A DNA stretch of 59,500 nucleotides, counting the filler, from Sphacelaria rigidula (lineage: Eukaryota): assembly GCA_964200075.2 (NCBI GenBank). It is 5 parts of 5 records of this genome, joined end to end, with 100 filler letters (N's around TTAATTAATTAA, not from the genome) between each part and the next. Parts side by side here need not be neighbours in the genome. Positions count along the whole stretch, not along the records: positions 11,922 to 23,742 come from CAXNAA020004461.1; 4 more parts are not named here. The stretch is one strand, 5' to 3'. A program made the translations under genes and the position numbers. Under the pieces are notes generated by a model. The model worked only from the letters and a program-made list of their open reading frames with translations. It searched no databases and was not told the origin of the DNA. Below, piece by piece: positions 1 to 59,500 of this stretch; position 1 is the stretch's first letter; each line of letters opens with the position of its first letter.

Positions 1-2119
1 AGGTGGCCATTCGGACTTCAGGGAGTGGAACTCGATTTTCCAAACTCGACGCGCGGCAGGTAGACATGAACACATACGAAGGTTTTTCTTCTGCGGGCTC
101 ACACCCTCAATAGAAAATCCCTCTCCATTTTGTAAGCAATACCGCGCTGATTTTGGAACGGCTTTTTGTCATGGTGAAAACGGCAACAACAATGGAATGG
201 GTGCAAGGGCCGGACGAATGGATGATTCGTCTGGAAATGAAATGATTCTGGTGTAATTGATTCGTACCGTACGGATCAATTCCTTACGCTTTGTTTCCAG
301 CGTTGCAACCGAGGCAGGCGCAACCCAGGCACGCGGATTGGCGCAAAAATCGAAACATGACTTCAAGTGACCCATGTACGAAATAATAATACTAACCGGA
401 TAAACAGTAATCCATCACCCAGCAAACCTGGTTTGTGAACTCGGACGGTTACGGGGTAGGATCGTTCACTCTTAGTCACGAGAGGAAAAAAAATGCCAAG
501 TGACAGCACGCGCCTGGTACGGATGGGATCAGTCGTGGACAAGAGGTAGTTCCCACGCTACCGCAGCAACCGAAACAGTTCGACAATTTTTTCTCGCCTG
601 GATAGTCTCAAACCCATGCATTTTTCTTCACGGAGTTGACGGCAGAGAGAGAGAGGAAAAAACATCACCACTACCACGGTAATGATAGGAGGAGGATGCA
701 TCACGCGCCATGGGTGCGTTTGATGAATTCGATTGTGTGCACGTACTCCTCACTCATGATGGTTGCCGATCCTCAACACAAAGCTCAGGTCGGTCTTGGT
801 GTGCTCCGAGACACCAGGGCTCAACTTTTTTCCAGGCTTTCCGACAGTGACAACAAAACAAGTCTTGATATATCGATTACCTCTTCTCTCTCCCCTTTGC
901 TGGCGTACGACAACGTTGAATGTTGAAGTGAGCCAGTATCGAAATTACAGGAACACTTGACCCTCTTGTTGTTACAACATGAACAAAAATGCGCCACGGC
1001 CATACATACGAACGCACGGCAAAAAAAAAACTGAGACACTACAACTAAAAAATACTACACCCCATGGTACACGCGATGACCCACCTCCACTTTCTGTACG
1101 TCAAGGACCAAGTTACAGCAAGCAGTCACAACCAAGCACGCTCAAAGACACAACGAGGTGACCACGACAACCAAATCATCAGTCCATTCCTCAGTGCTGC
1201 CAGACCAGTCAACACAGAACAATATCCCAACACCGTCAAGGCTCAACGCCACTGCACGGCGAGAGATGGCCTCGGATCTGCTTCCGAGGTTTACGACAAA
1301 TACGTGACCCTCGGGAGAGCATGCTTATCGACGATTTCTTCGGAGGCTTGCGAATTTTTCAGACCCGTCGGACTCTGCATTCGCGTTTTTCCAATAACGA
1401 GGCGGCATGAATTGTTCTATAAACCATCACTTTTGGGCGAGTCTGCAATTCTTTCAACTGCAACCCAGCAGTTTGGAGCGCTGCCACGTGGGTTTGCCTT
1501 GGCGTGCACAAGCTTTCGAGAGTCATCCATGTCCTGAAATTCGAGAGATTCTCGGAATACGTCCCGAATTTCCAGAAATACTTCGAAAAAACAATGTCGA
1601 AAACGATGGGCCCTAATCCATAAGAGTAATGTACACTGTTAAGTCCGACCTCCGGTTTATCTTGTTCTCTGGCCTGTTGAAAGCAAGACCTTTGCTTCAC
1701 TTACTCGAACTCACTTCCGTCATGCCAACCGCAAAACTGCGATTGCGCGTCAACACCTAGTACATCGCCAACCAGCAATGGTTTGCGTTATTTTCAACTC
1801 ACTGTTGTGTGGACAGGCTCGTTTTAGACACCATCACCAGATACCCCTCCAAAGACCACTACATACACACAGGATCAAAACTCCGCTCTCAAAATTTTGA
1901 TGATTGTTCAAACTAACTAACTCAAAGTCAAAACTAACACATGGTCACAGGACCTACACTCATGCGTGTCTCGAGTTCTTGGCCCGCCCGGAGGAGTCCC
2001 GTACGTACCTCTCAAGAAGTAAATTTAGTACGCCAAGCCTCGGCAAGAACCGCGAAGGAAAGAAAAAATCAACGGCATGGACAGATATTTTGTTTGTCTG
2101 TTTTCTGACCATCTCCTCT

Positions 2120-10717
<8,598 letters not shown>

Positions 10718-11464
10718 GATATATCGTCCTGCGATCGTGCGGACAGAGGATATTACTTTCAGCTACATCATAACAGCTCTTAGCTGACAATCTTACAATT
10801 TTAACGTCGATGCTGCCTGTACTATTCTCGAGCGTGTACGCAAGTCGGTCGCCCACCGTACCACGTAATTTCGTTCCCGACTCCCACGAAAAGAAACGCT
10901 CAATTTTTCGACGACAAAAAATTAACAGAATCATGCCAAAGGGATGGCAGTGTCGGTTCCCAATTACTGCAGTGCATGTGCCCTGTGCTCTACTCGTGAT
11001 CTAGGCTGCAAGCTTGCGTTGGAACGGGTCGTGTGAGGCTTGCATGGTTTGGTGAAAGGGTGGTATGCGGCGTGGTGGTCGGAAATACAATGGTCAAATG
11101 CCCCTTCGTTCTTATTCACCGCGTGTTTTCGATCGAAGAGGCTGAGGTAAGGCTGACTCTTATCGAGACAAAGAGAGAAGAAACAAGCATCGAAAAGCAG
11201 CACGATGATTGTCGCCGCAACCATAGAGCCGCCCAGTGATCAATCAACATGCCGCTTTTGTAAGCCTATTCCTTCTTCACTTCTTCGGTTGGTTCCGGTA
11301 AGACCCGGACTACGCTCTTCTGTTCTTCTCCTGCCGGTCGCGTCCGAATGATCAGACAGGACTTGAACGCATTTGGGAACACAAATTCCATGAACGTTTC
11401 AGGTACAAGCGAATTCGCCACCACCGCACGTGTTAGACATGAAAAAAAATAGACCATGGCCTGA

Positions 11465-11660
11465 GGCCCGTCCTAGTACATCATTTTCCGATCGAAAAGG
11501 TGCAGCGAAAAAAAGAATCCCCATCTGATGGGTCGTGAATTCAGCCATCTTCAAAATTTGAGTCCCATACGTAGTTAAAATCACGACCTACGAGTATCAG
11601 ATTGGAGATTTCCATTTCCACCGCACATTTTCGATCGAAAAATCATGTACCAAGGCCGGA
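11465..11660. mobile_element. Fold-back MITE-like element upstream of GMD
   Basis: GTACATCATTTTCCGATCGAAAAGGTGC versus GCACATTTTCGATCGAAAAATCATGTAC in inverted orientation. Confidence 0.55.
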
Positions 11661-11821
11661 TGTTATGGCAAGCAGATTTTTGGCCCACGGATTGTTCACT
11701 TTCATGACGTTTGACCCACCTTTTGACCCCCAAGCCGAGGAAACCGCCAACAATGTTTTCGTGAGATTGAGAATCTTCGATACGATTGAGAATAGGGTTG
11801 AGGCAAGCTGTCAGCGGTCGG

Positions 11822-11921
11822 NNNNNNNNNNNNNNNNNNNNNNNNNNNNNNNNNNNNNNNNNNNNTTAATTAATTAANNNNNNNNNNNNNNNNNNNNNNN
11901 NNNNNNNNNNNNNNNNNNNNN
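11822..11921. other. Artificial spacer (N44-TTAATTAATTAA-N44)
   Basis: 100 bp with stops in all six frames; the identical spacer recurs every ~11,920 bp. Confidence 0.97.
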
Positions 11922-12074
11922 AAAGATTGTAGCAACTCAGGCTGTCCGCCCCAAAGACCCATCCGCGCGCACGCGTCCTCACGCCCGGAAGGTGGCTGAG
12001 ACGCATTTCATTCTTGAGATCGCACCCCTGTGCGAAAACAACGGCCCCTGTGCGAAAAACCAATTAAATCATTT

Positions 12075-12239
12075 CACACCCTGGACAATATATGGTCAAT
12101 AGATGCAATAGACGATAAGTGTGTAAAGTATAGGCCTAATGCAACTATTGCCGGCCGACAATAGTCCCAATAGGCCTGCACTTTATGCAGTATGTTTCTT
12201 GTCTATTGCATCTATTGACCATATATTATCCAACGTGTG
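12075..12239. mobile_element. 165-bp MITE with CACAC termini and perfect 8-bp TSD (AATCATTT)
   Basis: ~39-bp TIR CACACCCTGGACAATATATGGTCAATAGATGCAATAGAC; AATCATTT on both flanks. Confidence 0.85.
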
Positions 12240-14631
12240 AATCATTTCAAACCTTGTTTTTGATCACACAGGGGTGCGTTCTCACGACCCCTGTGCGAAA
12301 CTCACACACTGTGCGATCACAGAGCAACTTACGTTAATCAGTCGAAAGTGTTGATTGTTCATGCGGCAGGAACAAGCATGTTCGTTTCTCTCGCTTGCTT
12401 TGTAAAAGAAACGGAGCGCACGCGTCAACAGTATACGCGACCAACGCAATGCCGCCCGCCCGACCATCAATACTGCAATGCGTCGAGGTGATTGGTACAC
12501 GTCCTTCGATCTTGCACTTGCCGAACAGGCAGCATGCGCTGCTCTTTGTGACCACCGTACCGCGTGGTAATGCATGGTGGGTGTGCTCGACAGTTCAGTC
12601 ACTTTGTGCAACGCGGGTGAACACTAGGCGCAACTTGGGTGCGGATTTCATGTGCAAGCGTCTGACACTTCTGAAGATTGACCTGTGACGTTTTCCAGCC
12701 TACTCACACCGCACATGCTATCACATCGGACATGCTATCACGTCGCACATTACTTGGGTTGGGGGACTTTGGTTTGGATGCATGCACCCTCTGCAAAGCG
12801 ACAGTTGACGTTACTTCCATGTCATGCCGGCGAGCGCTTTGTGGTATGTGAATATACTCTCCCTCGTAGGTGACTGTAAAAAGGACGATCTCTGTGCAGG
12901 CAAATCCGATGATTCATGAATACCATCGAGAGTAACAATTTCTCTTCTGAAAATAGCCGAAATGATCCTGTCCCGTTGTTAGATAGGCTTGCTCTGTAGT
13001 ACTTCTCACAGTGGGAATCCCACCATAGTACAGTCAAAATAACTTGTCCTATTTGTCATATTTCCAATCCGCTAGACAACTGAAAGTAGCTCTACTTCAC
13101 CAATACAGTCAAGGGGCCAACCATAGTGCGGTGGTCCGGGCCTTCGATCCACCGTACTCTGCTAAGACCCCCAACAGGACGCATGGTATGTGCCCAGGAT
13201 AGCTTTTTGTATACGCTGGGATAGCTGAAACATGTACATCATACATCATTGTGTATATGTGTCGATAGTCCCGCAGCAGACGAAGATCCACACCGTTGCC
13301 TGTCGTGAGTTTATCTCTCATTAGCGAGTGGACCCTCTCCTTTCTTATACTGTGTTTTGTTTAAGTATCCCCCACGGTCTTACAGGTATGCAAGAACAGC
13401 TGTACAGGGTCGCCCTCACATATGGTGTAGCTCATCCACGCTGGACAATCGTACACAGGGTCGCTAAACCCTATCCGGGTGGTGTACAGGGCGCTATCTG
13501 CACACTTGTAAGCCGTGTGAGCACAGGACTTGCTGCCTTGCGCCACACTGTACTGTTGCCTTTAAATTCACGGCCAGCGCAGTATCCATGCGTCGACACC
13601 ATACAGTACCCCATCAGGCACGATGAATGTGGCGTCGTATGTGTAGGCTCACCACTGTGGCTTTTAAACACCAGCGGCAGCCACGGCAGAACACAGCACA
13701 ACGGCTCAGTGGTACCATTACAATGATGTCAATCCGGTGCCTTTGCGTATTTAACCTCTTGTGAAGCCTGTCTTACATGCCGTCGGAAGTCATGTTGATT
13801 CAGTACAAGCAACAGAAACAAATCAAGTTTCTTCTTTCTCATGACGGCGCGTAGCTCACAAGCCTTTTGGAAACATCTCACCGCCGATGCACGGACCGTG
13901 TTGCGATAGTGCATCTGGGAGTTGCCGTTTTCATCTGAGGTGCTGTGCAAGCTAGAATACATCGGCGACGATGTTTTCGGACACTGCTGCAAGTCTGTGC
14001 AACGAGGAATACCCAGCAGGAAAATAACGATACGAACATGGCCTAGAACATGGCCTGGGCCATATGTACGGAGTTGCCTTCGCACGCCGGCGTGCATCTG
14101 CTGAACCTTGTCCAGCCGGTATCGATGTATGAACCGTGTCCCTATAGTGCGTCTCGGCGTTCTCGTGCTATATGGTGGCATGTAGACGGAGTGTGCGTCG
14201 AAACGATGATAGCAGATGTTGTAGCTGTAACACTTTCGATTCGAATCCACTGTTCAAGTTTGGGCAGGCTTTTGTGGTGGTGTGGTGCTTTGGCATGTTT
14301 TCCGCTGCACAATGATCCTGCTATTGTACTGCGGTAGCGCTTCATTCGCCTTCGATCCCTAATCCAATAGTGTACAGGATGTCCCGTTCGGTAGAACTCT
14401 CTTGCATGCGGTGCTGCGGTTGTTACGGTCAGCTTACATGTAGCGTCGTTTGACTTTCATACCGGCAACCTCTTGTTCTCCAGTGCTGATCCTTCTGGAA
14501 AGCGTGCCAACTCGCTTTCACACATCGCTCACGGCAGACTTCCCGCCGTTTCGGCTTTTTGTGCTACCGTTAGCAGTTAGTTTTCGAAGAAGCCCCACGC
14601 GAAGGACCTGACGGCCGACGTCGCAGAAGAA

Positions 14632-16645
14632 AGGTGCATCACCAAGGGCTGCTCCGAGCCGCCATATCACGGTTCACAGGGCTACACGGGGGAGACCTGC
14701 TCCCAACATGCGACGGCAAGAGGGGTGACTGTTAAGAACAAGTGCGTTAACGAGAGCTGTTCCTACAGGCCGTCTCAAGGAGTAGCTGGAGGCAAGAAGG
14801 CGGAGTTCTGCTCTTAGCACACCAGGGCGGGCATGGTGAATGTGGTAAAGAAGAGGTGCGGCGACGAGGGCTGCTCAAAGCGTCCGTCGTATGGTGTAGT
14901 AGGAAGCAAGAAGGCGGAGTTCTGCTTTCAGCACGCCAGGGCGGGGATGGTGGACGTGAAAAGCAAGAAGTGTGGCTACGAGGGCTGCTCCACGAGGCCG
15001 TATTTTGGTGTGGTTGGGAGCAAGAGGGCGGAGTTCTGCTTTAAACACGCCAGGGCGGGGATGATGGATGTTTTGAACAAGAAGTGTGGCTTCGAGGGCT
15101 GCTCAAATCATCCGTCGTATGGTGTAGTAGGGAGCAAGAAGCCGGAGTTCTGCTCCAAGCACGCCAGGGCAGGGATGGTGAACGTGAAAAGCAAGAAGTG
15201 TGGCTACGAGGGCTGCTCAAAGCAGGCGTATTATGGTGTAGTAGGAAGCAAGAAGGCGGAATTCTGCTACAAGCACGCCAGGCTGGGGATGGCGAATGTT
15301 GTAAACAAGAAGTGCGGCTACGAGGGCTGCTCCACGAAGCCGTCTTATGGTGTAGTAGGAAGCAAGAAGCCCGAGTTCTGCTCCAAGCACGCTAGGGCAG
15401 GGATGGTGGACGTGATAAACAAGAAGTGTAGCTACGAGGGCTGCTTCACGAAGCCGTATCATGGTGTAGTAGGAAGCAAGAAGGCGGAGTTCTGCTCCAA
15501 GCACGCTAGGGCGGGGATGGTGGACGTGATAAGCAAGAAGTGTAGCTACGAGGGCTGCTCCACGAAGCCGTCTTATGGTGTAGTAGGAAGCAAGAAGCCC
15601 GAGTTCTGCTCCAAGCACGCTAGGGCGGGGATGGTGAACGTGATAAGCAAAACGTGTAACTACAAGGGCTGCTCCACGAAGCCGTGTTATGGTGTAGTAG
15701 GAAGCAAGCAGGCGGAGTTCTGCTCCAAGCACGCTAGGGCGGGGATGGTGGACGTGATACACGAGAAGTGTAATTACAAGGGCTGCTTCACGAAGCCGTG
15801 TTATGGTGTAGTAGGAAGCAAGAAGGCGGAGTTCTGCTCCAAGCACGCTAGGGCGGGGATGGTGGACGTGATAAACAAGAAGTGTAGCTACGAGGGCTGC
15901 TCCACGAAGCCGTCTTATGGTGTAGTAGGAAGCAAGAAGCCCGAGTTCTGCTCCAAGCACGCTAGGGCGGGGATGGTGAACGTGAAGAGCAAGAAGTGTA
16001 GCTACGAAGGCTGCTCCACGAAGCCGTCTTATGGTGTAGCAGGAAGCAAGAAGGCAGAGTTCTGCTCCAAGCACGCTAGGGCGGGGATGGTGGACGTGAT
16101 AAACAAGAAGTGTAACTACGAGGGCTGCTCAAAGCGGGCGTGTCATGGTGTGGTAGGAAGCAAGAAGGCGGAGTTCTGCTCCAAGCATGTCAAGGCGGGG
16201 ATGGTGAACGTGCGAGTTAGTATGTGCGGCTGCGAGGGCTGCTCGACTCAGGCGTCTTGCGGTGTAGTGGGAAGCAAGAAGGCGGAGTTCTGCTTTGAGG
16301 ATGCCATGGCGGGCATGGTTAATGTTGTGAACAAAAGTTGCGGCTACGTGGGCTGCTCCACTAAGACGCCTTATGGTTTAGTGGGGAACGAGGCGGAGTT
16401 CTGCTCCAAGCATGCCAGGACGAAAGTGGTGGATGTGGTAAACAAGAACTACAGCAATGAGGGATGCTCCAACAGGCGGTCGTACGGTGTCGCGGGCAGC
16501 GCAAAGGCAGAGTCCTGCTCTGAGCATGCCAGGGCGGGAATGGTGAATATGGGGAGCAAAAGGTGCAGTGAAGTGGGGTTCTCCAAATGGCTTATCCGCA
16601 AGAAGCACAACGTTGATGAGGCGACGTTTTGCCGAGAACACGCCA
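14632..16645 (+). repeat. 114-bp coding tandem array (~18 units)
   Basis: GAGTTCTGCTCCAAGCACGCTAGGGCGGGGATGGTG recurs every 114 bp. Confidence 0.95.
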
Positions 16646-17217
16646 CTGCACGCAACACAGCTGCGGTGTCTGATACGGCGAAGCTCAACACTGCGGAGAG
16701 CGCCCCCGGCCGTGGCCCGACGGAGACCAGTGGAGGAAACGTTGTTCATCTACGAGGAACGAAACGAAATCACGCGGCATTCTCGGGTCCTGTTGCAAAC
16801 GACTTTGTTGGTGCTCGCCGCAATGCCGATGTCGGTCCCACGCAGGGTGTAAGAACACCATTGCTCTGGGGATGCCCAGTTTCAAGGACTGGTGGAGAGG
16901 TGACTTTTGGGACAAAAGCAGGAGTAGGGATGAAGGTGGAGGTGGCAGTCCCTTCTCCTACTCACGGTGGCGATGGGATGAGGGGGTATCGTAAGTTTTC
17001 TGCCTCTTCGAGCAGTTGGAGAAGCGAGCGTGGTGGTAGTGGCTTTGTCAGCGGTGATGGTGAAAGTAATGGTCAGATCTGTAGTTCCTCGGCAGTGGTA
17101 CTTGGACGCCTGGGCGAACTTGATGATGTGATTTCTGAAGAGGCAAAACAGGATTCGAACGTGAAGGTGGAGCTAGGAGTGTCCGGTTCGAATCTTCCGG
17201 CGTTCGAAGCATGGTAG
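14833..17217 (+). CDS. EsV-1-7 domain (C-x4-C-x16-C-x2-H) tandem-repeat protein, 794-aa ORF with 16 repeats; two further degenerate repeats lie upstream in frame (14581-14832) behind a TAG at 14815
   Basis: 38-aa unit KKCxYEGCxxxPxYGVVGSKKAEFCSKHARAGMVDVxx, matching the cysteine-rich EsV-1-7 repeat known from Ectocarpus IMM-family and phaeovirus proteins. Confidence 0.88.
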   Translation: MVNVVKKRCGDEGCSKRPSYGVVGSKKAEFCFQHARAGMVDVKSKKCGYEGCSTRPYFGVVGSKRAEFCFKHARAGMMDVLNKKCGFEGCSNHPSYGVVGSKKPEFCSKHARAGMVNVKSKKCGYEGCSKQAYYGVVGSKKAEFCYKHARLGMANVVNKKCGYEGCSTKPSYGVVGSKKPEFCSKHARAGMVDVINKKCSYEGCFTKPYHGVVGSKKAEFCSKHARAGMVDVISKKCSYEGCSTKPSYGVVGSKKPEFCSKHARAGMVNVISKTCNYKGCSTKPCYGVVGSKQAEFCSKHARAGMVDVIHEKCNYKGCFTKPCYGVVGSKKAEFCSKHARAGMVDVINKKCSYEGCSTKPSYGVVGSKKPEFCSKHARAGMVNVKSKKCSYEGCSTKPSYGVAGSKKAEFCSKHARAGMVDVINKKCNYEGCSKRACHGVVGSKKAEFCSKHVKAGMVNVRVSMCGCEGCSTQASCGVVGSKKAEFCFEDAMAGMVNVVNKSCGYVGCSTKTPYGLVGNEAEFCSKHARTKVVDVVNKNYSNEGCSNRRSYGVAGSAKAESCSEHARAGMVNMGSKRCSEVGFSKWLIRKKHNVDEATFCREHATARNTAAVSDTAKLNTAESAPGRGPTETSGGNVVHLRGTKRNHAAFSGPVANDFVGARRNADVGPTQGVRTPLLWGCPVSRTGGEVTFGTKAGVGMKVEVAVPSPTHGGDGMRGYRKFSASSSSWRSERGGSGFVSGDGESNGQICSSSAVVLGRLGELDDVISEEAKQDSNVKVELGVSGSNLPAFEAW

Positions 17218-17851
17218 GTGGCACCATTTCTTTTACCGGCGCCTTTGCTCAGATTAACCTAGAAGGGTGATGGTGTGTGCTCGCGTATGTTGTCAGCAGT
17301 CTCAAACGACGGTTGGTCGACAAGATTTGTCTTCTTCCAGGGGTGCAAAGCAGGTCGTGAGGCTGCAGGTTCTGATATTCCAGCGCCACGTTCCACCAGA
17401 TTCTCGTCGAGGCGCAGTTTTCATACTTGCATCGACCGTGTGCTTGGGTGACAATTTGCCAAAAGCTGACCGCAAGTAGATGGATCGTAGTAGTCGGCCA
17501 CCCGATGAACCATGACACCACTGTTTGACTTGTGATTCGTACTTTACCCCAACGTTTTTTTACTTGTGCAGCACGTACTGCCACGCTTGTCCATCCTACG
17601 ATAGAATCTGTACCACGAACAAAAACGCGTACGGCGATTTTGTTCTGTCAGACCACGACTCCAGAGAGTTCCAGTTGCCCCAGTATGGGTATGGCGTATT
17701 CACACCTCAGGCGCGCTGTGGTTTTAGCCGCGTACGTCATGTCTGTAGCACGGGATCATACATATCGGGGATGTATTTTTTCTATCGACACTTTCTACGA
17801 TAGCCCCCCCACCCAAACCAGCACAAAAGTGTCCCGAACAAATTGGCCATA

Positions 17852-18751
17852 CAGGCTGAGCCACCCAAGAAGCGGACTTACCTTCAGCCGGTTCCAACTG
17901 ATGATCTATCGCGAGTTGTGCCCACTATGACACATCGTGGTAATCTACAAATCAATGTGTGCCTTTCACTTCACGTAGCACTGCGATCTGACAAAGTTCC
18001 CATCGAACGAAATACCAAACTGCAGTCGGCTGCGAAGTGTAGAGAGTTGAGGGTGGCATGTGCGGCGGAACTAGGAGGAAAAAACGGCTGAACTCGCATT
18101 TACGGTTACAGTCAGTTGTGCCGCGACCGCAAAGTGATGGTACTACACTAGTTGTGGTTGTACAACAAGGCATGTCGTACTGTAGGCGCGCAGTGTCTGA
18201 GATGGCACGCAGACGAAACCTTCAGCGCGCCAAGGCTTCGCGCTTGTAGAAAACGTCAAAGTTCCGACTGAGGTTATTGTACCCTCGAAGCAAGTGAACC
18301 GGTTCTCGGTAGAAAAGGGTGATTTCACTCCTCAATGTGAAGTTGCTTTTCATGAAATATTGACACGGTATAAATGGGGTATACGTGAAGTCCATACCGT
18401 TTATCCCCTCCTTCTCCCTTTTTGTCCTCGTATGTTATTGGTGATCTAAATTTCGAAACATTTTTTTCTGGTGCAAAAGCGTCGACAACTCATTTAAAAA
18501 ACAAAAATGTCAAGGGGGGACGATAAGGAATTCAAAACATACCTCATGCGCATCGTGTCGGAATTTCGTGAAAAAATACCTAAAATTCAACAGCATAACC
18601 GCGTTTCATTTTTTCGTGGCTGGTCCACCTCCACATAGGAAGCAGTCTCGGACACGATTACGCAATTCAACAGCTGAGTTTCAGGTCGTTTTCAATGAAA
18701 TTGTGACACGATGTACATGATGTATGTGCGAAGTAGCCACCTTCTCCCCTC

Positions 18752-18794
<43 letters not shown>

Positions 18795-19015
18795 CCTGGG
18801 AGTCATCGGCGACCAAACATTTCAGAACAGTTGTTTTTGGAACAAAATCGCGAATAACTTCAAAGAATATATATATATATATATATGGGGGAAAAGGTGG
18901 CGTCTTGGCACATACATCCTGTATATCGTGTCAAAAATTCATAGAAAACAACCTGAAAGTCAGCTGGTAAATCGCGTGTTCACATCCCTGTCCGCGTCTT
19001 AGGCAGCCCAGCTTG
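17852..19015. mobile_element. Tc1/mariner-type non-autonomous element (TA TSD)
   Basis: TA|CAGGCTGAGCCACCCAAGAAGCGGAC ... GTCCGCGTCTTAGGCAGCCCAGCTTG|TA; the empty site is seen in the 47197 copy. Confidence 0.8.
18716..18921. mobile_element. Small TA-TSD MITE containing (TA)n tracts
   Basis: TA|CATGATGTATGTGCGAAGTAGCCACCTTCTCCCC ... GGGGAAAAGGTGGCGTCTTGGCACATACATCCTG|TA. Confidence 0.7.
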
Positions 19016-21851
19016 TACAGCGTTTGATGTTTGGGTCCAGGCTGCATGAAGCGTCTCATATTGGCAGCATTAGCGAAAACGAACCCAAGCGTGGGAATTC
19101 CCAGCTGCTCGTTGTGCTCGGCTTTTTTCATTTCGATTTACGTGAAGATTTTGCCTCCCAAACCATGTTGGGGAGGGGCTATCGTAGAAAATGTTTGTCA
19201 AGGATGAGATATCCGGAGAATTTTATCTTCGTATCCACATCAGATCTTCGAATATGGATCCATTTATCTACTTGCTGGTGGCTTTTGACAACTACTACAT
19301 GCCATACAGATTTGGATTCCCTTAACCGACCGGTTACGGTCCAAGGTGAAGTACGAGCTGGTCCAGCCAAGAGTAGGTGTGAATCTTGCTCAGGCGACGC
19401 ACGGCGCGATATTAGGAGTTGGGCGCTGATGGTTTACAGCATCTTGCTATGATCGAAATGCAGATCACGTGAGCAGCAGAGGGAAAAAGGAAAAAAAGAA
19501 GGTGAAGGTATTTGTGTCGGATATACCTCTTTACCGTAACATATCAGAGACTGATATCACACGTGTATAAAGAGCCAGAGCAAGTAGGTACAAGTGGGAA
19601 CGGTCCGCATGAACCAGATTCCCGAGGACTCTGTAATGCCAACGGAACTAGGCAACTCGGGGTGATGCCAGAAAGAGCCTAATATTCAGGACGGTCCAAC
19701 ATCCCCGAGGAACTGGTCGCCTCCAGCGACCACTGTGTCTGACCCAACTTCTTGCCTACATGTCACAAGAGGGAATCATCCTCAGCTTCGGAGTTCCTTC
19801 GGCATCAGGATGACATCTCTTGGGGCAGCCGCTTCCTTAGTCTGTCCCCCCTTTGGATACGTCCTCCTTACATTGGCGACACCAGGATATAACTCAAGTA
19901 GACATCTAGTAGTAGGGCACACGTCTTTCACCATGCCGAGAAAGAAATCCGCCCACAAAAAATCCACCAGAACAACTTCTCGGGGAAGGGTCACTGCGAA
20001 GACCGTCGAGCATCCAACCGCGGCCGTCATGCCATCAACTTCCACCTCGGCGGCGAAAGCGGCAGAGTCCAGAGGCGCAGCGAAACCAGTAGTACCTGCG
20101 CCGGCCGACACAAGCCTGCCCGCTCAACCTTCGTATAGCCACGAGGGGGAAAGCGACAGCGACAACACTGACGACTCTGAGCGGAGCACCGATATCCGTC
20201 AAGTGTCCACCGGTAGGCTTGATGCGCTACGCGACCCCACCAAGCTATCCTCATCCTCTACACCAACCCCTACGCCACAACCCACCATCAAGGAAAAGGC
20301 AGCAGAGCTCGCATATAGGGCGTTGGAGAGAAGCGACGAGGAGGGTACGGAGCCAGCTCCGTGGGTAATGCAAGCTTTGGGGTTTTCGGTACCGCAAGAG
20401 CAGGGAGTTTCACAGGTGTCGAAATCGAGCAACCCAGTAGCATCGGAAATAGAGCATCTAAGTAATAATACGATGCTACAAAACAATACAAGTAAACCCC
20501 AGGATCATGTCAATGATCCAGTCGATAATGTCAAGGTCGAATTGCCTAACACTACGCCGATCCAATCCACAGAGAGCTCAGGGACTTTGACGTTAGATCC
20601 GCCAACAAGCCTCACTGACGTATAAGGAAACAGCCACAACGTAAAGCCTCTGTCTAGTTCAGTGCTGACTCCGCCATCTACAAGCCATAGTAACACCATG
20701 AGAACAAAACATTTTCGATGAAACAATCGGACCTCCCATCAACGTTAATCCTAGAAGGAAAATGGAGTGAGGACGTGCCAGCAATAATTCTCCATGCGTT
20801 TCTCAATCGAGTTAGGATACATGCCCCTGACGATTGCACAGAATCCACAGTACAACGGCACGCCATAAAGCACTCACCACGTATCCTCAGAGGGTCAGCA
20901 GAAAAGTTATACATCCCTCTCGGAAGCGGAAACGTAGAGTGGCGCCCACTACCTGTACTGCAAGACCTCAAATCGAGAGGAAAATATACCGCACCCATTG
21001 CCCCGAAAACGTGGACAGAATGGGTAGCGGCCTACACCCATCGCTTCTCAAACCAACTAGCACCGTTAGCCCGTGGGATAGCCGATCTGAAGCAGGAAAA
21101 AGGTCAGAACATAGACGACTATGCACTGGAAGGTACGACTTCGATGGACACATTCGCGACCGAGGCCTTGCGGGTGAAATTTCCTGGCCACGACACGCTT
21201 CGCATTATAATAGACGTGATCACAACAGCAGCATTTGAGACCGGGCTTAAACCCCATATCAGAGTTGAAATGGTGAGAGAAGATAGTACGCTCGACTTCC
21301 AAACTGCGACAGCGTGAGCGAAAAAACACGAACAAAACAATCTCCGCACATGGCCAAGCCTAACCGGAGACACTCCCCATGTCTCGGCCGCAACCGTAAA
21401 TTCCCCACGTCCACAGCTAGCAGAAATGATCGCCGATCATGGCGCAATCCTTACGGACCTTCAGTCGCAGTTATAAACGATTAATGGAGAGAGAGGGAGA
21501 GCGGAGAAACGGTCTGCTAGCATAGACAGGAGCGCGAGTAAATCAGGGGGAGAGTTGAAAAACGTACGCTTCAAGGATAGTAATGGTAAGAATACATCCA
21601 ATGACAAGTAGTTGAGCGGTAAAACGAAGCAATCAGCCCGTTGTGAATACGCATCATGCAGGTACAAGAACACACACGAGACAGAAGATTGCCGCCTTAT
21701 GCAGAGCCATGTAGAGTCTGCAAAAACGTACAACCCGTGAAGACGCCCAAGAGAGGACCCCTCGTCTGATCAGGGCAGAAACGGCAAATCCTTACGTAGA
21801 AAATCGAGGGAAACAGGAGGACGCGAAATCGTCAACCCTCTGGCTCGTAAG

Positions 21852-22979
21852 ATGGGAGAGTTTCATTTTTCTGACAGTACGGCAGACCAACCACTGAGAC
21901 TGCGTAAGAGGTCTCGGGTAGAGGTCAACCATGTACGAGATGAGCACGAGCAGGAGCATAGCAACAGAGAGCAGAGTACAAATAGCGAATGCGTAGAACA
22001 AATGCAACCTATATTTTTAGCTCCGCAGGCGGCTTTTGTGAGTAACTCATTGGAGAAAAATAAAAAATCGAAACACCAATCTTCTTTTTCAAATCCGATC
22101 ATAAATGATCACTGTTATGACTCTTACAACGCATCTTCGCTTGCCAGATATACAGTTGCACCCTTAGCACTGTCCTGTGCATCGGCCTGTGTGAGAGTCA
22201 CAGCCAGAGTCAACGGCGCCCTCGCTGAAAAAATCACAATTGATTCCGCAGCAGATGTGTCCTGTATCAGCAAAAGGTTCATCGATGAACAACCGGCCAT
22301 AATGGCAGCTGATATAAAGCCAGTACCGCCGGGGTCAATAGACCTCAGAAGTGCGGACGGCTCCCCCATGAAAATTCTAGGTTTCATACGTTTCGAACTT
22401 ACGTTAGGGATAAAAACCCTACCAGTAGAAGCGTTCGTATTGCCTAACCTAGGACCGGATTGCCTGTTACTGGACAATTCCGGTATGAGTGTTTTCCAAG
22501 CTATACTCGACTGGCAAGCGGAAGAGCTAACATTCCGTGATTCCAGTATAACAAAACAAGCATCGCATCGAAAACAACAGCGTTCACAAAATACGACACA
22601 CCCCGAAACGACGCATTGTTCTGTAGTCAAAGTGAACTGTTCGAACGCTGTTCCAGTTTTTCTCACGAAGAAGTACAATGTGCCTCCGCAGAGTGAGATG
22701 ACAGTATTAGTTAAACGGAAAATACCTACAGCAGCCGTCATAGAACCACGCATTATAACCGAAGAAGACATTCGATCAACCGATGTACTCCCAGCGTTCA
22801 CGCGCATCATCGTTGCAAGGGCGATGTGCACACGGTCGGCAACAAATAAGACGGCAATGGTACAAATCGCCAATCCGTCGAATCGACATGTGAACCTGAA
22901 ACGTAATACGATTTTAGGCCTATATCACCCCAGTACGAGAAACAAAACCAGCTACAGTCAGTGCAATGGCGGAAAATAA
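21852..22979 (+). pseudogene. Gypsy aspartic protease region
   Basis: VNG...ITIDSAADVSCIS...CLLLDN retropepsin pattern; frameshifted relative to RT. Confidence 0.8.
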
Positions 22980-23133
22980 CGTGTCAGAGAGAAAGAAAAT
23001 GCGAAAGAGGAAGTACGTCCAGCTTTACGCAAAGCTTTCGAAAATACGACCTTTTCCCCTGAACAATGCTCTCAAATACTGGATCTTTGCGCAAAATACC
23101 GTTCTGTGTTTTCACTTACTCCGCAGGAGTTAG

Positions 23134-23676
23134 TTGGGCTATTGTACGTTAGAGGAAGCACGCTTTCCGCTCAAACCTGGGACTCAGCCGGTAGACCGAG
23201 CGTCATGTAGAGCAAACCCCAGAGTGCAAGACGCAATCGACAAATGCGTCGACCAGATGAAAGAAGATGGTATAGTCGAACAACGCCCAAGCCCGTGGGG
23301 ATCAGCGGTTACAATAGTCGTAAAAGCAGACGGAACAGCACGATTATACGCAGATTATCGAGCAACGATAAATACAAACTTGATTAGCAAATCATGGCCC
23401 ATGCCAGCTGTGGAAAGTCACATAGATACAGTAGCGAGGGCAAGAATAATGACAGTTTGCGATGTACAAAGTGCGTTCCACCAGATACCAGAGGTAGAAA
23501 GCAAAAAAGAGAAAACAGCGTTTGTAACTCGAAGAGAGAAATGGGTGTTCAACCGGTTACCATTTGGTTTAGCGTGTTCACCCTTTATCTTCTCACGCAT
23601 AATGACACTAGCATTTGCACACTTCGGACCCAAGAGTGGCTTACTAATGTATATGGATGACATAATTTACAAGTAG
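23134..23676 (+). pseudogene. Gypsy reverse transcriptase fragment
   Basis: SPWGS, CDVQSAFHQI, KTAF, RLPFGL, YMDD. Confidence 0.92.
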
Positions 23677-23742
23677 GTCTCCTGTAGTTCAATCGGTCTC
23701 ATACGGATCTTTTGTAGTGTGGGTACCCTTTTTTCGTGTAGA

Positions 23743-23842
23743 NNNNNNNNNNNNNNNNNNNNNNNNNNNNNNNNNNNNNNNNNNNNTTAATTAATTAANN
23801 NNNNNNNNNNNNNNNNNNNNNNNNNNNNNNNNNNNNNNNNNN
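23743..23842. other. Artificial spacer
   Basis: N44-TTAATTAATTAA-N44. Confidence 0.97.
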
Positions 23843-24425
23843 GATTGACCGCTTTTCACTCTCAATCGTATCATCTACTCTCAATCTCACGAAAACATTG
23901 TTGCTTTCGTTTTAACTCGGATCCGTCTCCTATGTGATCCGCTGGGACCTGGATGTGTTCATATGCGACAATCAAGCGACCAATCATCAATCAACTCGAT
24001 CATCGGTATTTTTTCGGTGCATGGTTTGTCACCTTCACTGGAAACTTTGAGAGTAGTAGGTGGGCGTTTGAAAAAGGAGCAAGCCATCCTCAGGACACTT
24101 TTCTCAATCTTGTCACCGAGACAAAACGGAGGAAAACGCCATTTTTCGAGCGGGTGCTATTGACCGTATGTGGTCCAAACATATGGTTTTCCTGCTGTAG
24201 CGCAATGGGGATAAATACAAAATAAAAATCAAACCTTACAATGTCTTCGTTATAAGGACCCGGATGAGTTTAGGCCAGCGAGACTATCAAAGAACGAGAA
24301 CCGGGGGCTGTACACTCGTTGGACACCCGACGGTCGATGAGCCCGTAATTCTTCAAATTGGTCGTACTTTTTTTCTCGGAATTTCTCTGGGGTACTCGTG
24401 TATCCCAACTCCAGTTTCAGATTAA

Positions 24426-24528
24426 CCCTTTGACCGCGAGGGTAGATCACCTGCTAAAATCGGCATCGATATTCACTTGAAAAAAGTATGCATTATCCAG
24501 ATGGACTACCCGCACCGCGGTCTAAGGG
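24426..24528. mobile_element. 103-bp piggyBac-like MITE
   Basis: TTAA|CCCTTTGACCGCG ... CGCGGTCTAAGGG|TTAA. Confidence 0.8.
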
Positions 24529-24920
24529 TTAAACGGAAACCGTAATGAGTCGTCGTAACCGAAATACCTGAAGAAAAAAATTTCACTCGACAAATAGTTA
24601 AAAAATGGCGAAGATTTTATCCGGCGATCCATGGTCGTCGGAACGTTACAGCCAAACCACTACTTTCACTATATTTTCATGTCATGTTGTGTGCGCCGCG
24701 ATATCGGAATAATTTCTTGAAACAACAACGTTTTCGTATGATTGGGAGTACTGTAGAGCGTTGATTGAGAGCGGGTTTTATCATTCGCTTTCACTTGACC
24801 AGTTTTCCATTCTGTGTGTGCTTTTCTTTGCTTGTATCACTGGCATGTGCTTACAGCTACACGTCCGTATACTACTCAGGGATATCAACGGCTTCAGTGG
24901 CAAGCTACTTCAGAAAGCAT

Positions 24921-25365
24921 CAAGGTTGTGTTCTGTAGGGCACGGGCATGTCCTGTAGGGTATGGAATTCCTTACGGAACTTGCAGAAATATCGGGTACC
25001 GGTATGAAAGTCTTGCGGAATTACACAACTGTCGGGTACCGGTTTGAAAGTCTCCAAGAATTTACAGAACTTGTCGGGTACGGCACGAGAGGCTTACGGA
25101 AAACCGTACCGGCAATCGGGTATTCCTTTGAGGGCATACCCGCTCTCCGGGTACGGGCATACATCATGTACAGAACTCGCAGGACTGTCGAGCAAGGTTA
25201 TGAGAGGCGTACAGAACCCACAGAAACTGTCGGGCAGGATATGAAGGCTGCACAAAAAACCGTACCCGCAACCGGGTATCTTATCAAGAGCATACCCGTG
25301 CCCCCGGTAACGGTACAGGAAGCTTACAGACTTCACAGAATTGTCGGGTACCGATATGAAAGTGT
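24921..25365 (+). mobile_element. Truncated copy of the CAAGGTTGTGTTCTGTA-TIR element with internal ACAGAAC/GTCGGGTA subrepeats
   Basis: Reverse-complement match to ~29720-30173. Confidence 0.75.
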
Positions 25366-26797
25366 CCGTTACGAGCACGCGTCATAATGTTGGGTCCCAA
25401 CTCGAAAAATCGAGCGATATGCGGCGATTTTTTACCCGCCCTCTTTGATTGATGCCCTGCCTAGCTGTGCACTCTGTTTATTGTGTATGTTACGGTAACT
25501 CACCACGACATGAACTAAAGGAGATGCACTGTCCTGTTCATTTTTCGTCGGTGACCGTTACCTCTGTGCACTGTGCTTGACTGTACTGCATTGATGTTGA
25601 AAAAGAGTGCCCAAGAAATGAAAACGCGCGAATTTCGAAATTCGAGCTAAATTCGAACTGCACTCCCACGGCCTCCTTCCCGAAAGGCAGGCAACAGGGC
25701 TCGACCATTTCTCGTTTATTTCGATTATCGTTGCTATTCTGGCCTCAGTGTAGGAAATATACATCTTCGCGTTTTTCGCCCGTGAGAAGGTACTACGTCG
25801 GACCAAGCACGCAAATCTCGAAAAGTGTCCCACAAACATTGTTCTCGCTTGGGATTGTTGAGGTACATCAGTTAGGGATATGTGCTGCACACGTGCCTGG
25901 AAGAACATGGAAGTACGCCAATTCTCGCCTCATACGGCCAGTCGATAAAGCTCGCCCGTCGACCGAAGCTTCCCTTACTGTAAGTAGTTAGGTCAGATGT
26001 TGACAGGTACATCTTGTATTTCTTCTTCTTCTTATTATTATTTTGCGCACTAGCCCGATCTCTGGAACCCGTGGTCGCAGACGTGGGCTCGCCTTTCCAA
26101 TACCGTCACTGCCATTCCGTACCGGAGATAGAGCTCCCATTGCTTCTTCTGAGACTGCGAAAACAAGAGCAAAACAACATAAAATAAAAACAACAGGAGA
26201 TGGGCGTCAAGAAACCAAAAGAGCAGAAGCATCCGCCCGAGTTGGTGCGGTGTGTGGTAGAGACAAACACATCAAATTTGCCAGAAAAGTAAACACAAGA
26301 AAAAAGCAGAAGATGAAAAAGACAAGATGAACTACAATGGATACCACCCGAGAGTCAAAACAACAGCCCCAGGTGCCCTCACAGGAAAATATCGAAGTCG
26401 TTTGGAAGACGGCAATATGTAGTCGTTCTTTTTCCGGAATATATTTCCTGGACTGCCCTGCCCACCTTTTCTAGGTGAGTGCGGACCACCTGCAACACCT
26501 CGCGTAGTCCGAGCGTGCGCTACCCAAGCCTCCAGTAACAACAACTATGACACCCGCAGAATCGAGTTTTTACCCGCTTATTTGCCATTCGCCAAAAACA
26601 ACGACCAAGTCTAGCATGTCTTTCCGGGAATAAAATTTCAAGTGTATCCGCTGACGCGCCATCCAACTATGTATAGCCGTTGTTCTCGGGGAAATGACCT
26701 CGGGATTTCGTATTCTCGTTATATTTAGGGCTCTGACAAAAAAGTGAGGTTGAACATTAGGATGAGGTTCAACTCCAAAACAGTGCTTCCCCTCAAC

Positions 26798-27230
26798 AGC
26801 CGATCACCGAAATTGAGGACGGAGCTTTTCATTGAAGATGAGAACCCGGAAAATTATAAACCTTTCGTGTTCACACCATATCTCCGAAATATGGTTCCAT
26901 CCCTTCACCTGCTGGTGGCTATTGACAACTGCTACACGCACTACAAATTTGGATTTCGATAACCGAAATGTTGGGGTCCTAGATGAAGAAATATTTTTGG
27001 GAAATTTAGGTGATTCGATCGGATCGCCGAAATTCCCCGAAATTGGTTCTTCACCCAGGATTTCGGTTATCGAAAAACATATTTGCATGACGTGTAGTAC
27101 TTATCAATAGCTATCAGTAGGTGAAGGAATGGAACCACATCTCGAAGATTTGGTATATATACAAAGATTTTAAGCTTCCGGGTTCTCATCTTCAATAAAA
27201 AGCTCCACCCTCAATTTCGATGATCGGCTG
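26798..27230. mobile_element. ~430-bp fold-back (near-palindromic) element
   Basis: CAGCCGATCACCGAAATTGAGG ... CCTCAATTTCGATGATCGGCTG with arms pairing over ~180 bp; a relic of one arm is also at ~19200-19320. Confidence 0.8.
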
Positions 27231-27557
27231 TTCCTGGCCTAAAGTCATGACGAATGACTTTCATATGGACGACCTTATGCCCCCCGATCTCCCTGAGACT
27301 GTCGAAGGGAGTTTCCCGTCTTCCGTTCGCCCACAGGGTATTTATGAGCGGAAGTACTTTCTTGCCTCGATTTCGAGGTGGGAAGAGGGACGCTTTTACG
27401 TAGCCCGAAAGTGATGCTTTCCCACATACCCTTTCGGAGAACGGAAGACGGGAAACCCCCGAAAACGTTTCAGGGCGGTCGGGGGGCATGAGGTCCTCCA
27501 TGTGAAATTCATTCATCATGCACTTCAGGTCAGGGACAGCACCGCTAAGGGGTTGAG
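27231..27557. mobile_element. Second fold-back element adjoining, or interrupted by, the first
   Basis: ATGGACGACCTTATGCCCCCCGA / TCGGGGGGCATGAGGTCCTCCAT and TTTCCCGTCTTCCGTTC / GAACGGAAGACGGGAAA inverted arms. Confidence 0.7.
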
Positions 27558-28421
27558 CCTCATTTTATTGTCAAACATCATTTTGGGAGATAATCTATTG
27601 TACCTCGATACAACGGTAGGTTGGGGAATATGTACCATAACGCACCGGCTCTCCCTCGCCAGTCGGCAGAGAGTTGCAGGGCGATGTCATGATGTGCTCG
27701 ACCACGGAGAACTGCACATGTTCTCCAACCATCCGTTGATCCGTAGAAGGATCGCGGAACGAGAATACAAATCCGCCATATCTTTCCCCCGAGAACGACG
27801 ACTATACAATAATAGTTGGTCGGCGCCTCGAGCGCATACACTCGAAAACAAATCCCGGAAAGATACGCCCCATTTGGCCGTTGGGTTTGGCGAATGGCAA
27901 ACATGACGGGAAAAAATAGATTCTGCGGGTGCCATGGTTGTTGATGTTGGGGGGCTTTGGGTGGCGTACGTGGTGACTAGCTACACTGGGGTGTTGCAGG
28001 CAATCCGCAACCACCTAGAAGAAAAGGTGGGCGGGGCGGTCCAGAATAGGTTTTTCAGAGCAAGAGTGACTGCACAAGGTGTATCTGTCGACATCTGGCC
28101 TAGCTACTTGGGGTAAGGCAGGTTTCGGTTGACGGGAGAGCTTTGGCACATGGCCGCATGAGGCGAGAATTCGTGTATTTTCGCGTTTTCCTTCAAGGCA
28201 CGGGTGCAGCACAAATCCCCAACGGATGTGCATCAAGGATCCCGAGCGAAAATGACGTTTGTGGGCCATTTTTCCAAGTTCGCGTATTTGGTCCAGAATA
28301 GACCCCTCTGAGGGCAAGAACCCGAAGGTATACCTTGTCTAGACTGACGCACTTCTTGAGTCCATCAGGGGCCGGCACTGCATCTTTCTCCCGTCTCGAG
28401 TTTTATGTTCGCGAATATTTC

Positions 28422-30173
28422 CAAGGTTGTGTTCTGTAGGGTACGGGTTTCTGTATACACGGGGTATTTTGCCGGGTATTTACCGTACCCAACAGTTCTG
28501 TGATTCTGTAAGACTTTCATACCGGTCCCCAACTGTTTTGTAAACTCTGTAAGACTTTCATACCCTTACCCGATAGTTCTGTGATCTCTGTAAGACTCCC
28601 GAACCGTTACCGGGGGGCACGGATACGCTTTTGACAAGATACCCGGTTGCGGTCACGGTTTTCTGTGCAACCTCCATACCCTACCCAACAGTTTCTGTGA
28701 GTTCTGTAAGCCTCCCATACCCTTACCCGACAGGTCTGTGAGTTCTGCACAGAATGTTTACCCGTACCGAGAGTGCGGATATGCTCTTGAACGATACCCG
28801 ATTGCCGGTACCGGTTTTCTGTAAGCCTCCCATACCGTACCCGACAAGTTCTGTGACTTCTGTAAGACTTTCATCCAGTACCGGTACCCGACAGTTCTGT
28901 GAGCTCCGTAAGCCTCCCATACCTTTACCCGGGGTTGGGGTGTACCGTTATAGATATACCCCGATTGCAGGTATGAGCACAGGTATATACCTCGGCTAGG
29001 CACGAATATAGGTTCAATCCAAACACAACTTCATGACCTAAACATGTATCTCCCATCGATCAACCCATCTAACTCCTTCATTCAAAACTGCACACCAACA
29101 ATAATTAGATTTGAAAAGTTCTGTAGTTTGGGATCTGGCGGGATACGAGGTACCGCTGAGTGGAAACACGAAACATGAGCAGCACTGCAGACCGTCAGAA
29201 TGGATCATCCCCAGACTCGAATGATGACTCGAGCGGGGACGGTTCATCTGTGCCTACAGGGGATCAAGTAGCGAGACGCATGTCATCGACGTTGATGGCG
29301 GTTGTGTCGTGGTCATCAACCCCCAGGCCGTTATCGACATGTACACCACAGAGTATGAGCTGCCATCGAAAGTCGTCAAGGCCGTCGGCGATTTTGTCGC
29401 AAGCCGAAGGCTTTCCAGAGAACGGGCAGCCGTGAATATTCCTTCATGTACTCTCTGGGAGTGTACGTGGAGCCCATAGAAGTTGACGATCCCATGCACA
29501 TGTACTGCTGCGATTGCTCGTGTAGTCTCTCTCTATCATCCCCGTGAAGCCGTTCTAAGTTTTCGTGAACTGTCATCTTCTGTATTCCGCTACTGTTGTA
29601 GTGACGTAGGTCCCACCACAGGGGTGACGATAATACCAAGGTCGTGTTTTGTAGGGTAGGGTTTTCTGTATACCCGGGGTATTTTGCCGGGTATTTACCG
29701 TACCCGACAGTTCTGTAAACTCTGTATGACTTTCATACCCGTACCCGATAGTTCTGTGAGTTCTGTAGGCCTCCTGTACCGTTACCGGGGGGCACGGGTA
29801 TGCTCTTGATAAGAAACCGGTTGCGGGTACGGTTTTCTGTGCAACCTCCATACCCTACCCGACAGTTTCTGTGAGTTCTGTAAGCCTCCCATACCCTTAC
29901 CCGACAGTTCTGTGAGTTCTGTACAAAAATTTTACCTTAACCCGAGGGGCGGGTATGCCCTAAAAGAATTACCTGATTGCCGGTACCGGTTTTCTGTAAG
30001 CCTCCCATACCGTACCCGACAAGTTCCGTGACGTCTGTAAGAATTTCATACGCGTACCCGACAGTTCGGTAAACACTGTGAGACTTTCATACCGGTACCC
30101 GGCGGTTCTGTTATTTCTGTAAGGAATCTCATATCCTACAGAACGTACCCGTACCTTACAGAACACAACCTTG
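28422..30173. mobile_element. Composite TIR element with duplicated left end (28422, 29637) and 9-bp TSD-like flanks
   Basis: CAAGGTTGTGTTCTGTAGGGTAC ... GTACCTTACAGAACACAACCTTG; flanks GAATATTTC / AAATATTTC; ~41-bp internal subrepeats. Confidence 0.7.
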
Positions 30174-30266
30174 AAATATTTCCGTTGTGCTTCACCTTGG
30201 TTGGGTCCGTCTATCGTGTAGCTAATGACCACGACTGGATTCCTCGGGCACCAGTGAATGTGCGAT

Positions 30267-30313
30267 AATCAATCAATCAATCAATCAATCAAACAAACAA
30301 ACAAACAAACAAA
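30267..30313 (+). repeat. (AATC)n(AAAC)n microsatellite tail
   Basis: Directly visible. Confidence 0.9.
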
Positions 30314-33152
30314 CTGCTGCGACTGCCGTTTTTCTACCTCATGTACTCGTCTCCATCGCAGTCAGGGTGGTGCCCGAACGAAGGCTTGGTTGGCTACTGC
30401 AGGAACGGCGACAAGGGACCTTCATGCGGTATCGGCGACGATCTTTGATCACGGCCGGAAACACCGCGGCCGTCGTAGCAGCGGCGAGCGGGACGCCAGC
30501 AGCTGTGTGTTTTCCAACGCGCGATCGCCGTGATGAGCATCAGTATCAAGGTGCGATGGTACGAATCAGTTCGAACACTGTCATCCTGATCCTACGAACG
30601 AAGTGCTACATGCATATGTCTGTGATGCTCTCTCTGCATTTTTTATTATTATGTATATGTCGCACTTTGAACCCCTCCCCTTCCTCGAGAGGAGTCCGTG
30701 GTCTCAGGGGATCAACCCATCTCTCCCCTGGTGCACGCCTTGCATTTTGGTCTCGCGGGTTGGGTCATGACTATCAGCACTCCCACACCGCGTCAACCCA
30801 CGTCAGACAAACTCAGTCGACTATTTTGTGTACACACGTTCTTATGCTTCCCACAGTAGAAATCGGAAATTGCGAAGAAAAAACCCAACGCATCGTGGAT
30901 AGAACCTTCGTTCTCTCCACCCTAATGGCGACAGTCGGACGATTACACCACCGGGGCGCGGCGCTATCCATACGATATATTTTCGTCAAAACCCTAGAGG
31001 GCCTGAAGATGGGCACCCAAGTCTGACAACCATTTTTCGAGTGAGCATGACACCAATTCAATGAACCGCCACACTTTTTTACCGGTTACGGCGATGCTAC
31101 GTACCCAGGCAGCCTCCTTCTCTCAACACACTACAGCGCCCCGCTCGCTTCGGCAATGAAGCTGTTTTGTGAGACATCGCCTACTCTACGAATGAACGAC
31201 GGCTACCACGCGTGAATATACCGCGCGTAGCGTTACTCGTGCGTAAACTACAACCGGCAGCGCTTTGCCCTCTCAGGATAACAGCAGTAAAGCTATCGTT
31301 AGGTAGGAAAGTGCATTATGTGGTCAACACAAACAACAACTATTGCTGATCAGCTAGCTGAACGGCGTGGCAATTTATTGCTGGGAGGAGGACGTGCTCG
31401 TGGCGCGACTCGTCCGGGTGAGATGGGGTGGTGTTTTGATGTTGTTCCCCGAGGCTAGCGAGAAATTTCCCATCCTCCATCCCCGACAGCTGACTGAGGG
31501 TTGGTACATATCGGCACAAAGACGGATAATGGCCATGGAACCGCTATGGCGAGCTCGGGCAATCACCAGTCTCTGCCTGTGGTGGGTAGCAAGGGTGTGC
31601 CGGAGAATCCATCGCCCCAACACCACTTTGCCCGACAGTACTCACAGCTGAGTCATACACACGTGAGGAGCAAAGAAGGCGCACTGGCCTTGCTAAGCCA
31701 AAGCAAAATGCTGCTGCATACCTACGACTGGCTTGAACTTTTCTTTTCGATTCTCGTCTCCACATGTCCTTCCAGAGTTCATTTGCGCCTACAAAAACCA
31801 CCTTCCAAAACGTCCCAGGGCTGTCAGCGGACAAAGTCTCGGAACAGAAATCACAGGACGCTCAAACGGTGAAAAATGTAATCGTACAATTATGTTTTGA
31901 ACAACAACAGTTCGATAGCACGGCTTCTGCTGTCGTGATACTTCGAAGTATACAGTATTTAATTGTTCGACTGAGGGCTGTAGATTTTTAGCCAATCAGA
32001 ACGCGTCATTTTGTCCGGCGGATTGGGATCTTTCATGTTCCGAGATTTCGAATTCAGCCGGCCTACGTGCATGAACCAAGGATATAATATTTTTTGAGCG
32101 CGGGAGCATAAAAAGTGTCTTGAAAAATGACGGACACGTCCTGTACACGATGCAGTCAGTACAATCAAACGCACACCTCACATGGCGATACCCTGCACAG
32201 CAATTCGACACTGCTGTCCCGGCAGGCCTACAGATCTCGCGGAGCCCAACATATTTCCAAATCTGTCTAGTATGCACACCCCTCATGTGCTCCCGAACTT
32301 TCCCCCTTGGTTAGGGGTGTGATTAACGGGACAGTGTTCTTCAGATTTGATCGACTTTTCCGGATTTGTTTTTTCGAGACTTGTCTGGAAAAAATTCCGA
32401 CGCAAGATCAAAGGAGAAATCTGTTGTCGGTCTTAAATACATCTACTACCTGACGTTGTTGAGAAAACCTGCTCTCTCATTTTTCGGAGATGATTTTTTG
32501 TTTTTTTGAAACCGAAGAAGTCGGAGATTTCGCAAAAAAAACAAAACAGTATCATTTTTCGCAGTAAGTGTTTTTTTTATTCGAAAATCGAATAAGTCGG
32601 AGATTTTGCGACAAAAAAACAGGCCCGTCGATGGTCTTCTTTAGTATTTCGTATAAATCTCGTTCTACTTTTCTGCACGAGTGGTGCTGCTGGAGTGCCA
32701 TACTGCAGTGCTCGCGCTCGTTGTTTCCTTTGTCCTTTGGCCGAGTGCAACACAGCGGCGTGATGCATACCGTCATGGGCGCCAAGCACGCGACGCAATT
32801 CGCGAAGGTAGCGACACAAAGCCACCTACCTGGCGGTGACGCTTCTACCGGTGTCAGACGACGGCGCTCGTCATGTCGCTGACTGTTTTTTTTAATGTTT
32901 ATCCGGAAAAAAGTGCACTTGTTTCTTCCATGTCTGTTGTTACTGTCTGGGATTATCCAATTCGTGCCGTGAGGTCTTTCCAGTGCTGCTGAACGAAGGA
33001 CTGTAAACTTGCACGCTGCTTCTGCTTTGTGCTACCTCAGTGCGCGCTTTATTCGAGTCTGTTTTCCTCGTCCAGACCACTCGTTCTGAGTGAGGGCGTG
33101 TCATACCATGTGCTTGGCCAGCGAGAACAAGCGGGGGAATGGAGAAAATTTC

Positions 33153-33583
33153 CAGGGATATACACGTTACACACGTGACACATTTTGAAAAATCCGGGAG
33201 AAACGTAACTTTGGGCCATTTAACGCTACGCACGGTTTGATTTTTTGGACGGGACAAATATAACGTAACGTGATGCAACGTGTGGACCTTGAAGCAGTGT
33301 CTCTTGGGATTTTCCATCCAGATGTAAAAAAAAGGCTGTATTTGTCAATTTTTAACGTGACACGTGGCACGATACAAATTTACGAAAACAAGCAAAGTTT
33401 TCGTCACATTTGGAAAGTAAAACGCTGTGTTGGGGTTCATGCGAAGGATCACACGTTATACATCACGCTACGTTACATTTGTCCCATCGAAAAAAGCAAA
33501 CCTTACGTAGCGTTAAATGACCCAAAGTTGAGTTTTTTCGAACGTGTCACGTAAAAGCGTCACGTGTAACGCGTATACCCCTG
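33153..33583. mobile_element. hAT-like MITE
   Basis: CAGGGATATACACGTTACAC ... GTGTAACGCGTATACCCCTG, long subterminal inverted arms, 8-bp TSD AAAATTTC / AAGATTTC. Confidence 0.8.
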
Positions 33584-34296
33584 AAGATTTCAATCTGATT
33601 GGTCCAAATCATTTTTGATCCTACTGTAGTTGATTAATCCCCTTTCTCCTCGTTTCTGCGCTTTTTTACAAAAAAAGAATGGTGAAGGGTAGGGTGTCTC
33701 GACTTTTTCCGAGCGAGAATACGACCCAGAACGTGGCACACCAATTGCGGAGAAGTTCAACGGGTGATGTTATGTGCCTCCGTCGGAAGCTGTGAGCTCG
33801 ACAATTCGAGGCCTACTCCGGCACCGACAGACTCTCGCGCTCGATGCCTGATACCTCTCGGAGGTACCCACAGTCTACCGCAGTACAGGCACTGTTTGAA
33901 GTGGCGTTTGTGGCATGTAAGTCAAGCGGTGACCTTACTTCTCTCGTGTGAAAATCGTCGCAACATTTTTTTTTTAATGTTGCTTCGAAATGACACACGG
34001 ATCTGAAAAGACACAGTGCTGCTGCAGTTGGCGAGCGATTACCACAAGAAAGAGCGAGCATTTGATCAATAACCTCATCGAGAACTGAGGCCTGAGGTAC
34101 CGGGCGTTGTGTCGGGCGCTGTGTAGACCCCTGACGTGCCGAAAAACACCGGTCCCGAGCAATATACTTCATTATTACAGCCTTGCAAACCATGCTAAAG
34201 GGTGAGCAAGCCACACGATCAGGTACAGCACATATCTTGAATATGTACGGTCAAAAACAGGTACGACGACAACCCGATGTATTCTACACCCATGCT

Positions 34297-34567
34297 GACA
34301 CTTTCTACGATAGCCCCCCCGGAGCAACAAATAAGTACGCCCTCCCCTTCCAGCCCAAAGCTGTCCCGAAATAAATAGTCATACAGCGCCTGATGTTTAT
34401 ACTCAGGCTGGATGAAGCCCCTCATACGGGCGATATCGGCGAAAACGATCCCAAGCGTGGGAATTCTCAGCTGCTCGTCGTGTTCGGCTCTTTTCATTCC
34501 GACTTACGTGCAGATTGCGCCTCCCCAAACCAGCCATTTTTCAGGGGAGGCTATCGTAGAGAATGTC
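34297..34567. mobile_element. GAC...GTC MITE, 271 bp, 4-bp TSD TGCT
   Basis: TGCT|GACACTTTCTACGATAGCCC ... GGCTATCGTAGAGAATGTC|TGCT. Confidence 0.85.
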
Positions 34568-35343
34568 TGCTCCAGGAATTGACAGGCCAATGCATCCCAA
34601 TATCTGACCGTAGCGATGAAAGCCTGAAGCAAGCCCATTTATTTCACCGTTTTTTTTATCTAACCTGTACCTGAATCTGTACCTATTTCTGAACGTCGAC
34701 CGTTGAGCTGGTGGTGGCGGAAATTGTACCTGTTTTTGGCGATTTACGTTAACGAAAGGTTGAGCCTGCCCTATATTACACGGCCCAACCCAAACCCTGT
34801 CAGAAAACCGAACCTCGATTGATCCCTGTGCACCCTAGTGTGGAAATTTGGCCCCTTTGAAAACTATGGAAATATATGCGTCAGGTCGGTAGTACATTCC
34901 TCAGTTCCGACACAACGCTCCCCCCCCCCCCTGACCATATGAAGATATGTTACGTAGTGACCAAGGTGAGGCATGACAGTGAAAAACTGTGCGAGTACTG
35001 CACCCGAAAACTTTGTGCGGGTCCAAATTTGGGGGGGGTGGGGGGGAGGGGGCAGGGAGAGAACCCTCAATCCTGGTATTTAGGCTCCCGGAGAGGTAGC
35101 CAGATTTCTGTGGAGTGAAATTGCTTCACATGTTGAGAGGTGTTGGTGGACTCGGAGCGAGGGTGTGCATTGTTCTTTCGAGAAATTGGGTACGAATTGA
35201 TCGCGAGTCAGGAAGATTGAACTGATGTGGTGATTGCAAAACACCGGCGAGGCCGCGGGGGTTTGGAAGAGATTAGCTCACGTAATCAGTCTATTATGTA
35301 CCGTTGGTCACTCACACCTACCGCTGCTTGCAAGGATATGAAT

Positions 35344-35640
35344 GCTGCTTTTGGGGTTGGAGTTTGCCGGTGTGGAACATATTTTTGTGAGTCTAAGAAG
35401 AGCGGCGGCGGCGGGGGGGTGTACTCATGATCTTGCATGCCATAGTAATAAGAACATTGACCTCACATCCCTACAAAGCCGGGACGAAGCGCGCCGGGTT
35501 TTCGCCGGACCAGGCTCGATGTGAAGGCTGCTTTTGGTAGTGGAGTTTGCCGGTTTGAAGAATATTTCAGTGACTCTAAGAACGGCGGCGACGGCGGCGG
35601 CGCCGGCGGGAGGGGGCGGGGGCGGGGCGTACTCATTTGT
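35344..35640 (+). repeat. Direct repeat with ~183-bp period
   Basis: GCTGCTTTTGG..TGGAGTTTGCCGG...TCTAAGAA..(GGC)n..GTACTCAT at 35344 and 35528. Confidence 0.75.
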
Positions 35641-35662
35641 TGCTTGCCTTAGTCGTTCGACC

Positions 35663-35762
35663 NNNNNNNNNNNNNNNNNNNNNNNNNNNNNNNNNNNNNN
35701 NNNNNNTTAATTAATTAANNNNNNNNNNNNNNNNNNNNNNNNNNNNNNNNNNNNNNNNNNNN
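35663..35762. other. Artificial spacer
   Basis: N44-TTAATTAATTAA-N44. Confidence 0.97.
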
Positions 35763-38700
35763 CTCAGTTGTCAGCCTTTACAACACCTCACCATTATCAT
35801 GGAGTGAAAAATCTCCAGCCTTGCATCATCTGGCCTGGGCTACACAGCAAGCGTCATCATCTACAGGATGCCCTTGTCCCCTGGTCATCATCCAGGATCC
35901 AATATATACTCAACCGTTACGGCGTGATTTCGCCACAGACCACACGAGGATAGTTTGGGCGGCACAATATAAAGACGGGGAATCCCCGGTGTACGCGCAC
36001 CTAGGCGTAGAGGGACGCCAGGCGACAGTGCACGGCATTGTAGCGAGCCAGAACGCATGCCCGCGCGACTGCATCGATGACCTTCAGGTTGAAGGGAGGC
36101 GCTAACTCCATATCTGGGACACCCGCTCGGAAAAGTAAGTGTGGAGGGCCTTCGAAGACACCGAGAGACCTCATCCTGGTGAAGTTAAGCTTGTGCATGA
36201 ACTGTTTCATACCAACGCTGATCTGGGCCGGCCCCGCAGGCCGGATCTCAAACGACCGTGGCGACGTTATGCCAACGATGGGAAACACGCGACCGCTGTC
36301 TATCAGGGCCCCTTTGAAGTTGACCAAGGAGCGGAGAGTGGTGGTGTAGACGGGCAGGCCCGTGTACGCGGCACTGAAGGCCTCTGCCTGCTGTTATCTC
36401 GTGAACAGGCAAAAACCCTTACAGTGTACGGCGATTCTGTTAAACAATCGTAATTAAGTACCAAAAGTGGTTGTCAATGACATACTTCCACCTATACACT
36501 AACCCTTCGGTGTCAAAAGTAACTCGTGACATCGAGATATGTTTGGACACTCATGTACTGTGCAACCATATCTTCTTACCCCTGTGAGAGTCGTACTGAT
36601 ACCGTACATAATTTGGCATCGGAAAAGACCACCCGCGTATCGGCATTATTTGCAGGACTTACTCCGGGATTTTATTTCGAATTTTTTAATTGGTTGGAAG
36701 CTCGTCCATGAATTATGTTATTTGATGACATAGAATTCGTTCAACAGGAAGAGTGAAGTTTTGCGAATACGAACCTAACCACAGTCTCGGTCCTCAATAT
36801 TTCTACATAGGTTGGGAGTTACAGCCGATTCCCAGCCCAATTACCAAGGTTAATTACCGCGGTAAATTACTAAGGTTTACTGAGTGATCCCACGGTAGGG
36901 GTGCACAAAATATTGCTACCGTTTGAATTTGTAGGAGGCCTCCATCTCATTAGGGTTAGGATTAGGGTTAGGGTCAGGACCTAACTCTAGGACGAGCGAG
37001 GCCATACATCGCAGCCGAATGATCCAGTCGTTTTCTTTATTTCGAAAATATGCATTGCTGTCGGAGGTCCCCAGCGTTCACCCCCAATAACACAGTCTAG
37101 CCGCAGTTTCTGCGGTGAAAAACATATACGATGTGGGTTACACACGCTCTCGGTGCTCTGTCGCAACAATTCATCCCTACGTGTGCCATACGTGCGTACT
37201 GCCTGCGTTGATACCAAACACATCGCGGGGATTTGGGTCTGTCGTCCAATTGGCAACTCCGCAAGACTTCCCCAGGCGCAAAACTCTTGTAAACCTTCAC
37301 TCGGTGTTCAGGCACAGACTGGTCCGCCGCGAGGTGTTGTGTTGTGTGTGGTGTGCGGTTGTGCGGTATTACTCCCCGGTTGTGCGATACCGATCTTCGA
37401 TTTTGACGCACAATTCTTTGTACACACCTCGAGAAGACCTGGTCGATCATGATGTGGGTATGTCCAACTATCATGAAGTTGACCTCAACCCGTCCGATTA
37501 CGCCTCGAGCAACCAGAGAACCCAGGTACGTTAAGACGATATGGTTCTTGTTCTCGCCAACGCAGTTGTCGAATTGGGCGAACAGTTCGCCAATGTACGC
37601 TAGGGTGCCGTCGCTGCAGTGCGTGTCGAACAGTCGCGTCAGTGCCTGGTGAATGGAGATACATATACGATTGCTACCTGCGAAACAAGTACACGGCAAA
37701 GTGGTGGCGGGATGGCGGGACGGGCAGTGTGCGATGTTCGTTAGGTTTGTGGAAGAAATGTTGTGGTAGACTGTGGTGCAGTGTGCTATACCGAACCACG
37801 CGCCTCGGCGGTAGACGTACCGAGCGAATAGACTAGGGCAGACGAAGAGTTACTCACTTCGAATTGGGTGGGCGGCGGTACTACGCTAAAAGAAAATCGA
37901 CATGGGAACGAATCATGCCGACGATCGCCTCACGGTATAATTCGGCGACTGCATAACACGAGCACCGTACTCTAACTCACCGCCGCCGACGGCCTGAGGT
38001 GCCAGGAAGAAATCCACGAACTGTCCCTCCACGAGAACTGCCATGATTTCTTGGCGTTCGGCATATCCCCTGTCAGTCACCACATCGCGCATCGTGCATA
38101 ACCGTGGAGTCGTATCAGACACGATACAGTCTACATCGACGTCGACGCACGCGCGAGCGAGTATACACCAGCGCCATGACTGTGGGTGTACGCGAGTGTT
38201 GGAGGCGCTAACCAAAGGGGGACACCGTCGAATGCACGGTCAATCGTCGTTCGTACTCACTTGTCTGTGCCGTGCGTCACTGAAGAGTACATAGGTAGAG
38301 CGAACACCGTTTGGGTTGCTGCATCGGCTTGTAGAGACACGAACTTCAAAGGCTCCTGATTGGCCTTCGCTCGAATGGCAGCCTGACTGATGAAAGCGAG
38401 GCGCTGACGGTCTAGAGTCATCAACTGTAACGGTCGAGGGGATGTGCGCGTCGTAAGATTGATGAGGAATATCTCGAGCTTTGTATCTACCAGTGGGATA
38501 AACCATGCGCCTCAAGCCGTGGTCCCATGAGAGACGAACTCGGTATTGAAGGAAGCACAGAACCACCCGCTCAGGAGGCGTGAAGTAACCATAAATATTG
38601 AAAACACAAACATAGCTAATAAATTCAGATCAACATACACACTGTGCCTCCAAGGAGGGACGTTATCGAGATGAATCAACCTACACCACAATAAACGAAA

Positions 38701-39689
38701 CCAATCCGAAATAACGAACTAAAAATAAGCCAGGTGAATGATAAGAGAAATGGTCGGCTGTTGATACGCGGCTCGGGCGGAGAGTTTCCGCCAAGACCAC
38801 GTGTAACTGGGCAACGCTACTCGACCGCATGGACCTGGGAAACTCGAATGGAGAGGCACTCGCGACCTACGATGCTGTGATGCAATGAGCCGAGGTCGCA
38901 TAGGGAGATGGAAATTCACTCGACAAAATTTCGATGCGTACTCGCGTCGAAACATTTCATATCGACGGGTCGCTACAGGTACGAGCTGAGGAAATATAAT
39001 GGTCGGGAAATATCCTCCCCTTGACTGATTCGGTACACCTGCGGCTGCCTTGGATGCTATCAGTGGCGGAATCTCACAAGTTGCGTATCCTCGTTTTTCC
39101 GGTGACCTGACAAGCTGCCGACAATTTCGACGAGAAGACGACTCACATGCAAGTGCGCCTTCTGCTCCATAGCGACCTCCTCCATCTTGCCGGGGTCAGC
39201 GGTGACCCTCACACCAGAACGTCCATTAAGGGTGTCGTGGTACAGAGTGCACGCGTTACACTTCATGAATGTGCCGCCGACCTTGGCCTTGTAGTGGGGT
39301 CGGTCCTTGCGCATCGTGGTGTAAAAATAGCTAAGAATCGCGGCCACCCCCCATCCTGTACTACGCATATCCTTCACGAACGCATCGTACACTCCCTGTC
39401 ATTGAGGATGTAAGGTGGTCGCGTGTTTCGAGGGATCGTGCGCAGGAAATGGAGCCCGCAACGCCGGATAGTTACGCTATACGGTGAGGAAAATGTGCGC
39501 GCGCATGAAGTTGTTAGTGCAACATCAGCGTGCGCATGAAGCCAAACAACGAGCACACAAGCGCGATGCGCTGCGTCCTGGACGCGGCGCGTATATCTGT
39601 ACTGTCATCCACCGCATTGCCTCTTTCTGCGACGCTATTCGCAGGGGGGATGGATCCGACTGTTGAACTGAATCAGATAAGACCCGGTA

Positions 39690-40090
39690 TTGAGAATTGG
39701 GGATGGATATTTTATTGAGGTTGAGCCTTGGGAACCTTCGTAGGCATCACTACATTTCCGCAATACAAAAATTCTTCCCTCTCCGATTGTGCCGTGTGGC
39801 GTGGCTACTCCTGAACAACAGTTCGTCTGCAATTTGTGAAGTCCTGTACTTACACGGGACAAGTTAATCCTCCGGCTCTTCCTGTATTTTACACTGCTCT
39901 TGTATTCCAGAATCCCCTGAAAAACACGGGATTTTACAAATGACCGGCGTTTTCTCCCATGATGAGCGACGCCACACATTACAGCCGGAGAGTGCATTTG
40001 TAATTTTATTCCGAAAACATTTCGATGCTTGTGGCGGTTCCCAAGGTTATTCCTCCATAAAAACTTCGCTCAATTTCCGAAATCGCGTGC
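39690..40090. mobile_element. Degenerate fold-back element in a transposase intron
   Basis: CCTTGGGAACC...GCATC...AATACAAAATT versus AATTTTATT...GATGC...GGTTCCCAAGG. Confidence 0.55.
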
Positions 40091-40582
40091 TAGATGCGCT
40101 AAGGGGTAGTCGATGGTCCAGCAATTTGAATTGGAATCGAAGACTATGAACACCGTCGGGGATCGAAGTGTTCCAGGCTCGTACCTCTAGCCCGACAAAA
40201 ACACAAATCAAAACGATATCTTCCAACTGCTTCGTTGAACGTTTTGGCAAAAAACAAACAAACGAAACTAAAATAAGCCGCGGTTTACCGTGAGTGATAC
40301 CGCGAGAGCCCCCCCCCACCCAACCCATCCACCCACCCACCCACACACACACCCACATATCAGTCCAAAAGCGCGACCGAAACAATGGCTGGACAAGCGC
40401 GACCAACGTTTTACCCACCTGTTTGTTTCTCATGCAGAAGTATGTAGCATTCTGGTGCGGAATGTGTTGCCCGTACATCTCTGCGTATCTGTCGAGGAAC
40501 GCGAGGATTTTGTTTCGGTGAACAGGATCCCTGCCGTCGCGTGGTCCACCGTCGCCCCTGATAAAGCACACGTGACACGATC

Positions 40583-41028
40583 TTCGTGAGACTTCGAGGG
40601 TAGTTCCAGATTCAGATTGAGACCCGAAACAATCGACTTTCCCGTCGATTTTGACATCGCCACAGTTCGAGGAGTAATGCGCCCAGCTGGTGAAGCGGTG
40701 GCTTCAATGAAAGCTGTCACCTACACGATGAATTTGACACAAAATCACTTGATCGCAACTACGTAGTCAGTCCATTGCAACAAAAGATCCCGTCTTTCAG
40801 GAAAACTCGATTAGTGCCTGAAACAGTTTCAGTTCCGAAATGCCCCCCTGGCGTAAAAATGCTTCGTGCAGTGTCTCACCAACCAGACCGCCGAAATCCT
40901 CAAATGGGGTACTGTACGGTAGCTGCATGCACAGCACGTGTGCTCAAGCAAAAAAAAGGAGAACGATTCCTGTTAGAAACGCGAGAGCATCCACTCTGAA
41001 TCTGAATCTACCCTCTGAATCTCACGAA
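40583..41028. mobile_element. TIR-bounded MITE in a transposase intron
   Basis: TTCGTGAGACTTCGAGGGTAGTTCCAGATTCAGA / TCTGAATCTGAATCTACCCTCTGAATCTCACGAA. Confidence 0.6.
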
Positions 41029-42369
41029 TAGGGTCTCTCGAGCGCATCACGGTGAGAAACCCTATTGAGCAATAATATTTTGGCCTTCGCCTCTTATGCG
41101 GGCCTAAGGCTTCGCATAATTCCGATTTTTGCGCGTAAATTCTGCGTTTCTCAAGACGCATATTTTTGGTTGTGAAACGCATAGTGGGCATATCATGCGC
41201 ATCAATTGCGCATATAGCCTGTGCGCCGCCTGCGCCCACTGTGCAGATGCCCTTAGATGTGTTCCATGTGTCTATGTGGCATGACAAAGCCGCATGTAGA
41301 CTGGGTTGGACCATGTCATGTTCGAGAGTCAGAATCATTCTTTCGTCATAAACCACACGCCTTTTTTTTTCACATGTAAATGTAGGACATATGTATAGAC
41401 AACAGTACAGAAAAGTCCTTGAACGGTTTTTGAGCCCGCTGTCAAGTGCATGCAAAGTCAGTACAGTATGTAACAGTATGTCTTCGACGAGCACCTTTCA
41501 GTTTTCGTAGTTACATGCACGCTGCTGATGTCTCTGCTTCGTGTTTCACAACAACACTACAGACAGTGTGAAGCTATGCTGGCAACGCAAGAAGGGTCAG
41601 GTAGACCCGAAAGACTGCGAGCAGAGTCTTTACTTCCGAAAACAAATGGTTGACTGCTTGAGCTCTCCGGCTGTTCGTTGAACCCCCCCTGCCCTCTGGA
41701 AATCCGTGAGTGTTCCTGGACTGTCAGCCGGTGAAATTATTCCGAGGCGGATCTCGACCGCAAAATAATAGAATTGGTTACAGTAATCGATTTCAAGATT
41801 TAAACTTGTACCGGTTGTTCCTGGATGCGCCCTCACGAGTTTACACCCGTCCGAGGCCTACTGCGGACCAATCCAGTCACACATGTTGAGTGTTTTCGCT
41901 GGGTACGACGGCGAGAAACAGTGAGCCGGTATGTGTCGGCCGACGCTACAGTAAATCACGGTCACAGCAGCCTGTGGTAGCATACATTTTCGGTCTATTT
42001 TGACGTCGAGCTTGCCTAGTACAGTACTGCTGTACGTTGTGTGAAATCTACATATTATGTTCGCTTTGCTACACGACAGTGGGAGGTTCAAATCTGCCCA
42101 AACTTGGCGAAGAGATATAAGATATTTACGGGGTTCTCGATACCAATGGAGCACCCGGGTTCTTCTTGGCGTTCTCAACGAGGTTCTTCGACACACCAAA
42201 CGCTCTTGTGAAAAACTGATTACACACGACGCCGTCAGAACCATGTATTGACGCCATATTTTTCCCGGGTTTCTGATACGGCACGTACACTCGAACCCAA
42301 GCCAGTCTTGCTTTGCGCGCGACGATACGACGGAGGTCCTCTTGCTCCGACGCCAACCTCTGAGCACCA

Positions 42370-44984
42370 CACACGTGGACAGATAGCATCCTGTGGGGCG
42401 CACTGTGCAGGGTCTGTACAGGGTCCTCCACAGTCTCTGTGGAAAACTCCCTGACAGTGACATGCAAAATCTGTACCCATCGCAGCGTTTTGATAGGGTT
42501 TTCCCCAGGGTTGGGTTTGCAGCCCTGTGTAGGCACGTCGGCAAAGCCCTGCACAGTCATGTGGTAGTGTTTTTGTGAAAAAAACTCAATTTGTTTTCGA
42601 AAATTCCAAATATTTTGGTACAAAACCTGTAATTTTATATATCTTCAATACCTTGTCCTCCTGTCCGAGGTAAATTCCTCTTCACCCGATTTGAGTCGAG
42701 CGAAAAGGAATTTATTTTGGACAGCATGTCAAGCTAGATCCAAAACAGATCCTTTTCTCGCCCAATTAATTTCGGCAAAGAAAATGATTTATTTAGAACA
42801 GCAGAAGAAGCTGTTCAAGATCGATCCTTTTTTCGCTCATTTTTGAGATGAGCGAAAAAGGATATATTTCGAATAGCTCATTTTGCTGCGCAAATCCCAT
42901 GCACACTGGCAGATTCGGAACTTGACCGGCAGAAGAAGCTCGAAATAAATATTTACTTTTCCCTCGAATTCATCCAGAGATTGGGGGGAAAAGAAATTTA
43001 TGGCGAGCAGCGTCAGCTGCTGGGCAAATCCCGCATACTGCATCGTCACCGGCGCATGGGATCCAACACGCAGAAAAAGTTGCTGAAAGTTTTTCATGTT
43101 TTTCCCCCCGAGTCCATGTGTACATGGGCTAAAGGATGAATAGCTCTCAACCGCTTTCGCTGAACAGAAATCCCACACGTTGGATACGCGGGTATGTCCA
43201 CACCTGTGCTTCATGTGAAGCCCCTGGAAGGTGGCAAGATACCGACTGATCGGGTATACCTCGTCAATATATTTACATTTTCCCCAAAACCCCGTCTTCC
43301 GTCGTATACTAACACGAACCATGTTTAAAAAATATCACTTAATCAATCGTATATGTGTGTATGTTGTCGTCCCATTTATTCTGGGCGCCAGTCACCCCTT
43401 TCGGGATATATACCACCACAACCCCGCAGCAAAGAGTATGGGTTGGGCACAGGGATAAAGACACATACACACTGCCGTGCGGCGGGTGGATATATGATGT
43501 ATTTATCGTTGGTGGAAACTTGAGCACCTACTTCTTTCATGGTCGCGACATCGCGCCGTGACGACATACGCGGGGTGCGTATATACAGGCACGGGTGCGA
43601 AGTACAATAATCAACCGGCCGCCTATGGTATGCATATACACACTCACCATCATATGCATGCTGCGGATCGCGGACGCACCGCGATATAACATACTGTAAT
43701 AGTGCAGCATACAGGCCGCGCGTACGATATACTGCACGTTGTTCAAGTTCTTTTCACGTCGCACTGTAGGTAGAGAACATACATATACACATTGTCCTGC
43801 GCTGTCTGTACTGTATACTTTTCCCCTTGCCTTTCACGCCCAACTTACTGTGCTGCAGCAGCTGTGCTCGCAAATATATGATGTGGAACGGGCGTGAAAA
43901 ACTGGAGTTCGTGACGGTATATAACACCCGCCCCATATATCAACATAAGCTGCAGGCATCTATACATTGTACTCATAGCCACCCATCTGCAGTACATGGC
44001 GCCGCACGTATAAGCACGGCGGTATAGCGCACTGTCCCGCATGCAATGGTATTGTACAGTCCAGTATAGTTTATTGTTGTGAATATATATCCCGATTACG
44101 CAGTATGCGATAAGATCGATGTTTCATTATCCCCTGTATATTGTGTTAGTTTCGTCGACGCGGGACTATGGGGTTTTCATCAGGTGTATGCATCTATCAG
44201 CGAGGTCAATTGCTATCTGTCATCATGACATTAGCTGCAACAAAAGCTTGCGTGCAGGAAATAGGACTTGCACAGCTGAAGCTGCTCGCGAGCAAGTTCT
44301 TTCTCCACCCAATTTCAGGTGTTCTTGGTGGTGTACAGATTCCATCTGCGATATACAGTGTATACGGGATTGTCTGTATAGCTGAAGCTCTTGGAAATGA
44401 ATCCTTTCTCAACTCTATCCCAAGTTTGGAATTAGGATATATTTCGAACAGCAGCGGCTGTCCAAATTTCAGATTTCCATCACACTTGTGCCTCTAAAAA
44501 CAATTCGGGGGATTTCAGTGTTATTGACACGGACCTTCGAGGGCCGCCCCAAAATTCAGAAGTACAAAGAACTTGAACAATCCTTAACGACTACCACGCG
44601 TAGCTCCGTGTGTAAACCAGAGATGGTACAACGACAAAGGTCCGGAATCGATTCCCTGTCCAACCGAATCAGTTCTTTTTTCCGCCAGTACCTTGCGCCC
44701 GCAGCTGCATGTGAAGGGTAGTGTTTGTGCGTAAACACACTGCACAGCATTCCCAGCAGCGATGAATTCTTCACGGGGCGACGGAACCCTGTGATACACA
44801 CTATTCATGACCACTGTAGAGGAACCCTGTGATGCACACTACTCATGACCACTGTAGGGAAACGCTGTGGAGCGTCCTGTGCTACGCTGGAAAACACTGC
44901 ACAGTAAAATTCCCGCAAGAAACACTGCGCAGGGTACGTAAACCCTGTAGACCCCCTCCACAGGGTGCTATCTGTCCACGTGTG
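42370..44984. mobile_element. 2.6-kb CACTA/CMC-like non-autonomous element, perfect 19-bp TIR, 2-bp TSD (CA)
   Basis: CA|CACACGTGGACAGATAGCA ... TGCTATCTGTCCACGTGTG|CA; subterminal 38-bp tandem repeat at 44783/44821; excision restores the host reading frame. Confidence 0.88.
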
Positions 44985-45786
44985 CAAGCGTTCCTTCAAC
45001 GAACCGTTCAACACACCGTAGACTGCGGCAGCACTCGAAACTCGATGCAAGCATATCTTGCAGCGCAATAGGCTATGTGGAGAGAGTTGCACCCGCCACC
45101 GGAACGATCGACTCGAGGGGGGATTGCTCTTGCCTTTTTTTTGGAGTCAAGCCGCCCGTATGCTCACATGATTCGATGCTCCGCTCTGTGGGTACAACCG
45201 AGGTCGCGAACAGGAGGCGGCACGCCCCTGTAATAAGCATAAACGCACGCCCCACACTAATTCCTCTGGTGATTGAGTGTTTGAGAGTAGGCGATGCCAG
45301 TACGTTTGTGACAGCATGGGCAGGGTGGTCATGTTTGGACAGCAACGACGACGTTGGCGTTCTTCCACGTTCAGATCTATCTTTCCGACACCACCTATCA
45401 ACATGCCCTGACCGTCAGAATCTCGCGACAAATATCCTGTGGTCCTGTGTACAACTGACCGTGTGCACCCGAAGCGTGATCAGAGAATGGGACACATGTC
45501 GACAAGAATCGGGATCTTTAGATCTTTTCACCTGCCTGACTGGTGGGATTGTTTCAGTGGTATGCCACCTGACACGCGGCAAGTGGGTCACCATTCTACC
45601 GAACGTGGAGCTCGTAAGAAAGACACCGTCGTACTAGATACTGAGAAAGATATTATCGAAGAATATGGCTTATTAGTACTCATGCGAGACTGGTATGACC
45701 CAGATACGTTGTCGAATTTCGAGTGCAGGTGGCGTTGTGGGTAAAGGTAGGTAACGTGTGCCGATTGTGACCTGCAACTTACCGCG

Positions 45787-46208
45787 ATATAACAGAGGAT
45801 TCTATATAATGAGGTTCATCAATGAAAGGAGGTTCGAGCTCAAAACAGTACTTTTTCCAAGCTTTCAGCGATGGTGCCCAACGACTTTCTTGTCGGCCTA
45901 ATGCCCCTCGATCGCGTAGATATTCTTCAGCGCATTTTATCGACCCTGTGAGCTTACAGCGCTGTCCGAAACCGCCATTTCTACTTATTTTTTAGAAGTA
46001 GTGATATCAGGGGAAACAGCGGTTTTGGTCAGCGCTGTAAGCTTACTGAGTCGGTAAAATGCGCTGAAAACGTATCCACGCGATCGAGGGGCATTAGGCC
46101 GAAAACAAAGTCATCGGGCACCATCGCTGAAAGGGTGGAGAAAGTACTGTTTTGGGCTCGAACCTCATTTAATTGATGAACCTCATTTTATAGAATCCTC
46201 TATTATAT
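45787..46208. mobile_element. ~420-bp fold-back MITE with ~190-bp inverted arms
   Basis: ATATAACAGAGGATTCTATATAATGAGGTTCATCAAT ... ATTGATGAACCTCATTTTATAGAATCCTCTATTATAT. Confidence 0.88.
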
Positions 46209-46338
46209 GTTCTCGCCGTCCCTCGCTCTACCCCCCCCCCCCCCCCCCCCCCCCTCTCCTTTACACAACCCACTACACTGCCGCCCGCAGCCTGCACACC
46301 ACAACAGTCAAGAAGCAGGCAACCGTTGTTTCAGCCCA

Positions 46339-46750
46339 ATGGATTCCCCTGATGTCAGAAGTCAGCCGTCAGGTACAGTAGCGCCAGTACAGCAGAACAT
46401 GGAATCCCTTCTAACCCGCCACTACGTAGGTACGTTTCCGATAAAGTTATCTCAAATCGCCATGACGTCCCTCACCCGCGAGCTGAACCCTCGTGGAGTG
46501 GAGAAGGTCATCCCTTCGTTGAAGTCAAAGGGGTGGCTCACGCACAATCCGCCAGCCATAGTGATGCCACATGAAGGTGTCCCGGAGGATGGAGGAATAA
46601 CGTCGGAGTTTCTCTCGACGTGTCAGTTTCGCGTCTTGGACGGAAATCATCGGATATCCGCGGCGAGGTCGATTTTCGAGAAAGATCACTGCGTGCCGTG
46701 TCGAGTGCACCATGAATTCGGGCCAGAGGTCATGCGAATCCTTGGAGACG
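46339..46750 (+). CDS. ParB/Sulfiredoxin-like N-terminal domain protein, first coding exon
   Basis: RELNPRGVEKVIPSLKSKGWL...PAIV...FRVLDGNHRISAAR...VPCRV (ParB Box I/II-like, DGxHR); ends at canonical G|GTGAGT donor. Confidence 0.72.
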
Positions 46751-47196
46751 GTGAGTCACAATATTGACCTATGGCATTGTCTATAGCCACGTGCCTCCGC
46801 AATCGTTTCGAAAGCGTTGAACTATCTGATGCAAGATAAAAACTTGTCGCACGCCCTAGTGTTTAAAAAATGCCAGCATAATGATTGAGTCATCCAATTT
46901 AAGTATGCAAAAAAAAATGTGTCGGGGTTGAGCGTGAACGCTGAGCATGAGGATGACAACCCCGTCCTCCGCCTGTCCCGGCCAGGGATGTCACGACTGA
47001 TGTCATTGGGGGGGGGGGGTGTTGTGGCTGCACACTAGTTTAGCGCCAGAAATTCAGGCTCGGCCTCTAACACGGCTTGTCCGCGGGTCTATGGTCCAAA
47101 CGACGGTTCGCGCATGCCTGAGGCGTAGACCTTGGATCCTTGGCTACTTTTCCTCGCGTTTTTCGGGTACTGTTTTCATGCTTTCCGCCTCTTTTC

Positions 47197-47445
47197 GACA
47201 CTTTCTACGATAGCCCCCCCCCAAAACCAGCCCCAAAGTGTCACGAAATAAATGGCCATACAGCGCCTGATCTCCGGGTTCAAGCTGCATGAAGCGCCTC
47301 ATACTCGCAACATTAGCGAGAACGAACCCAAGCGTGGGAATTCCCAGCTACTCGTTGTGCTTGGCTTTTTCTATTTCGATTTACGTGTAGATTTTGCCTC
47401 CCCAAAACCATCCACTTTCTTGGGGGGGCTATCGTAGAAAGTGTC
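47197..47445. mobile_element. GAC...GTC MITE, 249 bp
   Basis: Perfect TIR GACACTTTCTACGATAGCCCCCC; flanks TTTC/TTTT. Confidence 0.85.
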
Positions 47446-47582
47446 TTTTTTTCGTTTTCAGCGCATTTTTTGTTCTGTTTTTACGCCTTTTTTTTTTTTT
47501 GCAGTTGCTTTCGAATTTTGTCACATTATGCACTCCCGCCCCTCCCCCCCCCCCGACTTGGGGGGGGGTGGGGGGGGGGAGG

Positions 47583-47682
47583 NNNNNNNNNNNNNNNNNN
47601 NNNNNNNNNNNNNNNNNNNNNNNNNNTTAATTAATTAANNNNNNNNNNNNNNNNNNNNNNNNNNNNNNNNNNNNNNNNNNNN
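47583..47682. other. Artificial spacer
   Basis: N44-TTAATTAATTAA-N44. Confidence 0.97.
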
Positions 47683-48433
47683 GGATTCTGGAGAAGTCCC
47701 TCACTGAATAGCCCTCTTGTCCAGATCGCCTGGCAGAGGCTATACACTTCGTAGTCCAAGCCGATGTTTCATATTTTATAGCTTATATGTTAAAGGTGTT
47801 GTCGATGATTTTTTCTTGTTACAGACTGACTGCACACAGCGGGTACGGCTTCTTGCCTTGCGTCATTGTGCGTATCTCTCCTTTCCCGTTCTAGGGACAA
47901 GGCGTATCAGATAATACTTTTTCTGTCAGCACCCGATGACATGGGCTACGAATGAAACAACGAGTAGTTCATGTGTCGGGAAACCGCCCTTGATCATGGC
48001 AGGATCATACCTCGCTTGTGCGCAAAGTTGTGGTGACCTCGATCGAGTGAAGGAGAAGTAAGGATTCTACGTACGACGCGTACTACTGACTGTACCTCCC
48101 AGCACCCCCTTAGCTCACAGCTGTCAGCACGCCAATCCATCAATATGTCCGCTTGCAGCGGCCAAGCAAACACCAGAGGCATATTTCACCATCAAGGATG
48201 CCTAAATGGTTTCCATGGCCGTGCATTATATACCGCTCAAGTTGTGCTGCCTCTATTTGTGCTGTGCAGTGGATAGCAAGTGCGGATTTAACCCCTCCCT
48301 GCTTTAAACTTACTCAAGTTGGTTTCTCAGTTTTCTTCATCAACCTAACGTGAGAATGAACCGTACGTTCTCAAAAATGAGGGTGACAAACAAACCCATT
48401 AAAGCCCGTTATTGTTCTTTTTTCCCGCTATAG

Positions 48434-48969
48434 GCTGACAAAAAGGCGTAGACGAATTTCACAACTTACACTTGTCGATACATGTTGCATATTACCTCTA
48501 CAGTTTGTCGACGTCCCGCAATGTACAGCATTAATTGGCCAAAGAATATGCTGGCGCAAGAGACGGGTTGGCATGTGTTATGCCAACAAGATATGGACCA
48601 ATGCAAATATGTGATATAAACATTAGCCGTACGATGTCGCCGGCCATGCATGACACCGATAAATATGGTTTCACAATGTGTTACTTGGTGAGTATGCCGA
48701 CATATGTTGTTTTGGTACTATATTCGACGCCAAACAAGCGCATATGCATTGACCGTGCAATATGTTTCACACCCGAAAGTGGAGATATATTTCTGAGCAA
48801 TGCTACGGTAGGGGTGCACTTTTTGCGCAAACTCTGGTCTGGTTCAGGGGCTCCTAACGATTCTACCTGCACAAGAGTGTTGGTCAGGGCATCCCCGTTT
48901 GCAAATCCATTCGGGGTATCCCTAGCACATTGGAAAATTAATCCTGGCGTACGCTCACATATGCCATAA
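48434..48969 (+). pseudogene. Possible 2OG-Fe(II) oxygenase/DSBH-fold exon relic
   Basis: AMHDTD ... FTPESGDIFLSNATVGVH ... RVLVRA spacing; TAG| acceptor at ~48433; one in-frame TAA just upstream of 48535. Confidence 0.3.
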
Positions 48970-51949
48970 GTCATGTTTTTGATGGAATATGGGGCTCCTA
49001 ACAATTCTAACCCGAGAAAATATTTTTGCACCGCTACCGCAGCATAAGTCTTCTGGCGTAATGTGTTGTGCGTAAAAAAAGAGTGAAATGTATGTTGAGC
49101 GTGCGATATATGGGCGGGGTGACAGGTACAATATATGCCGACGCGCGGTGTGTGTATATATATATATATATATTGGGTCTTCAATAGAACACACTAATAT
49201 GTGCGTGGAAATGAATATGGAGTGCACTTTCAGGCTCGCTGGTGGTAGTCAACGTATTGCTAGGTGCTCAACACCTCCAAGATATTTTCCCGATACACCA
49301 TGAGTGTATATTATCCCGAATATATCGGCCACCGGAATATATCGGGGACCAGCGGTGTGTAATATATATCGCGATAGCAATGCCTTCTGCATAGATCGAA
49401 TTCAGCCTATGTTATCGTCACAACATGTCATGTTTCCTCTTGACTCGATACATGCCGACCTGTCGAATATCTACTGCCGGCGGGGAAAGCACATATCGCG
49501 ACATATGTTCCGTGCGCAACCTCGTGTCCAACGTATGCCGGCACGAACCGCCTCAGCTTGGCGATGTGAACAACATATAGTGCCTCTACAACGCCCCCCA
49601 CGAGAGCACACACTAACATGTGTTTCAAGACCCAATGTTGTGGCGCTTTGATATCGACTTATATCGAAAAACTCATCGACCTGTCAAAGGTGTAAGCAGC
49701 ATTACGCCGTCTATTTCAAGCGCGTACATGAAGCATGTTTGGGCTGCTCGATACCCGCTCGGGGATTTTCAATTGTGGAGTTAAACGCCCCTAAGACTAT
49801 AAGCGCACCTGATGCGTTTCGTGCTGGGGATAACAACTCTCCAAGACTTTTCCAACCACGGAGGGTAACACCTCGGAATTGTCACCACGGACAACAACAC
49901 TCCCCTGCAGAATTTCTGACAAAGATACATAGCAACCTCCCAAGAGCATCCTTCCCAACCTGTATGAGCCCATCCGACCTGCGTGGATTTTCCATACTGA
50001 GGAAAATACTATCTCAGGGGTTTACCGATCACGAACGTTAGCACCCCCTGGGGAATTGTTCAAACGGCTGATATCATCACCCCCACATCGAATTCTTGAT
50101 CACGAGATATAACGCCTCACACACAAAAAAACACCTACATTAGGAGTAGGAACAGTGCGCCGTCTCTAAAGGGATGCATGGTCAATGGTTGAACGACTAA
50201 GGCAAGCGACGAATGAGTACGCCCCCTCCCCCCACAAATATATATATGTATATATCACCCCCCAAACGAGCAATAAGTGCCTACCCAACCTACCTGTGTT
50301 TTTTTCACACTGGGTTAACGCCCTTCGAGGGCTCTCTCAATTATAGAAACGTTTCAACCACATGCACATGGTAATTTGTGCTGGTCCTCGTGCCGAACGC
50401 CACTGAAAGAATTCGACGACAGAACAATCTGCCAACTGTACTGTCCGGCGAGATGTGATCACGGCTTTCACTATACTGAGCAAATACGGCACCGTTTGCT
50501 GAGCTCTCTGTCCCGCCGTACCATTTTTTTTTAATGAATGATTGATTGTAGCACGTTAACTTGTCTCCCCGGGATCCAGCCGTGGTTACATGATAGACGT
50601 ACCCGAGACAAAAAAAAAACATTGGAACAATCGCTGAAGAAAAGTGAAGAAAAAGCAGAAAGGGTAGAAGAGACAAACATAGTAGACGATGAGAATAAAA
50701 AATGGGGAAAAGAAATAAATAGAAATGGCCAGCCTCTCCCGCATGGCTTAGGTAGAAAAGTTCTTGCGCAGAAACCGGACACATACCCAATCGTGAAAAA
50801 CAAAAGGCCGTGGAGAAAGACTGTGGCTCATCTACTACGACTTCACCATTTTGGGTATGAAACCTCTCATCCGTGAACCCTTTGGAAGCGAGGCACCAAA
50901 CTGCTCTGGCATACACCGGGATGAAAGAACAAATGCATCGAGAGAAAGACAGGGAAAGGGAGAACAGAGAAGGAGACTGCAAAAGTGGTGAAACCCAAAG
51001 GGTTCAGAGCAACACAGCAGATACAAACACACCAGGGGGCACCGTAGATCCACGGACCAAGGACAAAATCAATACCAACAACTAAGGACACATCTCGAGT
51101 CTGTACTACCAACACAGTCGGTACTCTACCGTTGGTCGTGATACTACCCACGAACGATTTCGTGATAAACATGAGGATAGTCACCGGGAAGTTTGTGGAA
51201 CGTTAAAGCGAGAAGTTCCCGCCTTTCCACGACGCAATGAGTACTCCGTCGTGAATAGTAAACGTGAAGGTCAACATTGCTGCATCTTCAGTCCGCAGGC
51301 TGTGATCATTCTATCTTTATCTGTGAGTCAATGCCATGGTGCAATCGTAATATCTTGGTCGCATCCCGCCACCACTAGCGACGACAAAAATACGACCTCA
51401 GGCACGTGAAGAACACCGCAGTTGCTTAAAGGTGGACTCGCCTTCGTCTCACCGTGTGCAAACCAGTAGAATAAAAAATTTAATAATCAAACCCCGATGA
51501 AAAACGAAACCGTTGCTGCTTTGACAAGCACCCGCTGATTCAATCACACACTTAATCTTCATGCGATCACTATATTCTATGCCTCCTGAAGCACCACCGA
51601 CACCCCGAGCAGTACCCCCTGAGCCAAAATAGGTGTTTCTCGACTTATAGTCTATCTTTGTTCTTTTTTTTGAAAACGAGGTTGTATACGTTTGGGGTAG
51701 TGCTGCACGAATATAGAACACAACATAGGTACGTTCACTCCCACACTGCATGATAAATCAGTCGCACAAAAATGTGAATACGATTAATCATGCAAGAATC
51801 GCGGGTAGGGAGTATGCACACGACAGACGAATGAATCATGATTTATCCAGTTTCAACTTTTGCACGAATCAATCATGCGATTCATAGAAGAACTTGTGAT
51901 TTATGTGGCGCTACATGAAACGTGCGGAATCCCGCTCGTTATCATGCGG

Positions 51950-52245
51950 TACACTCTCGTTGCTACATTTCCTCATCTGTTTCATGCGGCATGAATCACG
52001 CGTACATGTTCCCAACGTGTGACTCACACGACATGAACCATACGCACACGTTTCCCATCCTCAATCCATACGGCTTGAATTTAATGTACATTTTTCCCTT
52101 CTGTCAGTTGTACGGCATGATTCACGCGTACATATTTCCCCATTTATCATTCATACGCATGAATCGAACGGATTATTCTCTGACACATTGTTCGAGTGAC
52201 ATGAAGCAAATGCACATTATCCCAGCTACCGTTTCATGCGCCATG
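51950..52245 (+). repeat. Degenerate 42-bp tandem array (~6-7 units)
   Basis: Approximate consensus CATTCATACGGCATGAATCACGCGTACATGTTTCCCACCTGT; 14-aa periodicity in ORF 51922. Confidence 0.7.
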
Positions 52246-53184
52246 CTCCCTTCGGTTCATGAAGCACGACTCTTTGCCACATTTTCACACCACCCTAAAT
52301 TCGTGCGGCACGACTTCGGCGCACTGTCGCAAACCTAACCTGTGGTTGATGATGCACATATAGGTATAGTATATCCATTTATACATGTCTTCAGGAGTCG
52401 GAACTGTTCCATCATTCGGGACAAATGCATCGTGGGGTATGAGAGACTGGGGGGGGGGGGGTTAGTAGTCATGAGAACGTTAATATTTGCTTTCCTCCAA
52501 GGTTTCAATGTTCTCGACTCTCTGGCGCAGAGCAGGCCATCTGGATCTTGCCCTCATTTTCGAAGTCATCTTTGATGGTTCTCGAATATTGGAGCCTCGA
52601 CATTGGCAAGAGGTGCAGAATAACACAAGCACAACAGGGTATCACATATGGAGTGGGTGGGAGTCGTGCGCCGAGTCGTGCGTCGATGCGCACGACTCCC
52701 ACCCCATAGGCCACCACTCTTCGAAATCGCCATCACGACGCAACGTGATGTCAGGGTAATCCCCCTGCGTTATCCTCTTTTTTACGATAAAAAATAGTTT
52801 ATCGTGGGTCGTGGGTACTTAGGTCGCATTACATGGCATGTTAAAGGTAGCATGTGCCCGTGCCGATAAAGAGACAACAAGTGTGCGCCGATCGGGGAGG
52901 TGTCAGCAGTTCCATCCCCATGCAGTATGTAATCAGCAGGTATTCATTTCTGTTTGTATATTGAAAGTAACATATATGAGGGAGCAAAATCTTGCTTCTG
53001 ATAATGTGCTATGTTCACGCTGTGCGTGTTTGAATAAAAAACGGCGTCGTACTCTTAACTAAGCGTTCTTCAAGGCGCGAGAGTTATAGTCCGCGGATAA
53101 CGCAAAGAGTGAGTTCTTGGTTGTTTCCACGACTCACATTGTACGATTCCTCTACTAACGAGGATTCGTCCTCGGTTCCAGCCA

Positions 53185-53420
53185 ATGGTTTATTCATATG
53201 GCATAAATAGAACGTGCATATTCCTCACCTGTCATTCATACGGCGTGAGTCAAGCGCACTTCTTTCTTCTTTACCATTCACACGGCACACATGATGCCCA
53301 CATGTTTCCCGCCTGTCATTCATTTGGCATGAGTCGAGGGAAGATATGCCTCACTGCCATTTGCACGCCATGGACCAAGCGTGCATACTTTCCAACTGTA
53401 ATTTATATGGTATGTTTTCC
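53185..53420 (+). repeat. Second degenerate 42-bp tandem array (~5 units) with the same consensus
   Basis: TGTCATTCATACGGCGTGAGTCAAGCGCAC-type units; 14-aa periodicity in ORF 53185. Confidence 0.65.
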
Positions 53421-56099
53421 ATGCCTATCGCGATGTTTCGTTGGATACGGAAATGAGCCTCCGTGCTGCTTACATACCCGCAGTCAAACCCTATATGCTC
53501 TTGGAGGCCAGCACCGATGTGACAGCCCTTATATATCGCTTTAGTTCCGGCTGCTACACCCCTGGCACGAAGCGCTGACTGCCGGGAGGGATGTCCTACA
53601 ACGTGCCCCTGGAGAAGACGGTTGACCATGCAACCATCCTGTCCACCTCTCCAGGGTTCAAACCCGGTATGTCGGCAGAAGCACGCACGATGCCGTATGT
53701 GCACCACACAGAGCGCTAGGGCAGCAGTAGATCGTTCGCACCGAGGGTAAACCACTGGCTGGATGGCCAACTCCATGATGAGTTAGTTGTTGAAAGGGTA
53801 GGTCGGCGATGGCACTGTGTTGTCGACCTATCACGATCTCAAACCCGACATATACCGCGAAACCCAACCCATCGCAGTGCGCCCTAACAAGAACCTGGAC
53901 AGCAGGGACGGTTTCATGCGTGGAGCGCACCACCACTAAATCAGCGACGAGCTGAGGGATGTCCAACAGAAGGGAGGTTGTTTGCACGGGCGTGCCCTTT
54001 CACCCATGCCTCTCCACATGGTAGCTGCCTAGAGTCGCGGTGAGGATGATGGTAATGGTGGTTTTAGGAGCATCACAGGTTATCTCTGCCTGCTGTGCTC
54101 TGTGTACTGGGTTCTGCAACATGCGCGAGGGTTACTCACGGTGATAGTATTGAGTGGGCGAGGGGAGACGCAAGATGCTTGACTGTTTCGTCTGCGAATT
54201 CGTGAAGGATGGACGGGTACTGTGTGGTCGAGCCAAAATACCGTCGCCGGGATGTACTCGCTGAGGTTGTTTGTGAGTGGTGTCTGTGCTAAAACCTTCC
54301 GTGGTATGATTTCTTTCTCCCGCGGTGTCCAGAGACGTGCATGTTTACTGACCATTTCACGGAGTATTCCTCGTTGACCCTGAGCCTTTGTGTTCGTCTC
54401 AGTGTGACTAACCGATCTAATCCGCCACTACAAGAGATGAAAATGGGCCGAGGCCTCCTACTTTGACATCATATCCACTTCCAGTTTTTTTCACTAGTTT
54501 GTTCGTCATTTGGAAATTACTCAGGCGGGGTTCTGGTTGCACCATCATCTGGTTCTTGTTATAGGCGGCAAAAGCAAGTTTTGAAACAACATAAACACAG
54601 GGGTGCGAGCACTCCCTTCGAACGAGACCACAATAGCCGCCTTGTTCATCCGAAGAGTGAAGCGGATGCGCGCACCACTTCGCGCACGCTACTTGCACGC
54701 CAAAGCGGCGTACCAGTTGCCCGCTGACTGCGTATGATGTACGACAATATTTCTCTGGCCGGCCGTAGATTTGGGCCAACAGGCAAAGCTTCACTCTCTT
54801 GACTGCGAGGTCGTGTGTTTGAGCCCATGAATGCGTACTAATGCAAACGATTGTGACTTCATTTTAATGTGAGAATGCCCCTGCAATAAAGAATATCCCA
54901 AAAAAAATCAATATCAGGAGGTGAGGGAGGAGTTGAGGTATGTTTATGACCAACTAACTGCTGGCGACCTGCTACAAGCTTGTAACCTACGTTTGCTAAA
55001 GTCTGTGTAGAGCGGTTTTCATCATATTTTCGTCGTTGGCAATTTGTTGACGTTTTTCGCGAGGAACCACTCATCACAGTGAACGTTTGATTCCACAGAT
55101 TTGGGGATTGAGAGAGACTAGCATCCGCTCGACATTCCGGTAAGAAAAATCACTTATGTGCTCAATATTGAACGACTCAAGGACCTGACCGATCCTCGAG
55201 GGTCCTGACTGCATAGCCCCAGGTTTTGGCTATTCAGTATATTTGCTCGATTGAACTACTTCCATCATTCTCGTGAACAAATATACAGAACAAACGTTTC
55301 TCAATTTCTCCTTACTCATTGCTCTCTAGCCAAAAACCCGTGATTTTTGGACCAGTGACGGGCAATAATACCCCCTGATGAACGAGGTCTTTACTCGGTA
55401 TCACCCCGACAACACCAACTTGGGTATCGTGTCGTGAGCGCGATTCACTTCGTTTCTCCAGATTTTCCGACTAAAGCACGAAGCAAGTTAAGAACAAGAT
55501 GCGAGAAAATCCAGAAAAATGCTCAACTACGTATACGGAAGTTGATAGTGAGTGTTATTGACCGCCCTTGATCCAAATAACATTTCGTTTTGCTCAAGCG
55601 CAATGACTAGGTAAAAATCCAAGACCTTGGGTCTGTCATTTTTTTTTATGAAAACGATCAGGATTGGTTCTCCCTTTACTATACAAAGTAATTGACTGAG
55701 TTTGTTTGACGTGAGCTGACGCGGTGCGGGAGTGTTGGTCATGATCCAATCCGCGACACCAAAATGCAAGGCGTGTACCGGGGGAAAATGGGTTGATCCC
55801 TTGAGACTTTTGGCTCGTCCCGAGGACGGGGAGGAGTTCGAAGTGAGACAAATAAAAACATGAAAGAAAAAAATATTATACATAGGTCAGTTGAGCAATT
55901 ACCGAATCCCGCCACACCAGGCGTTCCAACAGCAACGGCGTACAAAACGCATTTATGCAACCGTCCCTGTGGTTTTTCCTGGTGCAGGCTGCACGGGGAT
56001 CAGCCGCAGCCATCGTTGCACGATGCGAGCACAGCAGCAACCCCGACGGCAGTGGAGCCTGGCTGGGGTTGGAACTCGTGAGCCTGTGTAACTACATAC

Positions 56100-58650
56100 G
56101 AAGGAACAAAGACTCCGAAATCTTCAGTACAACTTTGCAGAAGAATGGGTAGATTTTATGCTGGACATCAACATCTGGGGGGAAATCGAGGCGCTTGGGA
56201 ATGTCAGAACCGAGGGGAGCAAGAGGGTAGCCCCTCTACTTGGGATCAAGGAGACGCTTCCACAAGTATTCATACAGCTAACCGCCCAGTCCGGTATGAA
56301 GTACGATGAGCTAAAGCGAGCAGTATAGCACAATCAACATACCTGGCGTCCGACATGGAACGCTGCGACGAAGCAGTGATGTTCCAATCGAGAATCGACG
56401 GCAATGAAGCCGGCGCGAAGCTCAATTGCAATCAGTACAGATATTGTTCAAAACAGAATCACATACGGTGGGAATGCCCATCATATCTCGAAGGAAAACC
56501 TCCGGCTGAGCGACCGCCGGGGATGAGTACAGCACGAAAGTTATCATCCTCTCCACAAAACGGCAGGGGTGATGAGAAAAAGGAAAGATCGAGGGCATTC
56601 ATGACCATGAGCGTAGTAGTCGAAGATCAGGAAGTTTTCGAAAAATATCGAGGAGCATTCGTGTTCACGTCGGCCTACCGTCACACACAGGTCTCTGTTC
56701 CCTGTGACTCGGGGGCAAATTTCTGCATTAATCTATGAAAACAGGAGAGAAGGAACACGTGTACCGTCACTAGAATGTGTACGTTTGGGGGTAAAGGGGC
56801 AACTGTATGCGCTGGCAATGGAAGAAATGTGATAACGCGTAAATGTTCAGGACAAGCAAGCTCCGGTATAGGTCACACTGGAGAATATACTTCACGTCCC
56901 TGGACTATCGTGCCACCTGCTTAGTACCGGAACGATTTCCGCGTAACGGAGGAGAATTCGTGCACTCTGAGAAGAAGGAAGCTCACTTTGAGTTCAGAGA
57001 GGACGGATCGAAGATCCCCCTAGCCGAGGAAAGTGTTCTTCAATCTGTGACAACCATGCAGCATCGCTTCGTTCTCAAATAGGGAGCAGAAGCTGATATT
57101 GAAGGAATGACACAGTATCTTGGGACACATTGATCCAGCCGTCATCAAGCATTTAAAGAAACGGGGCTCATCGGATTAATCGTCATAACTGTCGCAACGG
57201 ACGTACAGTGCACGGTATGCCGCGAATGAAAATCTCAAGCTGTCTCCTACGACAGAGGAAGCGGAAGTTTCGAATGCACTCCAGGATGCCGTACCTATCG
57301 ACCTGGAAAAAAATCTTCCACCCGAGTACAACCGGAATTGAATACTTTCACATTTTCGCGAATGACGTGACACGCGACAAGCGCGTCGTGGGGCTGAAGA
57401 CTCGAGCTGCGGCTGCCGATGCAACAGCAACCTACATCGATGTGTTAGCTGGAGAGGGAGTGGCGATCAAGTGCATCAGCGGATATGAAGCTATTGAACT
57501 TGGCAGATCCGTCAACTTCCAACGCAGGCCTGCGGATCGGGTGAATAAGTGGAGAAGCTCACTACCAACTTCCAACGCATGCCGGCGGATCGGGTGAAAA
57601 AGTGGAGAAGCTCACCACCCCGGACAACCAATCTGGTGGATTCGACGACTTATGAGGATGGCACGCAGCCTTTTGGTGAAAGCGGGACGCGGGGGAAAAT
57701 ATTGCTTCTTGGCTGTGGCGGACGCAAGATCCAAGACAGGAATGCCTTGCACATAGCACGGGGGAGAGACTCCATGCGAGCGGCTTGCAGAAAAGCCGTT
57801 TAACTACGATTGCCCCAGCATGCGGGAGCGGAATGCTGCGTACATGAAAAATAATGACAACGAGAAGTGGGCTCGAAGTTCCACCCGTACGCAAAACGCG
57901 GGATAGTGGTCGGGCATGACCGCTTATCGCCAAGCTGGTACGTACAGCTAATCGAGAAGACCAAGCTCGCAAAGTCTTCGCATTGCCCGTTCGAATCAGA
58001 GGAAGATCCTAGACATCGTTGGGGAGTTGAAGGCTGTCAAATTGAGCGATGATGAAGACGAACGGTCGGAAGAAGCGAAAGCATCACGAATCGACGGCGA
58101 TGATTGTCCGGTGGACAGCCACCACAGGATCCGACATCATCAAACAGCTCTTCTCCGGATAGTAGAATGCGCAGGTTCAGTCAGCTAGCGCAACGGCGTC
58201 AGGTGAGTTACGCACAACAGTGCTTGAGGAGTTACGACGACAGCAGTTCCGATGATGGAAACTTCCTCGCCGCCTTACTAGCAAATGCCGGTGAAGGCAT
58301 ATCATGTATGCTCGGGGTAGTAGGCGAAATCGCCATTGGGCCAAAGGAACCGTCAACGCGAAACAAGACCTGGAAGGCCCTGATGTTGACAGATGGAAAG
58401 TGGCTATGGCGGAAGGAAATGAGAGGTCTCTGGGGTCAGGGGACGCCCGCCGACGAACCCCCATCGCACGAATTGATGCCAGTTACGAGGCGGTTCATAT
58501 TCAAGATCAAACACGCGGTGGTCGGAGAAGTATAGAGGTACAATGCCTAATTTGTGACTAGCGGGTTCACCCAGCGCAAGGATCTCGACATCTTCTTCGA
58601 GACGTCAAATCCGGTGGTCGACTTCGACGTCATGAGCACCGTCAGCTGAT
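56100..58650 (+). mobile_element. Ty1/Copia retrotransposon relic
   Basis: Knuckle YCSKQNHIRWEC, protease CDSGANFC, integrase remnants, SH3-like KFHPYAKRGIVVGH, RT start EPST...WKVAM...FIFKIK...GFTQR; PR-IN-RT order; many stops and frameshifts. Confidence 0.85.
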
Positions 58651-59204
58651 TCCTACGGATTGTAGAGTAGTACACCTCCAGGACTAGTGCGGGTGTATGA
58701 TAAGCTGGGGAGCAGATATTGATCTGAGGTTTACATGTGATTAGACCATGGGATATTATCTGGAGTATGGCCATGGCTGCTTGACATATGATATGGATGT
58801 ACGGAGGTGCAAGGTCACTTCCGATAACGAAGGCTGTCCAGGAGGGTCTATAGGATACAATAGATCCCAAAACAACCGCGCTGTGATGTTGTAGCCATGA
58901 GAGCAAAGCAAAAGCACACATCAACAACCATCGCATTGTGCGGTACAGCAATGTACATGGCATCGACCTGCCACGATGCCCCCTGATGGCAGGCACACGT
59001 ATGTGCATTATCAGCCAGTGCACCCCCGCTAGTGAATCGAACCGAACAAGATTCTGGACGCCGAAATGGGAAATAATATTCCGGGGTTGTGCATGCACTG
59101 TATTTGTTGCCCCCGCTTACTCTATCGTCAGTGTGGGCGCTGTGGGAAGTGAATGAAACGTCAGAGCTCCGTATCGGGGGAGACTTGCATTTTCGTGCAA
59201 CGTC

Positions 59205-59407
59205 CATGATGCTCAGATTCATCATGGATATGGATATCCATCTGGGATCATCAATCTTGGATAAGGATATGTATATAATATATATACATATTTGATCTCT
59301 ATCATCCAATATAAATACTTCCCTATTCGTACCACTTGACAATAACACTCGCCACACCCCTAACCCAGATCATGGGTATATATCCATGATAGATTAAGGG
59401 CAATGGC
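59205..59407. mobile_element. Possible small MITE
   Basis: ATCATGGATATGGATATCCATCTGGG versus CCCAGATCATGGGTATATATCCATGAT inverted ends. Confidence 0.4.
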
Positions 59408-59500
59408 GTAGAATAGGTATACCTTCTCGTTTTTTGCCTACGAAAGGTACGAAAAATGTCCAGACACGCGAAAACAGCCAAACCCGCCATTTTGACCGTT

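What the first reader, a model, noticed from the sequence alone, without database searches (positions are those of the whole stretch)
14632..16645. EsV-1-7 zinc-finger-like array with hypervariable positions: a candidate modular recognition code
Seen: a near-invariant scaffold (C..EGC, GVVGSK.(A/P)EFC.KHARAGM) with variation concentrated in the six residues after the second Cys: SKRPSY, STRPYF, SNHPSY, SKQAYY, STKPSY, FTKPYH, STKPSY, STKPCY, FTKPCY, STKPSY, STKPSY, SKRACH, STQASC, STKTPY, SNRRSY. The linker (VKS/VLN/VIN/VIS/VIH) also varies. Central units are nearly identical at DNA level and the ends are degenerate, as expected from recent unequal crossover. Known: EsV-1-7 repeats are shared by brown algae and their giant viruses, evolve fast, and have no established biochemical function. 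Inference: a basic, reshufflable array analogous to PRDM9, TALE or PPR proteins that may read nucleic acid, for example in antiviral or anti-TE defence.
Basis: partly seen in the sequence, partly recalled or inferred. Interest (0 to 1): 0.72.

Follow-up and report, generated by a model that had tools for sequence, protein, structure and literature searches.

The report
Long EsV-1-7 zinc-repeat gene, brown alga
This is an intact brown-alga-type gene for a basic protein made of 15 tandem copies of the known but functionally unexplained EsV-1-7 zinc-binding repeat; its repeat-to-repeat differences do cluster at a few positions, but they evolve at a neutral rate, so a recognition code is possible and not shown.

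Summary
ORF 14833-17217 (+, 794 aa, pI 9.4) carries 15 tandem 38-aa EsV-1-7 units (Pfam PF19114, E 3.8e-220; 114-bp period). Seven central units are 89-96% identical in DNA; the end units are 65-80%. Two further relic units upstream are cut off by an in-frame TAG (14815-14817).

Variation is not uniform, but it is not confined to the six residues either. Hot columns are 9, 11, 35 and 36. The same four columns are the most unit-specific in 92 other family proteins. Scaffold omega is 0.27; hot columns have omega about 1.0-1.4, not above 1 (P 0.33). So the hot columns may be relaxed loops or specificity sites.

The gene is a new member of a known family. Its tail is shared with Sphacelaria rigidula paralogues.

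New indirect support for DNA binding comes from giant-virus contigs. There one nuclease-like C-terminal domain follows EsV-1-7 arrays in 47 of 62 ORFs and classical C2H2 zinc-finger arrays in 10 of 62.

No solved fold matches the unit. A TALE/PRDM9-like code remains a minority reading.

The parts
14635..14742 (+). Relic unit U-1 (36 codons, degenerate Cys/His pattern). It lies upstream of the ORF, in the same frame, with no ATG back to the previous stop.
   Evidence: Pfam PF19114 E 1.2e-9 for 14632-14814
14743..14856 (+). Relic unit U00, carrying an in-frame TAG at 14815-14817 (AAG in the other units). The ORF's ATG (14833) lies in its 'AGMVNV' motif.
14833..17217 (+). Open reading frame, 794 aa plus stop, pI 9.40, 53 Cys. 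It starts 'MVNVV..KC', as do the annotated Sphacelaria rigidula relatives P0001, P0003, P0004 and P0011.
14857..16338 (+). Units U01-U13, 13 x 114 bp in perfect register (38 aa each). U01-U12 have intact C-x4-C-x16-C-x2-H; U13 has Asp for His26.
15313..16110 (+). Young core, units U05-U11: 89-96% DNA identity and one clade on the unit tree. They differ at 22 nucleotide sites.
16339..16449 (+). Unit U14, with a one-codon deletion in the loop between Cys6 and Cys23 and a degenerate 'ARTKVV'.
16450..16563 (+). Unit U15, with Cys1 replaced by Tyr and Phe22 by Ser.
16564..16650 (+). Degenerate last partial unit. The second Cys is lost (Phe), but a C-x2-H remains at 16630-16641.
16588..17214 (+). 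Non-repeat tail of 209 aa. It is 33-51% identical to the tails of P0001, P0003, P0004, P0006, P0008 and P0011, and has no Pfam family. Conserved patches are a basic patch (16753-16773) and two hydrophobic-K-x-E motifs (16930-16941, 17161-17172).

Best explanation
This is a single-exon nuclear gene of the brown-algal EsV-1-7 family. It appears to be transcribed.

The protein has 15 tandem 38-residue modules followed by a 209-residue tail shared with a Sphacelaria-type subfamily. Each module most likely holds one zinc ion through Cys1, Cys6, Cys23 and His26. The tail carries a basic, NLS-like patch and two SUMO-consensus-like motifs.

The array grew by tandem duplication of whole units. Seven central units are young and the flanks are older and decaying. 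The scaffold residues have stayed under purifying selection.

Most likely mechanism (inferred, not shown): the chain of small, basic zinc modules binds nucleic acid, probably DNA, multivalently in the nucleus and acts as a regulator, as proposed for the family member IMM. The exposed positions just after the first zinc knuckle (columns 9 and 11) and in the inter-unit linker (35 and 36) differ from unit to unit. They may tune what each module contacts, but they evolve at a rate indistinguishable from neutral.
For: SHOWN
- Family membership: PF19114, E 3.8e-220, 15 stretches. 401 relatives were found and the best are Sphacelaria rigidula proteins at 50-54% identity.
- Coding constraint on the 15-unit tree: scaffold columns have 35 nonsynonymous and 35 synonymous changes, omega 0.27, P(omega<1) 1.3e-7.
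- Recent unit duplication: U05-U11 are 89-96% identical and form one clade.
- Hot columns chosen beforehand from 92 other proteins (9, 11, 35, 36) hold 29 of 98 nonsynonymous changes against 10.5 expected (P 2.6e-7). They hold 5 of 50 synonymous changes against 4.9 expected.
- The same columns lead in 39 proteins with young units and in 26 nuclease-fused viral arrays.
- The tail is homologous to six relatives, four of which also begin 'MVNV'.
- The unit is modelled with pLDDT about 82, with short strands at columns 12-14 and 31-33 and no helix.

SUGGESTIVE OF TRANSCRIPTION
- In two runs guessed to be RNA (X5, X7), summed contig depth is 2-9 over 13600-14565. It is about 600-1550 over the non-repeat tail (16659-17302) and 37-168 over 17303-17785.
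- Two other runs (X1, X3) are roughly flat across the same parts.

INFERRED (DNA binding)
- The protein has pI 9.4.
- In giant-virus contigs one C-terminal domain follows EsV-1-7 arrays in 47 of 62 complete ORFs, C2H2 arrays in 10 and neither in 5. The same two partners were seen among 13 database proteins (11 EsV-1-7, 2 C2H2).
- That domain gives repeated sub-threshold matches to nucleases only: Hjc, PvuRts1I, DUF2726, AHJR-like, NERD and PHROG homing or intron-encoded nucleases.
- Helicase-associated (HA) domain fusions occur in P0085 and P0087.
- A published passage describes a Tc1/mariner transposase with an N-terminal EsV-1-7 domain.
Against: - No assay, solved structure or fold match ties the unit to nucleic acid. 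Sequence and profile searches of the PDB found nothing. Foldseek gave no hit at E<=0.001. VIA-align gave no Z>=2 for the 4-unit model and a best Z of 2.7 (RING domains) for one unit.
- The fusion evidence comes from distant viral relatives, not from this gene. On the tree of the C-terminal domain it may reflect only one partner swap (the C2H2 group is one side of a branch with weak support, 59/77).
- The nuclease assignment rests on sub-threshold scores.
- Gene integrity is not certain. Two relic units with a stop codon lie just upstream and are covered by the RNA-like runs. Three of 15 units have lost a ligand or a residue.
- The basic patch is weaker here (KRNH) than in five of the six relatives (KRKR, or RRKR in P0011); the sixth, P0008, has KRNR.
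- The runs called RNA are only guessed to be RNA. Contigs at 90% likeness or more may include close paralogues.
- The NLS and SUMO-motif readings are recalled consensus patterns, not tests.
Confidence: 0.55

Rival explanations
1. The array is a modular recognition code: each unit reads a defined nucleic-acid element through a few specificity residues (columns 8-12, especially 9 and 11, plus 35 and 36). Unit reshuffling and diversifying selection create new specificities, as in PRDM9/KRAB zinc fingers, TALEs or PPRs.
For: - Hot columns are reproducible. Columns 9, 36, 35 and 11 are the most unit-specific in 92 proteins, and their variability within a protein is 84-92% of that between proteins.
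- The same columns lead in 39 arrays with young units and in 26 nuclease-fused arrays.
- In this array they take 29 of 98 nonsynonymous changes, against 10.5 expected, with no excess of synonymous changes.
- Residues at these columns are mostly polar or basic (R, Q, K, S, T, N, H).
- C2H2 arrays replace EsV-1-7 arrays in front of the same nuclease-like domain.
Against: - Omega at columns 9, 11, 35 and 36 is 1.40 with P 0.33. For the six columns it is 1.15 (P 0.46), and for all variable columns 0.99. There is no evidence of positive selection.
- The enrichment is only 2-3 fold, and many other columns also vary (7, 24, 25, 29, 38).
- Part of this array's variation hits family-conserved core positions (Pro10, Tyr12) in the decaying end units U12-U15. 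That looks like erosion rather than design.
- The relative orientation of units is not confidently modelled (pTM 0.41), so no regular superhelix is supported.
Confidence: 0.17
2. The array is a protein-binding or otherwise non-nucleic-acid scaffold of small zinc modules. The variable columns are simply unconstrained surface loops and linkers.
For: - Omega is about 1 at the variable columns.
- The only structural neighbours at all are RING domains, at Z 2.0-2.7.
- No DNA-binding family is detected by Pfam in this protein.
- A preprint passage states that Ectocarpus EsV-1-7 genes carry no other Pfam domain annotation.
Against: - The recurrent fusion partners in relatives all act on DNA: a nuclease-like domain, a transposase and the HA domain.
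- C2H2 arrays substitute for EsV-1-7 arrays in the same architecture.
- The array carries a strong net positive charge (103 K+R against 42 D+E).
Confidence: 0.2
3. The locus is a decaying pseudogene. The nonsense codon in U00 truncated an ancestral longer gene, and the remaining frame is open only because too little time has passed.
For: - There is an in-frame TAG at 14815-14817 inside a recognisable unit, and no ATG upstream in that frame.
- Three of 15 units have lost a ligand or a residue.
- The basic patch is weakened.
- Differences from other runs in the tail are mostly nonsynonymous: 9 nonsynonymous against 2 synonymous among the 11 listed places from 16591 to 17218, the last of which lies just past the stop codon. 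Only 27 of 337 differences were examined.
- The protein is not in the 5.8-billion-protein collection (not listed).
- The region is rich in transposon remains.
Against: - The frame is open for 2385 bp through a 114-bp repeat, where slippage would easily break it.
- Scaffold omega is 0.27.
- Four annotated relatives start at the same 'MVNV' position, so the ATG at 14833 is a plausible native start and the relic units would be 5' UTR.
- The depth pattern in the RNA-like runs fits expression.
Confidence: 0.08

Closest known systems
EsV-1-7 domain family (Pfam PF19114 / IPR043822): Ectocarpus virus EsV-1 gene 7, Ectocarpus IMMEDIATE UPRIGHT (IMM), and about 2000 brown-algal genes
   Same: - Same repeat: C-x4-C-x16-C-x2-H with a 38-aa period, and the Pfam match is far above threshold.
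- The best relatives are brown-algal.
- The family is known to be expanded in brown algae, clustered in tandem arrays, and of unknown biochemical function (passages).
   Different: - The array is longer than usual. It has 12 canonical units plus 3 degenerate ones here. Among the 120 best relatives the canonical count is mostly 5-8, and only one reaches 15.
- It lacks IMM's unique N-terminal domain. Instead it has a C-terminal tail shared with a Sphacelaria subfamily.
- No other EsV-1-7 gene lies in this 59.5-kb window.
Giant-virus proteins with an EsV-1-7 array followed by a PD-(D/E)xK-like nuclease-like domain
   Same: - Same repeat family.
- The same columns (9, 11, 35, 36) are the most variable between units.
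   Different: - The window protein has no nuclease-like domain; its tail is unrelated and matches no Pfam family.
- Many of the viral units use C-x2-C rather than C-x4-C.
Tandem C2H2 zinc-finger arrays with fast-evolving contact residues (KRAB-ZNF, PRDM9) - an analogy, not membership
   Same: - Tandem zinc modules that grow by unit duplication, with young near-identical central units.
- Differences are enriched at a few positions.
- C2H2 arrays occupy the same place as EsV-1-7 arrays in front of the viral nuclease-like domain.
   Different: - No beta-beta-alpha fold: the model has no helix.
- No Pfam C2H2 match.
- The linker is variable rather than conserved.
- There is no significant positive selection at the hot positions.
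TcMar-2_Ec32 Tc1/mariner transposase of Ectocarpus with an N-terminal EsV-1-7 domain (Genome Biol 2025, PMC12477816; passage read)
   Same: The EsV-1-7 module sits where transposases usually carry their DNA-binding domain.
   Different: The window gene has no transposase part. It carries a long array rather than a short N-terminal module.

Membership tests
EsV-1-7 cysteine-rich repeat family (PF19114) | Match to the Pfam model above the gathering score (25 bits) | tested here: met
   711.8 bits, E 3.8e-220, 15 stretches
EsV-1-7 cysteine-rich repeat family (PF19114) | C-x4-C-x16-C-x2-H ligand spacing, repeated in tandem | tested here: met
   12 exact matches at 38-residue spacing; 3 further units each have one defect
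EsV-1-7 cysteine-rich repeat family (PF19114) | Family-conserved core residues (Gly5, Pro10, Tyr/Phe12, Gly/Asn13, Gly16, Phe/Tyr22, Met31, Val32, Asn/Asp33, Val34) | tested here: met
   The consensus of the 15 units carries all of them, compared with 690 distinct units from 117 of the 120 relatives
EsV-1-7 cysteine-rich repeat family (PF19114) | Zinc binding by the four ligands | not testable with these tools
   Only inferred, from the invariant Cys/His and a confident small-domain model (pLDDT 82.8)
IMM (IMMEDIATE UPRIGHT) orthologue group | IMM-specific N-terminal domain ahead of five repeats (as described in the passage read) | tested here: not met
   The ORF starts directly in a repeat, and only relic repeats lie upstream. 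No IMM sequence was available for a direct comparison.
Modular nucleic-acid recognition arrays with a residue code (TALE, PPR, PUF, PRDM9-type C2H2) | Variation between units confined to a few specificity positions on an otherwise constant scaffold | tested here: inconclusive
   Columns 9, 11, 35 and 36 hold 29 of 98 nonsynonymous changes, and about 26% of differences in 39 other arrays. This is enriched but far from exclusive.
Modular nucleic-acid recognition arrays with a residue code (TALE, PPR, PUF, PRDM9-type C2H2) | Diversifying selection at the specificity positions (PRDM9/KRAB-ZNF type) | tested here: inconclusive
   Omega 1.40, P(omega>1) 0.33, from only 34 changes in 4 columns. No orthologue DNA was available.
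Modular nucleic-acid recognition arrays with a residue code (TALE, PPR, PUF, PRDM9-type C2H2) | Sequence-specific DNA or RNA binding, with one unit per fixed number of bases | not testable with these tools
   Only indirect architecture evidence
Classical C2H2 zinc finger (PF00096) | Beta-beta-alpha fold with C-x2-4-C-x12-H-x3-5-H | tested here: not met
   No Pfam C2H2 match. The ligand set is CCCH with x16 spacing. The models have no helix.
PD-(D/E)xK nuclease superfamily (for the viral C-terminal domain, not for the window gene) | Significant match to a member family, with conserved acidic catalytic residues | tested here: inconclusive
   - All matches are sub-threshold: PvuRts1I E 0.14; Hjc E 0.02-1.2; DUF2726 1.4e-4 in 1 of 39 members; AHJR-like 0.005; NERD 0.03.
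- PHROG homing endonuclease 8.3e-4 and intron-encoded nuclease 6.2e-5 in 2 of 39 members.
- The E-x-D-E-x-x-H core is invariant and the D upstream of it is conserved in at least 90% of sequences.

The most novel reading that the evidence does not exclude
EsV-1-7 repeats are a previously unrecognised class of modular DNA-reading zinc modules. In this reading, giant viruses use arrays of them as interchangeable targeting heads for a PD-(D/E)xK-type nuclease, as they also use C2H2 arrays. That would make these proteins natural 'zinc-finger nucleases'. Brown algae would have domesticated and expanded the arrays into a lineage-specific family of sequence-specific regulators. Residues 9 and 11 (after the first zinc knuckle) and 35 and 36 (linker) would set each unit's specificity. 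Arrays such as this 15-unit one would gain new targets by unit duplication.
Probability: 0.2. Interest if true: 0.85.

Novelty: new member of a known kind. Interest (0 to 1): 0.5.

Why it matters
EsV-1-7 genes form one of the largest gene-family expansions in brown algae and include the developmental regulator IMM. The papers I could read still give them no biochemical function.

This locus by itself is one more member of that family, with an unusually long and recently expanded array. What the follow-up adds is a concrete, testable handle for the whole family:
- four reproducible unit-specific positions (columns 9, 11, 35, 36);
- evidence that the scaffold is under selection within an array;
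- a domain-architecture argument, namely the swap with C2H2 arrays in front of a nuclease-like domain in giant viruses, which points to DNA as the ligand.

If DNA binding is confirmed, brown algae would have a lineage-specific family of transcription-factor-like proteins that are associated with giant viruses. The viral nuclease fusions would also be of interest as natural programmable nucleases.

Tried and rejected
- Whole-genome search: no genome is held for this window.
- Other EsV-1-7 genes in the window: tblastn with two units found none outside 14500-16800.
- Solved structures by sequence: phmmer with the whole protein and hmmsearch with alignment A1 gave only E>=0.4 noise.
- Fold searches:
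  - Foldseek against the PDB gave no hit at E<=0.001. The best rows were the nsp13 zinc-binding domain and DcR3, at E about 1.
  - VIA-align wide gave no Z>=2 for the 4-unit model.
  - VIA-align wide on the single unit gave a best Z of 2.7, to RING domains.
  - These results say nothing about whether the fold is new.
- ESM Atlas: no usable hit.
- Pfam side hits (Phe_ZIP, zf-primase) have 0 accepted stretches and are repeat artefacts. The same holds for most 'extra' Pfam labels on relatives.
- Mutual information with APC on 690 units, to infer strand pairing: the top pairs (13-17, 13-21, 2-21) look like subfamily signatures, not contacts. Exposure of the variable residues therefore stays untested.
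- Pairwise Nei-Gojobori ratios for the young core (variable columns pN/pS 2.25; the six columns 30 nonsynonymous pair-differences against 0 synonymous) rest on only 3 variable sites in the six and on columns picked after the fact. I do not use them as evidence of positive selection.
- Search of the large protein collection with the tail (residues 586-794): 2092 candidates, none at E<=0.001. Tail relatives are known only from blastp among the 120 saved hits.
- Sequencing runs:
  - No listed holder is on record as RNA.
  - The joints in the laid contigs are mostly not multiples of 114, and one 'goes back 912'. They look like assembly-graph tangles in a repeat and are not evidence of copy-number polymorphism.
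  - Whether the TAG at 14815 is present in other runs could not be read. No difference is listed there, but no listed piece spans it.
- The search for related loci with P0125 alone found no relative in viral contigs. The alignment A3 did.
- Macaisne et al. 2017 (Development 144:409), the family's founding paper, is not held. Its content is cited only through passages in other papers.
- bioRxiv supplements (e.g. Table S17 of the Phaeoexplorer preprint, which lists all EsV-1-7 genes) were not opened and may already contain this gene.
- Papers searched: 'EsV-1-7' (11 papers hold the term, 9 listed); 'IMMEDIATE UPRIGHT' plus 'cysteine-rich' (19 papers); PF19114 / IPR043822 / EsV_1_7_cys (2 papers); 'EsV-1-7' plus 'endonuclease' (1 paper). 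I read only the passages that mention EsV-1-7 in five of these papers. None of those passages describes hypervariable positions, a structure, or nuclease fusions of the repeat.
Full report
1. WHAT IS THERE

The window is eukaryotic-looking DNA of about 49% G+C. No whole genome is held for it.

On the + strand, an open frame runs from ATG 14833 to the stop at 17215-17217 (794 aa; stop-to-stop 14818-17217). Tandem Repeats Finder finds a 114-bp period with 15.8 copies at 14750-16547 (score 2059). Pfam's EsV_1_7_cys model (PF19114) matches with E 3.8e-220 in 15 stretches.

Cut in register, the array has 13 units of exactly 114 bp (U01-U13, 14857-16338). After these come U14 (one codon shorter), U15, and a degenerate partial unit.

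The ligand pattern C-x4-C-x16-C-x2-H is intact in 12 units. U13 has lost His26, U14 has a shortened loop and U15 has lost Cys1.

These are separated from the ORF by an in-frame TAG at 14815-17, which is a one-base change from the AAG of the other units. No ATG lies upstream in that frame.

The 303-codon antisense frame (15217-16128) is a by-product of the repeat.

2. HOW THE ARRAY EVOLVED

Units U05-U11 are 89-96% identical in DNA and form one clade on a maximum-likelihood tree of units. The outer units are 65-89% identical to the others. This confirms the 'young centre, old ends' pattern expected from unit duplication by unequal exchange.

Parsimony counting on that tree gives 98 nonsynonymous and 50 synonymous changes.
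- The 25 scaffold columns have omega 0.27 (35 N, 35 S; P(omega<1) = 1.3e-7). So the repeats have been kept as protein while they diverged.
- The 13 variable columns have omega 0.99.
- Fisher's test of variable against scaffold columns gives an odds ratio of 4.2 and P 1.1e-4. The variable class was chosen after seeing the data, however.

3. ARE THERE HYPERVARIABLE POSITIONS?

To avoid circularity I defined hot columns from other proteins.
- In 92 relatives with at least 5 canonical units, the columns that differ most between units of the same protein are 9, 36, 35 and 11. Mean pairwise difference there is 0.69-0.79, which is 84-92% of the between-protein value.
- The profile of this array correlates with that family profile (Spearman 0.75).
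- In 39 proteins that contain young unit pairs (70-99% identical), these four columns take 7.4%, 7.5%, 4.9% and 5.9% of the differences. The uniform expectation is 2.6%.

In the window's array the same four columns carry 29 of 98 nonsynonymous changes, against 10.5 expected (P 2.6e-7). They carry 5 of 50 synonymous changes, against 4.9 expected. The excess is therefore not mutational.

The linker columns carry 25 (11.0 expected, P 6.7e-5). The single most variable column is linker column 35, not one of the six.

Omega is 1.40 for columns 9, 11, 35 and 36 (P 0.33) and 1.15 for the six (P 0.46).

Variation is clearly non-uniform and reproducible across the family. Its rate cannot be told from neutral, and the enrichment is only 2-3 fold. 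Some of this array's changes hit residues that are conserved family-wide (Pro10, Tyr12), and they do so in the eroding end units.

4. STRUCTURE

A four-unit model (pLDDT 81, pTM 0.41) and a one-unit model (pLDDT 82.8, pTM 0.57) show a small domain without a helix. It has short strands at columns 12-14 and 31-33 and a bridge at Phe22. The orientation between units is not fixed.

No solved structure resembles it by sequence or by fold (best Z 2.7, RING domains). For a 38-residue domain this is uninformative.

The alternation of conserved hydrophobic residues (10, 12, 32, 34) with variable ones (9, 11, 33, 35) would fit outward-facing variable side chains on strands. That is inference only.

5. 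THE REST OF THE PROTEIN AND ITS RELATIVES

The protein is not in the 5.8-billion-protein collection. Its best relatives are unnamed proteins of the brown alga Sphacelaria rigidula (50-54% identity over the array).

Six relatives share the tail at 33-51% identity (P0001, P0003, P0004, P0006, P0008, P0011). Four of them begin 'MVNV..', exactly like this ORF. That makes ATG 14833 a credible start and the two relic units a likely 5' UTR.

The conserved tail features are:
- a basic patch: K-R-K-R in four relatives, R-R-K-R in P0011, K-R-N-R in P0008, and the weaker K-R-N-H here;
- a hydrophobic-K-x-E motif present in 7 of 7 sequences;
- a second such motif near the C-terminus, in 6 of 7.

From recalled consensus patterns these look like a nuclear localisation signal and SUMO sites. 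This is a lead, not a test.

The relatives have 5-8 canonical units, so the 15 here is an expansion.

6. EXPRESSION

Contigs of four public runs of a coded organism were laid on 13600-18400.
- In two runs guessed to be RNA, summed depth is 2-9 upstream of 14566. It is about 750-930 over the relic units, thousands over the array, about 600-1550 over the unique tail (16659-17302), and 37-168 downstream to 17785.
- Two other runs are roughly flat over the same unique parts.
- Pieces 96-98% identical to the window cover the tail and the relic units.

This fits a transcript of about 14.57-17.3 kb plus a 3' UTR. The library type is a guess, and close paralogues may contribute.

7. WHAT THE REPEAT MAY DO: EVIDENCE FROM ARCHITECTURE

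Two of the best hits carry extra C-terminal domains. The C-terminal 177 residues of P0007 recur in 13 database proteins. Eleven of these have EsV-1-7 arrays and two have classical C2H2 zinc-finger arrays instead. The invariant residues are shared across both kinds.

In IMG/VR viral contigs, many of them labelled as giant-virus MAGs, 518 of 604 pattern matches encode this domain, and 80 loci were kept. Of the 62 complete ORFs that I scanned, 47 have EsV-1-7 arrays, 10 have C2H2 arrays and 5 have neither. I left out 18 ORFs that were 5'-truncated or short.

A tree was built from 51 of these domains; nine ORFs lacking my motif pattern and two identical duplicates were dropped. On it the C2H2-linked domains fall on one side of a weakly supported branch, so as few as one partner swap is needed.

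The domain is not assigned by any library at its threshold, but every weak match is to a nuclease:
- archaeal Hjc (PDB E 1.2; Pfam E 0.02-0.12; NCBIfam E 0.064);
- PvuRts1I, aligned over D...E-x-D-E-x-x-H (E 0.14);
- DUF2726, AHJR-like and NERD;
- PHROG 'homing endonuclease' (8.3e-4) and 'intron encoded nuclease' (2 of 39 members, 6.2e-5).

P0002, with 16 units, has a different C-terminal region that matches PHROG 'HNH endonuclease' (2.1e-5). P0085 and P0087 join the array to helicase-associated (HA) domains.

A published passage reports an Ectocarpus Tc1/mariner transposase with an N-terminal EsV-1-7 domain (PMC12477816).

In the 26 nuclease-fused arrays with at least 4 units, the most unit-specific columns are again 9, 11 and 36, followed by 24, 7 and 35.

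Taken together, the EsV-1-7 array sits where DNA-binding modules sit, and it can be replaced by C2H2 arrays. This is the best available argument that the family binds DNA. It is indirect and comes from distant relatives.

8. COMPARISON WITH WHAT IS KNOWN, AND VERDICT

The family is well described: its expansion in brown algae, its link to giant viruses, and IMM. It is called a possible new class of zinc finger without an established function (passages). The founding paper was not available to me.

The locus is therefore a new member of a known kind, notable for its length and its young core.

- nucleic-acid binding has gained indirect support;
- a residue 'code' under diversifying selection is neither shown nor excluded;
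- defence is unsupported.

In the four literature searches, and in the passages I read from five of those papers, I found no description of unit-specific positions or of nuclease fusions of this repeat.

Neighbourhood. A reverse-transcriptase fragment lies at 23134-23676 and a DUF7869 ORF at 37097-37849. A very high-copy repeat lies at 17786-18268. I saw no giant-virus genes among the 14 large neighbouring ORFs I scanned.

Noticed in passing
L001-L080 (IMG/VR viral contigs); proteins P0007, P0121-P0132: A conserved C-terminal domain of about 150 aa has an invariant E-x-D-E-x-x-H core, a highly conserved D upstream of it and a conserved 'R-x-N-P-D' further on. Its only weak matches are to nucleases. 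It is widespread in giant-virus contigs (518 of 604 pattern hits). It follows EsV-1-7 arrays in 47 of 62 ORFs, classical C2H2 zinc-finger arrays in 10 and neither in 5. These look like natural 'zinc-finger nuclease' architectures.
   Followed up: partly
P0002 residues about 1120-1195: A 1244-aa metagenomic protein with 16 EsV-1-7 units ends in a different domain. That domain matches PHROG 'HNH endonuclease' (E 2.1e-5) and 'homing endonuclease' (E 0.032).
   Followed up: no
window 17786-18268: A very high-copy repeat lies just downstream of the gene. Summed contig depth is 1.6-3.0e5 in run X1, against about 600-1400 on neighbouring unique sequence.
   Followed up: no
window 19666-23676: A run of long + strand frames (19666-20625, 20694-21317, 21741-22979) has strong A-over-T skew (0.27-0.32 at 20001-22000) and no Pfam match. 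It is followed by a reverse-transcriptase fragment at 23134-23676 (RVT_1, E 8.4e-14). This is probably a decayed retroelement.
   Followed up: partly
window 37097-37849 (-): An ORF matches DUF7869 (PF25273, E 7.4e-22). Its nature is not established.
   Followed up: no
window 16753-16773, 16930-16941, 17161-17172: The tail has a basic patch that is weaker than in five of the six relatives. It also has two conserved hydrophobic-K-x-E motifs: the first is present in 7 of 7 aligned tails and the second in 6 of 7. By recalled consensus these look like an NLS and SUMO sites.
   Followed up: partly
relatives P0020, P0055, P0075, P0089; locus L040: The start of EsV-1-7 units gives weak matches to Pfam Zf_WRKY19 (PF24906), with whole-protein E down to 5e-13 but mostly 0 accepted stretches. 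This may be a remote link to a land-plant zinc-finger repeat, although passages I read say the family is absent from land plants.
   Followed up: no
window 16232, 16390, 16426 (units U13, U14): In the other runs' contigs several degenerate residues of the window's end units read as the family consensus: Cys->Tyr at column 3, Glu->Lys at column 19, Val->Met at column 31. The window's copy may thus be a more eroded allele, or the contigs may come from a close paralogue.
   Followed up: partly

Follow-up and report, generated by a model that had tools for sequence, protein, structure and literature searches.

ParB-like accessory genes of giant algal transposons

The closest described counterpart of the locus analysed here is Sola1-1_Ec32 of Ectocarpus, a 21.5 kb element whose imperfect terminal inverted repeats measure 282 bp, whose target duplication measures 4 bp, and which carries, on the strand opposite to its transposase, a gene for a protein of 1104 aa combining a ParB-like part with a DNA methyltransferase (Genome Biol 2025, PMC12477816). 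The supplementary table of that paper labels this extra gene 'Ectocarpus specific'. The giant Plavaka (EnSpm/CACTA-type) transposons of the red alga Bostrychia carry the accessory gene PAG3, whose product also has an N-terminal ParB-homologous domain and for which binding and modification of its own element are proposed (bioRxiv 10.1101/2025.02.11.637652). PAG3 joins ParB to a 2OG-dependent oxygenase and not to a methyltransferase, the transposase belongs to another superfamily, and tandem inverted-repeat arrays adjoin PAG3, whereas the inverted repeat of the present locus is a separate high-copy foldback MITE. Fungal KDZ transposons, which reportedly carry TET/JBP genes, are alike in concept as giant cut-and-paste elements bearing a DNA-modification accessory gene but differ in transposase family, enzyme class and hosts.

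The window analysed here (the whole stretch of 59,500 nucleotides from Sphacelaria rigidula) consists of five blocks of ~11.8 kb with N44-TTAATTAATTAA-N44 separators between them. A transposase gene and a divergent ParB-like exon both fall wholly inside the single block 35763-47582, and their adjacency, already claimed in the initial annotation, is therefore real. Likenesses to Sola1-1_Ec32 include a host among the brown algae, multiple copies, insertions nested within them, a transposase that is often pseudogenised, a ParB-like accessory gene opposite the transposase strand and a ParB-like family with Ectocarpales members, one of them with a methyltransferase-like C-terminus (a language-model lead). 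The host is a different, distantly related brown alga, with the nearest proteins in Sphacelaria rigidula itself, and while Sola1-1_Ec32 is known with its ends and methyltransferase, the present block shows no element ends and holds only the first ParB exon; we infer that the two transposases correspond. The pairing of transposase and ParB-like gene is not new, being in print for Ectocarpus since 2025 (PMC12477816), and the present locus therefore adds one more case to an oddity already known.

A spliced DUF7869 gene on the minus strand

The minus-strand gene was modelled as seven coding exons (42257..36001; Table 1) in which all introns are GT-AG and 1455 nt are read in frame as 484 codons, in agreement with the at least seven exons initially annotated and with at least one 5' UTR exon in addition. 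The spliced model is colinear with the Ectocarpus relative P0126, a protein of 610 aa, at 54% identity over 333 aa without gaps (E 8e-120), and the exon-6 ORF has four relatives at 60-86% identity. The proposed DUF7869 identity was upheld by a Pfam HMM search, in which the exon-6 ORF matched positions 51-138 of the 192 in the DUF7869 profile (PF25273) with 78.3 bits (E 7.4e-22; gathering cut-off 26 bits) and P0126 matched positions 20-190 with 98.4 bits.

Most of the protein motifs first reported for this gene lie in exons, namely QFDNCVGENKN and GHTHIMIDQ, both of which relatives conserve, as well as VC..F..G (VCNQFFTRAFG) and KC..C (KCNAC). VDVD, however, which had been read as the first catalytic Asp, falls in the intron that separates exons 4 and 5, whereas the first acidic residue that is conserved belongs to VSLQADAA in exon 4. 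The CC..C stretch (~45020-45050) fails as a protein motif, as it precedes an in-frame stop in a transcript contig of a sister copy and in all likelihood belongs to the 5' UTR or to an intron. Three Asp residues (D206, D293 and D335) lie within blocks conserved with relatives and form a putative catalytic set. A DDD triad, reportedly described by Bao and colleagues in 2009, is a feature of the Sola1 superfamily, whose elements are also recognised by inverted repeats at their termini and by duplication of 4 bp at the target site. The present transposase would, judging from the Ectocarpus precedent, belong to this superfamily. Repeat and inverted-repeat searches found no element ends, terminal repeats or target duplications within block 35763-47582. 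An AF2 model of P0126 from an 8-row alignment had a mean pLDDT of 45.7, with only residues 107-175 (helix-strand-helix-strand) confident, and this low-confidence model gave no Foldseek match at E<=0.001. A search of one collection of papers found none naming DUF7869.

Runs X6-X8 are RNA by guess only and their contigs come mostly from sister copies, so that the expression evidence concerns the family. The joints between exons 3 and 4 and between exons 4 and 5 (CT..AC) are present in X6/X8 and absent from the DNA run X1, and two introns of the transposase model are thus confirmed by spliced contigs of probable RNA runs. Contigs of X6/X8 also link ~42132 to 40563 with 21 extra letters and therefore derive from a sister copy. 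A spliced contig of 423 nt runs from 45315-45133 through 33 letters to 42369-42164, and these linking letters match 45018-44985 and contain an in-frame stop. The family is abundant and spliced as modelled.

Table 1. Features of the transposase and ParB-like genes and of nested elements, in positions of the window
Feature	Position	Strand	Evidence and remarks
Transposase coding exon 7	36001..36436	-	Internal in-frame stop; terminal TAG 36003-36001; P0126 residues 186-333, 49% (tblastn)
In-frame TAA, codon 354 of 484	36394..36396	-	Gly at the matching position of the Ectocarpus relative
Transposase coding exon 6, DUF7869 core	37428..37677	-	QFDNCVGENKN (D293), GHTHIMID (D335); Pfam and tblastn
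Transposase coding exon 5	37981..38069	-	GYAERQ...VGGG; P0124 91% (tblastn); joint 38068/38260
Transposase coding exon 4	38261..38424	-	VSLQADAA, D206 as first candidate catalytic Asp; P0124 89%, P0126 54% (tblastn); joints 38425/39148 and 38068/38260
Transposase coding exon 3	39147..39395	-	KCNAC motif; end ...KAHLH; matches P0124 start; joint 38425/39148
Transposase coding exon 2	40419..40557	-	AG/GT sites; frame continuous with exons 1 and 3
Transposase coding exon 1	42130..42257	-	ATG 42257-42255; carries VCNQFFTRAFGVSKN motif; frame and GT donor
Nested 2.6 kb non-autonomous DNA transposon	42370..44984		In transposase 5' UTR region; 27-nt terminal inverted repeats, 96%
5' UTR exon of transposase transcript	45133..45315	-	Spliced 423-nt contig, X8 (also X6)
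Foldback MITE	45787..46208		Spacer between genes; 84% self-complementary, TA flanks
First coding exon of ParB-like gene	46339..46750	+	137 codons and 1 base; ends at GTGAGT donor
DGNHR motif	46639..46653	+	Strand-to-helix turn in AF2 model
MITE in ParB-like gene intron 1	47197..47445		24-nt terminal inverted repeats

The divergent ParB-like exon and its family

A gap of 1,023 bp, in line with the initially noted distance of about 1 kb, separates the ATG of the ParB-like exon from the 5' UTR exon of the transposase. The two genes are head to head and divergent, and once the foldback MITE is discounted the spacer between them comes to only ~600 bp. The rest of the gene falls beyond the block end and none of its later exons was found in the window. 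An AF2 model of the exon (pLDDT 85.3, pTM 0.75) gave 20 Foldseek matches at E<=0.001, of which those listed were all ParB-like, Noc, KorB, Srx or SbnI, with PadC, ParB-CDP, Noc and Srx as the best listed (prob 1.00, E 8e-5 to 3e-4). VIA comparison with 6sdk_A (ParB-CDP) gave a Z of 10.1 and an rmsd of 2.1 over 87 residues, and 28 chains reached a Z of at least 8. The exon is clearly predicted to adopt a ParB/Srx fold. The ParB/Srx signature first assigned to it is accordingly supported by predicted structure (Z 10.1) but not by sequence profiles, as none of the 60 family members matched Pfam ParBc (PF02195) at E<=0.1, and a PDB sequence search with the exon returned no match. Sub-threshold Pfam matches among these 60 were to GmrSD_N (2), DUF1015 (3) and DUF6551 (1).

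Across the 60 members the D and G of DGNHR do not vary, and H and R are kept in at least 90%; the motif would correspond to box II of ParB (GERRxR) and to GCHR of Srx. The bacterial ParB/Noc/KorB CTPase clamps and sulfiredoxin (6sdk, 7ol9, 8qa9, 1xw4) resemble the predicted fold (Z 8-10, rmsd 2.1-3.4 over 85-93 residues) and share a conserved basic loop at the strand-helix turn. In contrast, identity to these proteins is only 10-18% with no HMM match, the bacterial ParB motif reads GERRxR in place of DGNHR, and the present gene would be an intron-bearing eukaryotic nuclear transposon gene, which neither parS nor a ParA partner nor any other sign of partitioning accompanies.

A search with the exon yielded 117 relatives (representatives at 50% clustering), one 90% cluster alone comprising 45 members, and the closest was Sphacelaria rigidula CAM9715297.1 at 91%. 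Among the 20 clusters looked up, all seven named members listed, spread over six clusters, were brown algal: Sphacelaria rigidula (two), Cladosiphon (three isoforms of one gene), Ectocarpus and Pylaiella. The nearest relative, P0001, aligned with a Cladosiphon protein of 843 aa over 237 aa, which extends past the ParB domain. A Pfam search of this Cladosiphon homologue found no methyltransferase; by language-model features its C-terminus resembles N6_N4_Mtase clusters (score 0.92), which serves as a lead only.

Copy number, alternative readings and biology of the element

DNA run X1 contributed 37,543 contigs at >=90% identity to the 11.8 kb block, with summed depths by bin, which are not copy numbers, of 30-59 thousand over transposase exons, 40 thousand over the spacer, 31 thousand over the ParB exon and 4.7-7.9 thousand over introns. 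Contigs almost exactly matching the present locus had a depth of ~105-125. In the DNA of this organism the whole block, together with its spacer, occurs many times over. The present copy is damaged by one transposase stop and by nested transposons. The in-frame TAA of exon 7 disables its transposase, and the nested 2.6 kb transposon has an apparent 2-bp CA target duplication and an empty site (joint 42366/44985) in two X1 DNA contigs and one X7 contig, showing that other copies lack it. The foldback MITE reaches ~10x the DNA depth of the gene exons, and the MITE of ParB intron 1 has further copies at 34297-34568, 17785-17854 and 19016-19194.

We assign a probability of roughly 0.7 to the reading that block 35763-47582 is an internal part of a giant transposon copy with a divergent DUF7869 transposase and a ParB-domain accessory gene. 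The linkage of the two genes is suggested by one locus, by similar summed depths and by the Ectocarpus precedent. The multi-gene algal transposon of the initial annotation thus holds as regards the multi-copy state of both genes and spacer, the predicted ParB/Srx fold and the precedent, but its implied novelty does not, as ParB-like accessory genes of algal giant transposons had already been published.

Alternatively, two unrelated repeats may be neighbours by chance, with the DUF7869 transposon stopping short of a ParB-like gene that came from another mobile element (e.g. Plavaka/EnSpm-type, as in red algae) or from a dispersed gene family. The region is rich in nested insertions, red-algal Plavaka elements also carry ParB-like accessory genes, the Ectocarpus family member P0086 forms the C-terminus of a predicted protein of 431 aa whose N-terminal part is unrelated, and no second linked copy was seen. 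We nevertheless regard chance proximity as unlikely, given that the genes are head to head and that the ~600 bp of non-MITE spacer is itself repetitive, with a summed depth close to that of both genes. Moreover, the sole brown-algal ParB-like element known to us from publications is a Sola-1 element with this gene opposite the transposase strand. The ParB and transposase exons also share a depth pattern across the three RNA-like runs (X6 similar to X8, both far above X7) from which the nested repeats differ, which is a weak hint in the same direction.

A domesticated host pair, in which one bidirectional promoter serves a gene derived from a transposase and a ParB/Srx-like gene of the host, would account for two spliced, intron-rich genes, for spliced transcripts of the family and for an intact ParB exon with conserved DGNHR, but is very improbable in view of exons and introns that recur at >=90% identity in tens to hundreds of copies, the in-frame transposase stop and many diverged paralogues per genome (two in S. 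rigidula; the 45-member cluster). An integrated giant virus remnant (phaeovirus-like) bearing ParB-like and transposase-like genes might be suspected because viral insertions are present in brown-algal genomes and an EsV-1-7 repeat ORF occurs in the window, albeit in a different block so that adjacency to the gene pair is not implied, yet it can be practically dismissed given spliceosomal introns in both genes, a scan of 2.9 million viral contigs, reaching close relatives only, that turned up none for the ParB exon, and no significant PHROG match.

Under the giant transposon reading, the family would be a high-copy, transcribed cut-and-paste DNA transposon of a brown alga, in which the first gene would encode a DDD transposase of seven coding exons with DUF7869 that excises and reinserts the element via terminal inverted repeats. 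The second gene would encode an N-terminal ParB/Srx fold in which the conserved DGNHR forms a loop that binds nucleotide or phosphate, most likely followed by a helical region that binds DNA and by a domain resembling N6A/N4C-type DNA methyltransferases, a continuation proposed from homology with brown-algal relatives and with the published Sola1-1_Ec32 protein. Its likely role would be to bind and mark the element's own DNA. With a premature stop, a 2.6 kb transposon in the 5' UTR and MITEs in the shared promoter region and in ParB intron 1, the present copy appears to be decaying and would move, if at all, in trans through intact sister copies.

In summary, this analysis adds the same pairing from a brown alga distant from Ectocarpus, accessory-gene relatives from four or more brown-algal genera, which suggest that the gene is not 'Ectocarpus specific', a predicted ParB/Srx fold with a conserved DGNHR loop missed by HMMs, and a family that is abundant and spliced as modelled. 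It draws attention to a ParB-like family overlooked by current domain libraries and offers a second, independent entry point to the question of whether such accessory proteins bind the transposon that encodes them and methylate it. A bolder and rather doubtful extension is that the ParB-like (and methyltransferase-like) gene is a stable functional partner of Sola1-type elements predating the Sphacelariales/Ectocarpales split and acts as a self-marking system, in which the DNA of the element is loaded with a ParB-type, nucleotide-dependent clamp that guides its methylation at N6-adenine or N4-cytosine. To our knowledge, the brown-algal lineage has been reported to lack canonical cytosine methylation. 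Were self-marking true, the element would control its own transposition or escape host silencing, and it would represent a transposon-borne eukaryotic epigenetic writer, possibly one of the chief origins of DNA methylation in these algae.

Organization and repetition of the gene pair

The transposase gene, a minus-strand spliced gene, and the first exon of the divergent plus-strand ParB-like accessory gene both lie wholly within the fourth (35763-47582) of the five blocks of approximately 11.8 kb that make up the composite 59.5-kb window, and the two genes are therefore true neighbours, as the initial annotation had claimed, while the adjacency of features outside this block to the gene pair cannot be assumed. 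The transposase 5' UTR exon and the ParB-like ATG are separated by 1,023 bp, of which 422 bp are contributed by a foldback MITE, so that the original divergent spacer measured approximately 600 bp. The reading of this palindrome as a parS-like array beside the ParB-like gene was ruled out by its TA flanks and its very high copy in the DNA run X1, at about tenfold gene depth, which mark it as a separate foldback MITE. Element ends were absent from the block in inverted-repeat and terminal-motif searches, and Ectocarpus-type termini (AACCG/CGGTT) occurred there only as scattered chance pentamers without a matching long inverted repeat.

Features of the gene pair, nested insertions and remaining blocks
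Feature	Position	Strand	Details
Block separators	11822-11921, 23743-23842, 35663-35762, 47583-47682		N44-TTAATTAATTAA-N44
GDP-mannose 4,6-dehydratase exons	5754-6158, 8020-8484	minus	Pfam E 6e-21, 3.4e-14; ordinary host gene
EsV-1-7 frame	14818-17214	plus	799 aa, 15 cysteine-rich motifs, Pfam E 1.4e-219
Reverse transcriptase RVT_1	23134-23673	plus	E 8.4e-14; retroelement fragment, end of block 2
Transposase coding exons 1-7	42257-42130, 40557-40419, 39395-39147, 38424-38261, 38069-37981, 37677-37428, 36436-36001	minus	Placed by relatives and splice sites
Telomere-like repeat run	36945-36990		Short, CCCTAA-type, within transposase intron 6
Nested non-autonomous DNA transposon	42370-44984		2.6 kb, in transposase 5' UTR; 27-nt terminal inverted repeats (CACACGTGGACAGATAGCA...), apparent 2-bp CA target duplication
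Transposase 5' UTR exon	45133-45315	minus	Revealed by a sister-copy joint
Foldback MITE	45787-46208		422 bp, in shared spacer just upstream of ParB-like gene; 84% self-complementary, TA flanks, Tc1/mariner-like
Run of ~27 C	46229-46255		Just upstream of ParB-like first ATG; similar C/G runs at block ends (47533-47581)
ParB-like exon	46339-46750	plus	Open for 137 codons, GTGAGT donor at end
DGNHR	46639-46653	plus	Within ParB-like exon
MITE	47197-47445		About 250 bp, in ParB-like intron 1; 24-nt terminal inverted repeats (CACTTTCTACGATAGCCCCCCC...)
Further copies of the ~250-bp MITE	34297-34568, 17785-17854, 19016-19194		Three different blocks in all

The EsV-1-7 family represented in this table is characteristically found in brown algae and in the giant viruses that infect them.

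Contigs of X1 matching the 11.8-kb block at 90% identity or more numbered 37,543, and those matching the locus almost exactly had a depth of approximately 105-125. Summed X1 depth, which does not equal copy number and was used only to judge repetition of exons, introns and spacer to a similar order, reached 30-59 thousand in transposase exon bins, 4.7-7.9 thousand in intron bins, 40 thousand in the spacer bin 45219-45612 and 31 thousand in the ParB exon bin. Transposase exons, introns, spacer and the ParB-like exon are thus all repeated, to a similar order. In three RNA-like runs (X6, X7 and X8) the ParB exon shared a common pattern with those of the transposase, with X6 similar to X8 and both far above X7, which was missing from the nested repeats and gives a weak hint that the two genes are co-expressed. 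The RNA status of X6-X9 is itself a guess, as none of the listed runs is recorded as RNA, and interpretation was confined to the stretches of the block that such runs cover.

A spliced DUF7869 transposase

The minus-strand ORF at 37097-37849 matched Pfam DUF7869 with 78.3 bits (cut-off 26; E 7.4e-22), bearing out the proposed domain. Near relatives were few and fragmentary (four matches from five candidates at 60-86% identity, one of them from Sphacelaria rigidula), and a first search for longer ones returned none among 671 candidates. A further search, restricted to the core, recovered a single long relative, the 610-aa Ectocarpus protein P0126, from a cluster of 11 members, which also carries DUF7869 according to Pfam. 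Guided by splice sites and by alignments to P0126 and a second relative, P0124, the exon model contains seven coding exons that total 1455 nt in frame (484 codons) with GT-AG introns throughout, and its product aligns colinearly, gap-free and at 54% identity over residues 1-333 of P0126 (E 8e-120).

Two of these introns were fixed independently, as contig junctions joining 38068 to 38260 (CT..AC as read on the plus strand, corresponding to GT..AG for the minus-strand gene) and 38425 to 39148 were found in contigs of three probable RNA runs and were both missing from the DNA run X1. Two other joints, 40563/42132 and 42369/45133, with 21 and 33 extra letters respectively, derive from sister copies of the host element, and the latter revealed the 5' UTR exon. 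Its 33 extra letters correspond to 45018-44985 and contain an in-frame stop, which makes the ATG at 42257 the most likely start of the coding region.

The QFDNCVGENKN and GHTHIMIDQ motifs singled out initially proved to be exonic and conserved. VDVD, assigned to the catalytic core at that stage, falls between exons 4 and 5, within the intron, and the supposed N-terminal CC..C motif most likely belongs to 5' UTR or intron. The first conserved acidic residue lies instead in VSLQADAA, giving a candidate triad of D206, D293 and D335. An AlphaFold model of P0126, built from only 8 alignment rows, had a mean pLDDT of 45.7 and returned no Foldseek match at E<=0.001.

The studied copy shows decay. Its codon 354 (36396-36394), matching a Gly of the Ectocarpus protein, is an in-frame TAA stop. 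DNA contigs that derive from other copies of the element contain the empty site of the 2.6-kb insertion, and portions of this insert reach a very high depth in X1. With its premature stop and three nested insertions, the studied copy would at best be mobilised in trans.

The ParB-like accessory gene

Pfam did not detect ParB in the plus-strand exon or in 21 relatives, and the ParBc model matched 0 of 60 family members at E<=0.1. The best PDB matches of the exon by sequence and profile were to phycocyanin, judged to be chance, and nothing was significant. PHROGs and NCBIfam likewise gave nothing significant, the best scores being those of P0148 (E 0.056 to a phage DNA methyltransferase family and E 0.089 to a ParB-like one). 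Modelled with AlphaFold from a 60-row alignment, the exon reached a pLDDT of 85.3, and Foldseek matched it to PadC, ParB-CDP, Noc and sulfiredoxin with a probability of 1.00. VIA-align against ParB-CDP (6sdk) gave Z 10.1 and an rmsd of 2.1 over 87 residues, with 28 chains at Z>=8. In the same alignment the D and G of DGNHR are invariant, and H and R are retained in at least 90%. These predicted-structure matches, together with the HMM nulls, indicate that the exon has a predicted ParB/Srx fold outside Pfam ParBc membership, and that HMM libraries at present fail to recognise this fold.

Exhaustive phmmer identified 117 relatives (42 at E<=1e-10), and all seven named members listed for the 20 clusters examined, distributed over six of these, are brown-algal. 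They comprise a 301-aa Sphacelaria rigidula protein (91% identity) and a second paralogue (33%), three isoforms of 777-876 aa from Cladosiphon okamuranus, and proteins from Ectocarpus and Pylaiella littoralis. A single cluster at the 90% level holds 45 members, on large contigs. A single-protein scan found two loci of 1.3-1.5 kb in metagenome contigs, too short to show gene context, and, within its reach of close relatives, none in 2.9 million viral contigs. These scans yielded no further locus that combines the transposase and ParB-like genes. In the Ectocarpus relative P0086 (CAB1107038.1), a predicted protein of 431 aa, the ParB-like domain is C-terminal (residues 330-429). The N-terminal part resembles a transposase on visual inspection without a Pfam match, and the prediction may be a chimera produced by gene calling among repeats.

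The Sphacelaria rigidula protein aligns with that of Cladosiphon over 237 residues, extending past the ParB domain. Later exons of these proteins were found nowhere in the window, and the block holds the first exon only. As a lead, language-model features liken the last 284 residues of the Cladosiphon protein to clusters of N6_N4 DNA methyltransferases (0.92), and Pfam found no methyltransferase domain in this protein.

Precedents and proposed function

Ectocarpus harbours giant KDZ, EnSpm and Sola-1 transposons that contain nested insertions, carry additional transcribed genes and often have a pseudogenised transposase. One of them, Sola1-1_Ec32, is annotated in 1,989 copies or fragments and bears a ParB-like plus DNA-methyltransferase gene on the strand opposite its transposase (Genome Biol 2025, PMC12477816). 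A Plavaka accessory gene of Bostrychia, PAG3, combines a ParB-like domain with a 2OG oxygenase (bioRxiv 10.1101/2025.02.11.637652). Given these precedents, the transposase/ParB-like architecture is of a known kind. The literature searched contained no mention of DUF7869. Transposases of the Sola type belong to the DDD enzymes and produce 4-bp target duplications. Against this background, the Ectocarpus precedent and the relative P0126 suggest that the DUF7869 transposase of the block belongs to Sola1.

We propose that intact sister copies would provide the DDD transposase, which would cut and paste the element by way of its terminal repeats. The product of the divergent accessory gene would possess a ParB-type nucleotide-binding N-domain using the DGNHR loop, and its downstream helical and methyltransferase-like parts may bind, and possibly methylate, element DNA.

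In summary, the initial observation of a transposase and ParB-like pair was largely right with respect to the DUF7869 gene, the adjacency and the ParB fold, and erred on VDVD and CC..C. Its interpretation as a multi-gene algal transposon was right in kind but overstated in novelty, as the same architecture is in print for Ectocarpus. What is modestly new is that a second and distant lineage of brown algae also has the pairing, that the accessory gene is not Ectocarpus-specific and that its ParB fold escapes the HMM libraries in current use.
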